Of a DNA stretch of 55,223 nt, positions 1 through 55,223 are shown in pieces (the first letter of the stretch is position 1; every line of letters begins with the position of its first letter). The stretch comes from a virus. Taxonomy: Duplodnaviria > Caudoviricetes. The DNA is taken from the IMG/VR virus record IMGVR_UViG_3300042868_005645, positions 1 to 55,223 of that record; one strand, given 5' to 3'. The translations under genes were made by a program, and so were the position numbers. Under the pieces are notes generated by a model, which worked only from the letters and a program-made list of their open reading frames with translations, ran no database searches and had not been told where the DNA came from.

Positions 1-67
1 ACGTGGGTTCGAACAGACATGCTGGGGGTGGACGTGGAGAGTGCCTGTCATTTCTAGAACCTGAAAA

Positions 68-134
68 ACCTGGTTGACAAAGTGGTTGTAGACGAAAAAC
101 AACACGAATCAAAGACCTGGTTGACAAAGTGGTT
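68..134 (+). repeat. 20-bp direct repeat ACCTGGTTGACAAAGTGGTT (2 copies)
   Basis: Exact copies at 68-87 and 115-134. Confidence 0.9.
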
Positions 135-143
135 ATTGCAGAG

Positions 144-195
144 TTATCCACAGGTTATCCACAGCCAAGAAAAAGTTATCCACAGGATATCCACA
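144..195 (+). promoter_or_regulatory. Cluster of DnaA boxes (TTATCCACA x3, ATATCCACA x1)
   Basis: Perfect consensus at 144-152, 155-163 and 176-184; one mismatch at 187-195; all in the same orientation. Confidence 0.8.
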
Positions 196-202
196 ATGGA
201 AA

Positions 203-504
203 ACCGGTAGAGACCGCTTTGACTTTAGGGTCTTTGAATTTTCAGACACTGTGGCTCTATTACAACAGCGTAATAGGTCTAGGTTGACAGGGTCAGAGGG
301 CCCGCACCGGTAGCGACCGGTCAGCATGTAGACACATTACCGGTCGGCACCGGTTACAGTTTAACTAGAATACCGGTAACTACCGGTTATTTTAGACACG
401 ATTTCCCACTATACCGGTCGGTACCGAACCACTCGTTACCGGTTATATGTGGCATTTTCACTACGATTTTATATGGTTTTGAAACGATACCGGTTGACAC
501 CGAT
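203..504. repeat. Array of ACCGGT-N4-ACCGGT dyads (iteron-like)
   Basis: ACCGGT at 203, 306, 316, 339, 349, 372, 382, 413, 438 and 489; degenerate partners 10 bp away at 213, 423, 428 and 499. Confidence 0.85.
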
Positions 505-540
505 GAGAGGCATAGTTCAAATACTCGCCCCTACTCTCTG

Positions 541-750
541 CTATTCGCCCCGTCTACGACTCTCACGCTTGATGGCCTCTACTTCTTGTCGCACACTCAT
601 GTCCATTCTGCTCCAACGTATGATCATTGATGCCAACTTGCCTGCTACCCATACCCAACGACCCTTTTCAGTGGTGTATCTACCAGGCGCTAGACGTAGC
701 AGTGCTGACACCAATTCAATGCTTGCACGACGATGTTCTTCTTGACTCAT
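541..750 (-). CDS. hypothetical protein
   Basis: 69-aa ORF with a TAAATA motif 5 nt before the ATG. Confidence 0.55.
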   Translation of the reverse strand: MSQEEHRRASIELVSALLRLAPGRYTTEKGRWVWVAGKLASMIIRWSRMDMSVRQEVEAIKRESRRRGE

Positions 751-782
751 GCACGTATTTACAGGAAATCTAGGCTTTCGCG

Positions 783-1151
783 CAGCGGGGCCTAACCATG
801 TATGAAGGTCTGTGACCGTAAGCCAGTGTTCTATGTGTAAAACCCCAGGACCGCACAGCGGGGCCTAATGCTCTTATATGTGTCTGAGAGGATCTCTGCT
901 GTGCAGGAGACTCCTTATGCGTATATGCTTACGCAATGAGTCCGGTCACTAGGTCGGCGTTGGGATCTACAGCATCACAGCAGTCACCATAGCGTAACAT
1001 GAACTCAGTGTGCAGTTTATTGTTGATATCCAATGTGAATCTAGTACGGTTCAAGTGTACACTGTAAGCGATATTGTGCATGCCTAGCCATGAAAGTACC
1101 TGTGTAAACTTAGAATTTTCTGTTAAAATGTAATACTGCACAGCGGGGCCT
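783..1151 (+). repeat. CAGCGGGGCCT dispersed repeat (3 copies)
   Basis: Copies at 783-793, 856-866 and 1141-1151. Confidence 0.75.
929..1141 (-). CDS. hypothetical protein
   Basis: 3' part of ORF 929..1216; GTG at 1141 is the probable start. Confidence 0.55.
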   Translation of the reverse strand: MQYYILTENSKFTQVLSWLGMHNIAYSVHLNRTRFTLDINNKLHTEFMLRYGDCCDAVDPNADLVTGLIA

Positions 1152-1161
1152 TGAGTGCAGA

Positions 1162-1329
1162 TCACTTGTCCATGAACACAAACATAGTGACTACGCAAAA
1201 CACCACCACAAACCACAGTGCATATTCAGCCCATGCCTGTTGTTCCTCTTCAGTGGGCTCATGTTCATCACAGACTTTCTTCCAACCAAATTCTTCACTG
1301 CGATCCTGTTCCTCATTGTATTTTACCAT
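1162..1329 (-). CDS. small membrane protein
   Basis: AAGGAG SD before ATG 1329; C-terminal hydrophobic helix. Confidence 0.6.
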   Translation of the reverse strand: MVKYNEEQDRSEEFGWKKVCDEHEPTEEEQQAWAEYALWFVVVFCVVTMFVFMDK

Positions 1330-1460
1330 TGTGTGTTCTCCTTTATACACAGTGTACTTAGTGCAGTTTCAGTGTGGGAGGCCAAAAAAAACCGCGGCGC
1401 TGCCGCTCTGCGGCTATCAGGACTCTTGGCTCCGGACCAAAATGTCGGATAACTACACAT

Positions 1461-2114
1461 ATGATACAACTGTTACCTGCCACTAATACTGTTAGCACTG
1501 AATATCGATTAAACTCGTTGGGATATAGATGCTGTGAGTTCACTAGAGAGTCATTTGATAGCACATGGCTGTTTGGCTGTAGTTATGCCTTTGGTTGGGC
1601 TGTTGCGGAGGAACATACTGTTGGCTATCAGTTGAGCGAGTTATTAGGGGAACCAGTGCTGAATCTAGGGCAAGGTGGCACCAGTATACGCTATCAGGTG
1701 GATCAGTTTGCGTTGTTATTATCACAGGGTTTGCGTCCTCGTCGTGTTGCTGTGATATGGCCCGATCCCAGTCGTTGCACATGGATAGGATCGCAGGGCA
1801 GGCTTCAGCCTAGACTCAGTCAACAACTGCGCTTGGCACATGCAGAGGATGAAGTATATGTTAATACCAGGGCACACTTGGATATACAACAGTTTAGACT
1901 ATTATGTCAGTTCGTGGGTGTTGCCAGTGCAGAACTAACTTGGAGTACGCATACACAGGCTGTGACGTCGGGACCTAAGGGTTTTGAAGATCCTGTATCG
2001 TGGAGTTATCCTGAACTGGATCTGGGTTGGGATCAACAACATCCTGGGCATTTGAGTCATAGGGTGGCCGCCGAAGAGATTGTCCTACAGTTTCAGGGTG
2101 TCAATGTGCCATGA
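1461..2114 (+). CDS. SGNH/GDSL-hydrolase-like protein
   Basis: NSLGYR, FGCSYAFG, NLGQGG and terminal HPG motifs; paralog of 43510..44211. Confidence 0.6.
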   Translation: MIQLLPATNTVSTEYRLNSLGYRCCEFTRESFDSTWLFGCSYAFGWAVAEEHTVGYQLSELLGEPVLNLGQGGTSIRYQVDQFALLLSQGLRPRRVAVIWPDPSRCTWIGSQGRLQPRLSQQLRLAHAEDEVYVNTRAHLDIQQFRLLCQFVGVASAELTWSTHTQAVTSGPKGFEDPVSWSYPELDLGWDQQHPGHLSHRVAAEEIVLQFQGVNVP

Positions 2115-2308
2115 AAGCCTTGTGTTATCGTGCAAGACTGCACACACCCTGGGACGACCACTGCTACAATCTCATGATTAAATTGGGAGGGTGGAGCACC
2201 ATAGGCATCATCACCATAGACTACTATGTGCCTGAAGATCGCAGTTTTTTGTTGGTGTTGAGTCATCCTGAGTTAGAACGGCGTGAGAGTCAAGACTATA
2301 TTATTTGA
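2111..2308 (+). CDS. hypothetical protein
   Basis: ATGA overlap with the upstream gene. Confidence 0.55.
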   Translation: MKALCYRARLHTPWDDHCYNLMIKLGGWSTIGIITIDYYVPEDRSFLLVLSHPELERRESQDYII

Positions 2309-2332
2309 CGAGGTCACAGTGTAAATACCTGC

Positions 2333-3370
2333 ATGAATGAATTCTTTAGACCTACATATAATGAAGCCCAGGGACCACAGCGTATTGCCAGCCAAACAAG
2401 ACCCTGGCACTTGCCGGAACTCACAGTCTACATCACAGATAGTTGTAGCCTGAGTTGCCAAGGTTGCATTACCTATAACAACTATGCCCTGGGTGGGCAC
2501 CTTGAGTTAACAGAGCAAGTTCGAAGTCGCATGTCTGCATGGGCACAGACTGTAAGTGCAGACAGACTCTACATCATAGGCGGAGAACCTTTGAGCCATC
2601 CTGATTTGGCTCTGTGGATGAACTTCGTCGCTGAACTATGGCCCAAGAGTCGTTGGACCGTGGTCACCAATGGGCGAGGCCTAGAACAGCGTAGTCAAGA
2701 AGTGGCTGGTTGGTTAGAACAGGGTTGGGATTTAGAAATATCCAGCCATAGTGAGGCGGATTACACCACAGCACGAGCCTGGTGGTCAAGCATGGTGACA
2801 GAGTTAGCAGACAGGGTCAAACATGGTCAAGAACGTGACCGTCATGGAGTCACAGAGTATTGGTTAGACAGTGAGGGTAGGCCCATGATGCAGATTGGCC
2901 TAAGGGATCACTTCTATGCGCCCACGCACACAGTAACAGATCGGGGCACACTGGCATGGAATCCATTAACATCACCCAAGTCTACCCACAGAAATTGTGA
3001 CGCCAAAGCGTGTACACATTTGGTCAACGGTGTTATGTATCGCTGTCCTGTGCAGGCTACCTTGCCCAGACTCAGTGAGCGTTACACTATAGAAGGTGTT
3101 GCTGGTGAGATAGCCAGCAAGGATTTGGGCTACGATCCACTCAAGCCCAGGATGTCTTTGAGCACATGGATGTCAATGTTAACCTCCAGCACTGAGCAGT
3201 GCAGACTCTGCGAGTGGCCCAGGGCAATGACAGCCCTAGGCGACCCAACAGCAAAGAAAATTAAGTTAATTCGAAGAGTTAACCCAGATAGTCCAACCAC
3301 TGCTCTGGAACACCCTGCCAACCTTGACGGCGACGAGCACTGGCCAGAGCCCAGTAATCAGGCTTCGTAG
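2333..3370 (+). CDS. radical SAM protein
   Basis: CxxxCxxC (CSLSCQGC), GGEP and TNG motifs; C-terminal Cys cluster. Confidence 0.85.
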   Translation: MNEFFRPTYNEAQGPQRIASQTRPWHLPELTVYITDSCSLSCQGCITYNNYALGGHLELTEQVRSRMSAWAQTVSADRLYIIGGEPLSHPDLALWMNFVAELWPKSRWTVVTNGRGLEQRSQEVAGWLEQGWDLEISSHSEADYTTARAWWSSMVTELADRVKHGQERDRHGVTEYWLDSEGRPMMQIGLRDHFYAPTHTVTDRGTLAWNPLTSPKSTHRNCDAKACTHLVNGVMYRCPVQATLPRLSERYTIEGVAGEIASKDLGYDPLKPRMSLSTWMSMLTSSTEQCRLCEWPRAMTALGDPTAKKIKLIRRVNPDSPTTALEHPANLDGDEHWPEPSNQAS

Positions 3371-3791
3371 GCTTGGTACGGGGCACAATCTTTTTGTTGT
3401 TGCCCTTGCTGGCATTACATGGACCACAGGCAGTGACACAGTTGGTAAACGTAGTCTTACCGCCGTGACTTACTGGTAGTACGTGGTCCACAGTGGCATT
3501 ACGTCGATCCACTGCACAGCCACAGTATTGGCAACTCCAGTTATCGCGCAGGAACAAATTGCCCTTAGAGAAACGCACAGTGCTCTTGGGTTTTTGGCGA
3601 TCATGCAACATCATCACAGCAGGCACAGCAGTTTCCCAACGTGCTGAACGTACGATCCAAGAGTCGTAGTAACTCAATACATAGGCCTTGTCCAAGACCA
3701 TGTATTTGATTGCATCTTCCCAACTTAGTGTGCTCAAAGGCAAGTAACTAACTGGTTGTGCGTCTGTATTGAGTAATAGTGTAGTGCTCAT
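3279..3791 (-). CDS. HNH endonuclease
   Basis: RDNWSCQYCG...TVDHVLPVSHGG...CNASKGN; start set by the upstream promoter. Confidence 0.9.
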   Translation of the reverse strand: MSTTLLLNTDAQPVSYLPLSTLSWEDAIKYMVLDKAYVLSYYDSWIVRSARWETAVPAVMMLHDRQKPKSTVRFSKGNLFLRDNWSCQYCGCAVDRRNATVDHVLPVSHGGKTTFTNCVTACGPCNASKGNNKKIVPRTKPTKPDYWALASARRRQGWQGVPEQWLDYLG

Positions 3792-3801
3792 AATGTTGTC
3801 A

Positions 3802-3830
3802 ATTATACTAGATTTCGAAGAGTTTGTCAA
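3802..3830 (-). promoter_or_regulatory. sigma70-type promoter
   Basis: TTGACA-17-TATAAT on the minus strand. Confidence 0.8.
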
Positions 3831-4347
3831 CTGCTTGTTGTGTGGCTGAATCCAAGGCTTGATGCCAAACCACTTCAGGTCTACGACGATCCCAAAGTAA
3901 TTCTTCTTGAAAATCGGTGACCATCCAACCTGCACTGTCTTTGAGTTCGCGATCCAATTGTCCCGGAGCCCATCCTGAATAGCCCAACATCAAACGCCAA
4001 TTTTCAGGTTCGTCACCTCTGCTCAGTCTGGTCAACATGCTGACATGACTGCTCAAAGATATATTACTGTGCGTGACTAACTGTGTATTGGCTGTACGCC
4101 ATTCCGTAGTGTGTGCTAGTATTAGCGCACTGGGATTTACAGGTCCGCCTACAAATAAAGGCACATTGGTTCGCCAAGCAATATTGTGATGTTCAGCCAG
4201 GTCGCCGCAGTTCTTGGCACTGGGTTTGTTGATGATTAAGCCAGCATAATTATCTTGGTTACATTCGTATAACCAAATAACTGTCTTACTCCAGAAAGGA
4301 TCTTTCTGGTTGGGGGTTGCAACCAGAAGTTTGCCCAAGTACTGCAT
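3808..4347 (-). CDS. YqgE/AlgH (UPF0301) family protein
   Basis: GKLLVATP...GLIINKP...GGPV...GYSGWAPGQLDREL. Confidence 0.85.
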   Translation of the reverse strand: MQYLGKLLVATPNQKDPFWSKTVIWLYECNQDNYAGLIINKPSAKNCGDLAEHHNIAWRTNVPLFVGGPVNPSALILAHTTEWRTANTQLVTHSNISLSSHVSMLTRLSRGDEPENWRLMLGYSGWAPGQLDRELKDSAGWMVTDFQEELLWDRRRPEVVWHQALDSATQQAVDKLFEI

Positions 4348-4349
4348 GA

Positions 4350-4586
4350 TTAACTGTAATCAGGTAATGGGCCGCCATATTTTTTGCCTTTGATCTTCTT
4401 ACCGCCTACGGTGATTCTTTTCTTGCCCACTAAGTGGCTTTTCTTTCCGTCGCGACTGCGAAGACCCTGGCTCTTACAACTGGCGAGGTTAGACGCCCCT
4501 AGTTCGTCATCGGGCTTGGTACTGACGCAGAGTTTCCTAGAGGCTTTCTCTAATGCCAGTCCTTCTGTGATATCTTTGATCTTCAT
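4350..4586 (-). CDS. small basic hypothetical protein, possibly virion-internal
   Basis: TATAAATA upstream; MKIKDITE N-terminus. Confidence 0.7.
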   Translation of the reverse strand: MKIKDITEGLALEKASRKLCVSTKPDDELGASNLASCKSQGLRSRDGKKSHLVGKKRITVGGKKIKGKKYGGPLPDYS

Positions 4587-4590
4587 ATGT

Positions 4591-5424
4591 TTATTTATAC
4601 TGAGTGTCTAACCAATTGTAAACAGTGAGCCAGTCACGTGATCCTATGGTGCTTTTTAGTTTAGTTAAGTCAGCACAGGTATGGGTGCGGAACGAGTGCG
4701 GATCTGGTATGGATTCATAATCAATGACTGCTCCTTCACGCTCTGCAATGTCTTCGGCAATTTCTAAAAATGTATAGGCCTGCCCTGAGCCCACGTTCCA
4801 GATGCCCGAGCCGTTGACTGTTTCAATGAAGTCTGTATGCAAGCGACAAACATCGCCTACCCAGGTAAAGTCCCTGCGTAGGTTGTCAGCACCTCGATAC
4901 ACTGTGACCCGGCCATGCTGTTGTGCCTCTTTGATCCATTTGTCAATAACGTTGGCTCTGCTGCCACGCAGGGCCATGCGTTCACCGTAGACATTGAAGT
5001 AGCGAAAGCCCTGCACCATGATGTTCAAGGGCTGATCAAACACCCAACGGTCAAATAGATACTTGCTCCAAGCATAGGGGTTGTCTGGATGGCACATGGC
5101 AAACTCTGTGAAGTCTTTACTGCGTCCATAGACACTACTGGTGCTGGCATACTGTAGGTGTACCCCTAACTGGTTACATTCTGTAAACAGCCAACGGCTA
5201 AAGTCATAGTTCTGTTTAAGACACTTTTCCACGTCAGTCTCAGTGATATCTGCTACTGCGCCAAGATGTATGACCCAGTCATAGAGATCCACTCTGGGCC
5301 AATTATCAGGATTAGGATCCCAGTCCCAGCCTTCTACAATGTAACCTTGCCCTTGGCACCACAGCATCATGTTGGTGCCAATAAAGCCTTTATGGCCAGT
5401 GATTAATATTTTGGTTCGCTTCAT
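4591..5424 (-). CDS. NAD-dependent epimerase, ADP-L-glycero-D-manno-heptose 6-epimerase-like
   Basis: TGHKGFIG, YASTSSVYG, YAWSK and FRYFNVYG motifs. Confidence 0.8.
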   Translation of the reverse strand: MKRTKILITGHKGFIGTNMMLWCQGQGYIVEGWDWDPNPDNWPRVDLYDWVIHLGAVADITETDVEKCLKQNYDFSRWLFTECNQLGVHLQYASTSSVYGRSKDFTEFAMCHPDNPYAWSKYLFDRWVFDQPLNIMVQGFRYFNVYGERMALRGSRANVIDKWIKEAQQHGRVTVYRGADNLRRDFTWVGDVCRLHTDFIETVNGSGIWNVGSGQAYTFLEIAEDIAEREGAVIDYESIPDPHSFRTHTCADLTKLKSTIGSRDWLTVYNWLDTQYK

Positions 5425-5975
5425 TAAGGTATACCTTGCTCAATGGTGTGCATGATATCTTTTTGGAGTGTGTTGTTGTACACAGTTTTTTGAGTTATAG
5501 GCCCGGCAATGGGCACAATCTGATCAGCAGTGACTTTGACCACTACACCGTCGCCCAAGGCAGTATGATTGGCCAAAATAGTAGCACGATCCAAAACAAA
5601 TACTCCGTCTTTCATAGGCACAATTATGATATCTGCAACATCCTGTGCAGACAGTGCTCGATTATTGGTGCCCATGCTGTTATTGAGTTTGATAGAATAG
5701 TTCTTGCGATACTTGCCTTTTTTGGTGTACATACTGGCAGTCATATTGCTTTTGAGTTCGATATCGATGCCATGCCTGCTCCAAACAAAGTCCTTGTGAA
5801 CTTCGCCTACGTATTTGAGTTTAGGATCATTGCTGTGTTTTTCCACAGTCTTTTCAATGATTAGCCCTTTGAGAAAACGCCATTGGGCATCGTTGAAATC
5901 GTCCAAACTGTTACCAAAATCTATGATAGTTTGCCAATCCCATTGCTTGATGTCCGTGATAATTTGGTTATTCAT
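5424..5975 (-). CDS. hypothetical protein, possible PD-(D/E)XK nuclease fold
   Basis: KDF...IELKS pattern; weak. Confidence 0.5.
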   Translation of the reverse strand: MNNQIITDIKQWDWQTIIDFGNSLDDFNDAQWRFLKGLIIEKTVEKHSNDPKLKYVGEVHKDFVWSRHGIDIELKSNMTASMYTKKGKYRKNYSIKLNNSMGTNNRALSAQDVADIIIVPMKDGVFVLDRATILANHTALGDGVVVKVTADQIVPIAGPITQKTVYNNTLQKDIMHTIEQGIP

Positions 5976-5988
5976 TTAACGATCCTTG

Positions 5989-6017
5989 TTGACAAACTTT
6001 GGTGTTTGTATTATAAT
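5989..6017 (+). promoter_or_regulatory. sigma70-type early promoter
   Basis: TTGACA-17-TATAAT. Confidence 0.85.
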
Positions 6018-6048
6018 TATACTATCGACAACGACTAGAGAGCAATCT

Positions 6049-6240
6049 ATGAAACTACTTTCGGCAATATTAATTGTTATTACACTTTCAGGCTGTGCCA
6101 GCACAGAGTGGATGACAGCGGACGAACGACATGGTTATAAGCCGTGGGATCCATGCGTTCGTTGTGGTGAGAAGATTATGCAGATTCCTAACAGTCCTTT
6201 TGAAGCACAAATACGTAGAGCAAATGGGGAGCGTTGGTAA
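6049..6240 (+). CDS. small lipoprotein
   Basis: Signal peptide with LSGC lipobox. Confidence 0.7.
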   Translation: MKLLSAILIVITLSGCASTEWMTADERHGYKPWDPCVRCGEKIMQIPNSPFEAQIRRANGERW

Positions 6241-6569
6241 TGGAAGCCGTCAAAGAAATCACAGCGTGGAAGGATGGCACTACAGCCAACCACACCTACT
6301 TGCTGGACGGCAACAATCTAGTTGCCTACATTAAGAAAGGTGAACAGACGCCCTACTACTTTAAGAGCCCAATCAAAGGCTTTTCAAAGACGGGTCGTAA
6401 ATTTGAAACTTTGAAAAAGAATCCTTTCAAGGTCGAGGTTAAGAGTGAATTGCGTGAAGTCAAGGGCAGTAAAGGCAACAGTTATTTTGTAGATGACGAA
6501 GCCCATACCTGCACTTGCCCAGGATTCACATTTAGAGGTTCATGTAAACATATAGGAGTTGAACAATGA
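6240..6569 (+). CDS. SWIM zinc-finger protein
   Basis: C-terminal CTCPGFTFRGSCKH. Confidence 0.75.
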   Translation: MEAVKEITAWKDGTTANHTYLLDGNNLVAYIKKGEQTPYYFKSPIKGFSKTGRKFETLKKNPFKVEVKSELREVKGSKGNSYFVDDEAHTCTCPGFTFRGSCKHIGVEQ

Positions 6570-6742
6570 AAGATAAATTTTTTGTATGGTTTGGTCGTAA
6601 CCGTAAAACGATTGGATACACTATCGGTGGAGCGAACCTATTGGTTGCATTGAGTCATTTGATTCAAGGCCAATACGGTTTGATGTTGCTGTGGTTGGTC
6701 ATTGGGTTTATGATTATGTTTGATACATGGGAGTTCAAATGA
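6566..6742 (+). CDS. small membrane protein (58 aa, not in ORF track)
   Basis: AGGAG SD; ATGA overlaps at both ends; MKDKFFVWFGRNRK... Confidence 0.65.
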   Translation: MKDKFFVWFGRNRKTIGYTIGGANLLVALSHLIQGQYGLMLLWLVIGFMIMFDTWEFK

Positions 6743-6975
6743 TCGAAGTTTTATTTGCATTGATGATGGTGTCCAAAGCACCAGCCATGCCAGACCAACA
6801 AGTGGCGGTGTTTACTTCTAGAGCACAGTGTATGGCAGAAGCACAGAACATTATCCAACAAGGCCCTAGTGCCTACTGTGTGCCGGTTAACCAACAACCT
6901 AGTCCTGAAGAAGCAATTCGTAGAATGACTAGTTTGATGCAAACTATGATGAAAGAAATGGACAATGTCCGCTAA
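6739..6975 (+). CDS. hypothetical protein
   Basis: Translationally coupled ORF. Confidence 0.6.
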   Translation: MIEVLFALMMVSKAPAMPDQQVAVFTSRAQCMAEAQNIIQQGPSAYCVPVNQQPSPEEAIRRMTSLMQTMMKEMDNVR

Positions 6976-7288
6976 GTTGTATGTTGCCTATTGGGATAAC
7001 CTAGGCTTTGAATGTATTTTGGATGTGACCAGTTACGATAAAAAGGCCATGTGGGCCGCACTAAGTGACAAGTCTGTACCAAATGAAATACCGTTGCATC
7101 AAATGATTATGCGAGCCAAATTCAATCCACAACGCTTTCCAGAAATTTGGACGTTTCAATCAGAGGTTGACTTAAAGACATTAATCAAGTACAGTAAGGA
7201 CTTGCCGCAGGAGTTAGTGGACCTGATCCGTGAACATGGCACTAAAGTTTATGTAACGCACAGAGACAAAAACACTGTTATCGTTTAA
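6965..7288 (+). CDS. hypothetical protein
   Basis: 107-aa ORF in an operon. Confidence 0.7.
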   Translation: MSAKLYVAYWDNLGFECILDVTSYDKKAMWAALSDKSVPNEIPLHQMIMRAKFNPQRFPEIWTFQSEVDLKTLIKYSKDLPQELVDLIREHGTKVYVTHRDKNTVIV

Positions 7289-7308
7289 CCTTCATAAGGA
7301 CATTTAAG

Positions 7309-7542
7309 ATGTTTGATACCCCCAATGCCAATGTTTATCGTTTGATAGACAGAAAAGCAGAACAGTCTTCACAAGAACATTATCGAGTTGGTTGCACCAC
7401 TGACGGCAAGACCACACTGACAATGATTGGTGAAGACTGCGTTACAATGACGCTGACAATGAACAAAGAATCCTGCGAGCAGATGATTCGTATGCTTCGT
7501 GCAACATACCCCGCAACCGATATCAAGGAACACAACAAATGA
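7309..7542 (+). CDS. hypothetical protein
   Basis: AAGGA SD. Confidence 0.65.
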   Translation: MFDTPNANVYRLIDRKAEQSSQEHYRVGCTTDGKTTLTMIGEDCVTMTLTMNKESCEQMIRMLRATYPATDIKEHNK

Positions 7543-8075
7543 TTACTATTAAAGAATGGATGGAACTGGTAGACTATCGTATTACCGAAGGCAGTAACTA
7601 CTGCTGGCAGTGTTATGGCGACAATGCCTACACACTAGACTCATGGAATGGTGACCACGAAGGTCATAGTTTCAGCATCGTCTTTGACGCCAAAGACCAA
7701 ACTGTCTATGAAGTGCAAGCCCATGACTATCTGCACAATCGTGCCTACCGCATGATCAATGAAGACTTTCAAAAGAAAATGCGCAAGGAATCCAAGCGTC
7801 GCGATGTTGACAAAGACCAAGCATGGGACGATGTCAACTACATTGATTTGGATGTAGACGATGACTTTATCCAAAAGTGTTTGGCTATTCGCGAAGGCGA
7901 GGACTACGACACACGGGTCCTCATGCCTGTGGAGTTCTCAGACGAAGACCTTTTGAAATATATGAAAATGGCACATGAACGTGACATTACATTTAACCAA
8001 TTGGTAGAACAGGCCCTACTCACAGCCATTGAAGAACACAAACTTGGGATTGGGCCGGATCGTGGAATGGACTAA
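7539..8075 (+). CDS. hypothetical protein, paralog of 18737..19135
   Basis: Shared YxWxC(Y/F)GxNA...FD...VY...A(Y/W)R motifs. Confidence 0.75.
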   Translation: MITIKEWMELVDYRITEGSNYCWQCYGDNAYTLDSWNGDHEGHSFSIVFDAKDQTVYEVQAHDYLHNRAYRMINEDFQKKMRKESKRRDVDKDQAWDDVNYIDLDVDDDFIQKCLAIREGEDYDTRVLMPVEFSDEDLLKYMKMAHERDITFNQLVEQALLTAIEEHKLGIGPDRGMD

Positions 8076-8208
8076 ACTTGATTGGTTTGTTTTGGGTTTG
8101 GCCATAGGTTTATTTTGGCTTCCAGTTTGGCGAATTGGCAAACGAATTGTGGAAGAAGCCAAAATAGCCAAAAAAGAATGGCGACAACCTGTTGACAAAG
8201 ACCGCTGA
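8062..8208 (+). CDS. small membrane protein (48 aa)
   Basis: GTG-start ORF MEWTKLDWFVLGLAIGLFWLPVWR... filling the gap. Confidence 0.45.
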   Translation: MEWTKLDWFVLGLAIGLFWLPVWRIGKRIVEEAKIAKKEWRQPVDKDR

Positions 8209-8220
8209 TGGTTGTATAAT
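8192..8220 (+). promoter_or_regulatory. sigma70-type promoter for rIIA
   Basis: TTGACA-17-TATAAT. Confidence 0.85.
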
Positions 8221-8257
8221 AATACTATTGCAACAACACACACAGAGGGCGACACAC

Positions 8258-10420
8258 ATGATTTTGAACACTGCACCGCAAGACCAAGCAATCCTTTCTA
8301 ACGTGGGCGAGATTGGCGAGTTCCGTATCCGTAACTCAGCCAAAGCCTTTAACATCCTTTCTTCAGGACTGTATGCAAACAAGATTCGTGCTATCATTCG
8401 CGAACTGAGTTGCAACGCTGTGGACAGTCACACAGCATCTGGCAAACAAGATACTCCGTTTGACATTCATTTGCCAAATCAGTTGGAGCCTTGGTTCAGC
8501 ATTCGCGACTATGGTACAGGACTTAATCATGAACAAGTCACCAGCATCTACACCACATACTTTGAGTCCACTAAGACTAATAGCAATGATTTTATTGGTG
8601 CCCTTGGTCTTGGTTCTAAGTCTCCATTTAGTTATACGGATAACTTCACCGTAACTGCTATCCGCGACAACGTCAAAGGTATCTACACTGCCTTTATCAA
8701 TGATCAAGGTGTTCCTAGTATTGCATTGATGACCAAAGAAGAGACGGCAGAACCTTCCGGTGTTGAAATCAAATTCAGCGTCAGTGACCGATATGACTTC
8801 TCTAAGTTTCAAGACGAAGCACGTCAAGTCTATACCTATTTTAAACTGCGCCCAGTGGTAGCCGGTGCAAACAGTTTCCAGTTCCGCGATGTAAAATATG
8901 ACACCCAAGATATTATTCCTGGTGTTCACAGTTACCAAGATAGTCAACGTAGTGTTGCCGTCATGGGTAATATTGCCTATCCTATCGAAGTGCCTAATGC
9001 AGACCAAACACTCGGTGACCTGCGTGGCTTGCTGAACTGCGGTTTGGAGTTGCACTTTGCCATTGGCGACTTGGACTTCCAAGCAAGTCGTGAAGGCTTG
9101 AGTTACATTCCACAAACAGTCAACAGCATCAAACGCAAGTTGGAAGCATTGAACGCACAATTGGCCACGCACCTTGCCCAAGAAGCAGATACCATTGCCA
9201 ATCTGTGGGATCGTGCCTTGTTCCTCCAAAGCAAGCATCGCATGGGTCTGTGGACTGCGGCTGTGAAAAAGTATGTGGCAGACACTAAACTGTCTACGTT
9301 TGACGACAACCGTTATGGTGGCACCAAGACTTTTAAGATGCCCATCGACGAACTTGCTAAGAAGTATAACATTGCAATTCGCGGTTTTAACTATGCCAAG
9401 CACAGCAAAGCATATCCTAACCGCAAGCATGAAACAGAATACAACGACAAGAAGAATGCCGCGGGTCATTACGAGCATACTATCTATTGGGGCTTTACTG
9501 TAGAAAAACATGTACAGTTCATTGCCAACGACACCAATGTTGGTGCTGTTGAACGTGCTAAGTTTCACTACCGTACTACCAAGCCAGATAACAGCACCAC
9601 AGTGTTTGTTCTTGAAAAGGCAAACAAAGCCAAGGATATGAACTTGAAGGCATTCTTCAAAGCCATTTCCAATCCTCCGCAGGCCACTATCGTCAATGCC
9701 AGCACACTGGAAAAGAAGGAACGTGCTGACAGTGGTCTGGGTAAGAACGTTACCATCCTTGCACTGCAAGAACGTGGTAGCGGTGGCTACTACCGTGAGA
9801 AAGAAATGGTTTGGCGTGATGCAGGCAAGGCCGATAGTTTTGACGCCGCTCAAACTTATTACTACTTGCCTTTGAGTGGCTTTGAAGTTCAAAGCAAGCA
9901 CGGTTCAATTGATGTTAAACAGTTCTACAACGACTTGAAAGACTGTGGATTGAAAGGTCTCCAAACTACCATTTATGGTGTGCGTAAAGGCGACATTGAG
10001 TTTATCCGTACACAAACTAATTGGGTCAACATCGAAGACCATGTTGCCAATGAATTGGCCAAGCCTATCGATAACAAACTTGTTATGAGTTTGGTGTTGT
10101 ATGCTGTTGACAGTTTTAACTTGTTGCAATATAATAGCAACATCGTCTCCGCAGTAACTAATCCTGTTAGTCCTTACACTAAATTGGTAACACAGTTTAA
10201 AGGCTTTGACAAGATCAAGTACAGCGAAGTGAGTTTGAAGCGTTTGTGCAATCGTTATGCTCAAGGTGTAACGTTCAATCCAGAAGCACAAGTTCAAAAA
10301 TTTGTTGATGGATGCTCTGACATCAGCAAACGATATCCGTTGTTGCAGTTCTTGCGTTCTGCACCTAACAGTGATGTAGCAGAGTATATTAATTTGATCG
10401 ACACACAGAAAGGTGTTTAA
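8258..10420 (+). CDS. rIIA: rIIA-like protein (GHKL ATPase N-terminal domain)
   Basis: LYANKIRAIIRELSCNAVDSH, DYGTGL and GALGLGSKSPFSY motifs; adjacent rIIB. Confidence 0.88.
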   Translation: MILNTAPQDQAILSNVGEIGEFRIRNSAKAFNILSSGLYANKIRAIIRELSCNAVDSHTASGKQDTPFDIHLPNQLEPWFSIRDYGTGLNHEQVTSIYTTYFESTKTNSNDFIGALGLGSKSPFSYTDNFTVTAIRDNVKGIYTAFINDQGVPSIALMTKEETAEPSGVEIKFSVSDRYDFSKFQDEARQVYTYFKLRPVVAGANSFQFRDVKYDTQDIIPGVHSYQDSQRSVAVMGNIAYPIEVPNADQTLGDLRGLLNCGLELHFAIGDLDFQASREGLSYIPQTVNSIKRKLEALNAQLATHLAQEADTIANLWDRALFLQSKHRMGLWTAAVKKYVADTKLSTFDDNRYGGTKTFKMPIDELAKKYNIAIRGFNYAKHSKAYPNRKHETEYNDKKNAAGHYEHTIYWGFTVEKHVQFIANDTNVGAVERAKFHYRTTKPDNSTTVFVLEKANKAKDMNLKAFFKAISNPPQATIVNASTLEKKERADSGLGKNVTILALQERGSGGYYREKEMVWRDAGKADSFDAAQTYYYLPLSGFEVQSKHGSIDVKQFYNDLKDCGLKGLQTTIYGVRKGDIEFIRTQTNWVNIEDHVANELAKPIDNKLVMSLVLYAVDSFNLLQYNSNIVSAVTNPVSPYTKLVTQFKGFDKIKYSEVSLKRLCNRYAQGVTFNPEAQVQKFVDGCSDISKRYPLLQFLRSAPNSDVAEYINLIDTQKGV

Positions 10421-10421
10421 A

Positions 10422-11222
10422 ATGACATTTCCATATTTGATTCAGGGCAAAAATATTGTTGTTGTAATTGACAACAATCCTCATACAATTACTTCTACTC
10501 ATATTGCCTATGAGAAAGTCAAAGAAGCAATTAAAACAGGCGAATGGGAAACTGTTCGCGACATCATCGAGCCAAAGAAGATTGTGCTTGAGTATGGTGC
10601 TGGCAACATCGCCATCCAAGGAGACAAGTTTTATTGGAAGGGACACGAGTTCCACAACACATTGGCTGATCGTATCATCCAAATGTATCAAGACGGCTTT
10701 CCAATTGAACCAATGATTAAGTTCATGGAGAACTTGATGAGCAATCCAAGTCATCGTGCTGTGACAGAACTGTACAAGTTTTTGGAAAAGGGTAACCTGC
10801 CAATTACCAATGACGGTCACTTCTTGGCATACAAGAAAGTTCGCAAGGACTACAAGGATTGCCACAGCGGTACAATGGATAACTCCGTTGGACAAGTGGT
10901 TGAAATGGAACGCAACATGGTTGATGACAAAGCCGAAAATACTTGCAGTTCTGGCTTGCACTTCTGCTCACGTGAGTACTTGGACCACTTCGGTGGCGAG
11001 CGCACAGTGATCCTTAAGATAAATCCACGTGATGTTGTGAGCATTCCCACTGACTACAATGCCAGCAAAGGTCGTGCTTGCCGCTACGAAGTTATCGGCG
11101 AGTTGGGTGTACATCCAGACGATGCTTTCAAAGCACCTGTTCAAGACGAAGCCTACACACAAGAGCAATTGGATGCCGCAGTTAAGGCCGCAGTCGAAGC
11201 CGCACTTAAGGTAACACAATGA
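10422..11222 (+). CDS. rIIB: rIIB-like protein
   Basis: LPITNDGHFLAYKKVR...CSSGLHFCS...INPRDVVSIPTDYN...RACRYEV. Confidence 0.9.
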   Translation: MTFPYLIQGKNIVVVIDNNPHTITSTHIAYEKVKEAIKTGEWETVRDIIEPKKIVLEYGAGNIAIQGDKFYWKGHEFHNTLADRIIQMYQDGFPIEPMIKFMENLMSNPSHRAVTELYKFLEKGNLPITNDGHFLAYKKVRKDYKDCHSGTMDNSVGQVVEMERNMVDDKAENTCSSGLHFCSREYLDHFGGERTVILKINPRDVVSIPTDYNASKGRACRYEVIGELGVHPDDAFKAPVQDEAYTQEQLDAAVKAAVEAALKVTQ

Positions 11223-11395
11223 TTAGACTTTGGCTAGCATTTGCCATCCTTGCCGTCCTTATTCACTTTGGCATTACTGCCTGGAGAAACATGGAGGGCA
11301 AGGAGCGTTGGACCTTGACAAAGTCTGTGACGTATAGTATAATTGTCGCATTGCTAGCCGTGCTGGTAATGACTGTAATCGTAATTCTTTTTTAA
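11219..11395 (+). CDS. small 2-TM membrane protein (58 aa)
   Basis: ATGA overlap; two hydrophobic helices; precedes the SPFH gene. Confidence 0.6.
   Translation: MIRLWLAFAILAVLIHFGITAWRNMEGKERWTLTKSVTYSIIVALLAVLVMTVIVILF
11315..11343 (+). promoter_or_regulatory. sigma70-type promoter
   Basis: TTGACA-17-TATAAT. Confidence 0.75.
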
Positions 11396-11404
11396 GGTAA
11401 ACAA

Positions 11405-12199
11405 ATGAAACGTATTTTTACTCTCTCTATTCTCGCCGCCGCAGTTTTGGCAACGGGTTGTACTCGTATTGAAACTGGTGAAGTCGGTGTTCGCGTTGGC
11501 TTTGACAAACAAGTCCAAAGTGGCGAACTGCTTCCAGGCTCGTTCAATCAAGTATTGATCGGCGATGTCTTGACATTCCCAGTCAAGGATGTCAACGTTA
11601 CTCTGGAGAATATGACTCCAGTAGCCAAAGACAATAGCACAATGAAAGATCTGGATGCTGTGGTTGTTTACAACATCAATCCACAGCAAGTATCAGAACT
11701 GTATGCTACTAAGAACAAAGCATTCCATGCTGAGTTCAAAGGCGATACCTATGTGATGTACAACTACATCGTACAAAATGCTCGTAATGCTATCTACAAG
11801 GCGGCACGTAAGTACGAAGCATTGGATATGGCTGACAATCGCGGCGAAATGGAGAAGTTCATCCAGGAAGAAATTGTTCGCAATCTAGCAGACGAAAAGT
11901 TGGACGGTAGTATTATGATCAGCCAAGTGTTGATTCGTAATGTTGTGCCAGCAGACTCAGTTGTCGAAAGTGCTAACGCATTGGTTCGTTCAAAGAACGA
12001 GTTGAAGCAGAAGGAAGTTGAAGTTAAGACTGCCGAAGCCGAAAGTCGTCGGATGGCGGCATTGGCTAACAACTCCGGTGCAAGCATTGCATTCATGCAA
12101 GCACAGGCCATGTTGAATATCTCCGAAGGTATCAAAGCAGGTCAAGTACAGACCATTATTGTGCCTAGTAACTTCAACGCATTGATGATGCCTAAGTAA
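11405..12199 (+). CDS. SPFH/band-7 (prohibitin) family lipoprotein
   Basis: Lipobox ATGC; RIETGEVGV; C-terminal coiled coil. Confidence 0.85.
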   Translation: MKRIFTLSILAAAVLATGCTRIETGEVGVRVGFDKQVQSGELLPGSFNQVLIGDVLTFPVKDVNVTLENMTPVAKDNSTMKDLDAVVVYNINPQQVSELYATKNKAFHAEFKGDTYVMYNYIVQNARNAIYKAARKYEALDMADNRGEMEKFIQEEIVRNLADEKLDGSIMISQVLIRNVVPADSVVESANALVRSKNELKQKEVEVKTAEAESRRMAALANNSGASIAFMQAQAMLNISEGIKAGQVQTIIVPSNFNALMMPK

Positions 12200-12201
12200 A
12201 A

Positions 12202-12396
12202 ATGGATATGAATCAAGCGGCCGTGTTTTTGGCAGGAAGCATTTTAACAATGTTAGGGTTTGTTGTTGTGGTTGCTGGTGTTATTGTTATCAATAATCTC
12301 ATACATAAATATTGGAAGCCAGTAAAGATATGGACGTTTGAATCGTATCCTCCCAGTGTCATGTTACAGCAGAAAGATGACAACAAAACTACATAA
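12202..12396 (+). CDS. small membrane protein
   Basis: Single hydrophobic helix. Confidence 0.6.
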   Translation: MDMNQAAVFLAGSILTMLGFVVVVAGVIVINNLIHKYWKPVKIWTFESYPPSVMLQQKDDNKTT

Positions 12397-12426
12397 TGTC
12401 TGCAATAGATAATATTGTGTTTGAGC

Positions 12427-12455
12427 AAATAGCCACTTTACAGTGGCTATTTTTT
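12427..12455 (+). terminator. intrinsic terminator
   Basis: AAATAGCCACT-ttac-AGTGGCTATTT followed by a T tract. Confidence 0.8.
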
Positions 12456-12502
12456 CCTGTACAATCACGCAACACTTACAAATTTTAATCAAGGAGCATT
12501 AA

Positions 12503-12682
12503 ATGGCTGGAACAGCAAAAAGTAATTACTTAACAGTAACTGAAGTGGTTGAGGGCAAACACGTAACAGTTTTCAACAGGATGTTTTTCAATGCAGGCGA
12601 CATGAACAAGTTCATCAAAGAAGAAAAAATTGTAGAAAAGTATCCCAAACCAAGATACACTATCTACAAAGAATGCTATTAA
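12503..12682 (+). CDS. hypothetical protein (59 aa, not in ORF track)
   Basis: AAGGAG SD; MAGTAKSNYLTV... Confidence 0.7.
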   Translation: MAGTAKSNYLTVTEVVEGKHVTVFNRMFFNAGDMNKFIKEEKIVEKYPKPRYTIYKECY

Positions 12683-12683
12683 A

Positions 12684-13199
12684 ATGATAATCTATTTAGA
12701 TATGGACGATGTGGTCGCCGATTGGCGTGTGGCCGCAGAGGACTTATTAAAATTAAAGTTTCCCAATAACGACCCATGGGCACGTATACCCAACGATAAA
12801 TGGGCTGAACTTAAACGCAACAGTCGCTTCTATCGAACACTGCCATTAAAGCCAGGAGCAGATGAATTGGTACAGTATTGTCGCAATGCTGTTCATAGAG
12901 GACTAGCAGATGATGTTAGATTCCTAAGTGCTATTCCGCATAACAACGACATGCCATGGAGCATACAGGATAAAGTTTGGTGGGCACACGATAACTTTCC
13001 AGGCATCCCAGTGTTCCTAGGACCTTATAGTCGAGACAAACAAGTACATTGTCAGCCCGGTGATATTTTAATTGATGACCGAACTAGTAACTGTGAAGAG
13101 TGGGAGAGTAGAGGAGGGCAAGCACACATCTATCGTACTTGGGAAGGGTGTAAGCCTTGGTTAGAACAAATTATTAATAACAAAGAAAGAAGTATATGA
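12684..13199 (+). CDS. 5'(3')-deoxyribonucleotidase (NT5C, HAD family)
   Basis: YLDMDDVVAD and LIDDR motifs. Confidence 0.8.
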   Translation: MIIYLDMDDVVADWRVAAEDLLKLKFPNNDPWARIPNDKWAELKRNSRFYRTLPLKPGADELVQYCRNAVHRGLADDVRFLSAIPHNNDMPWSIQDKVWWAHDNFPGIPVFLGPYSRDKQVHCQPGDILIDDRTSNCEEWESRGGQAHIYRTWEGCKPWLEQIINNKERSI

Positions 13200-13396
13200 G
13201 TGATCCGTTAGACGAAGCAGAAAGATTTACCAATATGTTTTTGGAAAAAGCACTGCAATACAAAGCCAAAGTTCCAGAACTCACAGGCTTTTGTTTGGCC
13301 TGTGAAGACCCAACCGAAGGCGCATTCTGTTCCAAAGAGTGTAGGGAAGACCACGAACGTTTGGAAAAAATTAAAGCAATCAAAGGCATTAGATAA
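13196..13396 (+). CDS. TraR/DksA-like C4 zinc-finger protein
   Basis: N-terminal DxxDxA (MSDPLDEA) and CxxC...CxxxC. Confidence 0.7.
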   Translation: MSDPLDEAERFTNMFLEKALQYKAKVPELTGFCLACEDPTEGAFCSKECREDHERLEKIKAIKGIR

Positions 13397-13397
13397 G

Positions 13398-13426
13398 TTG
13401 ACTGCCTGACTGTTTTATTGTATAAT
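13398..13426 (+). promoter_or_regulatory. sigma70-type promoter
   Basis: TTGACT-17-TATAAT. Confidence 0.8.
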
Positions 13427-13459
13427 AGACACATAGCAACAAACACACTGAAAGATTGT

Positions 13460-14536
13460 ATGACTTACTTTATGAAATCGGGCACACGTTTCAATGTTTC
13501 TACCAAAGAAGCAATGGACCTACACGATGCACTGCCCGCAGGTACTTACACTGTTAAATTTGATAAGATGGCCGGTTGCTTCTATCTTGAAGCAGTTGAA
13601 GGTTTTGAAATCAAAGGCAAGATCTACGGTGACACTCGCCGTAGTGCAGAGCGCATTCTGCGCACATTCCATGACCGTCCTAATTCAACTGGTGTAATGC
13701 TCACTGGTGAGAAGGGCAGTGGTAAGACACTGTTGGCTAAGATGCTTTCTTTGGAAGCACAGGCACAGGGTATTCCTACAATCGTTATCAATCAGCCATG
13801 GTGTGGTGAAGACTTCAACGGCTTCATGCAGATGATTGAACAACCCACTGTGATCTTGTTTGACGAGTTTGAAAAGGTCTACGATAACGATGACCAGGAA
13901 AAGATGCTGACTCTGCTGGACGGTGTATACCCTAGCAAGAAGTTGTTTGTCCTGACCTGTAACGACAAGTGGCGTGTGAACCAACACATGCGTAATCGCC
14001 CAGGCCGTATCTACTACATGCTGGACTACAAAGGCTTGGACAATGACTTTATCGTTGAGTACTGTGAAGACAACCTCAATGCCAAAGAACACATTCAAAC
14101 TATTTGCCGTATCTCCAGCATGTTCGATCAATTCAACTTTGACATGTTGAAGGCTTTGGTTGAGGAAATGAATCGTTACAATGAAACACCTCAGCAGGCA
14201 ATGAAGATGTTGAATGCTCGTCCTGAGTTTAGCGGTGAAACCAAATACAAGGTCACCCTGCAACCAAAAGGCTTGGACATTCCAGAAGACCTTTTGGAAA
14301 CTACCACATGGGTTGGCAATCCCTTGACCGGTCGTATCAGCATTGATTACAAAAAAGTCAACGGCGTGGACGAAGATGGAGACCAAGATTGGGATTGGGA
14401 AGGTTGCCGTTTCAGCAATGAAGATCTAAAACAGATCGATGCTAATGCTGGCAAGTTTATCTTCATCAACGACATTGGCGACCGTGTTACACTCAGCAAA
14501 GTTGTTGAGCGTAGTTACCACTGGGATGCATTTTAA
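13460..14536 (+). CDS. AAA+ ATPase
   Basis: Walker A GEKGSGKT, Walker B ILFDEFEK, NRPGR arginine finger. Confidence 0.9.
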   Translation: MTYFMKSGTRFNVSTKEAMDLHDALPAGTYTVKFDKMAGCFYLEAVEGFEIKGKIYGDTRRSAERILRTFHDRPNSTGVMLTGEKGSGKTLLAKMLSLEAQAQGIPTIVINQPWCGEDFNGFMQMIEQPTVILFDEFEKVYDNDDQEKMLTLLDGVYPSKKLFVLTCNDKWRVNQHMRNRPGRIYYMLDYKGLDNDFIVEYCEDNLNAKEHIQTICRISSMFDQFNFDMLKALVEEMNRYNETPQQAMKMLNARPEFSGETKYKVTLQPKGLDIPEDLLETTTWVGNPLTGRISIDYKKVNGVDEDGDQDWDWEGCRFSNEDLKQIDANAGKFIFINDIGDRVTLSKVVERSYHWDAF

Positions 14537-14562
14537 AAAACACATTTCGTATTGAGGTAGAT

Positions 14563-15021
14563 ATGAAAAAGATTTACTACGAAAAAGTAGGACGCAGGTA
14601 TGTGCCTGTGAGTGAATACGACAGTGAGTACTTGGACAGTTTCTCCAAGGGCACACATCTTGTGATGTGCTATCCAGGTGGACAAAGTCGTAGATACAAT
14701 GTCGATCCTGACTATGCGGCCATGATTGCCGCAGGGCGTGTGGCCGAAGATGCAATTTGCCGAGCACTGAACAAAGCCAGCGAAATGCGGCCAGCCCGTA
14801 CTCCTATTACACCGGCTCAACAAAGAGCCTGGAAGAAGTTGGCCAAAGAGTTTGGAGATGACCTATGCACACTACACGGTGCCAGTACACACGACATTGC
14901 TGAAGCCGGCATTAAAGCCATGCAACAAGAAGCAACATTGCTAATGTCTAATCCCGCAGTAAAAAAAGCATGGGATCGATTCCAATTGGTTTGTCAACTA
15001 ACTAAAGAAAATCAAAAATGA
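14563..15021 (+). CDS. hypothetical protein
   Basis: GAGGT SD; 152 aa. Confidence 0.75.
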   Translation: MKKIYYEKVGRRYVPVSEYDSEYLDSFSKGTHLVMCYPGGQSRRYNVDPDYAAMIAAGRVAEDAICRALNKASEMRPARTPITPAQQRAWKKLAKEFGDDLCTLHGASTHDIAEAGIKAMQQEATLLMSNPAVKKAWDRFQLVCQLTKENQK

Positions 15022-15278
15022 TTAAAGAGATATTGTTGTTCATTAAATGGCAATGGCGCAAATGTGAATTTTGGCAACGCTGTTATCTTGTAGGAGCATT
15101 TTTTCTAGGCATGGCTGCGTTTTCACCTAGTCCATATAATATGTATATTGGTGTTGTTCCTGTTGCTATGTTCTTTGTGTCTACTTTTAAATGGTGGATG
15201 TTTGACCCAATGATGGAAAGTTGGCGGAAATATAAAAAAGAAAAACAGAATCTCTTTGATACTATTAAAGGTGATTAA
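15018..15278 (+). CDS. membrane protein
   Basis: Two hydrophobic segments; coupled. Confidence 0.65.
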   Translation: MIKEILLFIKWQWRKCEFWQRCYLVGAFFLGMAAFSPSPYNMYIGVVPVAMFFVSTFKWWMFDPMMESWRKYKKEKQNLFDTIKGD

Positions 15279-15676
15279 TGATGCATCAATGGCAACTCGA
15301 CTTATTGGATAAGATGACAAACCGCAACGGTAAAGAGTTAAAAATCTCTATGGGTGGTCGTAATATTGGTAAGAGTCATTGGACCAATATGGCCATAGAC
15401 CGACTCATGCGTGACCTTAACAGCCATCCCATTAGTGATCTAGTACTCAGCGAAGGTAGTGTCTACGGTAGTCGTTACTATTGTGTAGAACCGGTAGGTG
15501 GCAATTGGCCGGATATGGAAATATGGAGTCTTGATACATACGGCAACTGTGGCAGTGCATGGGACAAAGACAAAGCACCTGAACTAAATGCTCGTTGGTA
15601 CATGAACGATCGAAGATTTTGGTTCCGTGAAGAAAAAGATCGCAATTGGTTTATTATGAAATGGAGTGCGGCGTGA
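15278..15676 (+). CDS. hypothetical protein, FxL(K/R)WS family
   Basis: Ends RNWFIMKWSAA. Confidence 0.7.
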   Translation: MMHQWQLDLLDKMTNRNGKELKISMGGRNIGKSHWTNMAIDRLMRDLNSHPISDLVLSEGSVYGSRYYCVEPVGGNWPDMEIWSLDTYGNCGSAWDKDKAPELNARWYMNDRRFWFREEKDRNWFIMKWSAA

Positions 15677-15948
15677 CTGGATTTCAATCTAAAAAACTTG
15701 TGGCTCGGATGACGCCAGCGTCTAAAGTAGATTCTAGTATACCCAACTACAAAATAGTAGAGCGAGCCATAGTGGATGATGAGCAATGGTACACTGTTCG
15801 AGTTTATAAGACTCCAATAATGTCTTGGGTAAGAAACAACAATAAAAAGTGGCAGTGGGAACATTCTAATAACGGAAGGCATGGCATACGTTTTGACATG
15901 CACGAAAAACTATTCACCATGTTGGCATTGAAATGGTCTCCTCGATGA
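15673..15948 (+). CDS. hypothetical protein, FxL(K/R)WS family
   Basis: GTGA overlap; ends MLALKWSPR. Confidence 0.6.
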   Translation: MTGFQSKKLVARMTPASKVDSSIPNYKIVERAIVDDEQWYTVRVYKTPIMSWVRNNNKKWQWEHSNNGRHGIRFDMHEKLFTMLALKWSPR

Positions 15949-16193
15949 ATTTAGAGGAAGAGATGATAAACAAAGCAGGCAAGGAACTTGCTGAACATAT
16001 CGACTTCAACATTATAGCAGACTTGCTAGTCGACGAGTGTGGTTGGACCAGGATAGAGTCATCTAGGCCTTTAGAACGTACTGTATTTGAGTGGCTGAAT
16101 GTAAATTGTAAACATCATTGGAAACATCGGGGAGATGTTATTCTTTTTGAATCTATAAAAGATGCTAACTGGTTTACCTTGAAGTGGAGTTAA
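15945..16193 (+). CDS. hypothetical protein, FxL(K/R)WS family
   Basis: Ends DANWFTLKWS. Confidence 0.7.
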   Translation: MNLEEEMINKAGKELAEHIDFNIIADLLVDECGWTRIESSRPLERTVFEWLNVNCKHHWKHRGDVILFESIKDANWFTLKWS

Positions 16194-16194
16194 A

Positions 16195-16410
16195 ATGTTT
16201 ATTACATTCAACAATACTCGCTATCATCAGCACCCTGAAATGCAAGCATGGTGCGAGAAACACTTTGGTGAAGGTAAGTGGATCGGTGAACAATATCCTA
16301 AAGAATGGTCAGGCATGCCTAACTGGACCATTCACAGTATGTTTGGCAATACAACATTTGCATTTAAGCACAAAAAGCATCACGATTGGTTTTTATTGAG
16401 ATGGTCATGA
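16195..16410 (+). CDS. hypothetical protein, FxL(K/R)WS family
   Basis: Ends HDWFLLRWS. Confidence 0.7.
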   Translation: MFITFNNTRYHQHPEMQAWCEKHFGEGKWIGEQYPKEWSGMPNWTIHSMFGNTTFAFKHKKHHDWFLLRWS

Positions 16411-16778
16411 CTACAGAACAAGAATTTTTTAAAAAGTTTGACATGCAGGTTTACCAGAGTAGTCGTAAACTGCGCAGGATTCCCAATATGTGGCAACACA
16501 CCAACGCATGGAATGTATCCATCAGTGACTCTACCATGTACCAACACAGTACTATTCCTATCGAAGAAGTAGAGTGTGTAGAAGTGTTGATGCCCAGAGA
16601 TAGGTTAAACAGCATTATCGAATACATTAATTATTGCGAACGATCCGTAGAAAAGCATGAAGTAGACCGACAACTAATTGCACGATACGAACGAGATCGA
16701 ATTGTTAGGCTTAAAAATCCTGCGGTGGAAAAGGCTTATCAAAAATATGTAATGTTGTTAGAATTGGCACGTAAATAA
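16407..16778 (+). CDS. hypothetical protein
   Basis: ATGA-coupled ORF. Confidence 0.7.
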   Translation: MTTEQEFFKKFDMQVYQSSRKLRRIPNMWQHTNAWNVSISDSTMYQHSTIPIEEVECVEVLMPRDRLNSIIEYINYCERSVEKHEVDRQLIARYERDRIVRLKNPAVEKAYQKYVMLLELARK

Positions 16779-16786
16779 GGTATACA

Positions 16787-17080
16787 ATGGCAAAAAGCAA
16801 AAACACCACAGCAACCACTCATGTAAACATTCCTGCACCAGGATCTTTTATGCCTCCTTTGAGTGCTGAAGAAAACAAAGGACCCAAATTAGAAACATGT
16901 GAGGTTGGTCCATTTAGACTCAAAGGAGTCAAAGTAGATGTTAATCAATACACTGCTGAACAGGTCACAGAAATGATTACATGGGCACGGGATAACAATG
17001 CGTATGTGGTAGAAGACAAGGGTCTGTTTAGTTGGAAAAGCGAAGCCAAACGTGATTGGTTTATTCTGCGTTGGAGTTGA
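16787..17080 (+). CDS. hypothetical protein, FxL(K/R)WS family
   Basis: Ends RDWFILRWS. Confidence 0.7.
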   Translation: MAKSKNTTATTHVNIPAPGSFMPPLSAEENKGPKLETCEVGPFRLKGVKVDVNQYTAEQVTEMITWARDNNAYVVEDKGLFSWKSEAKRDWFILRWS

Positions 17081-17105
17081 CACATCACGTAAATAATGTT
17101 ATAAT
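17077..17105 (+). promoter_or_regulatory. sigma70-type promoter
   Basis: TTGACA-17-TATAAT. Confidence 0.8.
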
Positions 17106-17136
17106 ATAATCAACAGTAACTATTTTAAGAGATACC

Positions 17137-17562
17137 ATGGAAGATTTTGATTGGAGCAATATTCTTTTTCAAGCAGTGATATACTGGCTGTTTTTCAAAC
17201 TTGGCCAAGCATCTGTCATTCACAAAGTAAGTAAAGCAGTGATTGAAAGTTTGGAAAAAAAGGGTATCGATGTTAAGGTAGGGCGTAATGGAGAACTGGA
17301 ATTTGGAGTGGACGAAATGATTTTGGATATCGAACGAGTCGAGAATCAATATTTTGCCTATTCTGGAGAAGGACAATTCCTTGGGCAAGGTGCAGACTTC
17401 ACAGGATTATTTGAAAGTCTAAAAAAGCAGTATCCAGATCAACATTTTAGAATTAATGCAGTGGAATCAAATTTTTCAGAAGAAGAGATCAAACAAATGG
17501 TCAATAACGCTATTGAAGTCTTTGGGGATAAAAAAAATGCAGAAAGTCAAACAAGGCAGTAA
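17137..17562 (+). CDS. hypothetical protein
   Basis: 141-aa ORF downstream of a promoter. Confidence 0.7.
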   Translation: MEDFDWSNILFQAVIYWLFFKLGQASVIHKVSKAVIESLEKKGIDVKVGRNGELEFGVDEMILDIERVENQYFAYSGEGQFLGQGADFTGLFESLKKQYPDQHFRINAVESNFSEEEIKQMVNNAIEVFGDKKNAESQTRQ

Positions 17563-17722
17563 CTGGCATGATGGCAATGGAAAAACATTCACGGTAATAC
17601 ACACCGTCGTGATAGACGGACACACATGGGTACACTATCGCAATCAGCAAGCCGAAGAATTTAGTTGTTATGAAGAAGCATTTTTATTAAGATTTAGAGA
17701 AAATGCAAATGACAAAAATTAA
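17537..17722 (+). CDS. hypothetical protein
   Basis: Short overlapping ORF in an operon. Confidence 0.6.
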   Translation: MQKVKQGSNWHDGNGKTFTVIHTVVIDGHTWVHYRNQQAEEFSCYEEAFLLRFRENANDKN

Positions 17723-17870
17723 GTTTCGTGATTGGGTAAGGATGTGCTGGCAAGAAAATTGCATGGAACGAGACGGGTTCAACGAATCTGCCCACAGTAT
17801 TACTTACTACTTCAATCAATACAAATGGTGGCTACGAAGAGAATTTAGATATCAACAAGGCAAAAAATGA
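17709..17870 (+). CDS. hypothetical protein (53 aa, not in ORF track)
   Basis: MTKIKFRDWVRMCW...; ATGA overlap with the next gene. Confidence 0.55.
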   Translation: MTKIKFRDWVRMCWQENCMERDGFNESAHSITYYFNQYKWWLRREFRYQQGKK

Positions 17871-18136
17871 ACACTGAAAATAAAACACTGCAAGAACTCT
17901 CACTGGACGAAATGAAAGATCTCAAGATTGAATTTGCTCCAGGGTGCTTTGATAACTTTGAAGGCACACAAGAAGAATTAGACGAATTAATGTCTAGTAT
18001 TAAAGAAATGTTTCGTACTGGAGAAGCCAAAAATGCTCGCCGATTGGATCTGGATGACCTAGACGAAGAAGATCTTGAAATGCTTGAACGGATCTATGAA
18101 CAAGAATCACAATCCAAAGAAAGGAAACTACAATGA
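17867..18136 (+). CDS. acidic hypothetical protein
   Basis: Coupled ORF. Confidence 0.7.
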   Translation: MNTENKTLQELSLDEMKDLKIEFAPGCFDNFEGTQEELDELMSSIKEMFRTGEAKNARRLDLDDLDEEDLEMLERIYEQESQSKERKLQ

Positions 18137-18348
18137 ACTCAGTAGACATGGCAACGGCTTTAATTAATCGTGCTAAGAACATGCAGGAATTTACAGTGAC
18201 CACCGAAGTGCCTGAAGATTTTAGATTTAACGGTGTGGTACCATTTGATATAAACATTGTTGAAGATGAACTTCAAGCAAAGGTATTTGCTGTAGATTTT
18301 GACGAAGCCGTTGCTCAACTAGATAAATGGTTGGAGACCTGTAGATGA
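18133..18348 (+). CDS. hypothetical protein
   Basis: Coupled ORF. Confidence 0.7.
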   Translation: MNSVDMATALINRAKNMQEFTVTTEVPEDFRFNGVVPFDINIVEDELQAKVFAVDFDEAVAQLDKWLETCR

Positions 18349-18740
18349 ATGCACAACAGCCCGCAGAAGGTATTTTAAAACACAACGATTGGGGCGACTC
18401 AAAAGTTTATCGTATTATCTGCGAATGTGGTGATAGCGGACACGAACACAACATGTGGGTCGAAGCAGATGATCATGATGTATCGGTAACAATCTATACC
18501 ACTACCAAGACTAACTTTTGGTCTAAGACACGATGGTATCATATGTGGACTTTGTTAACCAAAGGCTATATAGATACTGAATCAACTGTGTGTTTGAAGA
18601 GACAAGGTGCGCTTAACTATGCAGAGACGTTGAAGAGTGCTATCGATGATGTCAAAGAATTTAAGACACAACGAAAGAGCATGAACAGTTCTCAAAACAC
18701 AGTTGCCAGCAGAATGGCTAATATGGGTGACTGCGAATGA
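18345..18740 (+). CDS. hypothetical protein
   Basis: Coupled ORF with CxC...H motif. Confidence 0.7.
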   Translation: MNAQQPAEGILKHNDWGDSKVYRIICECGDSGHEHNMWVEADDHDVSVTIYTTTKTNFWSKTRWYHMWTLLTKGYIDTESTVCLKRQGALNYAETLKSAIDDVKEFKTQRKSMNSSQNTVASRMANMGDCE

Positions 18741-19135
18741 ATCTGTTGGAAATAATAGCACCTGGAACATTAAAAGTACTTGGCGCGGCTCCTTACAAAT
18801 GGGATTGTTTTGGACCCAATGCTGTGTATTTTGATGCAGGCACTGAACAACATCAACATCTAGTTAGTGTTATCTTTGATGATGATGACGGTGCTGTATA
18901 TGCCGTGGAAATGTTTCTGCCTGAAGAAAGAAAGGCTTGGAGATGGATTGACGAACGATTCGTTGATTACTTTTTAGAGGCTTGTAGAGACAATAGAGTC
19001 AATCCCCGTGTTGCCTACGACAATGTATCGTTTGAGAACGTTGACTCCACTGAACTATTAACTATGCTTAATAGTCTAACTTCAACTCCTGGTATAGACA
19101 TTGAGGGAGACGAGGAAGAAGATGACCCTGCCTGA
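18737..19135 (+). CDS. hypothetical protein, paralog of 7539..8075
   Basis: Shared motifs (see findings). Confidence 0.7.
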   Translation: MNLLEIIAPGTLKVLGAAPYKWDCFGPNAVYFDAGTEQHQHLVSVIFDDDDGAVYAVEMFLPEERKAWRWIDERFVDYFLEACRDNRVNPRVAYDNVSFENVDSTELLTMLNSLTSTPGIDIEGDEEEDDPA

Positions 19136-19364
19136 CGAACGTTATCGTGCAGTGATGCAGACTCAAAAATTTTTAGTTGAGATTTTGAGTACTCCTAGAG
19201 TACCAAAAGCAATTAAAGATCGTGCTCGTAGTTGTCTGCGACACTATCCCAACGATTGGGATATGAAACAAGCGGCTGAAGGTTCTCCGCATGTGTTTGC
19301 TGAGCAAATGGAAGCAGTTACTAGACTCTTCAAACAATACGAAGAAAATAAGAAATCCCAGTAA
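19122..19364 (+). CDS. hypothetical protein
   Basis: MTLPDERYRAV...LRHYP; GAGG SD. Confidence 0.7.
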   Translation: MTLPDERYRAVMQTQKFLVEILSTPRVPKAIKDRARSCLRHYPNDWDMKQAAEGSPHVFAEQMEAVTRLFKQYEENKKSQ

Positions 19365-19371
19365 AGTTTCC

Positions 19372-19379
19372 TATAAATA
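19372..19379 (+). promoter_or_regulatory. T4-like late promoter
   Basis: TATAAATA 5 nt before ATG 19385. Confidence 0.7.
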
Positions 19380-19384
19380 TTTGC

Positions 19385-20029
19385 ATGGCCAAATATTACG
19401 GAAATATCAACGATGTGTTCAGCACCAAAGAACTTGTAGAAAGTCTTGGCGAAGGACAATATGAACTGTGTTATCTCTACGATGACGCAGGAGAAGTCAA
19501 ACCCGAATTCCTAGAAACAGTTCAACGTGAGAATGTGTTGAACTGGAAACGTGCAGGCTATCCGGATCCAATCTGCAACGGTGTAATACACTGCCCGCAC
19601 TTTGACTTTGATGCCAAGTTCCTCTACGCAATCAACAAGTACCTAAACATCATATCTGATCGTTGTGCTATCAGTGTGACCAAGCCTGGGCAGGTTATTG
19701 CTCCACATACTGATGTAGATGGTAGGGAAGAAGAACTGCGCAAGTTTGGTGAACTCAAAGGGTTTCACATACACTTAGGCGCACCTGTGCCGGGGCATGT
19801 GTTTATGATCGAAGACCAAAGTTACTATCTACAACAAGATGGAGCAACCTACGAATGGGATAATTGGATGAGTCCACATTCGGGAGCCAATGCAGGACTT
19901 GAGACTAGATACATTATAGCCATAAGGGGAATTCGTCCTTATGAGCCACTAGAATATGAGTATGTATTCGACGAAGGCAATCCTGAATACTTACAATTCA
20001 AATTAAAAGACGGAAGGGTAATACCATGA
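19385..20029 (+). CDS. 2OG-Fe(II)/cupin-type oxygenase-like protein
   Basis: PGQVIAPHTD (HxD) and distal HSGAN...R. Confidence 0.65.
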   Translation: MAKYYGNINDVFSTKELVESLGEGQYELCYLYDDAGEVKPEFLETVQRENVLNWKRAGYPDPICNGVIHCPHFDFDAKFLYAINKYLNIISDRCAISVTKPGQVIAPHTDVDGREEELRKFGELKGFHIHLGAPVPGHVFMIEDQSYYLQQDGATYEWDNWMSPHSGANAGLETRYIIAIRGIRPYEPLEYEYVFDEGNPEYLQFKLKDGRVIP

Positions 20030-20445
20030 AAAAGTTTTTCTGGAAAATATTAGGCTTTATTAGTTTAGGTATGGCATACATCGGAGTCATTACTCCGGGC
20101 ATACCATACAGTCCATTTGTTGTGTTTGCCGCTTATTGTTTTGCCAAAGGCAGTCCCAAGATGCATGCCTGGTTGTACAATCACAAGTTGTTCGGCCCGT
20201 TCTTAACCAACTGGGGTGAGAAGCGTGTGTTTCCATTAAAGATGAAATACTTCATGCTAGGTATGATGTCCTTGAGTTTGGTGTTGATGTACACCAGCGG
20301 AGTCAAACCAATTGGCGTAATTAGTACAGCCGTCTTTATGGCATTGGTTGCCGTGTGGGCTTGGCGTTATCCTAGTTCAGTGGAAGAGCACGACAGCCGT
20401 AAAGGCCAAGGCAAGAAGATTGGTTGGTTCAACGACTATCTTTAA
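20026..20445 (+). CDS. ybaN: YbaN (DUF454) family inner-membrane protein
   Basis: [12 protein letters not shown]...[23 protein letters not shown]. Confidence 0.85.
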
Positions 20446-21631
20446 AGATAGTTTTTAGTGCGCCAACTAGGTCTTCAATCATTCCATCATCGTGGAACGG
20501 AGTAGGTGCAAGACGCAAACGTTCTGTTCCTACTGCAACTGTTGGACTATTGATAGGCTGACAATAGATATTAAACTCATTGAGCAGTCTATCACTCATA
20601 GCCTTGCAAAGTTTAGCCTCTCCTACTAGCACAGGAACAATGTGAGTTGTTGAACAGTTCATTACAGGAAGGTCAGCACGTTTTAATTCGTCTTTGAGTT
20701 TCGTAGCCTGACGTTGATGTTGCTCACGTATCTCATTATGCTCACGTAAATATCTAACTGCGGCCAATGCGCCAGCACAGGTCACAGGGCTCATCGATGT
20801 TGTAAAGATAAAGCCAGCAGCCACACTTCTAATTGCATCACGAACTACAGCATCACAGGCAATGTAACCTCCCTGCACTCCAAACGCTTTTCCCAAGGTT
20901 CCGTTAACTATGTCAACTCGATCCTGTAGTCCTAGTTCTTGTAATTTGCCTGCACCTTCATCACCGTACAGGCCTACAGCATGTACTTCATCAATGTAGG
21001 TAATAGCATGATATCTATCTGCTAGATCACAAATTGCCTCTATAGGGCTGATGTCGCCATCCATGCTGTATACGCTTTCGAATACAATACATGGTGTTTT
21101 GTTATTGAGTCTACTGTTGGCTAATTTGTTTTCCAAGTCTGCTAGATTGTTATGCTCAAACACTTGTTTAGGAGCACGACTGTGTTGAATACCCACAATT
21201 AAACTGTTGTGATTTTCACTGTCAGATATAAATTCTATGTTGTCTATGATTTTAGATAATGCTATCAATGTCCATTCGTTGGCCACGTAAGCACTGCTGA
21301 ATAATAGTGCGCCTGTCTTATTGTGTAGACTGGCAAGTTCACGCTCCAAGGCCACATGGTATTGACTCGTGCCGCCAATGTTGCGTGTGCCACCCGATCC
21401 TGATCCTGTGTGGTCGAGTGCGGTGTGCATGGCATCTAGTACAATTTTGTGTTGTCCCATACCCAAGTAATCATTACTGCACCAGTTTACTATGTTTTTA
21501 ATATTGTAAGGTCCGTACCATAAAGCAGTAGGAAACTTGCCTGCTTCGCGTACTACATCATTGAAAACACGGTATTTTCCAGTGTCTTTGAATTCTTGTA
21601 TAAGTTTTTTAAAGGGTTCTTTGTTTATCAT
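20429..21631 (-). CDS. hemA: 5-aminolevulinate synthase (Shemin/C4 pathway)
   Basis: [40 protein letters not shown] and GTLGKAFG (PLP lysine). Confidence 0.93.
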
Positions 21632-21638
21632 AGTCTAC

Positions 21639-21654
21639 TATTTATAGCATAAAT
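21639..21654. promoter_or_regulatory. divergent late-promoter pair
   Basis: TATAAATA on the minus strand (21639-21646) toward hemA, with TAAATA on the plus strand just after it. Confidence 0.65.
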
Positions 21655-21690
21655 ATTTGTAGACCAATCTAACCAGAGCCCGGAGTTAAA

Positions 21691-22014
21691 ATGAAAATTA
21701 ATCAACTGATAGAAATGCCAATCGCAACCGGTGAGGAGCCTAATAATCCCACAATCTACGGTCACGAAAAAGCCAATACTATGAGTCTTAAAGGCCGCAT
21801 ACAGCAGGCCCGAGCACAGTTAAAAGAACTTGCAGAACTATCAGATAGCAACGAATTGGTAGTATGGGAACGTATCACACAGTTACACAAAGGCGGTATG
21901 TTCATGGGCCTGGCACAAAATTTAGAGCAGATACGACACGGTATCGATGAACTTGCCGCTAAACGTAAACGTGGTGGCGTTGCTAGTCGTGGTATTGATA
22001 AGAACATTGGCTAA
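21691..22014 (+). CDS. hypothetical protein, possibly virion-internal
   Basis: GGAG SD; MKINQLIE N-terminus. Confidence 0.7.
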   Translation: MKINQLIEMPIATGEEPNNPTIYGHEKANTMSLKGRIQQARAQLKELAELSDSNELVVWERITQLHKGGMFMGLAQNLEQIRHGIDELAAKRKRGGVASRGIDKNIG

Positions 22015-22029
22015 CCCTGGATATAAAAT

Positions 22030-22350
22030 ATGAAAATAAGTGAACTATTACGTGGACTGGCAGATCTCATTGATCGTGAATCAGGACCTACTATGAGCGT
22101 TCAAGTAACGCAACAGTCAGAGCCTTATGCTCCAGAAACACAAACTGCTGATGATCTAGCACGTATGAAAGTTTTAAGCGGCTTGGTCAGTGATGCTCCT
22201 AGAGAACATGCCAACGAGCCACAGCCAATGGTCAGTGATATAGAGAATGTTCTACACAACGGCACAGACTTAATGAAAAGTAAGAACCCAGCAGATATTC
22301 GTACAAATGCTCCTAGCATGTACCCTGCGGCACAATGGCGAGGTGAATAA
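22030..22350 (+). CDS. hypothetical protein, possibly virion-internal
   Basis: MKISELL N-terminus. Confidence 0.7.
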   Translation: MKISELLRGLADLIDRESGPTMSVQVTQQSEPYAPETQTADDLARMKVLSGLVSDAPREHANEPQPMVSDIENVLHNGTDLMKSKNPADIRTNAPSMYPAAQWRGE

Positions 22351-22352
22351 TT

Positions 22353-23009
22353 ATGTCACTAAATGGTATTGCACAACTGCCTACTAGAGAAGAACGTCAA
22401 GCAGCCAAGTTAGCATTGGCAGCGGCCAAGAGAGCCGCCGATGGCAACGCTAGAGCAACATTAGATCTTACATTATTGCCAACGCAATTCGATGGCAACG
22501 CCACAATAGATAATCCAAACATTGGAGGACTTGTACAAGGTCGCCCGTGGATCAACACTGTTGCTGATTTTACATTCTTTGAAGCCTTTGGAACAACCAC
22601 AGCAATATCAACAACACGATATGTACTTGGTAACAAAATCTACGCAGAGTCATCAACTTATGATGTTCCTAGTTACCAACCTGCTCGTGTAGTATCTAAC
22701 GATGTCCAAGTTGTTAACACTGAACTACGTGGACACACCCTAGTAGTGTTAGATCCACTCGGTGATGTCGTCACAGCAGCCACACAATACGATACCTGGG
22801 ACGTTGTTGGCTCTCCAGGTGCTCGCGCCGCCCTAGCAAGTGCATTAAACGCTGTGGCAACTGGAAACATTATAGTGTTAGTAGTATATGATGCATCGGG
22901 ACTAGATGCTGGTATACGGTCAGCAATCAATACGGGCTACGGTTCAACTAATACTAACACTTGGGAATCACAAAGACAAAGCCATATCTTTATAGGCGTG
23001 AAGATTTAA
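22353..23009 (+). CDS. putative virion protein with C-terminal ILEI/PANDER-like domain
   Basis: RGHTLVVLD...YDTW...LNAVATGNIIVLVVYDA...SHIFIGVK pattern. Confidence 0.55.
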   Translation: MSLNGIAQLPTREERQAAKLALAAAKRAADGNARATLDLTLLPTQFDGNATIDNPNIGGLVQGRPWINTVADFTFFEAFGTTTAISTTRYVLGNKIYAESSTYDVPSYQPARVVSNDVQVVNTELRGHTLVVLDPLGDVVTAATQYDTWDVVGSPGARAALASALNAVATGNIIVLVVYDASGLDAGIRSAINTGYGSTNTNTWESQRQSHIFIGVKI

Positions 23010-23010
23010 T

Positions 23011-24627
23011 ATGGGTGTAAGAAATCCTAACTCAACTGTTTACGAACATCCTGACGAGCCTAACCTTTTAAACGTTCATAAGGCTATGGATTACCTACCT
23101 AACGGTGATCCGGCATTACGAGTCTTATCCAACATACAAGGTGACATCACGATCACAGGTGATGTTACCATTCCCGGAACTGTAACAGTTACTAGTACTC
23201 CTGAAGATCCTATACACACTCACGTTACAGAAGTAGGTACTAGCGGTATACTTGATGTTCCTTATATGCCTATAGGTGGCACTGTAACAGTAAATCAACC
23301 TGTGGCGGTAACAGATAACAACGGTAGTCTAACAGTAGATGGAACTGTCAACATTGGCACAATGCCAGAAGTAGAGATTAAAAACGATGCAGGCAATCCT
23401 ATTCCTATTAGTGGTAATGTAAATGCTACTCTAACTGGCACCAGTGCTGTAACTTTAGGGGCAGCGGCCACTGATGCGTTTGGTAGACTGCGTGTAAGCA
23501 ATCCCTATACACTGTTTGATGGCGGTCTGCGTTACTTTGACAACACATACAAGTGGGACCAAGTGGACAGTGGCTCCGTTAGTTCTTCTTTCTTACCTAA
23601 TGAAAGTTCCATACTGATGAACGCTACAGGAGCAGGTTCAGCCATTCGTCAGACTAAACAGGTATTTTCTTACCAGCCTGGTAAGAGTCTATTGGTTCTG
23701 TTGACCTTTGTTATGAACACCCCTACCGCGGGCGTTACACAACGAGCAGGCTATTTTGGAGCAGAGAATGGTGTTTACTTTGAAGTGGCTGGTACTACAA
23801 AAAATCTAGTTATTAGAAAATACACTTCTGGTTCTGTAGATGATACAACAGAAAAATTTGCCCAGGCTTCATGGAATGGTGATAAATTAGATGGGACTGG
23901 AGCCAGCGGAATAACATTAGATGTAACCAAATCACAAATCTTCTGGACAGACATAGAATGGTTAGGTGTAGGAACAGTACGCTGTGGATTTGTGATTAAC
24001 GGCCAGTTCATTGTTTGTCACAGTTTTCACCATGCCAACATATTAAACAAGGTCTACATGACCAGTGCTACATTACCCTTGCGATATGAACTAATCAGCA
24101 CTGGACCCGCAGCCTCCATGCGAGCAATCTGTAGTACAGTTATGTCAGAAGGTGGGCATAGTAATCGCAGTTTTACCCGTGCTATAGGAACAGCCCTAAC
24201 TGGCAAAGACCTCAGCAATACAGTTTATAGACCATTAGTCTGTTTACGCATGAAGTCAACAGCCTTAGACTCTATTGTGATTCCTACAGCATTTGATGTG
24301 TATGGACTACAACAAGCAGCCTTTGCCTATCGTGTTATTCTCAACCCCACACTGACTAATGCTGACTGGACCAGTGCTGACACAGACAGCACAGTGGAGT
24401 ACGACCTATCTGCTACAGCATTATCGGGCGGCAAAGTAATAACACAAGGTATATTTGTAGGATCTAACAAGGGCGGATCTGCTATGGTCACCAGCAATGA
24501 AATAGACTTTAGCCAACAGTTGGGCAGAACTATAGCGGGTGTGTCAGACATATGGTGCTTGGCGGCAATAGCCACTACTAACAACGATGATGCTGTGGGT
24601 ATTGTAAACTGGCAGGAACATAATTAA
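23011..24627 (+). CDS. putative virion structural protein
   Basis: T/V/G-rich repeats followed by a beta-rich domain (DAFGRLRVSNP...YQPGKS). Confidence 0.6.
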   Translation: MGVRNPNSTVYEHPDEPNLLNVHKAMDYLPNGDPALRVLSNIQGDITITGDVTIPGTVTVTSTPEDPIHTHVTEVGTSGILDVPYMPIGGTVTVNQPVAVTDNNGSLTVDGTVNIGTMPEVEIKNDAGNPIPISGNVNATLTGTSAVTLGAAATDAFGRLRVSNPYTLFDGGLRYFDNTYKWDQVDSGSVSSSFLPNESSILMNATGAGSAIRQTKQVFSYQPGKSLLVLLTFVMNTPTAGVTQRAGYFGAENGVYFEVAGTTKNLVIRKYTSGSVDDTTEKFAQASWNGDKLDGTGASGITLDVTKSQIFWTDIEWLGVGTVRCGFVINGQFIVCHSFHHANILNKVYMTSATLPLRYELISTGPAASMRAICSTVMSEGGHSNRSFTRAIGTALTGKDLSNTVYRPLVCLRMKSTALDSIVIPTAFDVYGLQQAAFAYRVILNPTLTNADWTSADTDSTVEYDLSATALSGGKVITQGIFVGSNKGGSAMVTSNEIDFSQQLGRTIAGVSDIWCLAAIATTNNDDAVGIVNWQEHN

Positions 24628-25043
24628 TGTATAGAAAATATATCAACATAGTAGAAGCAGCCAACAAGGGCTGTCCCATTGCCACACACGACATCGATGT
24701 CAACTTGAAGAATCGTCAGAAGGCCATAGACGAATATCACTACGGTCCATTAAATCCTAGCGAACCCAATGATGCATACTGGCAACAGTTAGCAGACAAG
24801 TGGAACACTGATGATATCGAATCAGTTAAAAACAGTCGTTGCGGAAATTGCGCGGCATTTGATATTACAGAAAAAATGCAAGATTGTATTGCTCAAGGCA
24901 TTGGTAGTGAACCTGGTAGTGATGCCAGCGATACAGTGGATGCAGGATATTTAGGCTACTGCAAGTTTTTGAAGTTCAAATGTGCTTCAAAGAGAACTTG
25001 CGATGCATGGGTCGAAGGTGGCCCAATATCTGACAATAAATAA
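24627..25043 (+). CDS. Cys-containing hypothetical protein
   Basis: CGNCAAF...C...C...CDAW. Confidence 0.7.
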   Translation: MYRKYINIVEAANKGCPIATHDIDVNLKNRQKAIDEYHYGPLNPSEPNDAYWQQLADKWNTDDIESVKNSRCGNCAAFDITEKMQDCIAQGIGSEPGSDASDTVDAGYLGYCKFLKFKCASKRTCDAWVEGGPISDNK

Positions 25044-25068
25044 ACTACACAGATTAAAAGGATCTTAA

Positions 25069-25509
25069 ATGAAAAAGTTTTTATTAGTATTATTAGCAGT
25101 GCCCGTGTTGGCATTTGCACAAGGCAAGATGCCAAAGAATTCAGCAACATACGATGCACAAGTTATTAGAGTGAGTGATGGCGATACTATTGTAATCGCC
25201 GCCCCCTTTCTACCAGCACCCCTCAAACCAGAATTGGCTGTTAGAATCTTTGGAGTCGACACACCAGAAAAAGGACACCGTGCTCAATGTCCACAAGAAG
25301 ACCAGCGAGCGCAATTGGCGAGTAAATTTACAACTCAAGCCTTACAGTCCCACCCGAAGCACCAAGTTATTATCTATGGATGGGATAAGTTTGGTGGCCG
25401 TATATTGGGAGACATCTTGGTAAACGGACAGAGCATTCGTCAAGGACTTATCAGCAATGGACTGGCCCGTGAATACTACGGCGAAGCAAAGCAGAGTTGG
25501 TGCAACTGA
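25069..25509 (+). CDS. secreted thermonuclease (SNase-like)
   Basis: Signal peptide; DGDT, RIFGVDTPE and DKFGGRILG motifs. Confidence 0.88.
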   Translation: MKKFLLVLLAVPVLAFAQGKMPKNSATYDAQVIRVSDGDTIVIAAPFLPAPLKPELAVRIFGVDTPEKGHRAQCPQEDQRAQLASKFTTQALQSHPKHQVIIYGWDKFGGRILGDILVNGQSIRQGLISNGLAREYYGEAKQSWCN

Positions 25510-25528
25510 TCACACTGCATCACCAATA

Positions 25529-25559
25529 AAAAAGCACCCCGAAGGGTGCTTTTTCTTTT
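25529..25559. terminator. bidirectional intrinsic terminator
   Basis: AAAAAGCACCC-cgaa-GGGTGCTTTTT between convergent genes. Confidence 0.85.
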
Positions 25560-25585
25560 CTCTAAATGGCTATGCCAGTATATTA

Positions 25586-25861
25586 TTATTTTTTAGTAGT
25601 TTGATTGCTTTGATTAACAAAACTATACATTTTTTCAGCAGTTTCTAAAACTTTATCAAGTCCTGGAAATTGTGGCATTGTAACTGTGCTAACGATTTGT
25701 CCAGTCTTTTCGTCACGTTGGGCAGTCATTTCCCAACCTGCAAATTTAGATTGAAAGTCGTCTTGTACTAGGCTTTTAGCCATGCCCAAAATGTCTGTGC
25801 GGATTTCATATCCGTTCTTGTTGAATTTTACTTCTGGTAGTTTTGGTGTTTCGAATGACAT
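25586..25861 (-). CDS. hypothetical protein
   Basis: AAGGAG SD; own promoter TTGCTT-17-TATAAT (25918-25946, minus strand). Confidence 0.8.
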   Translation of the reverse strand: MSFETPKLPEVKFNKNGYEIRTDILGMAKSLVQDDFQSKFAGWEMTAQRDEKTGQIVSTVTMPQFPGLDKVLETAEKMYSFVNQSNQTTKK

Positions 25862-25946
25862 AATAATCTCCTTGTGTGTGTATGTCTTACATAGGTACTT
25901 CCTTTTCCCTATGCACTATTATATATGCTTTACAATAAAAAAGCAA

Positions 25947-26522
25947 CTATTTTTTGATTCTTTTTACTCGTTCTTTAATTATTTCTAATACTTGATTGCT
26001 GAGTACCACTTCATAATGATTGTACTCTACATCAACTAGTTCCATGTCACTGTGATGACGCTGACTGGCAATTGTGACCACTCCGTCGTTGTGTTCTAAT
26101 AAGAAAGGACTTTGACCTTTTACAGTGACAATATTGGTCCAAGGGTGTTGAATCTTAATTCGATCTGCTTGTTTCATCACCCACGAACTAGGTCCTATGT
26201 CACGCATGAGTCTGCTAAAGGGTAGGAAGAACTGGGCATAATCTGCCGCAGCCGCTCCACCATATGGTGTACTCAATGTAACTGCACCTAGTATTTGGTT
26301 GGGTATAGCATTGGCAATGTGCAGTGCGTATATGCCACCCAAACTGTGTGCTACAAATACAATGTCTTTGACTGCGGACAACTTGGACAACATGTCTTTT
26401 AGATTGTTTTCAAATCCGTTACGACTATCGTAGTCAATGTCTATGCCTGTTCCCAGTTCGTTTCTAATATAATTAAAACTTTCGCTGGTTGCATTGGCAC
26501 CGTGTATATAAACCAAAGTCAT
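25947..26522 (-). CDS. alpha/beta hydrolase
   Basis: YIHGA, AHSLGG nucleophile, NDGVV and NH motifs. Confidence 0.85.
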   Translation of the reverse strand: MTLVYIHGANATSESFNYIRNELGTGIDIDYDSRNGFENNLKDMLSKLSAVKDIVFVAHSLGGIYALHIANAIPNQILGAVTLSTPYGGAAAADYAQFFLPFSRLMRDIGPSSWVMKQADRIKIQHPWTNIVTVKGQSPFLLEHNDGVVTIASQRHHSDMELVDVEYNHYEVVLSNQVLEIIKERVKRIKK

Positions 26523-26542
26523 CCACAAACCCTTTCTACATA

Positions 26543-26665
26543 TTACTTGCTTAACATCAATGTCTTGGCCTCGTCGTACATTCCGGCCCTAGCCAACGCG
26601 GCTGCGGCACGAGCCTGTCCAATGCTGATGCATATATTATATAGCGAATTTAATATTGATTTCAT
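26543..26665 (-). CDS. small protein (40 aa)
   Basis: MKSILNSLYNICISIGQARAAAALAR...; ATGA-coupled to the upstream gene. Confidence 0.5.
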   Translation of the reverse strand: MKSILNSLYNICISIGQARAAAALARAGMYDEAKTLMLSK

Positions 26666-26838
26666 AGATAAGTTTCCTTTTGAGAAGTGAATTGTTGGAT
26701 GTAGTTTTCCAACTGTGCGGCATCGGTAATGCCTTTGGTGCTTAGATACTGATCTAAGCGAGTTTGATACGTGTCATCGGGGAACATTTCTGCTAGTCGT
26801 TCCATCAAAGACAACATGGTCTGCGATAATGTTTTCAT
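26662..26838 (-). CDS. small protein, DUF3563-like
   Basis: GAGGA SD; RLDQYLS...TDAAQLE pattern. Confidence 0.55.
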   Translation of the reverse strand: MKTLSQTMLSLMERLAEMFPDDTYQTRLDQYLSTKGITDAAQLENYIQQFTSQKETYL

Positions 26839-26986
26839 TTGGTATTCCTCTGTAAGTGTGTGTAGTAACTCATGGTTTCTACTGATATATTTATCTGCCC
26901 AGCGCGGCACTGCACAATATCTATCACTTGACTTTTTAAAATAAAAATGTATAATCAGTTAAATACTACATCAGTTAGAAGGTTAT

Positions 26987-27268
26987 ATGAAAAAACGTAC
27001 ACGTTCCATACTAGAAGAACTCAGCAGTTTAGGCCATAGCCGAAATACTGAATTGCTGATTGAAAATCGCGGTCAAAACATCATTGAAAGCGCAGTAAAT
27101 TTACTATCTCTAGTTAGGAAGAATTTCAACGAAGACGAAGCCGGTGAATTAGAGCGCCGTTTTTTAAATGCCATACGCACCGGAGACCCACGCAAGTTCA
27201 AACGTGGTGTACACAAGATCCAAGAGGCTCGCAGAGCAGCCAAAGAACCTCCAGAAACTGACCTATAA
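26987..27268 (+). CDS. hypothetical protein
   Basis: 93 aa; promoter motifs upstream. Confidence 0.75.
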   Translation: MKKRTRSILEELSSLGHSRNTELLIENRGQNIIESAVNLLSLVRKNFNEDEAGELERRFLNAIRTGDPRKFKRGVHKIQEARRAAKEPPETDL

Positions 27269-27348
27269 CTCACATTTTTTTCTCGTTTGGCTAAATAAAA
27301 GTACAAGTCCTACAGAGTAGTAGGCAAAGCCTAAGAGGAGAAAATATC

Positions 27349-27681
27349 ATGGCATCAGTAACAAAAGTAAACGGTGTAAATGTAGTTGAAAGTAACGGTC
27401 TAGGCCCACGCACACGCATTCTTTCACTATCAAAAACAGCAATCACAACCACAGCCATTGCAGATCTTAACGCAGTAGTACTTGCGTTAGCAACAGGCGG
27501 AGTAGCAGGCACAAACGATGCAGTAACAATCGCAGGTGTTGATCTAACAAGTTCAGGCGTTGCTCATGTTGCAGTACAAGGCACAGGCGCTCTAACAGCA
27601 GCCGCAGATTATCTTGGTGTAACAGGTGTTACAATGGCAGTAGTGGCTGACTTTGATCAGCGTGTAATTCCAGCAGTATAA
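27349..27681 (+). CDS. putative virion structural protein
   Basis: A/V/T/G-rich; strong GAGGAG SD; TAAATA upstream and terminator downstream. Confidence 0.65.
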   Translation: MASVTKVNGVNVVESNGLGPRTRILSLSKTAITTTAIADLNAVVLALATGGVAGTNDAVTIAGVDLTSSGVAHVAVQGTGALTAAADYLGVTGVTMAVVADFDQRVIPAV

Positions 27682-27707
27682 TCGACTTACCCCGGGATGG
27701 GAAGACT

Positions 27708-27734
27708 AAGCCTACTTTCATAGTAGGCTTTTTT
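27708..27734 (+). terminator. intrinsic terminator
   Basis: AAGCCTACT-ttcat-AGTAGGCTT followed by a T tract. Confidence 0.85.
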
Positions 27735-27753
27735 ACGGCTGTTAAATATACCT

Positions 27754-28170
27754 ATGCAACGGTTTACGATACAGACATTAGTAGATATTACAGAAACAAA
27801 ACAATATCGACACCAACCCGGCGAGGAGTTGGCCAAACACCAGCAACAAAATTTTGTTACGTTGTTACAGACCATAGGGCTTAGGGCTAACCCTATTTTT
27901 TCAAAAGGTCCTACAATAACTAAAAAAGATCTAAACGCCTGTAACTTTGGCAAAAACTATTCAGGTGTACATGCTGTATGGACATTTGTATTTGACATAG
28001 AATATGAAGGTGCATTCACTGATGGCAACAGTGATCATGCATTGTTGACCAACGACCTACGTTTTGTTCCAATCATTACTGGACTAAACGAAACAATCGA
28101 CGTTGACCTTGCAGTGTTTGATACTTCGAACCCAGACACTTGCAACACAGTGGTGTCTACCGGTAGTTGA
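27754..28170 (+). CDS. hypothetical protein (late)
   Basis: TAAATA-N5-ATG. Confidence 0.75.
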   Translation: MQRFTIQTLVDITETKQYRHQPGEELAKHQQQNFVTLLQTIGLRANPIFSKGPTITKKDLNACNFGKNYSGVHAVWTFVFDIEYEGAFTDGNSDHALLTNDLRFVPIITGLNETIDVDLAVFDTSNPDTCNTVVSTGS

Positions 28171-28257
28171 TAAATAAACTTATATATTAGGCACCCACAA
28201 CTTAGGCACATGGCTCGGAGCGAGCACCTGACTTAACATACAAGGAAAACAGCCTAA

Positions 28258-28578
28258 ATGGCCACAACAGCAGAACGACTTGGTATTGTAGAAACCAAAG
28301 TAATAAACCTAGATGAAAAGATCGATGATATCAAACTAGATATCAAAGATGTGCATGACTGTCTAGACCGCACGGGCGATACTCTAAAAACACAGTTACA
28401 ACTCATGCACACTGAGTCATGTAAACAACACAACGAACTATCCTGCAAAATTGCTGACCTAGAAAAAAGCAAAAACAAGATGATGCAGTATGGATTAGTA
28501 GCCATGGCCTTTGCCGCAGGCGCCGGCTGGATCGGCAATACAAATCTAGCAAACCTTCTTAAATTCATCGGTTTATAA
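28258..28578 (+). CDS. coiled-coil protein with C-terminal membrane anchor
   Basis: Heptad pattern followed by a hydrophobic tail. Confidence 0.7.
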   Translation: MATTAERLGIVETKVINLDEKIDDIKLDIKDVHDCLDRTGDTLKTQLQLMHTESCKQHNELSCKIADLEKSKNKMMQYGLVAMAFAAGAGWIGNTNLANLLKFIGL

Positions 28579-28596
28579 TCCTCAACTAAATACAGT

Positions 28597-29325
28597 ATGC
28601 TAATCAACGAGTTTACTGTAGAATCTCCCACCGAGTTTAGTCTAAACACGGCTGTGGTATTTCATAAAGAACTAAACCCTAAAATATTCTCTAATGAGAG
28701 AATGAATCCCGACATACGTCAAGGCTTGCTAAAAATAGCAGATCACTTTCAAGAATTTATTGGTGTCAAGTTAGATATTGTGGACATCACAGTCAGCGGA
28801 TCTAATGCGGCTTTCAGTTATACAGAATACAGCGATTTAGATCTACACCTAGTAGTACAAGTTCCCAACACTGCGGAGTACAAGGAACTACTTGATGCCA
28901 AGAAAAATGTATATAATGCTAGACATGACATCAAAGTAAAAGGCATAGATGTTGAACTATATGCACAAGATGTAGATCAAGAACATCACAGCCTGGGAAT
29001 TTACAGTGTGCTTAAAAACACATGGGTGAGTAGACCAGAGCGAGTAAGTGTTGAGATTGACAGCGGTGATGTCAAAGATAAGTATAAAAATTACAGAGAT
29101 AGACTTGCAGTTGTACTAGGCAATGACGAACTAGAAGTAGCAACAGCGACCTGGGACGACCTTAAAAGAATGCGTAAAGCAGGACTAGAAAAATCTGGCG
29201 AATTCAGCACAGAAAATATAGTTTATAAAATGCTTCGCAATCAAAAATGGATCGAACGTTTACAGGATCATATCTCTAATTTACAAGATCAAGAACTAAG
29301 TATCGAACAGAGGACAATGCAATGA
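28597..29325 (+). CDS. Pol-beta-superfamily nucleotidyltransferase-like protein
   Basis: SGSNA...SDLDLH (GS-x-DxD) and a further acidic strand DVELY. Confidence 0.7.
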   Translation: MLINEFTVESPTEFSLNTAVVFHKELNPKIFSNERMNPDIRQGLLKIADHFQEFIGVKLDIVDITVSGSNAAFSYTEYSDLDLHLVVQVPNTAEYKELLDAKKNVYNARHDIKVKGIDVELYAQDVDQEHHSLGIYSVLKNTWVSRPERVSVEIDSGDVKDKYKNYRDRLAVVLGNDELEVATATWDDLKRMRKAGLEKSGEFSTENIVYKMLRNQKWIERLQDHISNLQDQELSIEQRTMQ

Positions 29326-29540
29326 GAATTGACGAACTAACCATGCCAGGGCTTGCACCTCCAGCCACAGGAGCGGCCCCAACTCCTCAGGATGCGCAAA
29401 AAGGAATAAGCCCTCAGCAACAACTAGCACAAGTTCAAAAAGAAAAGATGGCTAGGAAAAAGCAGATAAATGATCAGATAGCCATGATGATGAAACAGAT
29501 AGCCGATTTGAGAAAACAGTTAATGGACATCGGACGATGA
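29322..29540 (+). CDS. hypothetical protein
   Basis: Coupled; MRIDEL N-terminus. Confidence 0.65.
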   Translation: MRIDELTMPGLAPPATGAAPTPQDAQKGISPQQQLAQVQKEKMARKKQINDQIAMMMKQIADLRKQLMDIGR

Positions 29541-29737
29541 GATTAAACGAACTGGTCAGAACTATTCCCACTTGGCTCAGCAACGAAGAGCAACAGGTTC
29601 TTGATAGAATCAAAGGACTAGAACCAGCATCTATATTTTCGGAAAGAGAACAACAGATTATTGAAAACCTAGTCCGTAAAAGTCTAGTCATTGCTGTTAC
29701 AGACAAAGGAAACACTTATCTATACCCAAATGCTTAA
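29537..29737 (+). CDS. hypothetical protein
   Basis: Coupled; MRLNEL N-terminus. Confidence 0.65.
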   Translation: MRLNELVRTIPTWLSNEEQQVLDRIKGLEPASIFSEREQQIIENLVRKSLVIAVTDKGNTYLYPNA

Positions 29738-30173
29738 CTTAAAAGAAACTGCCAGCGAATTAGAAGGCATGTTGAGAGATATTGCCCTTAAATCAGGCAT
29801 CTTTGTTCCAATCACCAAAGACTTAATTAGATACAAAAAGTATTCAGTTATCAAATTAGAAGATGGGTCTTGGGCTGTGTTCCACACTGATCCCAAGAAG
29901 CGACACATTGCAACAACATTTTTAAAAGTCAGTGCATTTGCTGTGTGTAAAATGCACGAAAAACGCTTGTCAGGGCGTATTCGAGAAATTGAAAAACATG
30001 ACGGTATTTTTGAAAAAAACTATGCCGATAGTTTGATATATAAACAAACATACAGAAAAACCACAGACAATGTACGAAAAGATACAGCATTATGGCGTTA
30101 TGAAATCGCCCATGCAAACGCCAAGCAGGCCAAGCAAGCCATAGACAGTGTGTTCTATGCGTCGATTACATAA
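29730..30173 (+). CDS. hypothetical protein
   Basis: ORF in an operon. Confidence 0.7.
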   Translation: MLNLKETASELEGMLRDIALKSGIFVPITKDLIRYKKYSVIKLEDGSWAVFHTDPKKRHIATTFLKVSAFAVCKMHEKRLSGRIREIEKHDGIFEKNYADSLIYKQTYRKTTDNVRKDTALWRYEIAHANAKQAKQAIDSVFYASIT

Positions 30174-30201
30174 ATATAATATCAACTCCTAGGAAGAGAT
30201 C

Positions 30202-31095
30202 ATGCGAATTACAGAATTTCACAAACCAATAACAGCACACGCACTAAATGAAAGTGCAGAAAAAACCTTCGGGCAAAAACTAAACTTAGAAAGTTTTAGC
30301 ATGGAACAGTTAGAAGATGCACGTAACAAGTTACGTACAAAACTCTACCAATTTGAAAACACAGAAGGCTTTAATGCTGTGCATGAAAATGATTCATATG
30401 CTAAGAACAAACTATTTTTAGATGTTCTAAATCAAGAGATTGTAGAACGCGAAGCAAGCATCAACGAAAGTTCATTCACAGCAATGGAACAGTTGGTGCT
30501 GGATAAAGTAGAAGAAGGCATCATTGACTTTGAATCTCTACCAGAAGAATTACAGGCCAAGGTAAGACAAGTTCACGAAAACCAGTCAACAGACGAAGAC
30601 ATGTTGGCCGAAGGCGAAGAAGAAAAAGCAGAATTCATTATGTCTGCACGTGACATGGCTGATCGTATCACAGGTTGGATGGAAGACACAGCCAACATGC
30701 AGGCTGAAAATATGTTAAAACTAGTAGACGCGATACGCGATGAATTAGGCGCGGACACTGCCATGGAGTTTGAAAGCATTATCAAGCCAGCCCTAGCAAC
30801 TGTCTATACAGCATTAGAAAGTTCACGTCAACAATTAAATCAAGGTGTTGGTTTGTTAACAGGAGAAGGCGGCGCTGAAGACATGATGGGTGCAGACCCT
30901 AGCATGGACATTGGCGCAGAAGAAATGCCGGACGATCAAGGCATGACTCCTGATGATTTAGATGCAGAACCCACTGACGAGTTTGGAGCAGCCGCTCCGG
31001 CAGCAGGCGGTGATGAAGTAGCAGGTCGTGCCAAGCGTGAGTCAATTGACTACAGCCGCAGACTAGCCAGCATCCTAGCACCAAAAAAAAAGTAA
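30202..31095 (+). CDS. acidic helical protein, putative prohead core/scaffold-like
   Basis: E/D-rich; late motif and SD; ends in a slippery A-run. Confidence 0.65.
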   Translation: MRITEFHKPITAHALNESAEKTFGQKLNLESFSMEQLEDARNKLRTKLYQFENTEGFNAVHENDSYAKNKLFLDVLNQEIVEREASINESSFTAMEQLVLDKVEEGIIDFESLPEELQAKVRQVHENQSTDEDMLAEGEEEKAEFIMSARDMADRITGWMEDTANMQAENMLKLVDAIRDELGADTAMEFESIIKPALATVYTALESSRQQLNQGVGLLTGEGGAEDMMGADPSMDIGAEEMPDDQGMTPDDLDAEPTDEFGAAAPAAGGDEVAGRAKRESIDYSRRLASILAPKKK

Positions 31096-31427
31096 CAGAG
31101 TCTGAACAAAAACTTAATCTAGTATTAAAGCAACTCATCGGCAGGGCAGATCAAAAAGGTCGTCCTGCCGTTTTCACCTGGGACGAGTTAAACAAGTTCA
31201 TGCAAAACATGGGCATGGAAGATTTCAGTTATGATTCTTTCAAACTAGCCTATGACAACGATTCAGTGATCCAATCACTGACAAACAACTTTGATCAAAA
31301 CGGTGTTGAACTACAGACCAAAGCACAGAACGATGAAAAACGTCGTGCTGTAGAAAAAGAAAAAGGCGCTAACGTTGTTAGTCAAATGGCAAAAAGCGCC
31401 ACCAAACGAGCCATGGCAGATAGTTGA
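31092..31427 (+). CDS. -1 frame extension of 30202..31095 (or a separate 75-aa gene from ATG 31200)
   Basis: -1 frame is open from 31050 to 31427 with no ATG/GTG/TTG before 31200; A_AAA_AAG at 31086-31092. Confidence 0.6.
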   Translation, partial: VTESEQKLNLVLKQLIGRADQKGRPAVFTWDELNKFMQNMGMEDFSYDSFKLAYDNDSVIQSLTNNFDQNGVELQTKAQNDEKRRAVEKEKGANVVSQMAKSATKRAMADS

Positions 31428-31452
31428 CAGTTAAGTAATAAACTGTTATAAT
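31424..31452 (+). promoter_or_regulatory. sigma70-type promoter
   Basis: TTGACA-17-TATAAT, 5 nt before ATG 31458. Confidence 0.8.
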
Positions 31453-31457
31453 AAGCC

Positions 31458-32144
31458 ATGACTCTATTACAACAAAGATATACTTACGCCAAATTATCAA
31501 GAGATGAATCGCAGGGCAAGAGGCTTTATGCTTGTCCTGACGGTTCTAAAGTCCCTAGTGTGACCACCATACTAGATAAAACTAAACCCGCTGAATCCCG
31601 TCTTGCACTAGCCAATTGGAAAAAAGCCGTTGGCGAAGTTAAAGCACAGGAAATTGTCACAGAAGCAGCCAGTCGCGGAACTAGGATGCACACCTACTTG
31701 GAAAACTACATCAAAGGTGAGCCTCTCAAAGAAACTGTAACTAACCCATATGCCCAACAAAGTCTAGACATGGCTAAGATTGTGGTTGCGCAGGGATTTC
31801 CCAAGATCAAGGAAGTATGGGGTAGTGAAGTACCTTTGTACTTTCCAGAATTGTACGCAGGAACCACAGACTGTGTGGGCATACATGATGGCGATGAAAG
31901 TATCCTGGACTTTAAACAAACCAACAAGCCTAAGAAACTAGAGTGGATTGACGACTACTTTCTGCAACTCACAGCCTACGCCCTAGCACACAACGAAATA
32001 CACGGCACCAACATTCGCAAGGGTGTTATTCTAATGTGTAGCAAAGACTATGCATATCAAGAGTTTATCCTAGAACCCAAGGACTTTGACTATTGGACAA
32101 ATCGATGGTGCGACAGGGTTAGTGAATACTACAGACTAGCATAA
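31458..32144 (+). CDS. PD-(D/E)XK exonuclease (Cas4/RecB-like phage exonuclease)
   Basis: PSVTTIL, RGTRMH, AGTTDC, ILDFKQT and QLTAYA motifs. Confidence 0.85.
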   Translation: MTLLQQRYTYAKLSRDESQGKRLYACPDGSKVPSVTTILDKTKPAESRLALANWKKAVGEVKAQEIVTEAASRGTRMHTYLENYIKGEPLKETVTNPYAQQSLDMAKIVVAQGFPKIKEVWGSEVPLYFPELYAGTTDCVGIHDGDESILDFKQTNKPKKLEWIDDYFLQLTAYALAHNEIHGTNIRKGVILMCSKDYAYQEFILEPKDFDYWTNRWCDRVSEYYRLA

Positions 32145-32174
32145 CTGATAAATATCCTATATAGAGGATATAAC

Positions 32175-33884
32175 ATGGCAGTCGTTCAAATTTCGCGCAT
32201 TCAGGTGCGCCGTGGCAGAAGTAACAGCGGAACAGGAATTCCACAACTGGCATCAGGCGAATTCGGCTGGGCAGTTGATGACCAAGCATTATACATTGGA
32301 AACGGTTCTGTTAGCGAAGGTGCACCTGCTGTAGGAAACACACGTATTCTTACAGAAAATACCAACATCTTTGATCTAGTTGAGCAGTATCAATACAAAC
32401 GTAGCGATGCTAGTTATATTACAGGAGAAAGTGTTCCTGTACAACGTACATTGCAACAACGACTAGACGACCAAGTATCAGTTAGATCATTTGGTGCCTT
32501 GGGCGACGGCACTACTGATGACAGAGATGCTATACAGCGAGCCATCGATGCTGTTTATATCGACTACACCGCAGAAAGTATTGTAGATCCTCAACCTAAA
32601 CGCAGAGTTGAATTAATAGTTGAAGCAGGCAACTACTTGGTATCTGGTCCTATCTACATCTATCCTTTTATAACATTAAAAGGTGCTGGCAAAGACAAAA
32701 CAGTAATACGTGCCGATGGAGAATTTTCTGCGGCCATTGCAATATGCGATCCCTACAAGACAGATCCATTAAACGATGCTACATTAATCAAATACGAAAC
32801 TGACGTAAATCAATACAGTGCCGCAAACGAAACTGGCAAAACACAACCACGATACATCAACATCACAGGTGTGACATTTGAATCATTGGCAGAAAACAAA
32901 CCCGTATTCATTGCCAATGCCATGCGTAACAGTGTATTCACAGATGTTAAGTTCAAGTCAACTTTTGAAATTGGTACTTCACTAACAGGCGACGTTGATT
33001 TTAATATTGGACTAGAGTTAGTGGCCAAGTCAGTGTCAGTTACTTGCCAAAACAATATCTTCGATAATTGCGAATTTGAAAATTGTGCCTATGGTATTGA
33101 TTCTACTTATGATATTCAACAAAACACATTCCGCAGTTGTATCTTTACTAATCTAGGCATTGGTGCATATCTAGGTTGGGATGTTGTAGTAGGTGTTACT
33201 GATCCAGAAATTGGTTCAGGTCGACAAGTTGGTCCACGTTGGACAAGGTTTGAAAAATGTAGATTCCAAGATATTGATCGACAAGGTCTATACATCGGCC
33301 GCGGCGTTGGTAACGTCAGCAGTTATAACTCTTACATCAAAGTAGGTAATGACGGCGGCGGTTCGACTGGTGGAGTAGGCACTGGATTAAAATATCCAGT
33401 CATTGAATTTGAATTTGACACCAACGTTTCAGAAAATGATTATTTCGAACGTGCCTATGACTTATCTCCAGCATCAAGCATAGCATTTAGAGACACTGCC
33501 TACGTTAGTGAAATCGCTGGCAGTGCCATAGCCAATCAAAAATATTTTCCTCCTAAGAGTATCACAGGCACTTCAGAATCGATTTTACTAAAACTACCAG
33601 GCAGTCAAGATGCAGTGTACAGAATCAATTACTATTATGTATGTCCTCTACTAGAGTTTATGAGAAGAGGTACAATTACAGTATTGGCTGATTTGTCCAA
33701 TGACCGTGTTCATGTTACTGATGATTTTGATGTAACTGGTAGCAATCTAAGTCAAGGAGAAAACTTGACCTTCACAGCAGACTTTGCCGACTCTGACTCC
33801 AATGGCACTAAAGATTCAATCCTATTGAATTACTCCTCAAATCAAAATGGAACTTTGAAATATTGGTATGATATCCAAAGTTAA
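32175..33884 (+). CDS. tail fibre/spike-like virion protein with beta-helix (pectate-lyase-like) domain
   Basis: IQVRRG...LASGEFGW N-terminus; SVRSFGALGDGTTDDRDAIQRAID. Confidence 0.75.
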   Translation: MAVVQISRIQVRRGRSNSGTGIPQLASGEFGWAVDDQALYIGNGSVSEGAPAVGNTRILTENTNIFDLVEQYQYKRSDASYITGESVPVQRTLQQRLDDQVSVRSFGALGDGTTDDRDAIQRAIDAVYIDYTAESIVDPQPKRRVELIVEAGNYLVSGPIYIYPFITLKGAGKDKTVIRADGEFSAAIAICDPYKTDPLNDATLIKYETDVNQYSAANETGKTQPRYINITGVTFESLAENKPVFIANAMRNSVFTDVKFKSTFEIGTSLTGDVDFNIGLELVAKSVSVTCQNNIFDNCEFENCAYGIDSTYDIQQNTFRSCIFTNLGIGAYLGWDVVVGVTDPEIGSGRQVGPRWTRFEKCRFQDIDRQGLYIGRGVGNVSSYNSYIKVGNDGGGSTGGVGTGLKYPVIEFEFDTNVSENDYFERAYDLSPASSIAFRDTAYVSEIAGSAIANQKYFPPKSITGTSESILLKLPGSQDAVYRINYYYVCPLLEFMRRGTITVLADLSNDRVHVTDDFDVTGSNLSQGENLTFTADFADSDSNGTKDSILLNYSSNQNGTLKYWYDIQS

Positions 33885-34025
33885 TCATTGACTTTTAATC
33901 TGCGCACTGTATAATATAAAATGTTCACTTTATGAATTGCGTTAAATTCATACATACAAAATATTCTACAAAAGATAAGTGTCAATAAATAACGCATTAA
34001 AACAAGAATACACAGGGAGTAACGG

Positions 34026-36350
34026 ATGACAAAAAGCATTATGATCGTCAAAAGGGACGGTCGTAGAGAACCACTCACCATTGAAAAATGGCAGGCACAA
34101 GTGGCTAAAGTGTGCAGTGGTATTGCGGATGTAAGTCAATCGATGATTGAAATCAAAGCACAGCCACATTTTTATGACGGAATGACTACAAAAGAGATAG
34201 ACGAGGTTACACTTAGGGCTATTGCAGATTTGATCGATGTGGAAAATAATCCAGATGTCGGACATGTCAATTATCAATATGTAGCAGGCAAACAAAAACT
34301 TAGTATGTTACGCAAAGATGTTTATGGAGACTATGAGCCTCCGCATCTTTATGAAATTGTAAAGAAGAATGTGGCCACAGGTCTTTACACTAGCGAACTA
34401 CTCACATGGTACACTGAAGAAGACTGGAATCGAATGAATGACATGATTGATCATGCCAAGGATGAAGAGTATGGATACGCCAGCATCGAGCAGTTAATTG
34501 AAAAATATTTGGTACGCAATCGTGCGACAAAGGAAATTTATGAAACTCCACAGGTTAGATACATGGTTGCGGCAGCGACTGTGTTCCATAGAGAAGAACC
34601 GAATAGTGCGAGGATGCGTTACATTAAAGAATATTATACGGCAGCATCCGATGGTTTGTTTACTCTTGCTACACCTGTGTTGGCTGGCCTCGGCACTCCT
34701 ACTAAACAGTTTTCTAGTTGTGTGCTTATCCGCAGTGACGACGATCTGGATAGCATATTTGCTTCTGGAGAGATGATGGCCAAGTATGCCAGCAAACGTG
34801 CTGGCATTGGTTTGGAGATTGGCAGATTACGTCCTTTGGGTTCGCCTATTAGAGGCGGTGAAATCATGCATACAGGTATGATTCCATTCTTAAAGAAGTG
34901 GTTTGGTGACCTGCGTAGTTGTAGTCAAGGAGGTATTCGTAATGCTAGTGCTACTGTGTTTTACCCTATTTGGCATCATCAATTTGATGATCTTATTGTA
35001 CTCAAGAACAATCAAGGGACTGAAGAGACCCGAGTTCGACACATGGATTATGGAGTCGTATTGTCAGCATTCTTCTGGAGACGATTTAAAAACAAAGAAA
35101 ACATAACTTTCTTTGATCCTAACGAAGTTCCTGACTTATACGAAGCATTTTACAAAGATACTAAACTATTTGAAGAACTGTACGTAAAATATGAACGCCA
35201 GCCCAATCTTCGCAAGAAGACTATGAGTGCTGAAGAAGTATTCAAGAGTGGTATTCTTAAAGAGCGCACTGATACAGGCCGTATCTATCTAGTGTTTATT
35301 GACAACGTGATGAATCAAGGACCGTTTGATCCTGAGTATCACACCATTTATCAGAGTAACCTTTGCTGTGAAATTCTTTTACCTACTAAGTCTTTTAAGC
35401 GCCTCGATGATGCTGATGGGCGCATCGCTTTATGCACTCTTGGTTCTATTAATTGGGGAGCCTTCCGTAATCCTGAAGATATGCGCAGGGCTTGTCGCAT
35501 TCTACATAGAAGCCTCAATAATATATTGGACTATCAAGATTTCTTATCAATTCAATCGAAGTTAAGCAATGACGAAATTCGTCCGCTAGGCATTGGTGTT
35601 ACCAATCTAGCCTATTGGCACGCCAAACGTGGACTACGCTACGGCGAAAAAGATGCACTACAAGATGTTAAGACTTGGATGGAACATCAGGCCTACTACT
35701 TAACTGAAGCCACAGTAGAGTTAGCCAAGGAACGTGGTAAGTGTGACCATAGTGACAAGACACGCTATGGACAAGGAGAGTTTCCTTGGGAACTACGTGC
35801 TGTTGGCTCCAATGACCTAGCAGACTTTACACCTGAATTAGATTGGGAAACCTTGCGTGGAGATATGCTGGAACACGGTGTACGCAATGCTACACAAATG
35901 GCCATTGCTCCTGTAGAAAGTAGCAGTGTAGTTATCAACAGTACTAATGGCATTGAAATGCCAATGAGTTTAATCAGTGTTAAAGAAAGTAAAGCAGGAT
36001 CGTTTGTACAAGTTGTGCCTGAGTATCATAAGTTGAAGAACAAGTATCAACTAATGTGGGAACAGAAAGACTGTGACGGCTATTTGAAAACTGCCGCAGT
36101 GTTACAAGTCTATGTTGATCAGAGTATCAGTACTAATACATTCTATAATCCGGCGCACTTTGCGGATCGTAAAGTTCCAACAACATTGATTGCTAAGAAT
36201 TTAATGAACTTTTTATACTGGGGTGGGAAAACATTCTACTACAGTTTAATCAACAAAGCAGGATCCCGTGCTAAAGATGATGTTCTGCAAGTTGCCCAAC
36301 AGTATGTTGAAGTTGATATAGAAGAAGACTGCGAGGCTTGTAAATTATAA
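34026..36350 (+). CDS. nrdA: class Ia ribonucleotide reductase alpha subunit
   Basis: ATP cone (VKRDG), QFSSC, SQGGIR, SNLCCEI and C-terminal CEACKL. Confidence 0.97.
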   Translation: MTKSIMIVKRDGRREPLTIEKWQAQVAKVCSGIADVSQSMIEIKAQPHFYDGMTTKEIDEVTLRAIADLIDVENNPDVGHVNYQYVAGKQKLSMLRKDVYGDYEPPHLYEIVKKNVATGLYTSELLTWYTEEDWNRMNDMIDHAKDEEYGYASIEQLIEKYLVRNRATKEIYETPQVRYMVAAATVFHREEPNSARMRYIKEYYTAASDGLFTLATPVLAGLGTPTKQFSSCVLIRSDDDLDSIFASGEMMAKYASKRAGIGLEIGRLRPLGSPIRGGEIMHTGMIPFLKKWFGDLRSCSQGGIRNASATVFYPIWHHQFDDLIVLKNNQGTEETRVRHMDYGVVLSAFFWRRFKNKENITFFDPNEVPDLYEAFYKDTKLFEELYVKYERQPNLRKKTMSAEEVFKSGILKERTDTGRIYLVFIDNVMNQGPFDPEYHTIYQSNLCCEILLPTKSFKRLDDADGRIALCTLGSINWGAFRNPEDMRRACRILHRSLNNILDYQDFLSIQSKLSNDEIRPLGIGVTNLAYWHAKRGLRYGEKDALQDVKTWMEHQAYYLTEATVELAKERGKCDHSDKTRYGQGEFPWELRAVGSNDLADFTPELDWETLRGDMLEHGVRNATQMAIAPVESSSVVINSTNGIEMPMSLISVKESKAGSFVQVVPEYHKLKNKYQLMWEQKDCDGYLKTAAVLQVYVDQSISTNTFYNPAHFADRKVPTTLIAKNLMNFLYWGGKTFYYSLINKAGSRAKDDVLQVAQQYVEVDIEEDCEACKL

Positions 36351-37009
36351 TGTTAGAAACTTGTTGCGATATACTAGTAGACGCTTATAAGCGCAATTGG
36401 ATCACCAGTAGAGATGGTAACATTTCTATTCGTCATCACGACCGTGATCACTTTTATGTAACTCCTAGCGGTGTTCGTAAACAGAACATGCAACCAGAGA
36501 TGTTTAAGAAGATTAAAATCTGGAGAAGCATTAACAGTGGAGTTGGCAGTGGTGCTTTTAACTATAATTGGGAAGTCATTGAACAAACAGACTTATCAGG
36601 CAACTTGGAACCTAGTGGTGAAATGCCTTTGCATTTTGGACTACAGAAAGAATTAGGACAGCATAAAGACGATGTGCGTGTAGTTGTACACGTTCATCCA
36701 ACTTACTGTATTGCGGCCATGCATGCCGGCATTGACCTAGCAACTGTCAGTGATTCGTTTCCAGAATTAAATCGTTATACCAAAGTAGCACACAATGTGG
36801 GAGATGTTGCTCCCATAAGTGAAGAACTAGGCGAAGCGTGTCATCGCAACTTAGGTCTGGATCGCGAAGGCAACATCAAGTTTGACATAGTAGGTATCAA
36901 AGGACACGGTGTAGTGGCCATTGGCAACACTCCGTGGCGTGCCTATGAGCACATAGAAAGATTAGAACACATTTGCAAGATAGTACTTGCATCAGGAAAA
37001 TATAAATGA
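36350..37009 (+). CDS. class II aldolase/adducin family protein
   Basis: DGNIS, TPSG, PSGE...H, HVHP and GHG motifs. Confidence 0.88.
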   Translation: MLETCCDILVDAYKRNWITSRDGNISIRHHDRDHFYVTPSGVRKQNMQPEMFKKIKIWRSINSGVGSGAFNYNWEVIEQTDLSGNLEPSGEMPLHFGLQKELGQHKDDVRVVVHVHPTYCIAAMHAGIDLATVSDSFPELNRYTKVAHNVGDVAPISEELGEACHRNLGLDREGNIKFDIVGIKGHGVVAIGNTPWRAYEHIERLEHICKIVLASGKYK

Positions 37010-38106
37010 GTCAAGCACAATATAACTTACACACAAAAACAGATTATCTCAATCGCAAGATGTTTCTGGATCCAGCAGGTCCAGTTACTATTCAACGCTT
37101 TGAAGAAGTCAAGTACAACAAGATTTCAGACTTTGAAAAAACTGCTAGAGGATTCTTTTGGGTACCCGAAGAGATTAGTCTAACCAAAGACGCCAACGAT
37201 TTTAAGGAAGCCAGCGATGCTGTCAAACATATCTTCACTAGTAACTTGCTTAGGCAAACTGCTCTTGACAGTCTGCAAGGCCGCGGCCCAAGTCAAATCT
37301 TTACTCCGGTCATAAGTCTTCCAGAACTAGAAGCACTGGTCTACAACTGGACATTCTTTGAAACAAACATTCACAGTCGCAGTTACAGTCATATCATTCG
37401 CAACATCTACAACGTACCAAAAGAAATATTTGCAACTATTCATGATACAAAAGAAATTGTTGAAATGGCAAGTAGCGTGGGCAAATACTATGATGACCTG
37501 CATATGATCAACTGCCGAAAAGAAGCCGGCGAGAAGATCAATGAGTACACACATGTCAAGGCAATCTGGTTGGCATTGAACGCTAGTTATGCACTAGAAG
37601 CACTACGCTTTATGGTTAGTTTTGCCACAAGTTTGGCCATGGTAGAGAACAAGATCTTTATTGGCAACGGCAACATCATTAGTTTGATTCTGCAAGATGA
37701 ACTACTACACAAGGGTTGGACTGCTTTCCTAATCAACCAAGTGGTCAAAGAAGATTCTAGATTTGCACAAGCCAAGGCCGACTGTGAAGCAGAAGTGTAT
37801 CAACTATATAAAGATGTGATTAGAGAAGAAAAAGAGTGGGCCGAATATTTGTTTAAAAAGGGACCTGTGATTGGACTTAATGCTCCTATCCTTTCTGACT
37901 TTGTTGACTATACTGCAACAGGTGCATTGAAAGAAATAGGCATCAAGTATCAAGCCACTGCTCCTAAATCAACTCCGATCCCGTGGTTCAACAAGCATAC
38001 AGATACCAGTAAGAAGCAAACAGCCTTACAGGAAAATGAAAGTACAAATTATGTAATTGGAGTGATGAGCGATGCCATCGACTACGAAGAATTACCAAGT
38101 TTATAA
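37006..38106 (+). CDS. nrdB: ribonucleotide reductase beta subunit
   Basis: FFWVPEE, LDSLQ, ETNIHSRSY and DELLH motifs. Confidence 0.96.
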   Translation: MSQAQYNLHTKTDYLNRKMFLDPAGPVTIQRFEEVKYNKISDFEKTARGFFWVPEEISLTKDANDFKEASDAVKHIFTSNLLRQTALDSLQGRGPSQIFTPVISLPELEALVYNWTFFETNIHSRSYSHIIRNIYNVPKEIFATIHDTKEIVEMASSVGKYYDDLHMINCRKEAGEKINEYTHVKAIWLALNASYALEALRFMVSFATSLAMVENKIFIGNGNIISLILQDELLHKGWTAFLINQVVKEDSRFAQAKADCEAEVYQLYKDVIREEKEWAEYLFKKGPVIGLNAPILSDFVDYTATGALKEIGIKYQATAPKSTPIPWFNKHTDTSKKQTALQENESTNYVIGVMSDAIDYEELPSL

Positions 38107-38118
38107 TTAAGGAAAGAA

Positions 38119-38352
38119 ATGAAAGCAACAGTATGGTCAAAGTACAATTGCCCTTATTGCGATCAAGCAAAGGCATTGTTAAAACAAAAAGGTATACCTT
38201 TTGAAGAAAAGAAAATCGGCGACGGGTATACTAAAGAAGAGTTGTTGGAAGCAGTACCCTCAGCACGTACAGTTCCTCAAATCTTCTTAGGTGACGAACT
38301 TGTCGGCGGGTTCACAGAACTGCGAGCAAGACTAACAGAGGCAAAACAATGA
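38119..38352 (+). CDS. glutaredoxin
   Basis: CPYC, TVPQIF and GG motifs. Confidence 0.93.
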   Translation: MKATVWSKYNCPYCDQAKALLKQKGIPFEEKKIGDGYTKEELLEAVPSARTVPQIFLGDELVGGFTELRARLTEAKQ

Positions 38353-38579
38353 ATATTGTGATATGGACAAGAGAAGGTGATGCATATTGCAAGGAAGCAG
38401 TGCGCCATCTACAACTTGCAAAAAAAGAATTTGTGGAAAAAAGAATAGGTGCTGGATTCACTATCGACCAACTGCTGGCCGAAGATCCAAATGCCACAGC
38501 AGAAATGCCGGCATTGTTTGTAGACGGAAAGTATGCTGGCGGTCTTAGAGAAATTCATGGTCTAGTCAGGAATTCATGA
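38349..38579 (+). CDS. glutaredoxin-like protein with altered active site (DAYC)
   Basis: Paralog of the upstream glutaredoxin; MPALFVDGKYAGG. Confidence 0.75.
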   Translation: MNIVIWTREGDAYCKEAVRHLQLAKKEFVEKRIGAGFTIDQLLAEDPNATAEMPALFVDGKYAGGLREIHGLVRNS

Positions 38580-39085
38580 AAATCTTAGTTGTTGGGGGAT
38601 CGTCGGGGCTAGGTAAAGCCATTGTAGAAAAATACAATGCTGATAATATCAGCACCAGTGTTGGATTTCCTATTCCTGAAAAACTAAATGAAGCAGTGGC
38701 AACAAGCATGAATTATGATGTTGTTGTTAATTGCCTTCCGGATTCAAATCAAAATAAACTGTTAACTGCTATGTATCGAAGCCATGACGCCGAAGACCTA
38801 CATACATATTTTATAACCATTGGTAGTATGAGTTGGAGATTTCATCAGTCCGGACATAGCAAACGAGATTTGTTTGACTGGAACGAAAGAATTTTGATTA
38901 GCCCAACCAAAGTTAGACACACACTGTTGAATCCTGCATATCTTTGGAACAGTAAAGATCAAGGACCTGTTGAAAAAATTAATGAAAAAGAAATGCTGGA
39001 TACCATTGACTTTTTAATTCAACGCAGTTATACTAGTGCAAGTGTAATTTCACTATTAGAAATCAAAGGACCATTTAAATGTTAA
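38576..39085 (+). CDS. short Rossmann-fold/SDR-like protein
   Basis: VVGGSSGLGKAI and ITIGS motifs. Confidence 0.65.
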   Translation: MKILVVGGSSGLGKAIVEKYNADNISTSVGFPIPEKLNEAVATSMNYDVVVNCLPDSNQNKLLTAMYRSHDAEDLHTYFITIGSMSWRFHQSGHSKRDLFDWNERILISPTKVRHTLLNPAYLWNSKDQGPVEKINEKEMLDTIDFLIQRSYTSASVISLLEIKGPFKC

Positions 39086-39372
39086 TCGATAAAGGCGTTA
39101 CGTCAGGCGAAGTAGTTACAATTAAACTTACTTCAGGAGAAGAACTAGTTGCACGACTAGACACAGAAACAGATACGTTTGTAAAACTATCTAAAACCAT
39201 GGTGCTTACAGCGGGGCCTAACGGACTTGCTATGGTTCCGTACTTGTTTACTGTAGAACAAGATAAGGTAATCTCTTTAAACAAGAGTACCATCACAGTA
39301 ATTGCACCTACAATGAAGCCAGCGGCTGATCAATACTTGGAATCCACTTCCAGTATTAAAATTGTAAGTTAA
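39079..39372 (+). CDS. Sm-like-fold phage protein
   Basis: VTIKLTSGEELVARL. Confidence 0.6.
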   Translation: MLIDKGVTSGEVVTIKLTSGEELVARLDTETDTFVKLSKTMVLTAGPNGLAMVPYLFTVEQDKVISLNKSTITVIAPTMKPAADQYLESTSSIKIVS

Positions 39373-41336
39373 GTAGGTGTTGTTGGAGGGGCAGAGATAG
39401 TTGGATTATCTTTTGCCCACTTCTCGTAGGTAGGATAAGTTCCAGTAACAAACTTTTTCCACTGTCCAGGGCCGCCGTCTTTCATTACTGCTTCTTCAAC
39501 TGACACAGGTAAATCCCCAAATGTTTTACTAGCCTTAAAAGCGTCTAGTAGTATTCCGTATTGATTATTAATCTCTTCACGGCGCTCACGTACCCACAGA
39601 TATTTTCTATATTCGTCTGAATACGCAATAGCCAGTGCTCTAAAGAAAAATCTCTGCCTTACAATAACTTTTTCTTCGTCTGTTCTATCTGCTTCATTGG
39701 GTTTGGCCGCTTCTATCTTTAGATACCGTTCAGCAATTGTAGGGAAGTCGTAGGCACCGTCCATCCATCGTTTTATTAGACCGTCCTTGACTTTTGCGTT
39801 TAACGTTTGTAATTCAGTATCGTATACTGTAAGAACTTTGAAATATTCTTTAAGAAATGGGTTAAAGATTTTTTCATCAGGGTCTTTATCAAACACTGCT
39901 TTCTTCTTTGTAGTAGTAACTGTCACTGCCGGTGCGGAGTCCGCTTCAACTATTTTAGATTGTTTAACTACTGTAGCAGGGTCTTTAGGAGGAGTTGTTC
40001 CTGCAGGTACAAGTGGCGGCTCTTTAGGTCGAGGATTAGGCAAGCCGGATAAACTACGGCGCAATCTCTCAGTGTTAATTCTATCCCATACAATACCGTC
40101 ATCACCTGTATATGTCAGGTCTTCATCTTTAGTGCTTTTGTAAAGACTTGTATCTATACTAGGACCAAGTTTACTTGCACTAGCAAATGTTTGGGAAATA
40201 CTTGCTGGATCAAAAGCACTTTTGTTTAGCGTAAAATCTTGTATTGTTGCTTTAAATCCCGTGGCCGGTTGACTTAGTTGTGCGGCAAAGGCAAATGCTT
40301 TCAAGTCGGCCATTCCTCCTGTAACTGCCGAAGCCTGTGCAGTTTCTATCTCTGCAAATTTTGTAGTCATGTCAGCGGCTGCGGCGTTCATTTTTCCAGT
40401 TACTTCGGTTACTTTGGCTATTTTGGCAGCGTTAGCAGGATTTGCGGCAAATGTTGCATAGGCAGGATTAGGTATTGCTGGACCAGTTGGATTGGCAGGG
40501 TCTGGAATAGTTTGACTTGGAACTCCACTGGCAAATTCAGTTATCTTCGTACCGGCAATTTTTGCCAAGTCAGTTACTTTGTTAATACCTGCTTTGGCAA
40601 AATCTTTAGCCGAACTTAATCCCTTGCTGAGATTGGCTCCAAAGTCTTTGCCTGACTCTGCTACAGCCTTGCTAATTTCTGCGGCCTTTGATTCTAATAG
40701 TTTAGGACCGTCTTGGAAAATTGTTAATGCACCCTGTGCGGCTTTAATCTCGGCTTCTGTCGGTGGCTTTCCGGTTTCTGCAATTTTCTTTTTAGTAAGG
40801 ATATCTACATTACTTTGTGCCATGGCCAACAACTTTGGAAGGTCTGCTTGCGCCTTAGCCATCTTTGCGGCAATGTCTGCTTTCGCAGCCTCTAACTGAC
40901 TACTAGCACCGGCAGGCAAACTGTCGGATACTTCTCCAATCTTGCCAAGGTTGGCAGTGATATCTGCGTTAATGCTACCGTCTTTGATCTTTGATATTGT
41001 ATCAGATAGGTTTGGAGGATTATCTGTAGCAGAGCCACTAAGCAAATTGAAAAATTTTAAACTGCCAGCACTTACTGCACCACTTATCTGTTTATTCTTA
41101 TTCTTCATAGACTCTGCGGTTTGATAAAACGGATCACCAGGCTCAGCAATCTTTTTACCGTCGGGTGCATTATTGATGTTATATAAACGTGCTTCCTCTG
41201 CCCATGTACGACCAGTGGCTGCACATACATCTTCACTGAGAGAACTTGTGGGTACTAGAACAGTTGTTGGCCCATTAGCCGTGACCTTGTTCACATAACT
41301 TTGTCCTGCTGGGGGATCTGGTAGTTTAAATAGCAT
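39369..41336 (-). CDS. large A/K/P-rich hypothetical protein (baseplate/tail-associated?)
   Basis: 655 aa; immediately downstream of PAAR. Confidence 0.7.
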   Translation of the reverse strand: MLFKLPDPPAGQSYVNKVTANGPTTVLVPTSSLSEDVCAATGRTWAEEARLYNINNAPDGKKIAEPGDPFYQTAESMKNKNKQISGAVSAGSLKFFNLLSGSATDNPPNLSDTISKIKDGSINADITANLGKIGEVSDSLPAGASSQLEAAKADIAAKMAKAQADLPKLLAMAQSNVDILTKKKIAETGKPPTEAEIKAAQGALTIFQDGPKLLESKAAEISKAVAESGKDFGANLSKGLSSAKDFAKAGINKVTDLAKIAGTKITEFASGVPSQTIPDPANPTGPAIPNPAYATFAANPANAAKIAKVTEVTGKMNAAAADMTTKFAEIETAQASAVTGGMADLKAFAFAAQLSQPATGFKATIQDFTLNKSAFDPASISQTFASASKLGPSIDTSLYKSTKDEDLTYTGDDGIVWDRINTERLRRSLSGLPNPRPKEPPLVPAGTTPPKDPATVVKQSKIVEADSAPAVTVTTTKKKAVFDKDPDEKIFNPFLKEYFKVLTVYDTELQTLNAKVKDGLIKRWMDGAYDFPTIAERYLKIEAAKPNEADRTDEEKVIVRQRFFFRALAIAYSDEYRKYLWVRERREEINNQYGILLDAFKASKTFGDLPVSVEEAVMKDGGPGQWKKFVTGTYPTYEKWAKDNPTISAPPTTPT

Positions 41337-41339
41337 CTT

Positions 41340-41657
41340 TTATCCTGCAAATACGTCTGGACTGCCAGTAACGGAAGTATAGATATCTCCTATTTGTCCT
41401 TCACCTATATCTCCAACGCGATGTACCGCAAGGTTTTCAATGAATACTGTAGCAGACCCAGTTGTGGCTGTACTTGTATGCCCGTCACCGCAACTTTGGT
41501 CGCCAAGCGTGGTCAGCGTTGTTACGGCTTGGTTGTTAATATATACTGTGGCAGCACCGGTTACAAAGGTAGTTGTGTAATCTCTGTGAGAATTGCGTGT
41601 ATCTGCGCATTCATCGCCTTGTCCGATGTCTCCGATTCTTGAAATTGATTGGCTCAT
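41340..41657 (-). CDS. PAAR-domain baseplate spike protein
   Basis: RIGD, TGAATVYIN, TGSATVFIE, RVGD and TGSPDVFAG repeats. Confidence 0.88.
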   Translation of the reverse strand: MSQSISRIGDIGQGDECADTRNSHRDYTTTFVTGAATVYINNQAVTTLTTLGDQSCGDGHTSTATTGSATVFIENLAVHRVGDIGEGQIGDIYTSVTGSPDVFAG

Positions 41658-41672
41658 ACCATTATTTATCGA

Positions 41673-41701
41673 TTGACAATGTACTGACTTTGTGCTATAC
41701 T
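41673..41701 (+). promoter_or_regulatory. sigma70-type promoter
   Basis: TTGACA-17-TATACT, 6 nt before ATG 41708. Confidence 0.75.
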
Positions 41702-41707
41702 TACAGT

Positions 41708-42298
41708 ATGAAAAAAATCATTCTTACAGACGCAGACGGTGTTATTTTGGATTGGGAGTATGCATTTGACGTCTGGATGCAACAACATGGCTTCCAAAAA
41801 CAAGACGGTGGACAATTTGTCTATAATATAGGCAAACGCTACGGTATTGATGCAGATCAAGGCAAGAAGTTAATCAAAATCTTCAACGAAAGTGCCGCAA
41901 TTGGTTTCTTACCCCCATTGCGTGATGCCATGTACTACATTAAACGGCTACATGAAGAACACGGTTATGTTTTTCATTGTATTACTAGCCTAAGCAAAGA
42001 CGAAAATGCCCAAGAACTGCGAACAATGAATCTTCGTAAGTTATTTGGTGCAACAGCATTTGAAAAGTTCATTTATTTGGACACAGGTGCAGATAAGGAT
42101 GAAGTTCTTGAAAAGTATCGAGGCAAGGGTTACTACTGGGTAGAGGATAAAATTACCAATGCACTGGCAGGTGCCAAAGTAGGACTAAAGAGTCTGCTCA
42201 TGGAACATGGTCACAACATGGACTTTGCGGGCAATGAGGCACAACTGGTAAAAAATTGGAAAGATGTTTACGAAAGGATTACAGGTGAACAGTCTTGA
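41708..42298 (+). CDS. HAD-family phosphatase (T4 gp30.2-like)
   Basis: ILTDADGVILDW and WVEDK motifs. Confidence 0.8.
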   Translation: MKKIILTDADGVILDWEYAFDVWMQQHGFQKQDGGQFVYNIGKRYGIDADQGKKLIKIFNESAAIGFLPPLRDAMYYIKRLHEEHGYVFHCITSLSKDENAQELRTMNLRKLFGATAFEKFIYLDTGADKDEVLEKYRGKGYYWVEDKITNALAGAKVGLKSLLMEHGHNMDFAGNEAQLVKNWKDVYERITGEQS

Positions 42299-42476
42299 AA
42301 AAATATGGGCTCGGGCAACCGGCCACTTAATGGGACACACGGACGATGACCGTCCAGATGTTCCAATTCTAACAGTCCGTGAAGCAAGGATAGCCCTTTT
42401 CTTAAAAACATTTTGGGTTATTATACACGTTGTAACCTGCTTCTTTATTATTGCCAACACCGTGCGTCATTGGTAA
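42285..42476 (+). CDS. small membrane protein
   Basis: GTG start; C-terminal hydrophobic helix. Confidence 0.55.
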
Positions 42477-42484
42477 ATACTAGT

Positions 42485-42814
42485 ATGGAACCAATTACAA
42501 TAACCGAATCGGCTGTAAAAAAGATCGCAGACCTTTTAGCAGAAGAAAATAATCCCAAGTTGTGCCTGCGCACCTTTGTTCAAGGTGGTGGATGCAGTGG
42601 ATTCCAATATGGATTCACCTTCGACGAAGAACAAGCAGAAGACGATTTTGTCATCGAGCGTGACAGTGTTAAAGTTCTCATAGACGCTATGAGTTACCAA
42701 TACTTATTGGGCTCAGAGATCAACTATACCGAAGATGCTATGGGTAGTAGTTTTACTATTAAAAATCCAGCAGCCAAATCTACCTGTGGTTGCGGTAGTA
42801 GTTTTAGTGTATAA
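42485..42814 (+). CDS. erpA: iron-sulfur cluster insertion protein ErpA
   Basis: [13 protein letters not shown] and [10 protein letters not shown] motifs. Confidence 0.9.
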
Positions 42815-42822
42815 GGAAACAC

Positions 42823-43209
42823 ATGGCCTATTCAGATAAAGTTATTGACCATTACGAAAATCCTCGCAACGTAGGATCGTTTGCCAAAGATGATCCAACT
42901 GTGGGCACAGGCATGGTGGGTGCTCCTGCCTGTGGTGATGTGATGAAACTACAGATAAAGGTTGACAATGATACAGGTATTATTACAGATGCAAAATTTA
43001 AAACGTATGGCTGTGGATCGGCTATCGCAAGTTCGAGTCTTGTCACAGAGTGGCTTAAAGGAAAAACCCTCGACCAAGCAGGAACAATCAAAAACAAAGA
43101 AATAGCAGAAGAACTAGCCCTACCTCCAGTAAAGATACATTGTTCAATTTTAGCAGAAGATGCTATCAAAGCAGCCGTTGATGATTACCGTAACCGACAC
43201 AGCACGTAA
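42823..43209 (+). CDS. iscU: Fe-S cluster scaffold IscU
   Basis: HYENPRNVG, GAPACGD, GCGSAIASSS and LPPVKIHC motifs. Confidence 0.96.
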   Translation: MAYSDKVIDHYENPRNVGSFAKDDPTVGTGMVGAPACGDVMKLQIKVDNDTGIITDAKFKTYGCGSAIASSSLVTEWLKGKTLDQAGTIKNKEIAEELALPPVKIHCSILAEDAIKAAVDDYRNRHST

Positions 43210-43507
43210 ACGCATCAAACAGAATTTAGACAAACGCGGCAAAGGCCTAGGTATTCGCATAGGCGTGAGAACCACAGGTTGCAGTGGTTTAGCCTACACC
43301 ATCGAGTATGTGGATGAATACACTGCTGAACCCGGAGTTACTAATTTTGGTCAACCAGAATTCATTGTGCTGATTGACGCTAAGAGTTTGGCTTATCTAA
43401 ATGGCTTGACAATGGATTGGGTTCGCAACGGACTCAATGAAGGATTCGATTTCATCAATCCTAATGAGCGTGACCGTTGTGGATGTGGAGAAAGTTTTAG
43501 AGTTTAA
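43181..43507 (+). CDS. iscA: Fe-S assembly A-type carrier IscA
   Basis: GVRTTGCSGLAY and CGCGESF motifs. Confidence 0.92.
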   Translation: MITVTDTARKRIKQNLDKRGKGLGIRIGVRTTGCSGLAYTIEYVDEYTAEPGVTNFGQPEFIVLIDAKSLAYLNGLTMDWVRNGLNEGFDFINPNERDRCGCGESFRV

Positions 43508-43509
43508 AT

Positions 43510-44211
43510 ATGAGTGGAAGATTTTTTAGTCCGCATATTCCTCCGGCGTGGATGATCTTGCCTAGAACTAAATTATTAAGCAACAACATTCTACATCATA
43601 ACACTGATAGTATTGTTTCCTGCGAAGAAAATAACACAGATGCCTATTATACTTTTAATTCCCTCGGGTACAGAGAAAAAGAGTATGCAGAAAATTATTC
43701 TGAATTTGATCGATTAATTTTAGCCATAGGGCCTAGTTGTGTGTTTGGGATCAATGTTAGAAATTCCCACTGCTGGCCCAGACTCCTAGAAAATTCTTTG
43801 CCTAATACTAGGGTATTAAATTTTGGAGTTGCAGGAGCAAGTATGGACTCCATTTCGAGAATGACTTCGTGTTTAATTCCATATTTTAAATCTCGTTGTA
43901 GAAAATTAGAAGTTGTCGCATTATGGGCATTTATGGATCGCCGAGAAATATTTTTAGACGACTATATGTGTTCTTGGAGTCCTCCAGTAGATCCCCCTTT
44001 CCCAGAATTCGTTCTTGGCATCGATGATACCTCAAGTAGTTACAACCATGAAAAAAATGAAACTATGGTTAGAGCAGTGTGTAGTCAATACGATGTTCCT
44101 TTGTATGTTGTCTCGTGGGACATCTATGAAAACGCAACCAAAGATGGTGGGCACCCTACAGCACAACATCATCGTGAGATGCTATTAGATATTGTAGGAC
44201 AAATCAAATGA
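43510..44211 (+). CDS. SGNH/GDSL-hydrolase-like protein
   Basis: NSLGYRE, IGPSCVFG, NFGVAGAS and DGGHP motifs. Confidence 0.6.
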   Translation: MSGRFFSPHIPPAWMILPRTKLLSNNILHHNTDSIVSCEENNTDAYYTFNSLGYREKEYAENYSEFDRLILAIGPSCVFGINVRNSHCWPRLLENSLPNTRVLNFGVAGASMDSISRMTSCLIPYFKSRCRKLEVVALWAFMDRREIFLDDYMCSWSPPVDPPFPEFVLGIDDTSSSYNHEKNETMVRAVCSQYDVPLYVVSWDIYENATKDGGHPTAQHHREMLLDIVGQIK

Positions 44212-44543
44212 CAGCATGGACCAGAGAAGACACTCAATTTTGGGTTGCTCGATTAGAACATAGAATTGAAGACATTGACTATTACCTAAACCGCACAGTT
44301 GAATGGTGTGAGGATAACGGCATTTACAGAGATGATGCAGTCTTTGCCTGTGCATTGATGACAATCATTTGGGTAAGCCATCAACGTGACGAGCCACTTT
44401 CCAAAAGAGAAGCCATGGAACTACTTGGAATCAAAGGATGGGAATTGGTTGAAGACGAAGAGTTTGAACTTAATCAAAAATATATCGATTTGGACATCGA
44501 CGACCTCCTAGAAGAAGTTTACCAAAAACTATTTTTAACTTGA
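44208..44543 (+). CDS. hypothetical protein
   Basis: Coupled ORF. Confidence 0.7.
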   Translation: MTAWTREDTQFWVARLEHRIEDIDYYLNRTVEWCEDNGIYRDDAVFACALMTIIWVSHQRDEPLSKREAMELLGIKGWELVEDEEFELNQKYIDLDIDDLLEEVYQKLFLT

Positions 44544-44568
44544 CAAATCAACTTAACTGTACTATACT
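44540..44568 (+). promoter_or_regulatory. sigma70-type promoter
   Basis: TTGACA-17-TATACT. Confidence 0.75.
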
Positions 44569-44600
44569 ATAGACTATTACAGTAAACAGTTGGAGTTCAA

Positions 44601-44996
44601 ATGAGTATGCACCTAGAAGGCCCTTGGCTCAGCACCACTGGCAAGCGAAAAGGTAAAAAGAAATTTGCCTCAGCAGAACATGCAAAAAAGGCTCGTGAAT
44701 TGGAAGAGTCTTGGAAAGAATTGCTCAAAAGACAAGGTGTTGAGCAAGAGGAAAGAAAACGTGCTCGTGGTATGAGTGCTCCAAGTTTGAGCAGTTCCTA
44801 CAGCCTCAAGATTCCAGAAGGTCGTAACACTACAGCACATATCAAAAGTGTTGATACTGGTGGTAATGCTGTACTAAAACCTAGTCCAGTGTATACAGGT
44901 ACAAAGGTCAAAGGTATTGCCACCATGCACAAGAGCAATGCTGTTCCAGTGTTTTCGGATGAGCAAGCAGTAGATATTTCCAAAATGCGACGATAA
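44601..44996 (+). CDS. basic hypothetical protein
   Basis: GGAG SD; GIATMHKSNAVPVF C-terminal motif. Confidence 0.8.
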   Translation: MSMHLEGPWLSTTGKRKGKKKFASAEHAKKARELEESWKELLKRQGVEQEERKRARGMSAPSLSSSYSLKIPEGRNTTAHIKSVDTGGNAVLKPSPVYTGTKVKGIATMHKSNAVPVFSDEQAVDISKMRR

Positions 44997-45033
44997 TCTT
45001 GCATTTTTTAATGGAATATTGTACAATGAGATA

Positions 45034-45288
45034 TATACTGTACGTTTCGCAAAGAAACTAAGATAGTAGAACTAAAGTATGTCACAAGCAGAAACGGTTC
45101 CGCGGGTCTTGGCCAATGAGAAACCCGTATTTTCGGGAAGCCAAGGGTCGCCAAAGGCACACTGATTATGAGACAGTGCGTCCAATGGAGACAACTACAC
45201 GAAAGTAGGGTTCTTTCAGAGCCTCGTGAAGTTAACTCCCTTTATGTAATGTGATTAGAAATAATCACACCAAGTCAAAGGAGGACTT
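45034..45288 (+). ncRNA. putative structured RNA / cis-regulatory leader of the wall hydrolase gene
   Basis: Promoter TTGCAT-17-TACAAT (44999-45027); about 250 nt with no ORF and multiple hairpins. Confidence 0.55.
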
Positions 45289-45837
45289 ATGGAAAAATTA
45301 GTTAAAATCAGCACCTACATTTTGGCGCTGTTGTCAGTGGTCTTGGTTGTAAATGCCATCACCGAAAGAAAATTTGAAATTCTTAAGAAAAACAATGGTT
45401 ACTATAATACAGATATAGTTTCTATTAAGACACGTGAGCGTCAACTAGATTGTTTGGCCATGAACATCTATAGAGAGGCAGGACACGAATCGTTTGAAGG
45501 TAAAGTTGCTGTGGCACAGGTTACACTAAATCGAGTAGAACATCCTAGTTTTCCAAAAGATGTCTGCGGTGTAATTTACCAAAAAACATCATTTATGGAC
45601 AAAGTCGTTTGCCAGTTCTCATGGTATTGCGAAAGTGCCACAAAGGCTCGTCCTATAAACAAAGCCGCATATGACGAAAGTTATGCTGTGGCCAAGAAGG
45701 TTCTTTTAGAAAATTTTAGATTGGACGTTATGAAGGATGCATTGTACTATCATGCAAACTATGTAAATCCAAGATGGAATTTGGACAAAATTGGATCAAT
45801 CGGTAATCACATTTTTTATAAACCAAAAGGGCAATAA
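45289..45837 (+). CDS. cell wall hydrolase, SleB/Hydrolase_2 family
   Basis: CLAMNIYREAGHE, AVAQVTLNRV, CQFSWYC and IGNHIFY motifs; N-terminal TM segment. Confidence 0.9.
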   Translation: MEKLVKISTYILALLSVVLVVNAITERKFEILKKNNGYYNTDIVSIKTRERQLDCLAMNIYREAGHESFEGKVAVAQVTLNRVEHPSFPKDVCGVIYQKTSFMDKVVCQFSWYCESATKARPINKAAYDESYAVAKKVLLENFRLDVMKDALYYHANYVNPRWNLDKIGSIGNHIFYKPKGQ

Positions 45838-45839
45838 TC

Positions 45840-46151
45840 ATGACACAAAGCAATTATTCTTTGGAAACAGTTAAAACATTCTTTGTTGAAAAATTTCGAA
45901 ACATCTCAGCCGAAACATTGGGGTGGATCGCTGTAATAATTCTACACTCTGCAACCATTCCAAGCCTACTAGCAGTAATGGCTGGATTGACTGATAGACT
46001 GCCAGGTGTTGACTTAGTTCTTTTGGTTTGGTCCGGCCTAGCACTGTTGTTTGTCAAAGCCGCAGTCCAAAAAGACATGCTGAACATTGTTACTATTGGT
46101 TTTGGTTTCATCGTTCAAGCAGTATTGATGGCATTGATATTCTTCAAATAA
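45840..46151 (+). CDS. 3-TM membrane protein
   Basis: Three hydrophobic helices; directly after the hydrolase. Confidence 0.75.
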   Translation: MTQSNYSLETVKTFFVEKFRNISAETLGWIAVIILHSATIPSLLAVMAGLTDRLPGVDLVLLVWSGLALLFVKAAVQKDMLNIVTIGFGFIVQAVLMALIFFK

Positions 46152-46169
46152 CATCGATTACCAAACCAG

Positions 46170-46198
46170 TTGACACCACCTCCGGGTGGTGTTATACT
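46170..46198 (+). promoter_or_regulatory. sigma70-type promoter with palindromic spacer
   Basis: TTGACA-17-TATACT overlapping ACACCACC-tccg-GGTGGTGT. Confidence 0.7.
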
Positions 46199-46243
46199 AT
46201 GTACATAGTGAAAACTATTAATCAACACACAGAAAGGCACATT

Positions 46244-46723
46244 ATGAAAAAGGCAATTTTAATTAGTTTGGCGGCTGTAGCCATCACTGGCTGTAGTTCA
46301 ATGAAAGATATTCCGGATCGTAAAACATACGCACAGCCGGATTGGTATCAGAGTTGCGCCCAAGAGGGTGTCAAGGGCTGGTTCTGGTGGAAAGAAGATA
46401 TGGTCTATGCCTGCGGCGCTGGCGAGTCTGCATTTGCACAAGCCGCTGAAGAGCAGATGGATGCTATTGCAATGAACAACTTTGCAAAACGTATCGACGG
46501 TGTGGTTAATTCCGAAACCGTTATTGACATCAAAGACGATAAGAAATCTACTCGTACAACTATTTCTTATAAAGTTGATAACACTTCTATCCGTAAACAT
46601 GTTAAAACGGAAAAGGGTCATTTCACTATGAATGGACGTCATTACACTTACGTTCGTCTTGAAATGAAGAAAGATGTATTTGAACAGTTGATTGCTGAAG
46701 CCAAAACATCTAAGGCACGATGA
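46244..46723 (+). CDS. lipoprotein (LPP20-like)
   Basis: MKKAILISLAAVAITGC lipobox; PDWY motif. Confidence 0.75.
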   Translation: MKKAILISLAAVAITGCSSMKDIPDRKTYAQPDWYQSCAQEGVKGWFWWKEDMVYACGAGESAFAQAAEEQMDAIAMNNFAKRIDGVVNSETVIDIKDDKKSTRTTISYKVDNTSIRKHVKTEKGHFTMNGRHYTYVRLEMKKDVFEQLIAEAKTSKAR

Positions 46724-47070
46724 TGCGACCCCTTACTATAGCAGTTGGACCTACACTACTGTTAGCATGTCTTCTGACGTTAACAGGGTGCGCAAGTTAT
46801 CCTGAATCTGCTAGACTAAAGCCACAGTATTGTTATACTAATCAAACCATTGATGTTAAAAATGGAGAGAAAGTTTCCAGCGATACAAGATTAGAATGTA
46901 CTGACGATCCTACAAAACAGTTGTTCCAGGCTCGTAGTGGTATATCTAAAGATTGTAGGGAATTTTATTATGTCATGCCTCTAAGAGGCGAATTGGTTGA
47001 AAGGAGAGGTTATGCTTGCCAAAAGTTCTCAGGTGTTAGTGAAGTTTTTAATCCTGGTCAGCATCGCTAG
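46720..47070 (+). CDS. lipoprotein
   Basis: LTGC lipobox; four further Cys. Confidence 0.7.
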   Translation: MMRPLTIAVGPTLLLACLLTLTGCASYPESARLKPQYCYTNQTIDVKNGEKVSSDTRLECTDDPTKQLFQARSGISKDCREFYYVMPLRGELVERRGYACQKFSGVSEVFNPGQHR

Positions 47071-47449
47071 TACTGCTCATGCAGATGTCAACATCCCATT
47101 GAGTGCGACTAATGGAGTAAGACAGGATTATCAAAGCAATACCAGTGTCCTTGCCATTGTGTTTAACCTGTTCAAGGCAGTGGATGGTTCGCTGTCTTAC
47201 GAAGACAAACAAACACACATCATGACAGTTATACATGCACTGCAAAATTCAGATAACGGAGAAGTTTCTGAATGGCACAATCCGTCAACTGACAGTTCAG
47301 GAAGAGTTAGTATTGTTATGACATATCCTGTGCAAGGTGGTGTGTGCCGTAGGTTCTTCTCAGAGATTCGAATTAAACAACGAATACGGGAATTTAACGA
47401 ACAAGGCTGTCATACCATGGATAGTCGCTATTGGAGTTTTAGTCGATAA
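47012..47449 (+). CDS. exported protein, 17-kDa surface-antigen-like domain
   Basis: AL...GEVSEWHNPSTDSSG...CRRF...GC pattern; AGGAG SD. Confidence 0.65.
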   Translation: MLAKSSQVLVKFLILVSIASTAHADVNIPLSATNGVRQDYQSNTSVLAIVFNLFKAVDGSLSYEDKQTHIMTVIHALQNSDNGEVSEWHNPSTDSSGRVSIVMTYPVQGGVCRRFFSEIRIKQRIREFNEQGCHTMDSRYWSFSR

Positions 47450-47458
47450 ATAATAATT

Positions 47459-48850
47459 ATGGTATTTGCTTTCTTACTTGCTATCTCAGGATTAACACTA
47501 TCGGCTGTGGCCATTTATTATAGTGTTATAGGTTTAACCGCAGTGTTTGCCGCGGCATTCTGGCCCATTGTAATAATGGGTACAACACTAGAAATATCTA
47601 AACTTGTAGCCGCAAGTTGGCTTAAAGCCTACTGGGACAAAATTCCAGTAAGTATGAAAATATACATGACTATGGCAGTGGTGGTACTTATGTTCATTAC
47701 CAGCATGGGTATATTTGGATTCTTAAGTAAAGCACACTTGGATCAAAATATTGTCAGCGGAGATGTTCAAGGTAAAATTGCCATCTATGACGAGAAGATA
47801 AAAACTGAACGGGAGAATATCGATGCCGCACGTACAGCACTTAGTCAAATGGATGCGCAGGTTAATGAACGACTTAGTCGTAGCACCGACGACCGTGGTG
47901 CAGAACGAGCCGTCCAAATCCGCAGACAGCAACAAGCAGAACGAACTAGACTCCAAAACGATATTTCTAGGTCACAGGGTGCTATTGCTAAACTCAACGA
48001 AGAACGAGCCCCTATCGCCGCAGAAGTCCGCAAAGTCGAAGCCGAAGTTGGACCAATAAAATATATTGCCGCATTAATCTACGGCGATAACCCAGATGCT
48101 AATATATTAGAAAAAGCAGTAACATGGGTCATTATGATTATTGTGTTTGTGTTTGACCCACTGGCTATTCTAATGTTGTTGGGCGCACAAATGACTTACA
48201 AATGGCACAAAGAGCGACAAGAGTACACTGAAATGGCCAGTGACTTATATGAAGTTTCAAAACCCCAAGAAGAAAAAATTGACGAGCCTGACATAGAGGA
48301 AGGCAATCGCCTCTTGGCAGAGATTGAAAAGGAAGAACCAGTGTGGCCTACGCCTAGTCCTTATTGGCCATTCCCCAAAGCAGAAAAAATAGAAGAAATT
48401 AATCCTAGAGATTTAGATCTCAACGAAGCAGCCAAAGCAGAAAAAGTTGACATTGTTGAACAAGCGGGTCTTGAACAATGGAACCGAATGATAGAAGAAG
48501 CAGAACGTGAACTTCAAAAAGAAAAAGTCACTGAAACAGAGTTTGATATCGAAGAACATGCAAGGTCTTATGACGTTGATCAAACAGAATCGGTTAAGGA
48601 TCGTATGCGCCAGTGGAAACTAGAAAATCCCAATTCCACTATTAAAGAAGAACGTGCAAAGAGAGATCTGGGAATAATTGAAACCCTACCATGGGAAGAA
48701 ACAGAAACGGACACAGCAGAGAAAAAAACGTATATGGTAAAAGAAGGAGATCAGCAAGTTATCAAAACTCGAGATGATACCTATGTACAAAATGCTGAAC
48801 AGACCACAGAAACACTATGGCAAAGAATACAAGACAAAAAAGCAAAATGA
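47459..48850 (+). CDS. membrane protein with coiled coil and acidic C-terminal tail
   Basis: Three N-terminal TM helices, SMGIFGFLSKAH, coiled coil, FVFDPLA. Confidence 0.8.
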   Translation: MVFAFLLAISGLTLSAVAIYYSVIGLTAVFAAAFWPIVIMGTTLEISKLVAASWLKAYWDKIPVSMKIYMTMAVVVLMFITSMGIFGFLSKAHLDQNIVSGDVQGKIAIYDEKIKTERENIDAARTALSQMDAQVNERLSRSTDDRGAERAVQIRRQQQAERTRLQNDISRSQGAIAKLNEERAPIAAEVRKVEAEVGPIKYIAALIYGDNPDANILEKAVTWVIMIIVFVFDPLAILMLLGAQMTYKWHKERQEYTEMASDLYEVSKPQEEKIDEPDIEEGNRLLAEIEKEEPVWPTPSPYWPFPKAEKIEEINPRDLDLNEAAKAEKVDIVEQAGLEQWNRMIEEAERELQKEKVTETEFDIEEHARSYDVDQTESVKDRMRQWKLENPNSTIKEERAKRDLGIIETLPWEETETDTAEKKTYMVKEGDQQVIKTRDDTYVQNAEQTTETLWQRIQDKKAK

Positions 48851-49230
48851 TTCCAAAAAAAGTAACATTAATTACTCCACCGGATATACTGTCTAATCGT
48901 ACACAAAGTATATTGTTAGTTACTCCAAACAGTGACATAAAAGATTTCTTAGATGATTACTTAAAAACATTTAATGCTAACATTCATGTGTACCTTTATA
49001 CACCTTCGGATGCTGACATTAAGTGGCTGTTAACTGTAGCAGTTAGAGCAGAGGCTGTTATACTAGATTGCGATAATGCGCCCGATGATTTAAGTCATTT
49101 CTTGTCATACATTATCAGTATGCCTAATACATACTACAGAATAACTAATCCTAAAGTTGATTATTCTATCATTAACCCAAACAGGTTTTATGATTTTCCT
49201 AATTTAAATGAGAAGTTAAGGTCGCTATGA
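48847..49230 (+). CDS. hypothetical protein
   Basis: ATGA-coupled; LITPPD motif. Confidence 0.7.
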   Translation: MIPKKVTLITPPDILSNRTQSILLVTPNSDIKDFLDDYLKTFNANIHVYLYTPSDADIKWLLTVAVRAEAVILDCDNAPDDLSHFLSYIISMPNTYYRITNPKVDYSIINPNRFYDFPNLNEKLRSL

Positions 49231-49457
49231 AAACTAAAACGTTCGGCAATGTAGTACATGTAAGAGAAGGCGAGCCTTTTGAAAAGGCTATGCGAAGATT
49301 TAAAAAGAAAGTACAAGATTCGGGATTGCTAGAAGATCTGCGTAGTCGTGAGTTCTATGAAAAACCAACAACTGCTCGTAAGAGAGCAAAAAGTGCGGCC
49401 GCGAATCGCTGGCGCAAAGAATTGGCAAAACAAGCATTGCCAAAAAAACTGTTTTAA
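49227..49457 (+). CDS. rpsU: ribosomal protein bS21
   Basis: VREGEPFEKAMRRFKKKV...REFYEKPTTARKR. Confidence 0.92.
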   Translation: MKTKTFGNVVHVREGEPFEKAMRRFKKKVQDSGLLEDLRSREFYEKPTTARKRAKSAAANRWRKELAKQALPKKLF

Positions 49458-49471
49458 TATCGGATATCCGG

Positions 49472-49560
49472 TATAAATAAATTTGTAGGACGCCAATAGG
49501 GTCTTATAAATCGGAGCATGGTGCTCCAAAACGTTCTTGCTTAATATAAGGAGAAAAACT
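49472..49560 (+). promoter_or_regulatory. late promoter plus ROSE-like RNA thermometer leader
   Basis: TATAAATA followed by three hairpins; the last pairs UUCUUGCU with the AAGGAGAA SD. Confidence 0.6.
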
Positions 49561-49995
49561 ATGAACGCATTAACTCGTTTTGATACAAACAGTCTCGCTC
49601 AACTAAACAGAGCACTTATCGGATTTGATCGCATCTTTAACGATGCCGAACGCAGATTCGCTAATTCACCACAAACCAATTATCCACCATTCAATATTCT
49701 AAAGCACGATGACGATCATTTTGAGATCGAAGTTGCTGTGGCAGGATTTGACAAGGAAGATGTCAGCATCGAGGTGGATCAGAATCTATTGACTATTCGT
49801 GGTCAACGTCTCAAGGAAGATGATGCCAGCAAGTATGTGCATCGCGGACTTGCAGCCAGAGATTTTGAACGCACCTTTACCATGGCAGATTATATGGAAG
49901 TGGGGGACGCCGAGTTGACTAACGGTATTCTTCGTGTTAAACTAACACGTATAATCCCTGAAGCACTTAAACCACGTTTAATTGCTATCAAGTAA
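49561..49995 (+). CDS. small heat-shock protein Hsp20 (IbpA-like)
   Basis: NYPPFNI, AVAGF, YVHRGLAARDF and LxNGIL motifs. Confidence 0.93.
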   Translation: MNALTRFDTNSLAQLNRALIGFDRIFNDAERRFANSPQTNYPPFNILKHDDDHFEIEVAVAGFDKEDVSIEVDQNLLTIRGQRLKEDDASKYVHRGLAARDFERTFTMADYMEVGDAELTNGILRVKLTRIIPEALKPRLIAIK

Positions 49996-49998
49996 AGT

Positions 49999-50021
49999 AT
50001 GGGGGCTTTGTCCCCCATTTT
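49999..50021 (+). terminator. intrinsic terminator
   Basis: ATGGGGG-ctttgt-CCCCCAT followed by TTT. Confidence 0.7.
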
Positions 50022-50045
50022 ATAAATATCTAAAAGAGGAAAGTT

Positions 50046-50351
50046 ATGTCAACCGCAATGGATGTGCAAATTGATGAAAAAATCAAAAAGGTAATTGCAG
50101 AACCTAAAAAATATAAAATCATCTTTCTTAATGATGATAAGACTCCTATTGAATTTGTGATTGAATTGCTTATTTCAATATTTCGCCATACAGAAGAAAC
50201 TGCCAAGGATATTACACTGGCAGTACACAATGATGGTTCGGCTGTTGTAGGAATTTACACTTTTGAAATTGCTGAACAAAAAACCATCGAGACAACACAG
50301 GTTTGTCGACAGCATGGATTTCCATTACAAGTTAGAATGGAACAGGAATGA
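50046..50351 (+). CDS. clpS: ATP-dependent Clp protease adaptor ClpS
   Basis: YKIIFLNDDKTPIEFV, VHNDG, EIAEQK and FPLQV motifs; TATAAATA at 50021. Confidence 0.92.
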   Translation: MSTAMDVQIDEKIKKVIAEPKKYKIIFLNDDKTPIEFVIELLISIFRHTEETAKDITLAVHNDGSAVVGIYTFEIAEQKTIETTQVCRQHGFPLQVRMEQE

Positions 50352-50893
50352 GTCTTAGAGAAATAACTAAAGACCTCCACCATGAGGCAGAACTAACTAA
50401 GTTCGCCAAGATGTTACTCAGCGGTAAGATTGAAAAACAAGATTACAAAAACTATCTGTACAATTTACTTGCAATTTACGATCCAATTGAATGGTATTGC
50501 AAACGTCAAGGCTTTCTGGATACAATGCCAGACCTTCCCCGTCTCAAGGGTATCCTTGCAGACTTCCTAGAATTAGACGATGGCACTTACTGCTATCTAA
50601 CTCCTGCTACTCTAGAGTATCAAGCATACTTACATAAACTAGGAAACGATGAACAACGTAAACATTTGGTTAAGGCGCATTTATACTGCCGCCATATGGG
50701 CGACCTATTCGGTGGTCAAATCATTAAGAAACAAGTAGCACATATCAGCAAGGGCAAGTTCTATGACTTTGATAATGCTGATGATATGAAAATGTCTATT
50801 CGCCAAACACTCACAGACGACCTGGGCGATGAGGCATGTGTAGCATTTGAATATGCTATTAAGATGATGAAGGACTTGTACCATGGAGAGTAA
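50348..50893 (+). CDS. hemO: heme oxygenase (biliverdin-producing)
   Basis: LREITKDLHHEAE (proximal His) and AHLYCRHMGDLFGGQ. Confidence 0.9.
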   Translation: MSLREITKDLHHEAELTKFAKMLLSGKIEKQDYKNYLYNLLAIYDPIEWYCKRQGFLDTMPDLPRLKGILADFLELDDGTYCYLTPATLEYQAYLHKLGNDEQRKHLVKAHLYCRHMGDLFGGQIIKKQVAHISKGKFYDFDNADDMKMSIRQTLTDDLGDEACVAFEYAIKMMKDLYHGE

Positions 50894-51566
50894 AGTATGG
50901 AGTACACTAATTGAAATACAACAACTTCTCGAAGCGTCGTTCAGTCAAACGGGAGTCGAAGTCTTCGAACCTGGAATGGATCGTTTTAATCAACCTGGTT
51001 GGGTTAATCGTGTATGGACTAGCGATAAGTATCGCCGGGCCCACATTGATGTCGTTGATGCTAGGCTGACCAAAGGCCTTTGGATGATGCACTGCTGTGT
51101 GTTTCCACATATTCATAATCCTGCACCTATCTTTGGTTTTGACGTAGTTGCTGGCAAGAATAAGATTACTGGTTGCTTTATCGATTATAGCCCAACAGGT
51201 GACAAGACTCATCCGATGATTGACTACTTTGGCGACGAAGTTAGTCGCTACGAGTGGAACAAGAAACGTGCTTTGCCAGAGTGGGCACAGCGTATTTTCA
51301 GTGAGCATATGGTGGCCGCTGGTAATGTCAGTGACGAACACGAATTAGATCAAATTGCTAGTCTAGCCAGCATTCTAGTTAATCATTATGTAGAAACTGT
51401 AGGAGAAACAAATAACACTACAGCAGACACTACATTTGAGCAGAACTACTATGCACAGAATCAAAAGCAAAACCCACATACACCCAAAGTTATGGTAAGT
51501 TTGGGGCTTTCAGAAGACGATGTACAGGTATTTGTTCAGGATTGTTTGTTTCCTGAGATACGATAA
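50883..51566 (+). CDS. pcyX: ferredoxin-dependent bilin reductase, PcyA/PcyX family (PcyX-like)
   Basis: RRAHID...MHCCVFP...PIFGFDVVAG...DYSP, LPEWA..IFS and QKQNPHT motifs; follows heme oxygenase. Confidence 0.85.
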   Translation: MESKVWSTLIEIQQLLEASFSQTGVEVFEPGMDRFNQPGWVNRVWTSDKYRRAHIDVVDARLTKGLWMMHCCVFPHIHNPAPIFGFDVVAGKNKITGCFIDYSPTGDKTHPMIDYFGDEVSRYEWNKKRALPEWAQRIFSEHMVAAGNVSDEHELDQIASLASILVNHYVETVGETNNTTADTTFEQNYYAQNQKQNPHTPKVMVSLGLSEDDVQVFVQDCLFPEIR

Positions 51567-51587
51567 ATATCTAATACTGGAAAACAT

Positions 51588-53018
51588 ATGAGAGCAAAAG
51601 AATTTATTATTGAAGGCACCCTTACACCTGCTGAGATCTTTGGTAAACATTTGGGATGGCGTCCTGACGCATTGATAGCAAAACTACAAGCCAAAACTTC
51701 GTTTGTTGATAAACTTGATCTTACTGTAGCCAACCAATATGTTCCCGCAGACGGAGAATATGAAAGATTGGCCCCGTTGATTACCGCAGCCAAAGATGCT
51801 CTAACAGCCAACGACACTGCTCCAAAACCCAGTCTCACGCTGAACTACAAATCAATAATTCGCCCAGACGGTAAAGTTGATAAAACCGCTGGATCTATTG
51901 CGTTCAGCAAACTAGAAAAGTACGATCTGCAAACTGCTAAAGGTCAAGCAACTAGTACGGTTAATGTTCAGCCCATAGGCATTGGTATCGCCGCTCCTAA
52001 AGTCGACAAAAATGTGAGTATTGCTGATGAAATTAAAAACGCACTTGACAATAATTCATCAATTGCAGGCAAAGACATACACCGAACAATTATGAACAAT
52101 TCGGTATTGGATCAAGCAGGTGAATTAGGCAAGGCTATCAAACAAGCCTCCAAAGAGATTCATCAAAAACAAAATCCCACTGTGAATCAGTACGATAAAA
52201 AAACACAAACTGTTATAGCCATCGACGCAGGCGAATACTTAGGCATTCAGCAGATGATCGATGGATCAGCCGATTGGAAAGGCAAGTACGAGGCATTTTT
52301 GAAATTCTTAGGCGCGGGTGATTTAAACAGCATGAAGGTAATTTTTCCAGGAAGTCAAAATAGTCAACTACAAGACAGTTACGGAGTACAAAATGCGGCG
52401 ACCGGTCATACTATAATGATCAGCAGTAAAGGCGGCATTGGTTCAACTGCGGCAGGTGCCGCACCTGCACTAAGTGGATTAGTTTTGCCACCAAATATGA
52501 CTAAAAAAGTCAAACCTGGTAGCGGTGCAGACTTTATCCTGTTGTTGCAAAGAATGACCACTATCAACCAGCCGTTTGCTGGTATGAATTTTTTGAACAC
52601 ACACTATCCGGACGCAGTTCCAGAATTGTATAAAAATTTACTGCCGTTCACAAATGAAGACATACTGTCGATCAACGCAAACATCAAAGGGCGTGGCGAT
52701 TTAGATCCTAGATTTGATGCAATTATTGCGTCTAGAGATATCAAATCGCGAGCAAGAAAAGGCGGAATCTTGATGTATGCCACTGCCAAAGATCTAGTAG
52801 AAACTATAAACACCAATCAACCTATTCCAGATTTTCGTCAAACAGTTCTAAACGTTTTAGATATGAACTTTGTCCAAATCTTTTCTAGAGTTGTAGGCGG
52901 AAAACTCAAGGCCGATGTGCTATGGCCTGGCAAAATTGACGGAAATGTTTTACTATGGACCAAAGCAGAAGCGGCAGCACCTAGTTCCGCTGGATTTAGT
53001 TTCAAAGTTATAGACTAA
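51588..53018 (+). CDS. hypothetical protein, possibly virion-internal
   Basis: 476 aa; TAAATA upstream; MRAKEFIIE N-terminus. Confidence 0.75.
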   Translation: MRAKEFIIEGTLTPAEIFGKHLGWRPDALIAKLQAKTSFVDKLDLTVANQYVPADGEYERLAPLITAAKDALTANDTAPKPSLTLNYKSIIRPDGKVDKTAGSIAFSKLEKYDLQTAKGQATSTVNVQPIGIGIAAPKVDKNVSIADEIKNALDNNSSIAGKDIHRTIMNNSVLDQAGELGKAIKQASKEIHQKQNPTVNQYDKKTQTVIAIDAGEYLGIQQMIDGSADWKGKYEAFLKFLGAGDLNSMKVIFPGSQNSQLQDSYGVQNAATGHTIMISSKGGIGSTAAGAAPALSGLVLPPNMTKKVKPGSGADFILLLQRMTTINQPFAGMNFLNTHYPDAVPELYKNLLPFTNEDILSINANIKGRGDLDPRFDAIIASRDIKSRARKGGILMYATAKDLVETINTNQPIPDFRQTVLNVLDMNFVQIFSRVVGGKLKADVLWPGKIDGNVLLWTKAEAAAPSSAGFSFKVID

Positions 53019-53036
53019 TTTGGTTAACCATTTTCC

Positions 53037-53065
53037 TTGACAACTATATAAAGATATTATATAAT
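53037..53065 (+). promoter_or_regulatory. sigma70-type promoter
   Basis: TTGACA-17-TATAAT. Confidence 0.8.
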
Positions 53066-53092
53066 AAAGATATCGTTATAAAGGAGATTTTA

Positions 53093-53770
53093 ATGTACGC
53101 AACTACTGGAGTTTATCGCTCTGCCTCTCAGATCAATTCGGCAATGGGTCGAGTTTTTGGACACATGGGACTTGCTGTTGTAACCAGTATGATTGTTTCT
53201 ATGCTGGTGGCTGGTAGTCCAGGTCTAATGGCACTGTTATTTGGAACAGCACTTAAATGGGTCGTTATTTTTGCACCATTGGTAGCAATCCTTGCACTAA
53301 GTTTTGGTCTTGAAAAATTAACCAAGACACAGGCTACTGTAGCACTACACGGATTCGCCGCGCTGATGGGTGTTAGTTTTGCCACAATTTTTGTAGTCTA
53401 TAATCTAGGCAGTATTGTTTCGGCATTCATGGGAGCCGCTGTGTTGTTTGGAACTATGGCATTTTATGGGTATTTTACAAAACGTGACTTGAGTGGAGTT
53501 GGACAGTTCTTGTTCATTGGTTTGATTGCCATTGTTATTGCCAGCATCATTAATATTTTTATTGGTAGCAGTGTAGCACAAATGGTGATTTCAGCATTGG
53601 CCATTATTATCTTCACAGGACTTACTGCCTACGACACACAAAACATTCGTCAGATGGTAAGTGTGGATAATCCAGGCAACCTCGAGATTGCTGGAGCACT
53701 TTCATTGTATCTAAACTTCATCAACATCTTCCTAAGTTTGCTACAGTTGTTTGGACAGAAAAACGACTAA
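53093..53770 (+). CDS. Bax inhibitor-1/YccA family membrane protein
   Basis: Seven TM helices; AYDTQNIR and ALSLYLNFINIF motifs. Confidence 0.9.
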   Translation: MYATTGVYRSASQINSAMGRVFGHMGLAVVTSMIVSMLVAGSPGLMALLFGTALKWVVIFAPLVAILALSFGLEKLTKTQATVALHGFAALMGVSFATIFVVYNLGSIVSAFMGAAVLFGTMAFYGYFTKRDLSGVGQFLFIGLIAIVIASIINIFIGSSVAQMVISALAIIIFTGLTAYDTQNIRQMVSVDNPGNLEIAGALSLYLNFINIFLSLLQLFGQKND

Positions 53771-53785
53771 CTTGGTAGACTATTT

Positions 53786-53811
53786 AAAAACCGTCTTAGG
53801 ACGGTTTTTTT
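53786..53811 (+). terminator. intrinsic terminator
   Basis: AAAAACCGTC-ttag-GACGGTTTTT. Confidence 0.85.
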
Positions 53812-53889
53812 ACGATTGAATAATCTGCATACTTAAAAAATTAACTACTAGTTTTAAATACAATAACAGCGGATATCGGGAGCAAAGCG

Positions 53890-54327
53890 ATGAGAAAGTT
53901 ATTGTTATTATTACTAGTACCATTGTCTACACAGGCAGCAGATCTAGTACATCAGTTTCAAAGTCCAGCCTTTATTCCAGGCAATGGATTCAGTCAGCAC
54001 GTTCTTAGTATCTACCAATTAGAAGAATCTAAAAAGAAAGAAATTAAAGCAGAAGAACTAGCGGCAATAAACAAAGCGGAAGCGGCCGCAAAGAATACAA
54101 ACTTAGCAAAATTTCTAATTAACGTAGAAGCACGTATCTACGCACAATTATCTAAACAACTAGCAGATCAACTGTTCGCTGAAGGTGGCGGCACCAGTGG
54201 AAGCATGGACTTTCAAGGAACTAATATAAGTTGGGTTAAGTCAAGCACAGACGTTACCCTTACTATAATTGAAGCCAATGGCGGACGAACAGAAATCACC
54301 GTACCTATATCAAGTTTTGCATTCTAA
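53890..54327 (+). CDS. csgF: curli assembly CsgF-like protein
   Basis: Signal peptide then LVHQFQSPAF..GN; adjacent to csgG. Confidence 0.75.
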   Translation: MRKLLLLLLVPLSTQAADLVHQFQSPAFIPGNGFSQHVLSIYQLEESKKKEIKAEELAAINKAEAAAKNTNLAKFLINVEARIYAQLSKQLADQLFAEGGGTSGSMDFQGTNISWVKSSTDVTLTIIEANGGRTEITVPISSFAF

Positions 54328-55223
54328 TGAAATTAATATTATCATTACTTCTTGCTACGATTCTTTCAGGATGTGCCACAATAGACATGACGGCATCCAA
54401 AGAAGAACCCGTGGCGCTAACACCAAGAGAAAGTCTAACTACTAAGATACCTCAATTAGATGGTCCTCCCATGACCATTGCTGTCTACGGATTTACTGAT
54501 AAGACTGGTCAGATGAAACCTAATGATAGACTTGCTGTATTCAGCAAGGCAGTAACACAAGGGTCTGAAGTGTTTCTAATTAAAGCATTACAGGATTCAA
54601 AGAATTGGTTCAAGGTAGTCGAACGTGTGGGACTGGACAATCTGATTAAAGAAAGACAGTTAATTCGTAATCAACGCGAAGTCTACGAAGGCAAAGATGC
54701 TAGACCACTGAAACCGATGACAGTGGCAGGTGTTATGATAGAAGGCGGCATCATTGGCTACGACAGTAACATTCGTAGTGGTGGTAATGGTGCTAGATTT
54801 TTAGGTATAGGTGGAAGTCAACAATATCGTGTGGATGAGATTGTAATCAGCCTAAGACTGATAAGTGTGAACAGTGGAGAGATCCTACTGTCCAATGCTG
54901 TGAGTAAAACCATTTACAGCACACAACACAACGTTGGTGTATTGCGTTTTGTCGACGCAGGCACAAAAGCATTAGAATTAGAAAACGGACAAGCGTTGAA
55001 CGAACCTACAACTTATGCTGTTCGTGTTGCTATAGAACAAGCAGTATATGACATGATAATTGAAGGCGAAAAGAAAGGACTATGGAGATTTAAAAAACCT
55101 GTAGTTCAAACAGAACCTGTAGTTCAAACAGCGCCTGTAGTAAAAGAGGAGAAGAAAGATGAGTTGGTTCAAACACAAACCTCCCAAACACCCACCACCG
55201 TTGAAAAGCCCACCAACAGCGCA
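54327..55223 (+). CDS. csgG: curli secretion channel CsgG-like lipoprotein (3' end outside window)
   Basis: Own translation: LSGC lipobox, AVYGFTDKTGQ, SKAVTQG, WFKVVERVGLDNLIKERQLIR, EGGIIGYDSN. Confidence 0.9.
   Translation, partial: MKLILSLLLATILSGCATIDMTASKEEPVALTPRESLTTKIPQLDGPPMTIAVYGFTDKTGQMKPNDRLAVFSKAVTQGSEVFLIKALQDSKNWFKVVERVGLDNLIKERQLIRNQREVYEGKDARPLKPMTVAGVMIEGGIIGYDSNIRSGGNGARFLGIGGSQQYRVDEIVISLRLISVNSGEILLSNAVSKTIYSTQHNVGVLRFVDAGTKALELENGQALNEPTTYAVRVAIEQAVYDMIIEGEKKGLWRFKKPVVQTEPVVQTAPVVKEEKKDELVQTQTSQTPTTVEKPTNSA
55098..55141 (+). repeat. 18-bp tandem repeat (about 2.4 copies) in the csgG tail
   Basis: CCTGTAGTTCAAACAGAA / CCTGTAGTTCAAACAGCG / CCTGTAGT, encoding PVVQTE-PVVQTA-PVV. 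Confidence 0.85.

Follow-up and report, generated by a model that had tools for sequence, protein, structure and literature searches.

The window analysed here is the whole of a virus-record fragment of 55,223 bases, whose completeness CheckV puts at 16%, so that the full genome would measure about 350 kb. In it, 292 non-coding bases separate an open reading frame from a Hydrolase_2 gene, both on the + strand, and this gap before the hydrolase ranks among the longest in the window on a crude ORF map, as an earlier note made from the sequence alone had already remarked. The locus is laid out as follows.

44601-44996, + strand: upstream open reading frame without a Pfam family; match to PHROG 27048, function unknown
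45032-45291, + strand: member of an RNA family absent from Rfam 15
45038-45288, + strand: putative 5' leader of the hydrolase mRNA
45289-45837, + strand: gene for a SleB-like cell-wall hydrolase (Pfam PF07486 Hydrolase_2, E 2e-26)

The hydrolase also matches 'endolysin' families of PHROGs (E 2e-21), and its N-terminus, MEKLVKISTYILALLSVVLVVNAI, is hydrophobic and predicted to serve as an export or anchor segment. The other genes nearby have no function assignable by Pfam or PHROGs, and gene context points to no ligand beyond 'cell wall'. The gap itself encodes a folded RNA of about 250 bases, which is strongly conserved and in no catalogued RNA family. The + strand of the gap folds better than 200 of 200 shuffles (z -3.89), and the - strand likewise beats all 200 (z -4.29), so that folding energy alone cannot pick the strand. 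No tRNA was detected by ARAGORN. Among 100 copies of the leader no conserved ORF was found: the longest ORFs inside it vary from copy to copy in where they start and end and in frame, and the commonest pair of boundaries occurs in 9 of the 100. A small ORF inside the leader was rejected on these varying boundaries and frames and on the leader lengths, which modulo 3 are spread 33/34/33.

A conserved RNA family and the genes behind it

At least 591 relatives of the hydrolase are present in IMG/VR, and the best 80 loci of these were kept. A gap of about 290 nt was found in 25 of the 80, aligning to that of the window at 74-100% identity, while the downstream proteins of those 25 loci are just 57-100% identical. 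With a locus identical to the window (L001) as reference, mean nucleotide identity was 0.81 for the leader versus 0.71 for the hydrolase coding sequence and 0.66 for the upstream coding sequence, and the leader scored higher in 14 of 16 comparisons; it is more tightly constrained than the genes on either side of it. Pattern scans added at least 119 stretches in viral contigs and at least 120 in metagenome contigs. A covariance model, R1, built from 20 sequences with a structure drawn up in this analysis, matched the full RNA or an end-cut form of it in 59/59, 81/82, 100/100 and 17/17 candidate loci, and in none of 55 hydrolase-homologue loci with short gaps. The RNA is not essential to the enzyme, because the homologous hydrolases of those related phages do without it. 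After removal of duplicates, viral and metagenome contigs together yielded at least 142 distinct full-length RNAs. Ten phage records were searched over their full length, among them one of 353 kb and 98% completeness, and each contained a single copy. Of the upstream regions of homologous hydrolases, which the earlier note had proposed to collect, those with a gap of about 290 nt do contain a conserved and covarying RNA.

The family was also sought among cultured phages and in the RNA catalogue. A blastn search of 44600-45840 against cultured phages gave no match, and by protein the best cultured relative of the hydrolase is 41% identical. No R1 match was found at E up to 1 in phage C48C1, whose endolysin has no gap ahead of it, in Delftia phage PhiW-14 or in a contig from a Maribacter bin (L212). 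Two hits lie on small contigs binned into Crocinitomicaceae and Maribacter metagenome-assembled genomes; a host assignment from these two was rejected as untrustworthy, since short contigs are often mis-binned. The whole window gave no match at gathering score to Rfam 15 (4227 models). A permissive search of 44900-45400 (E up to 10) returned five chance matches with E of 3.5-9.2 and 10-15 bits against cut-offs of 43-90, and a search with 20 diverse members (E up to 5) returned four unrelated matches with E of 2.8-4.7, none of them recurrent. The author of the earlier note had recognised no known family, and Rfam bears this out for the window and the 20 members alike. No description of the motif before hydrolase genes, whether of phages or of the SleB/RlpA type, was found in the literature, supplements aside. 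The YjbJ motif of Streptococcus, as far as part of its source describes it (PMC11109978), was rejected as unrelated. In summary of kind, the leader belongs to an uncatalogued family of structured RNAs of about 250 nt in uncultivated freshwater giant phages, a new family within the known class of cis-acting structured mRNA leaders.

The genes behind the RNA are of two types. Among the 142 distinct copies, the following ORF encodes a Hydrolase_2 protein in 119, an RlpA-like DPBB lytic transglycosylase in 12, is too short to be assigned in 10 and is unclassified in one; the unclassified ORF is cut short, and its beginning resembles DPBB proteins. Pfam DPBB_1 was matched with E of about 1e-23 in three examples, and all 17 close DPBB homologues carry the RNA. 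Both enzyme types possess a hydrophobic N-terminal segment predicted to export or anchor them, and in the collected copies the RNA stands only ahead of the start sites of predicted exported peptidoglycan-cleaving enzymes. The immediate gene neighbours seen in the window have no homologues at the DPBB loci, which share with it, further downstream, a 137-aa gene and a phage bS21 gene (48817-49454 in the window). Since these two genes lie downstream in both arrangements, the locus is partly syntenic, and the simplest history may be one replacement of an enzyme cassette behind a retained leader, by which the DPBB association would not reflect two independent recruitments.

Architecture and covariation of the leader

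Six helical elements, H1-H6, are joined by near-invariant linkers. Alignment A3, consisting of the 100 most divergent distinct copies, was used for pairing counts, and the percentages below refer to 100 copies.

44999-45027, + strand: weak sigma70-like match TTGCAT-N17-TACAAT; clade-specific, not a family feature
45032-45037, + strand: TATATA box, in 93/100 copies, with 6-9 nt between it and H1; 5' limit of sequence conservation in the family
45044-45058, + strand: H1, hairpin GUUUC/GAAAC; 98% of cells paired, almost invariant; GNRA-type loop, GCAAA in the window
45059-45068, + strand: linker J1/2, UAAGAUAGUA, with AGAUAGU at least 97% conserved
45069-45100, + strand: H2, hairpin of variable length; basal stem 45069-73/45096-100, 99.2% paired, 4/5 pairs changed on both sides
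45102-45151, + strand: H3, long helix of two segments (45102-05/45148-51; 45107-13/45140-46) around an inner hairpin and the conserved internal loop CAAUGAGAAA
45124-27/45134-37, + strand: inner hairpin of H3, CCCG/CGGG
45156-45183, + strand: H4, hairpin (45156-58/45180-83 and 45160-64/45174-78); 96.3% paired, 8/8 pairs changed on both sides
45184-45192, + strand: linker J4/5, AAUGGAGAC, with AUGGAGA at least 97% conserved (ATGGAGA in 98/100)
45187-45190, + strand: GGAG within J4/5, proposed anti-anti-SD
45187-90/45236-39, + strand: H5a, GGAG/CUCC; 99.5% paired, no double changes
45193-96/45230-33, + strand: H5b, AACU/AGUU; 3 pairs changed on both sides
45198-202/45224-28, + strand: H5c, CACGA/UCGUG; 5 pairs changed on both sides
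45209-14/45218-23, + strand: H5d, GGUUCU/AGAGCC; 93% paired, 4 pairs changed on both sides
45236-45249, + strand: proposed anti-SD CUCCCUU, then the invariant block (U/A)AUGUAAUG (consensus); 99.4% pairable with the SD region
45250-45269, + strand: H6, hypervariable hairpin TGTGATTA/TAATCACA (45250-57/45262-69); 94.5% paired, 5/7 pairs changed on both sides
45270-45291, + strand: conserved CCAAGUCAAAGGAGG, with the SD AAGGAGG at 45278-84 and the start codon ATG at 45289-91

The layout is a string of hairpins without a single closing helix, an arrangement that is unusual for a metabolite aptamer. As A3 was fitted to the model its counts lean towards the model; in it 91.3% of cells are paired versus 81.4% in shuffles, changes on both sides occur in 31 of 60 pairs versus 20.8, and the covariation score is 0.314 versus 0.130 in shuffles (0 of 500 reach 0.314) and 0.03-0.06 in controls with slid partners. 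An independent ranking by mutual information placed predicted pairs at the top, basal pairs of H2 among them. Support is good for H2, H4, H5b-H5d and H6. By the 31 of 60 pairs and the score of 0.314, the leader shows what is generically expected of a riboswitch, a conserved aptamer-like fold with covariation. G-U pairs are frequent, such as the U-G pair 45211/45221 in 86 of 100 copies, where the other strand would show a mismatch, and for this reason the + strand is taken as the RNA strand. That a real structured RNA lies on the + strand is close to certain.

The elements differ in how they vary. A GNRA-like loop caps H1 in 97 of 100 copies, namely GCAAA (68), a GNRA tetraloop (23) or another G...A pentaloop (6); the remaining 3 have a loop of another kind. 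H3 is out of register in the model-fitted alignment, where only 78% is paired; its 5' strand is invariant, and its 3' strand takes at least seven forms, all of them complementary by way of wobble-compatible changes, bulges and mismatches. When isolated, the H3 region folds to H3 in 99 of 100 copies (43 distinct forms), the exception carrying a deletion. The H4 loop is variable, with long insertions in some members, and 91-93% of cells are paired across H5b-H5d in A3. H6, which directly precedes the ribosome-binding site, has four pair types at position 45253/45266. The 3' block runs from CUCCCUU(U/A)AUGUAAUG through H6 to CACCAA(G/A)U(C/G)AAAGGAG, with the ATG 5-9 nt further on; CACCAA is kept in 98 of 100 copies, and the SD with its ATG at that spacing in 141 of the 142 distinct ones.

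Most of the stems that the earlier note had read from the single sequence recur across 100 distinct homologues. GTTTC/GAAAC (45044-58), now H1, is paired in 98%; CACTG/CAGTG (45160-78), part of H4, in 96% with 5/5 pairs changed on both sides; GGTTCT/AGAGCC (45209-23), now H5d, in 93%; and the perfect hairpin TGTGATTA/TAATCACA (45250-69), now H6, in 94.5%, being hypervariable with both sides changed in 5/7 pairs. Two other stems did not hold, namely CTAC/GTAG, which is 71% paired with its inner pairs broken in 39/100 and 51/100 copies, and AAGTC/GACTT, supposed to close around the SD and only 56% paired. A third was partly right: the middle pair of CGGGT/ACCCG is broken in 70 of 100 copies, whereas the alternative partner that had been offered with it, giving CCCG/CGGG at 45124-27/45134-37, is conserved.

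Several segments have more than one possible partner. J1/2 can alternatively pair with GCGRGUCUUGG at 45102-12, which is 99% pairable and shows one-sided changes only (A-U to G-U in 10 of 100 copies), and this helix was the one chosen by RNAalifold on alignment A1. UCUUGG at 45107-12 has duplicate partners, GCCAAGG within H3 or the 5' CUAAGAU. Such duplicated partners of invariant segments are suggestive of two global folds between which the RNA might alternate. An all-against-all search for Watson-Crick-consistent covarying columns outside the model returned only register artefacts of H3 and clade-correlated one-sided changes, and no pseudoknot with covariation support was found among the 100 sequences, the candidates being invariant. 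Three candidates were rejected: AACCC (45122-26) with GGGUU (45208-12), which is pairable, invariant and in conflict with the covarying H5d, CUAAGAU with GUCUUGG, pairable yet invariant, and CUUGG with CCAAG (45270-74), apparently of the same kind.

Unpaired columns are about as invariant as paired ones: invariance of at least 97% is reached by 44 of 118 columns outside the helices and by 52 of 118 within them, and the sequence is therefore constrained beyond structure. This constraint is what a protein-binding translational operator would produce, in which a phage or host protein binds the blocks and hairpins and represses or activates initiation. The conserved single-stranded blocks AAUGAGA, AAUGGAGA, UAAUGUAAUG and AAAGGAG would be its sites, on the model of the RegA and gene 32 operators of T4, ribosomal-protein leaders and CsrA-type GGA sites. 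AAUG-type and GGA motifs appear by eye to recur in the linkers and at the SD, and a string of hairpins suits recognition by protein. No candidate binding protein is linked to the leader by context, however, and the conserved body of 250 nt is far larger than known phage operators. Although T4 uses such repressors, as reported in the part of the source drawn on here (PMC3014915), an operator of this type is considered unlikely.

Transcription and the start of the leader

Of the sampled sequence words, 7-14% are contained in 24 sequencing runs (23 recorded as RNA, from 21 studies); contigs of four of them, X1-X4, were mapped, and the remaining 20 carry no evidential weight. Contigs from all four of these RNA-library runs, representing four studies of freshwater, lake or aquatic samples, cover the leader. 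The X2 contig spans 45091-45296 and continues into the hydrolase start of a relative, the X4 contig spans 45101-45296, and an X1 contig joins 45270-45832, so that the X2 and X1 contigs are the two connecting leader and beginning of the coding region; one metatranscriptome contig crosses TATATA and reaches 59 nt upstream of it. These contigs fit a transcript of leader plus coding sequence, weakly, because contigs lack ends and strand and RNA libraries can hold DNA.

The depth of the contigs was also considered in view of a stand-alone structured RNA, trans-acting, catalytic or a scaffold, that merely shares the promoter region with the hydrolase. Its size, its conservation and the GNRA-type loop recall large orphan non-coding RNAs, and summed contig depth in X1 is 143-323 over 45040-45215 versus 7-36 in the flanks, while the flanking bins in X2-X4 have no contig cover. 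Neither the X1 peak nor the uncovered flanks are evidence for a separate RNA, since conservation confounds them: conservation alone predicts an excess of depth, as contigs of relatives align only to the conserved part. No terminator was found between the RNA and the ATG, terminator-like sites lying only at 45309-45339 inside the coding sequence, and in place of a U run, CACCAAGU comes after H6. The conserved 3' block, moreover, includes the SD and start codon, and the RNA is never found away from a hydrolase start, in one copy per record. A stand-alone RNA is accordingly given only a slight chance, and a cis-regulator of the downstream gene is strongly favoured. The alternative raised in the earlier note, an independent non-coding RNA, is thereby disfavoured. 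A conserved and covarying RNA with a conserved anti-SD does precede the hydrolase ribosome-binding site; ligand sensing and the timing of lysis are conjectural parts of the note's reading.

The match TTGCAT-17-TACAAT, which had been read as a sigma70-like promoter, scores 8/12, was not called by the promoter scan and occurs only in close relatives of the window (L001-L005 and L016), with a terminator-like hairpin or other sequence in its place in other clades. The element conserved in the family is the TATATA box. It may serve as a -10-like promoter element lacking a -35, or the RNA may begin at it; better -10 hexamers lie farther upstream in some relatives. As a candidate general promoter motif, TATATA was counted across the window, giving 14 sites, of which seven fall between ORFs and vary in their distance to gene starts.

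A promoter within the leader is the basis of another explanation. In T4 gene e, as set out in the part of the source at hand (PMC3014915), an upstream segment sequesters the SD of the lysozyme, and late promoters inside the hairpin give rise to an active short transcript; T4 lysozyme, soc, 49 and I-TevI are reported there to work in this way. By such control of transcript length, long transcripts of the hydrolase would be silent and a leader-internal promoter would yield short translated ones. The block ATGTAATG is invariant in DNA (98/100) and resembles a -10 hexamer, with TGTAAT at 45246-51 in the window, and the product of the regulated gene is an enzyme of the lysis type. On the other hand, the + strand of 45030-45290 gave no call in the promoter scan, no T4-type TATAAATA lies within 45236-45288 of the window, and a conserved -35 or late-promoter context is lacking, H6 being hypervariable. 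One hairpin would suffice for such control, so that 200 nt of covarying H1-H5 go unexplained, and the explanation is considered quite improbable.

Gene e is nevertheless the closest known mechanism. In both cases an upstream complement can sequester the ribosome-binding site of a phage wall-degrading enzyme, and in both the gate would operate after transcription. They differ in that gene e has one simple hairpin, whereas the leader here has 250 nt, six covarying helices and a duplicated GGAG competitor, shows no sequence relationship to it and holds no T4-type late promoter between anti-SD and SD.

A proposed translational switch and related systems

The leader probably controls whether the hydrolase is translated. 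The preferred reading, to which a probability of about 0.55 is assigned, is a translational ON/OFF leader of the hydrolase mRNA working as a three-part switch. In the ON state, CUCC(CUU) at 45236-42 would pair with the upstream GGAG at 45187-90 and close the H5 domain, so that the SD is free; in the OFF state, the same CUCC would pair with GGAG of the SD at 45280-83 and block binding of the 30S subunit. The body of about 200 nt, H1-H5, would decide between the two pairings, triggered perhaps by a protein, by a small molecule or by how far the infection has advanced. Since the enzymes carry their own predicted export signals and would by inference need no holin, translation at the wrong time could harm the wall prematurely. 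For the sequestration of the SD in precisely this form the odds are put as even, on pairing potential and modelled folds.

The pairings on which this switch would depend are both available throughout the family. CUCCCUU..AU pairs with the SD region 45274-83 in 99.4% of cells, and GGAG with CUCC in 99.5%. U45245 faces G (72/100) or A (27/100) at 45274, both compatible with the anti-SD helix, and two apparent double changes in this helix are a register shift by one base in L006 and L010. The earlier note had proposed that CTCCCTT could pair with the SD; the complementarity is borne out at about 99% of cells, in sides that are nearly invariant. Covariation cannot separate the two pairings, because all three segments are nearly invariant. 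In partition-function folds, which ignore pseudoknots and co-transcriptional folding, the mean probability over 100 copies was 0.54 for H5a versus 0.34 for anti-SD:SD, and H5a prevailed in 64 copies and anti-SD:SD in 27, with neither state dominant in the remaining 9. In the window's own sequence P(H5a) was 0.78 and that of anti-SD:SD 0.10, with the anti-SD on the upstream GGAG in the minimum-energy fold.

An anti-SD occupied in this way in the window's minimum-energy fold would also suit a constitutive 5' UTR module, which stabilises the mRNA or enhances translation with no switching, whether as a standby site or by means of a hairpin at the 5' terminus that protects from RNase E. H1 would indeed be at or near the 5' end if TATATA is a -10 element. 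Such a module leaves unexplained the invariant anti-SD and its duplicated GGAG partner, the near-equal competition of two states and the extreme conservation of the linkers, and its chance is accounted slim. The three-part switch assigns a role to the anti-SD and to both GGAG segments, and within it the trigger may be considered further.

A metabolite-sensing riboswitch is a possible form of this control, albeit not the expected one, and a shade more doubtful is the specific proposal of a new riboswitch class, in which H1-H5 would bind a host metabolite or second messenger and free the hydrolase SD. Candidate ligands would be a cyclic dinucleotide or a peptidoglycan precursor or turnover product, reporting on the state of the envelope or of the infection. 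Large conserved structured RNAs outside known families are rare, and most of those pursued further have proved functional, as riboswitches, ribozymes or RNAs of other kinds. Two bacterial systems may be compared. According to the part of the source used (PMC9960051), the c-di-AMP riboswitch (ydaO-yuaA, RF00379) precedes cell-wall hydrolase genes, for example nlpC in Corynebacterium; it is likewise a large structured 5' leader before peptidoglycan-hydrolase genes, and would be a functional analogue if the trigger here were a nucleotide messenger. Membership in ydaO was rejected, since RF00379 was absent from the matches of 44900-45400 (E up to 10) and of the 20 members (E up to 5) and no pseudo-two-fold symmetric layout was seen. 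The rpfB RNA switch of Mycobacterium tuberculosis, as partly presented in its source (PMC6009663), is an orphan riboswitch-like leader of a potentially self-lethal wall-cleaving enzyme. It parallels the present leader, a putative regulator of a cell-wall-cleaving enzyme, as far as that portion of the source goes, and differs in being bacterial and, by the tests run here, not homologous.

The leader is tied to enzymes that can destroy the host cell from the inside. A switch at this site would allow direct tests of how giant phages that have not been cultivated set the time or the dose of wall degradation, with control exerted at translation rather than by the classical holin clock. A ligand-binding leader would constitute a new riboswitch class and one of few carried by viruses, and through it a virus would read host chemistry directly in RNA and set the time of wall degradation by it. 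Being short, the RNA lends itself to in vitro probing and to reporter assays without phage culture, and the family is abundant in lake viromes, with more than 140 distinct copies and several hundred more expected, and single-copy in phages of about 350 kb.

Variation in the leader RNA and upstream of it

Internal deletions, which take out parts of helices H2 and H3, were found in the leader RNA of two family members on related phage contigs, L005 (about 50 nt) and L024 (about 20 nt), and these copies are defective variants that arose naturally, or else the assembly is in error.

RNA copies with internal deletions
L005, about 1294-1500
L024, about 1256-1500

On the upstream side, some relatives (L012 and L019, about 1200-1235) carry a terminator-like hairpin, CCACC-N9-GGTGG-TTTT, 3' of the upstream ORF, at the place where the window has TTGCAT..TACAAT, so that in these phages the leader would need its own promoter.

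A shorter leader in phages without the RNA

Related phages that do not have the RNA carry another, shorter leader of about 100-120 nt.

Shorter leader
L028, L030, L037, L046, L051 and L076, about 1380-1500 in each, 5' of the hydrolase ATG at 1501

Its two hairpins, CAGCAG...TGCTG and GTGTGT-AGCG-ATACAC, lie immediately 5' of the SD and show apparent compensatory changes in L028. Structured leaders upstream of this hydrolase may be a wider theme.

Genes around the hydrolase

Three ORFs behind the hydrolase may form a lysis cassette; the ORFs of this region (window 45840-47070) had no family match in Pfam or PHROGs.

ORFs 3' of the hydrolase
within 45840-47070, 103-aa protein with several hydrophobic segments
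46241-46723, ORF with a lipoprotein-type signal sequence
46720-47070, ORF with a lipoprotein-type signal sequence

Shortly 5' of the leader and hydrolase lies an Fe-S assembly gene cluster (window 42413-43507), made up of a pair of IscA-like genes (Fe-S_biosyn) and a single IscU-like gene (NifU_N). A NifU-like gene likewise occurs in Phage C48C1, a cultured distant relative, where it lies four genes 5' of the endolysin. Further downstream in the window, a phage-encoded bS21 gene is preceded by a conserved gene, and this pair also adjoins, directly 3', the RNA-led DPBB (RlpA-like lytic transglycosylase) gene of the divergent lineage represented by L207 and L208.

The bS21 gene, its homologues and its partner
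window 48817-49227, conserved gene of about 137 aa
window 49227-49454, plus strand, ribosomal protein bS21 (Pfam Ribosomal_S21, E 1.7e-20)
L207 352-609, minus strand, bS21 homologue
L208 329-598, minus strand, bS21 homologue

Other gaps and gene clusters of the window

Further long gaps, defined as stretches without an ORF of at least 70 aa in a crude ORF map, occur at 3371-3807, 12429-12683 and 17563-17866, and none matched an Rfam family in a search of the whole window. Ribonucleotide reductase large and small subunit genes, with a class II aldolase gene in between, occupy 34026-38349 and are followed next by a glutaredoxin gene. A host-like auxiliary gene run at 49537-54324 encodes HSP20, ClpS, heme oxygenase, ferredoxin-dependent bilin reductase, Bax1-I and CsgF.
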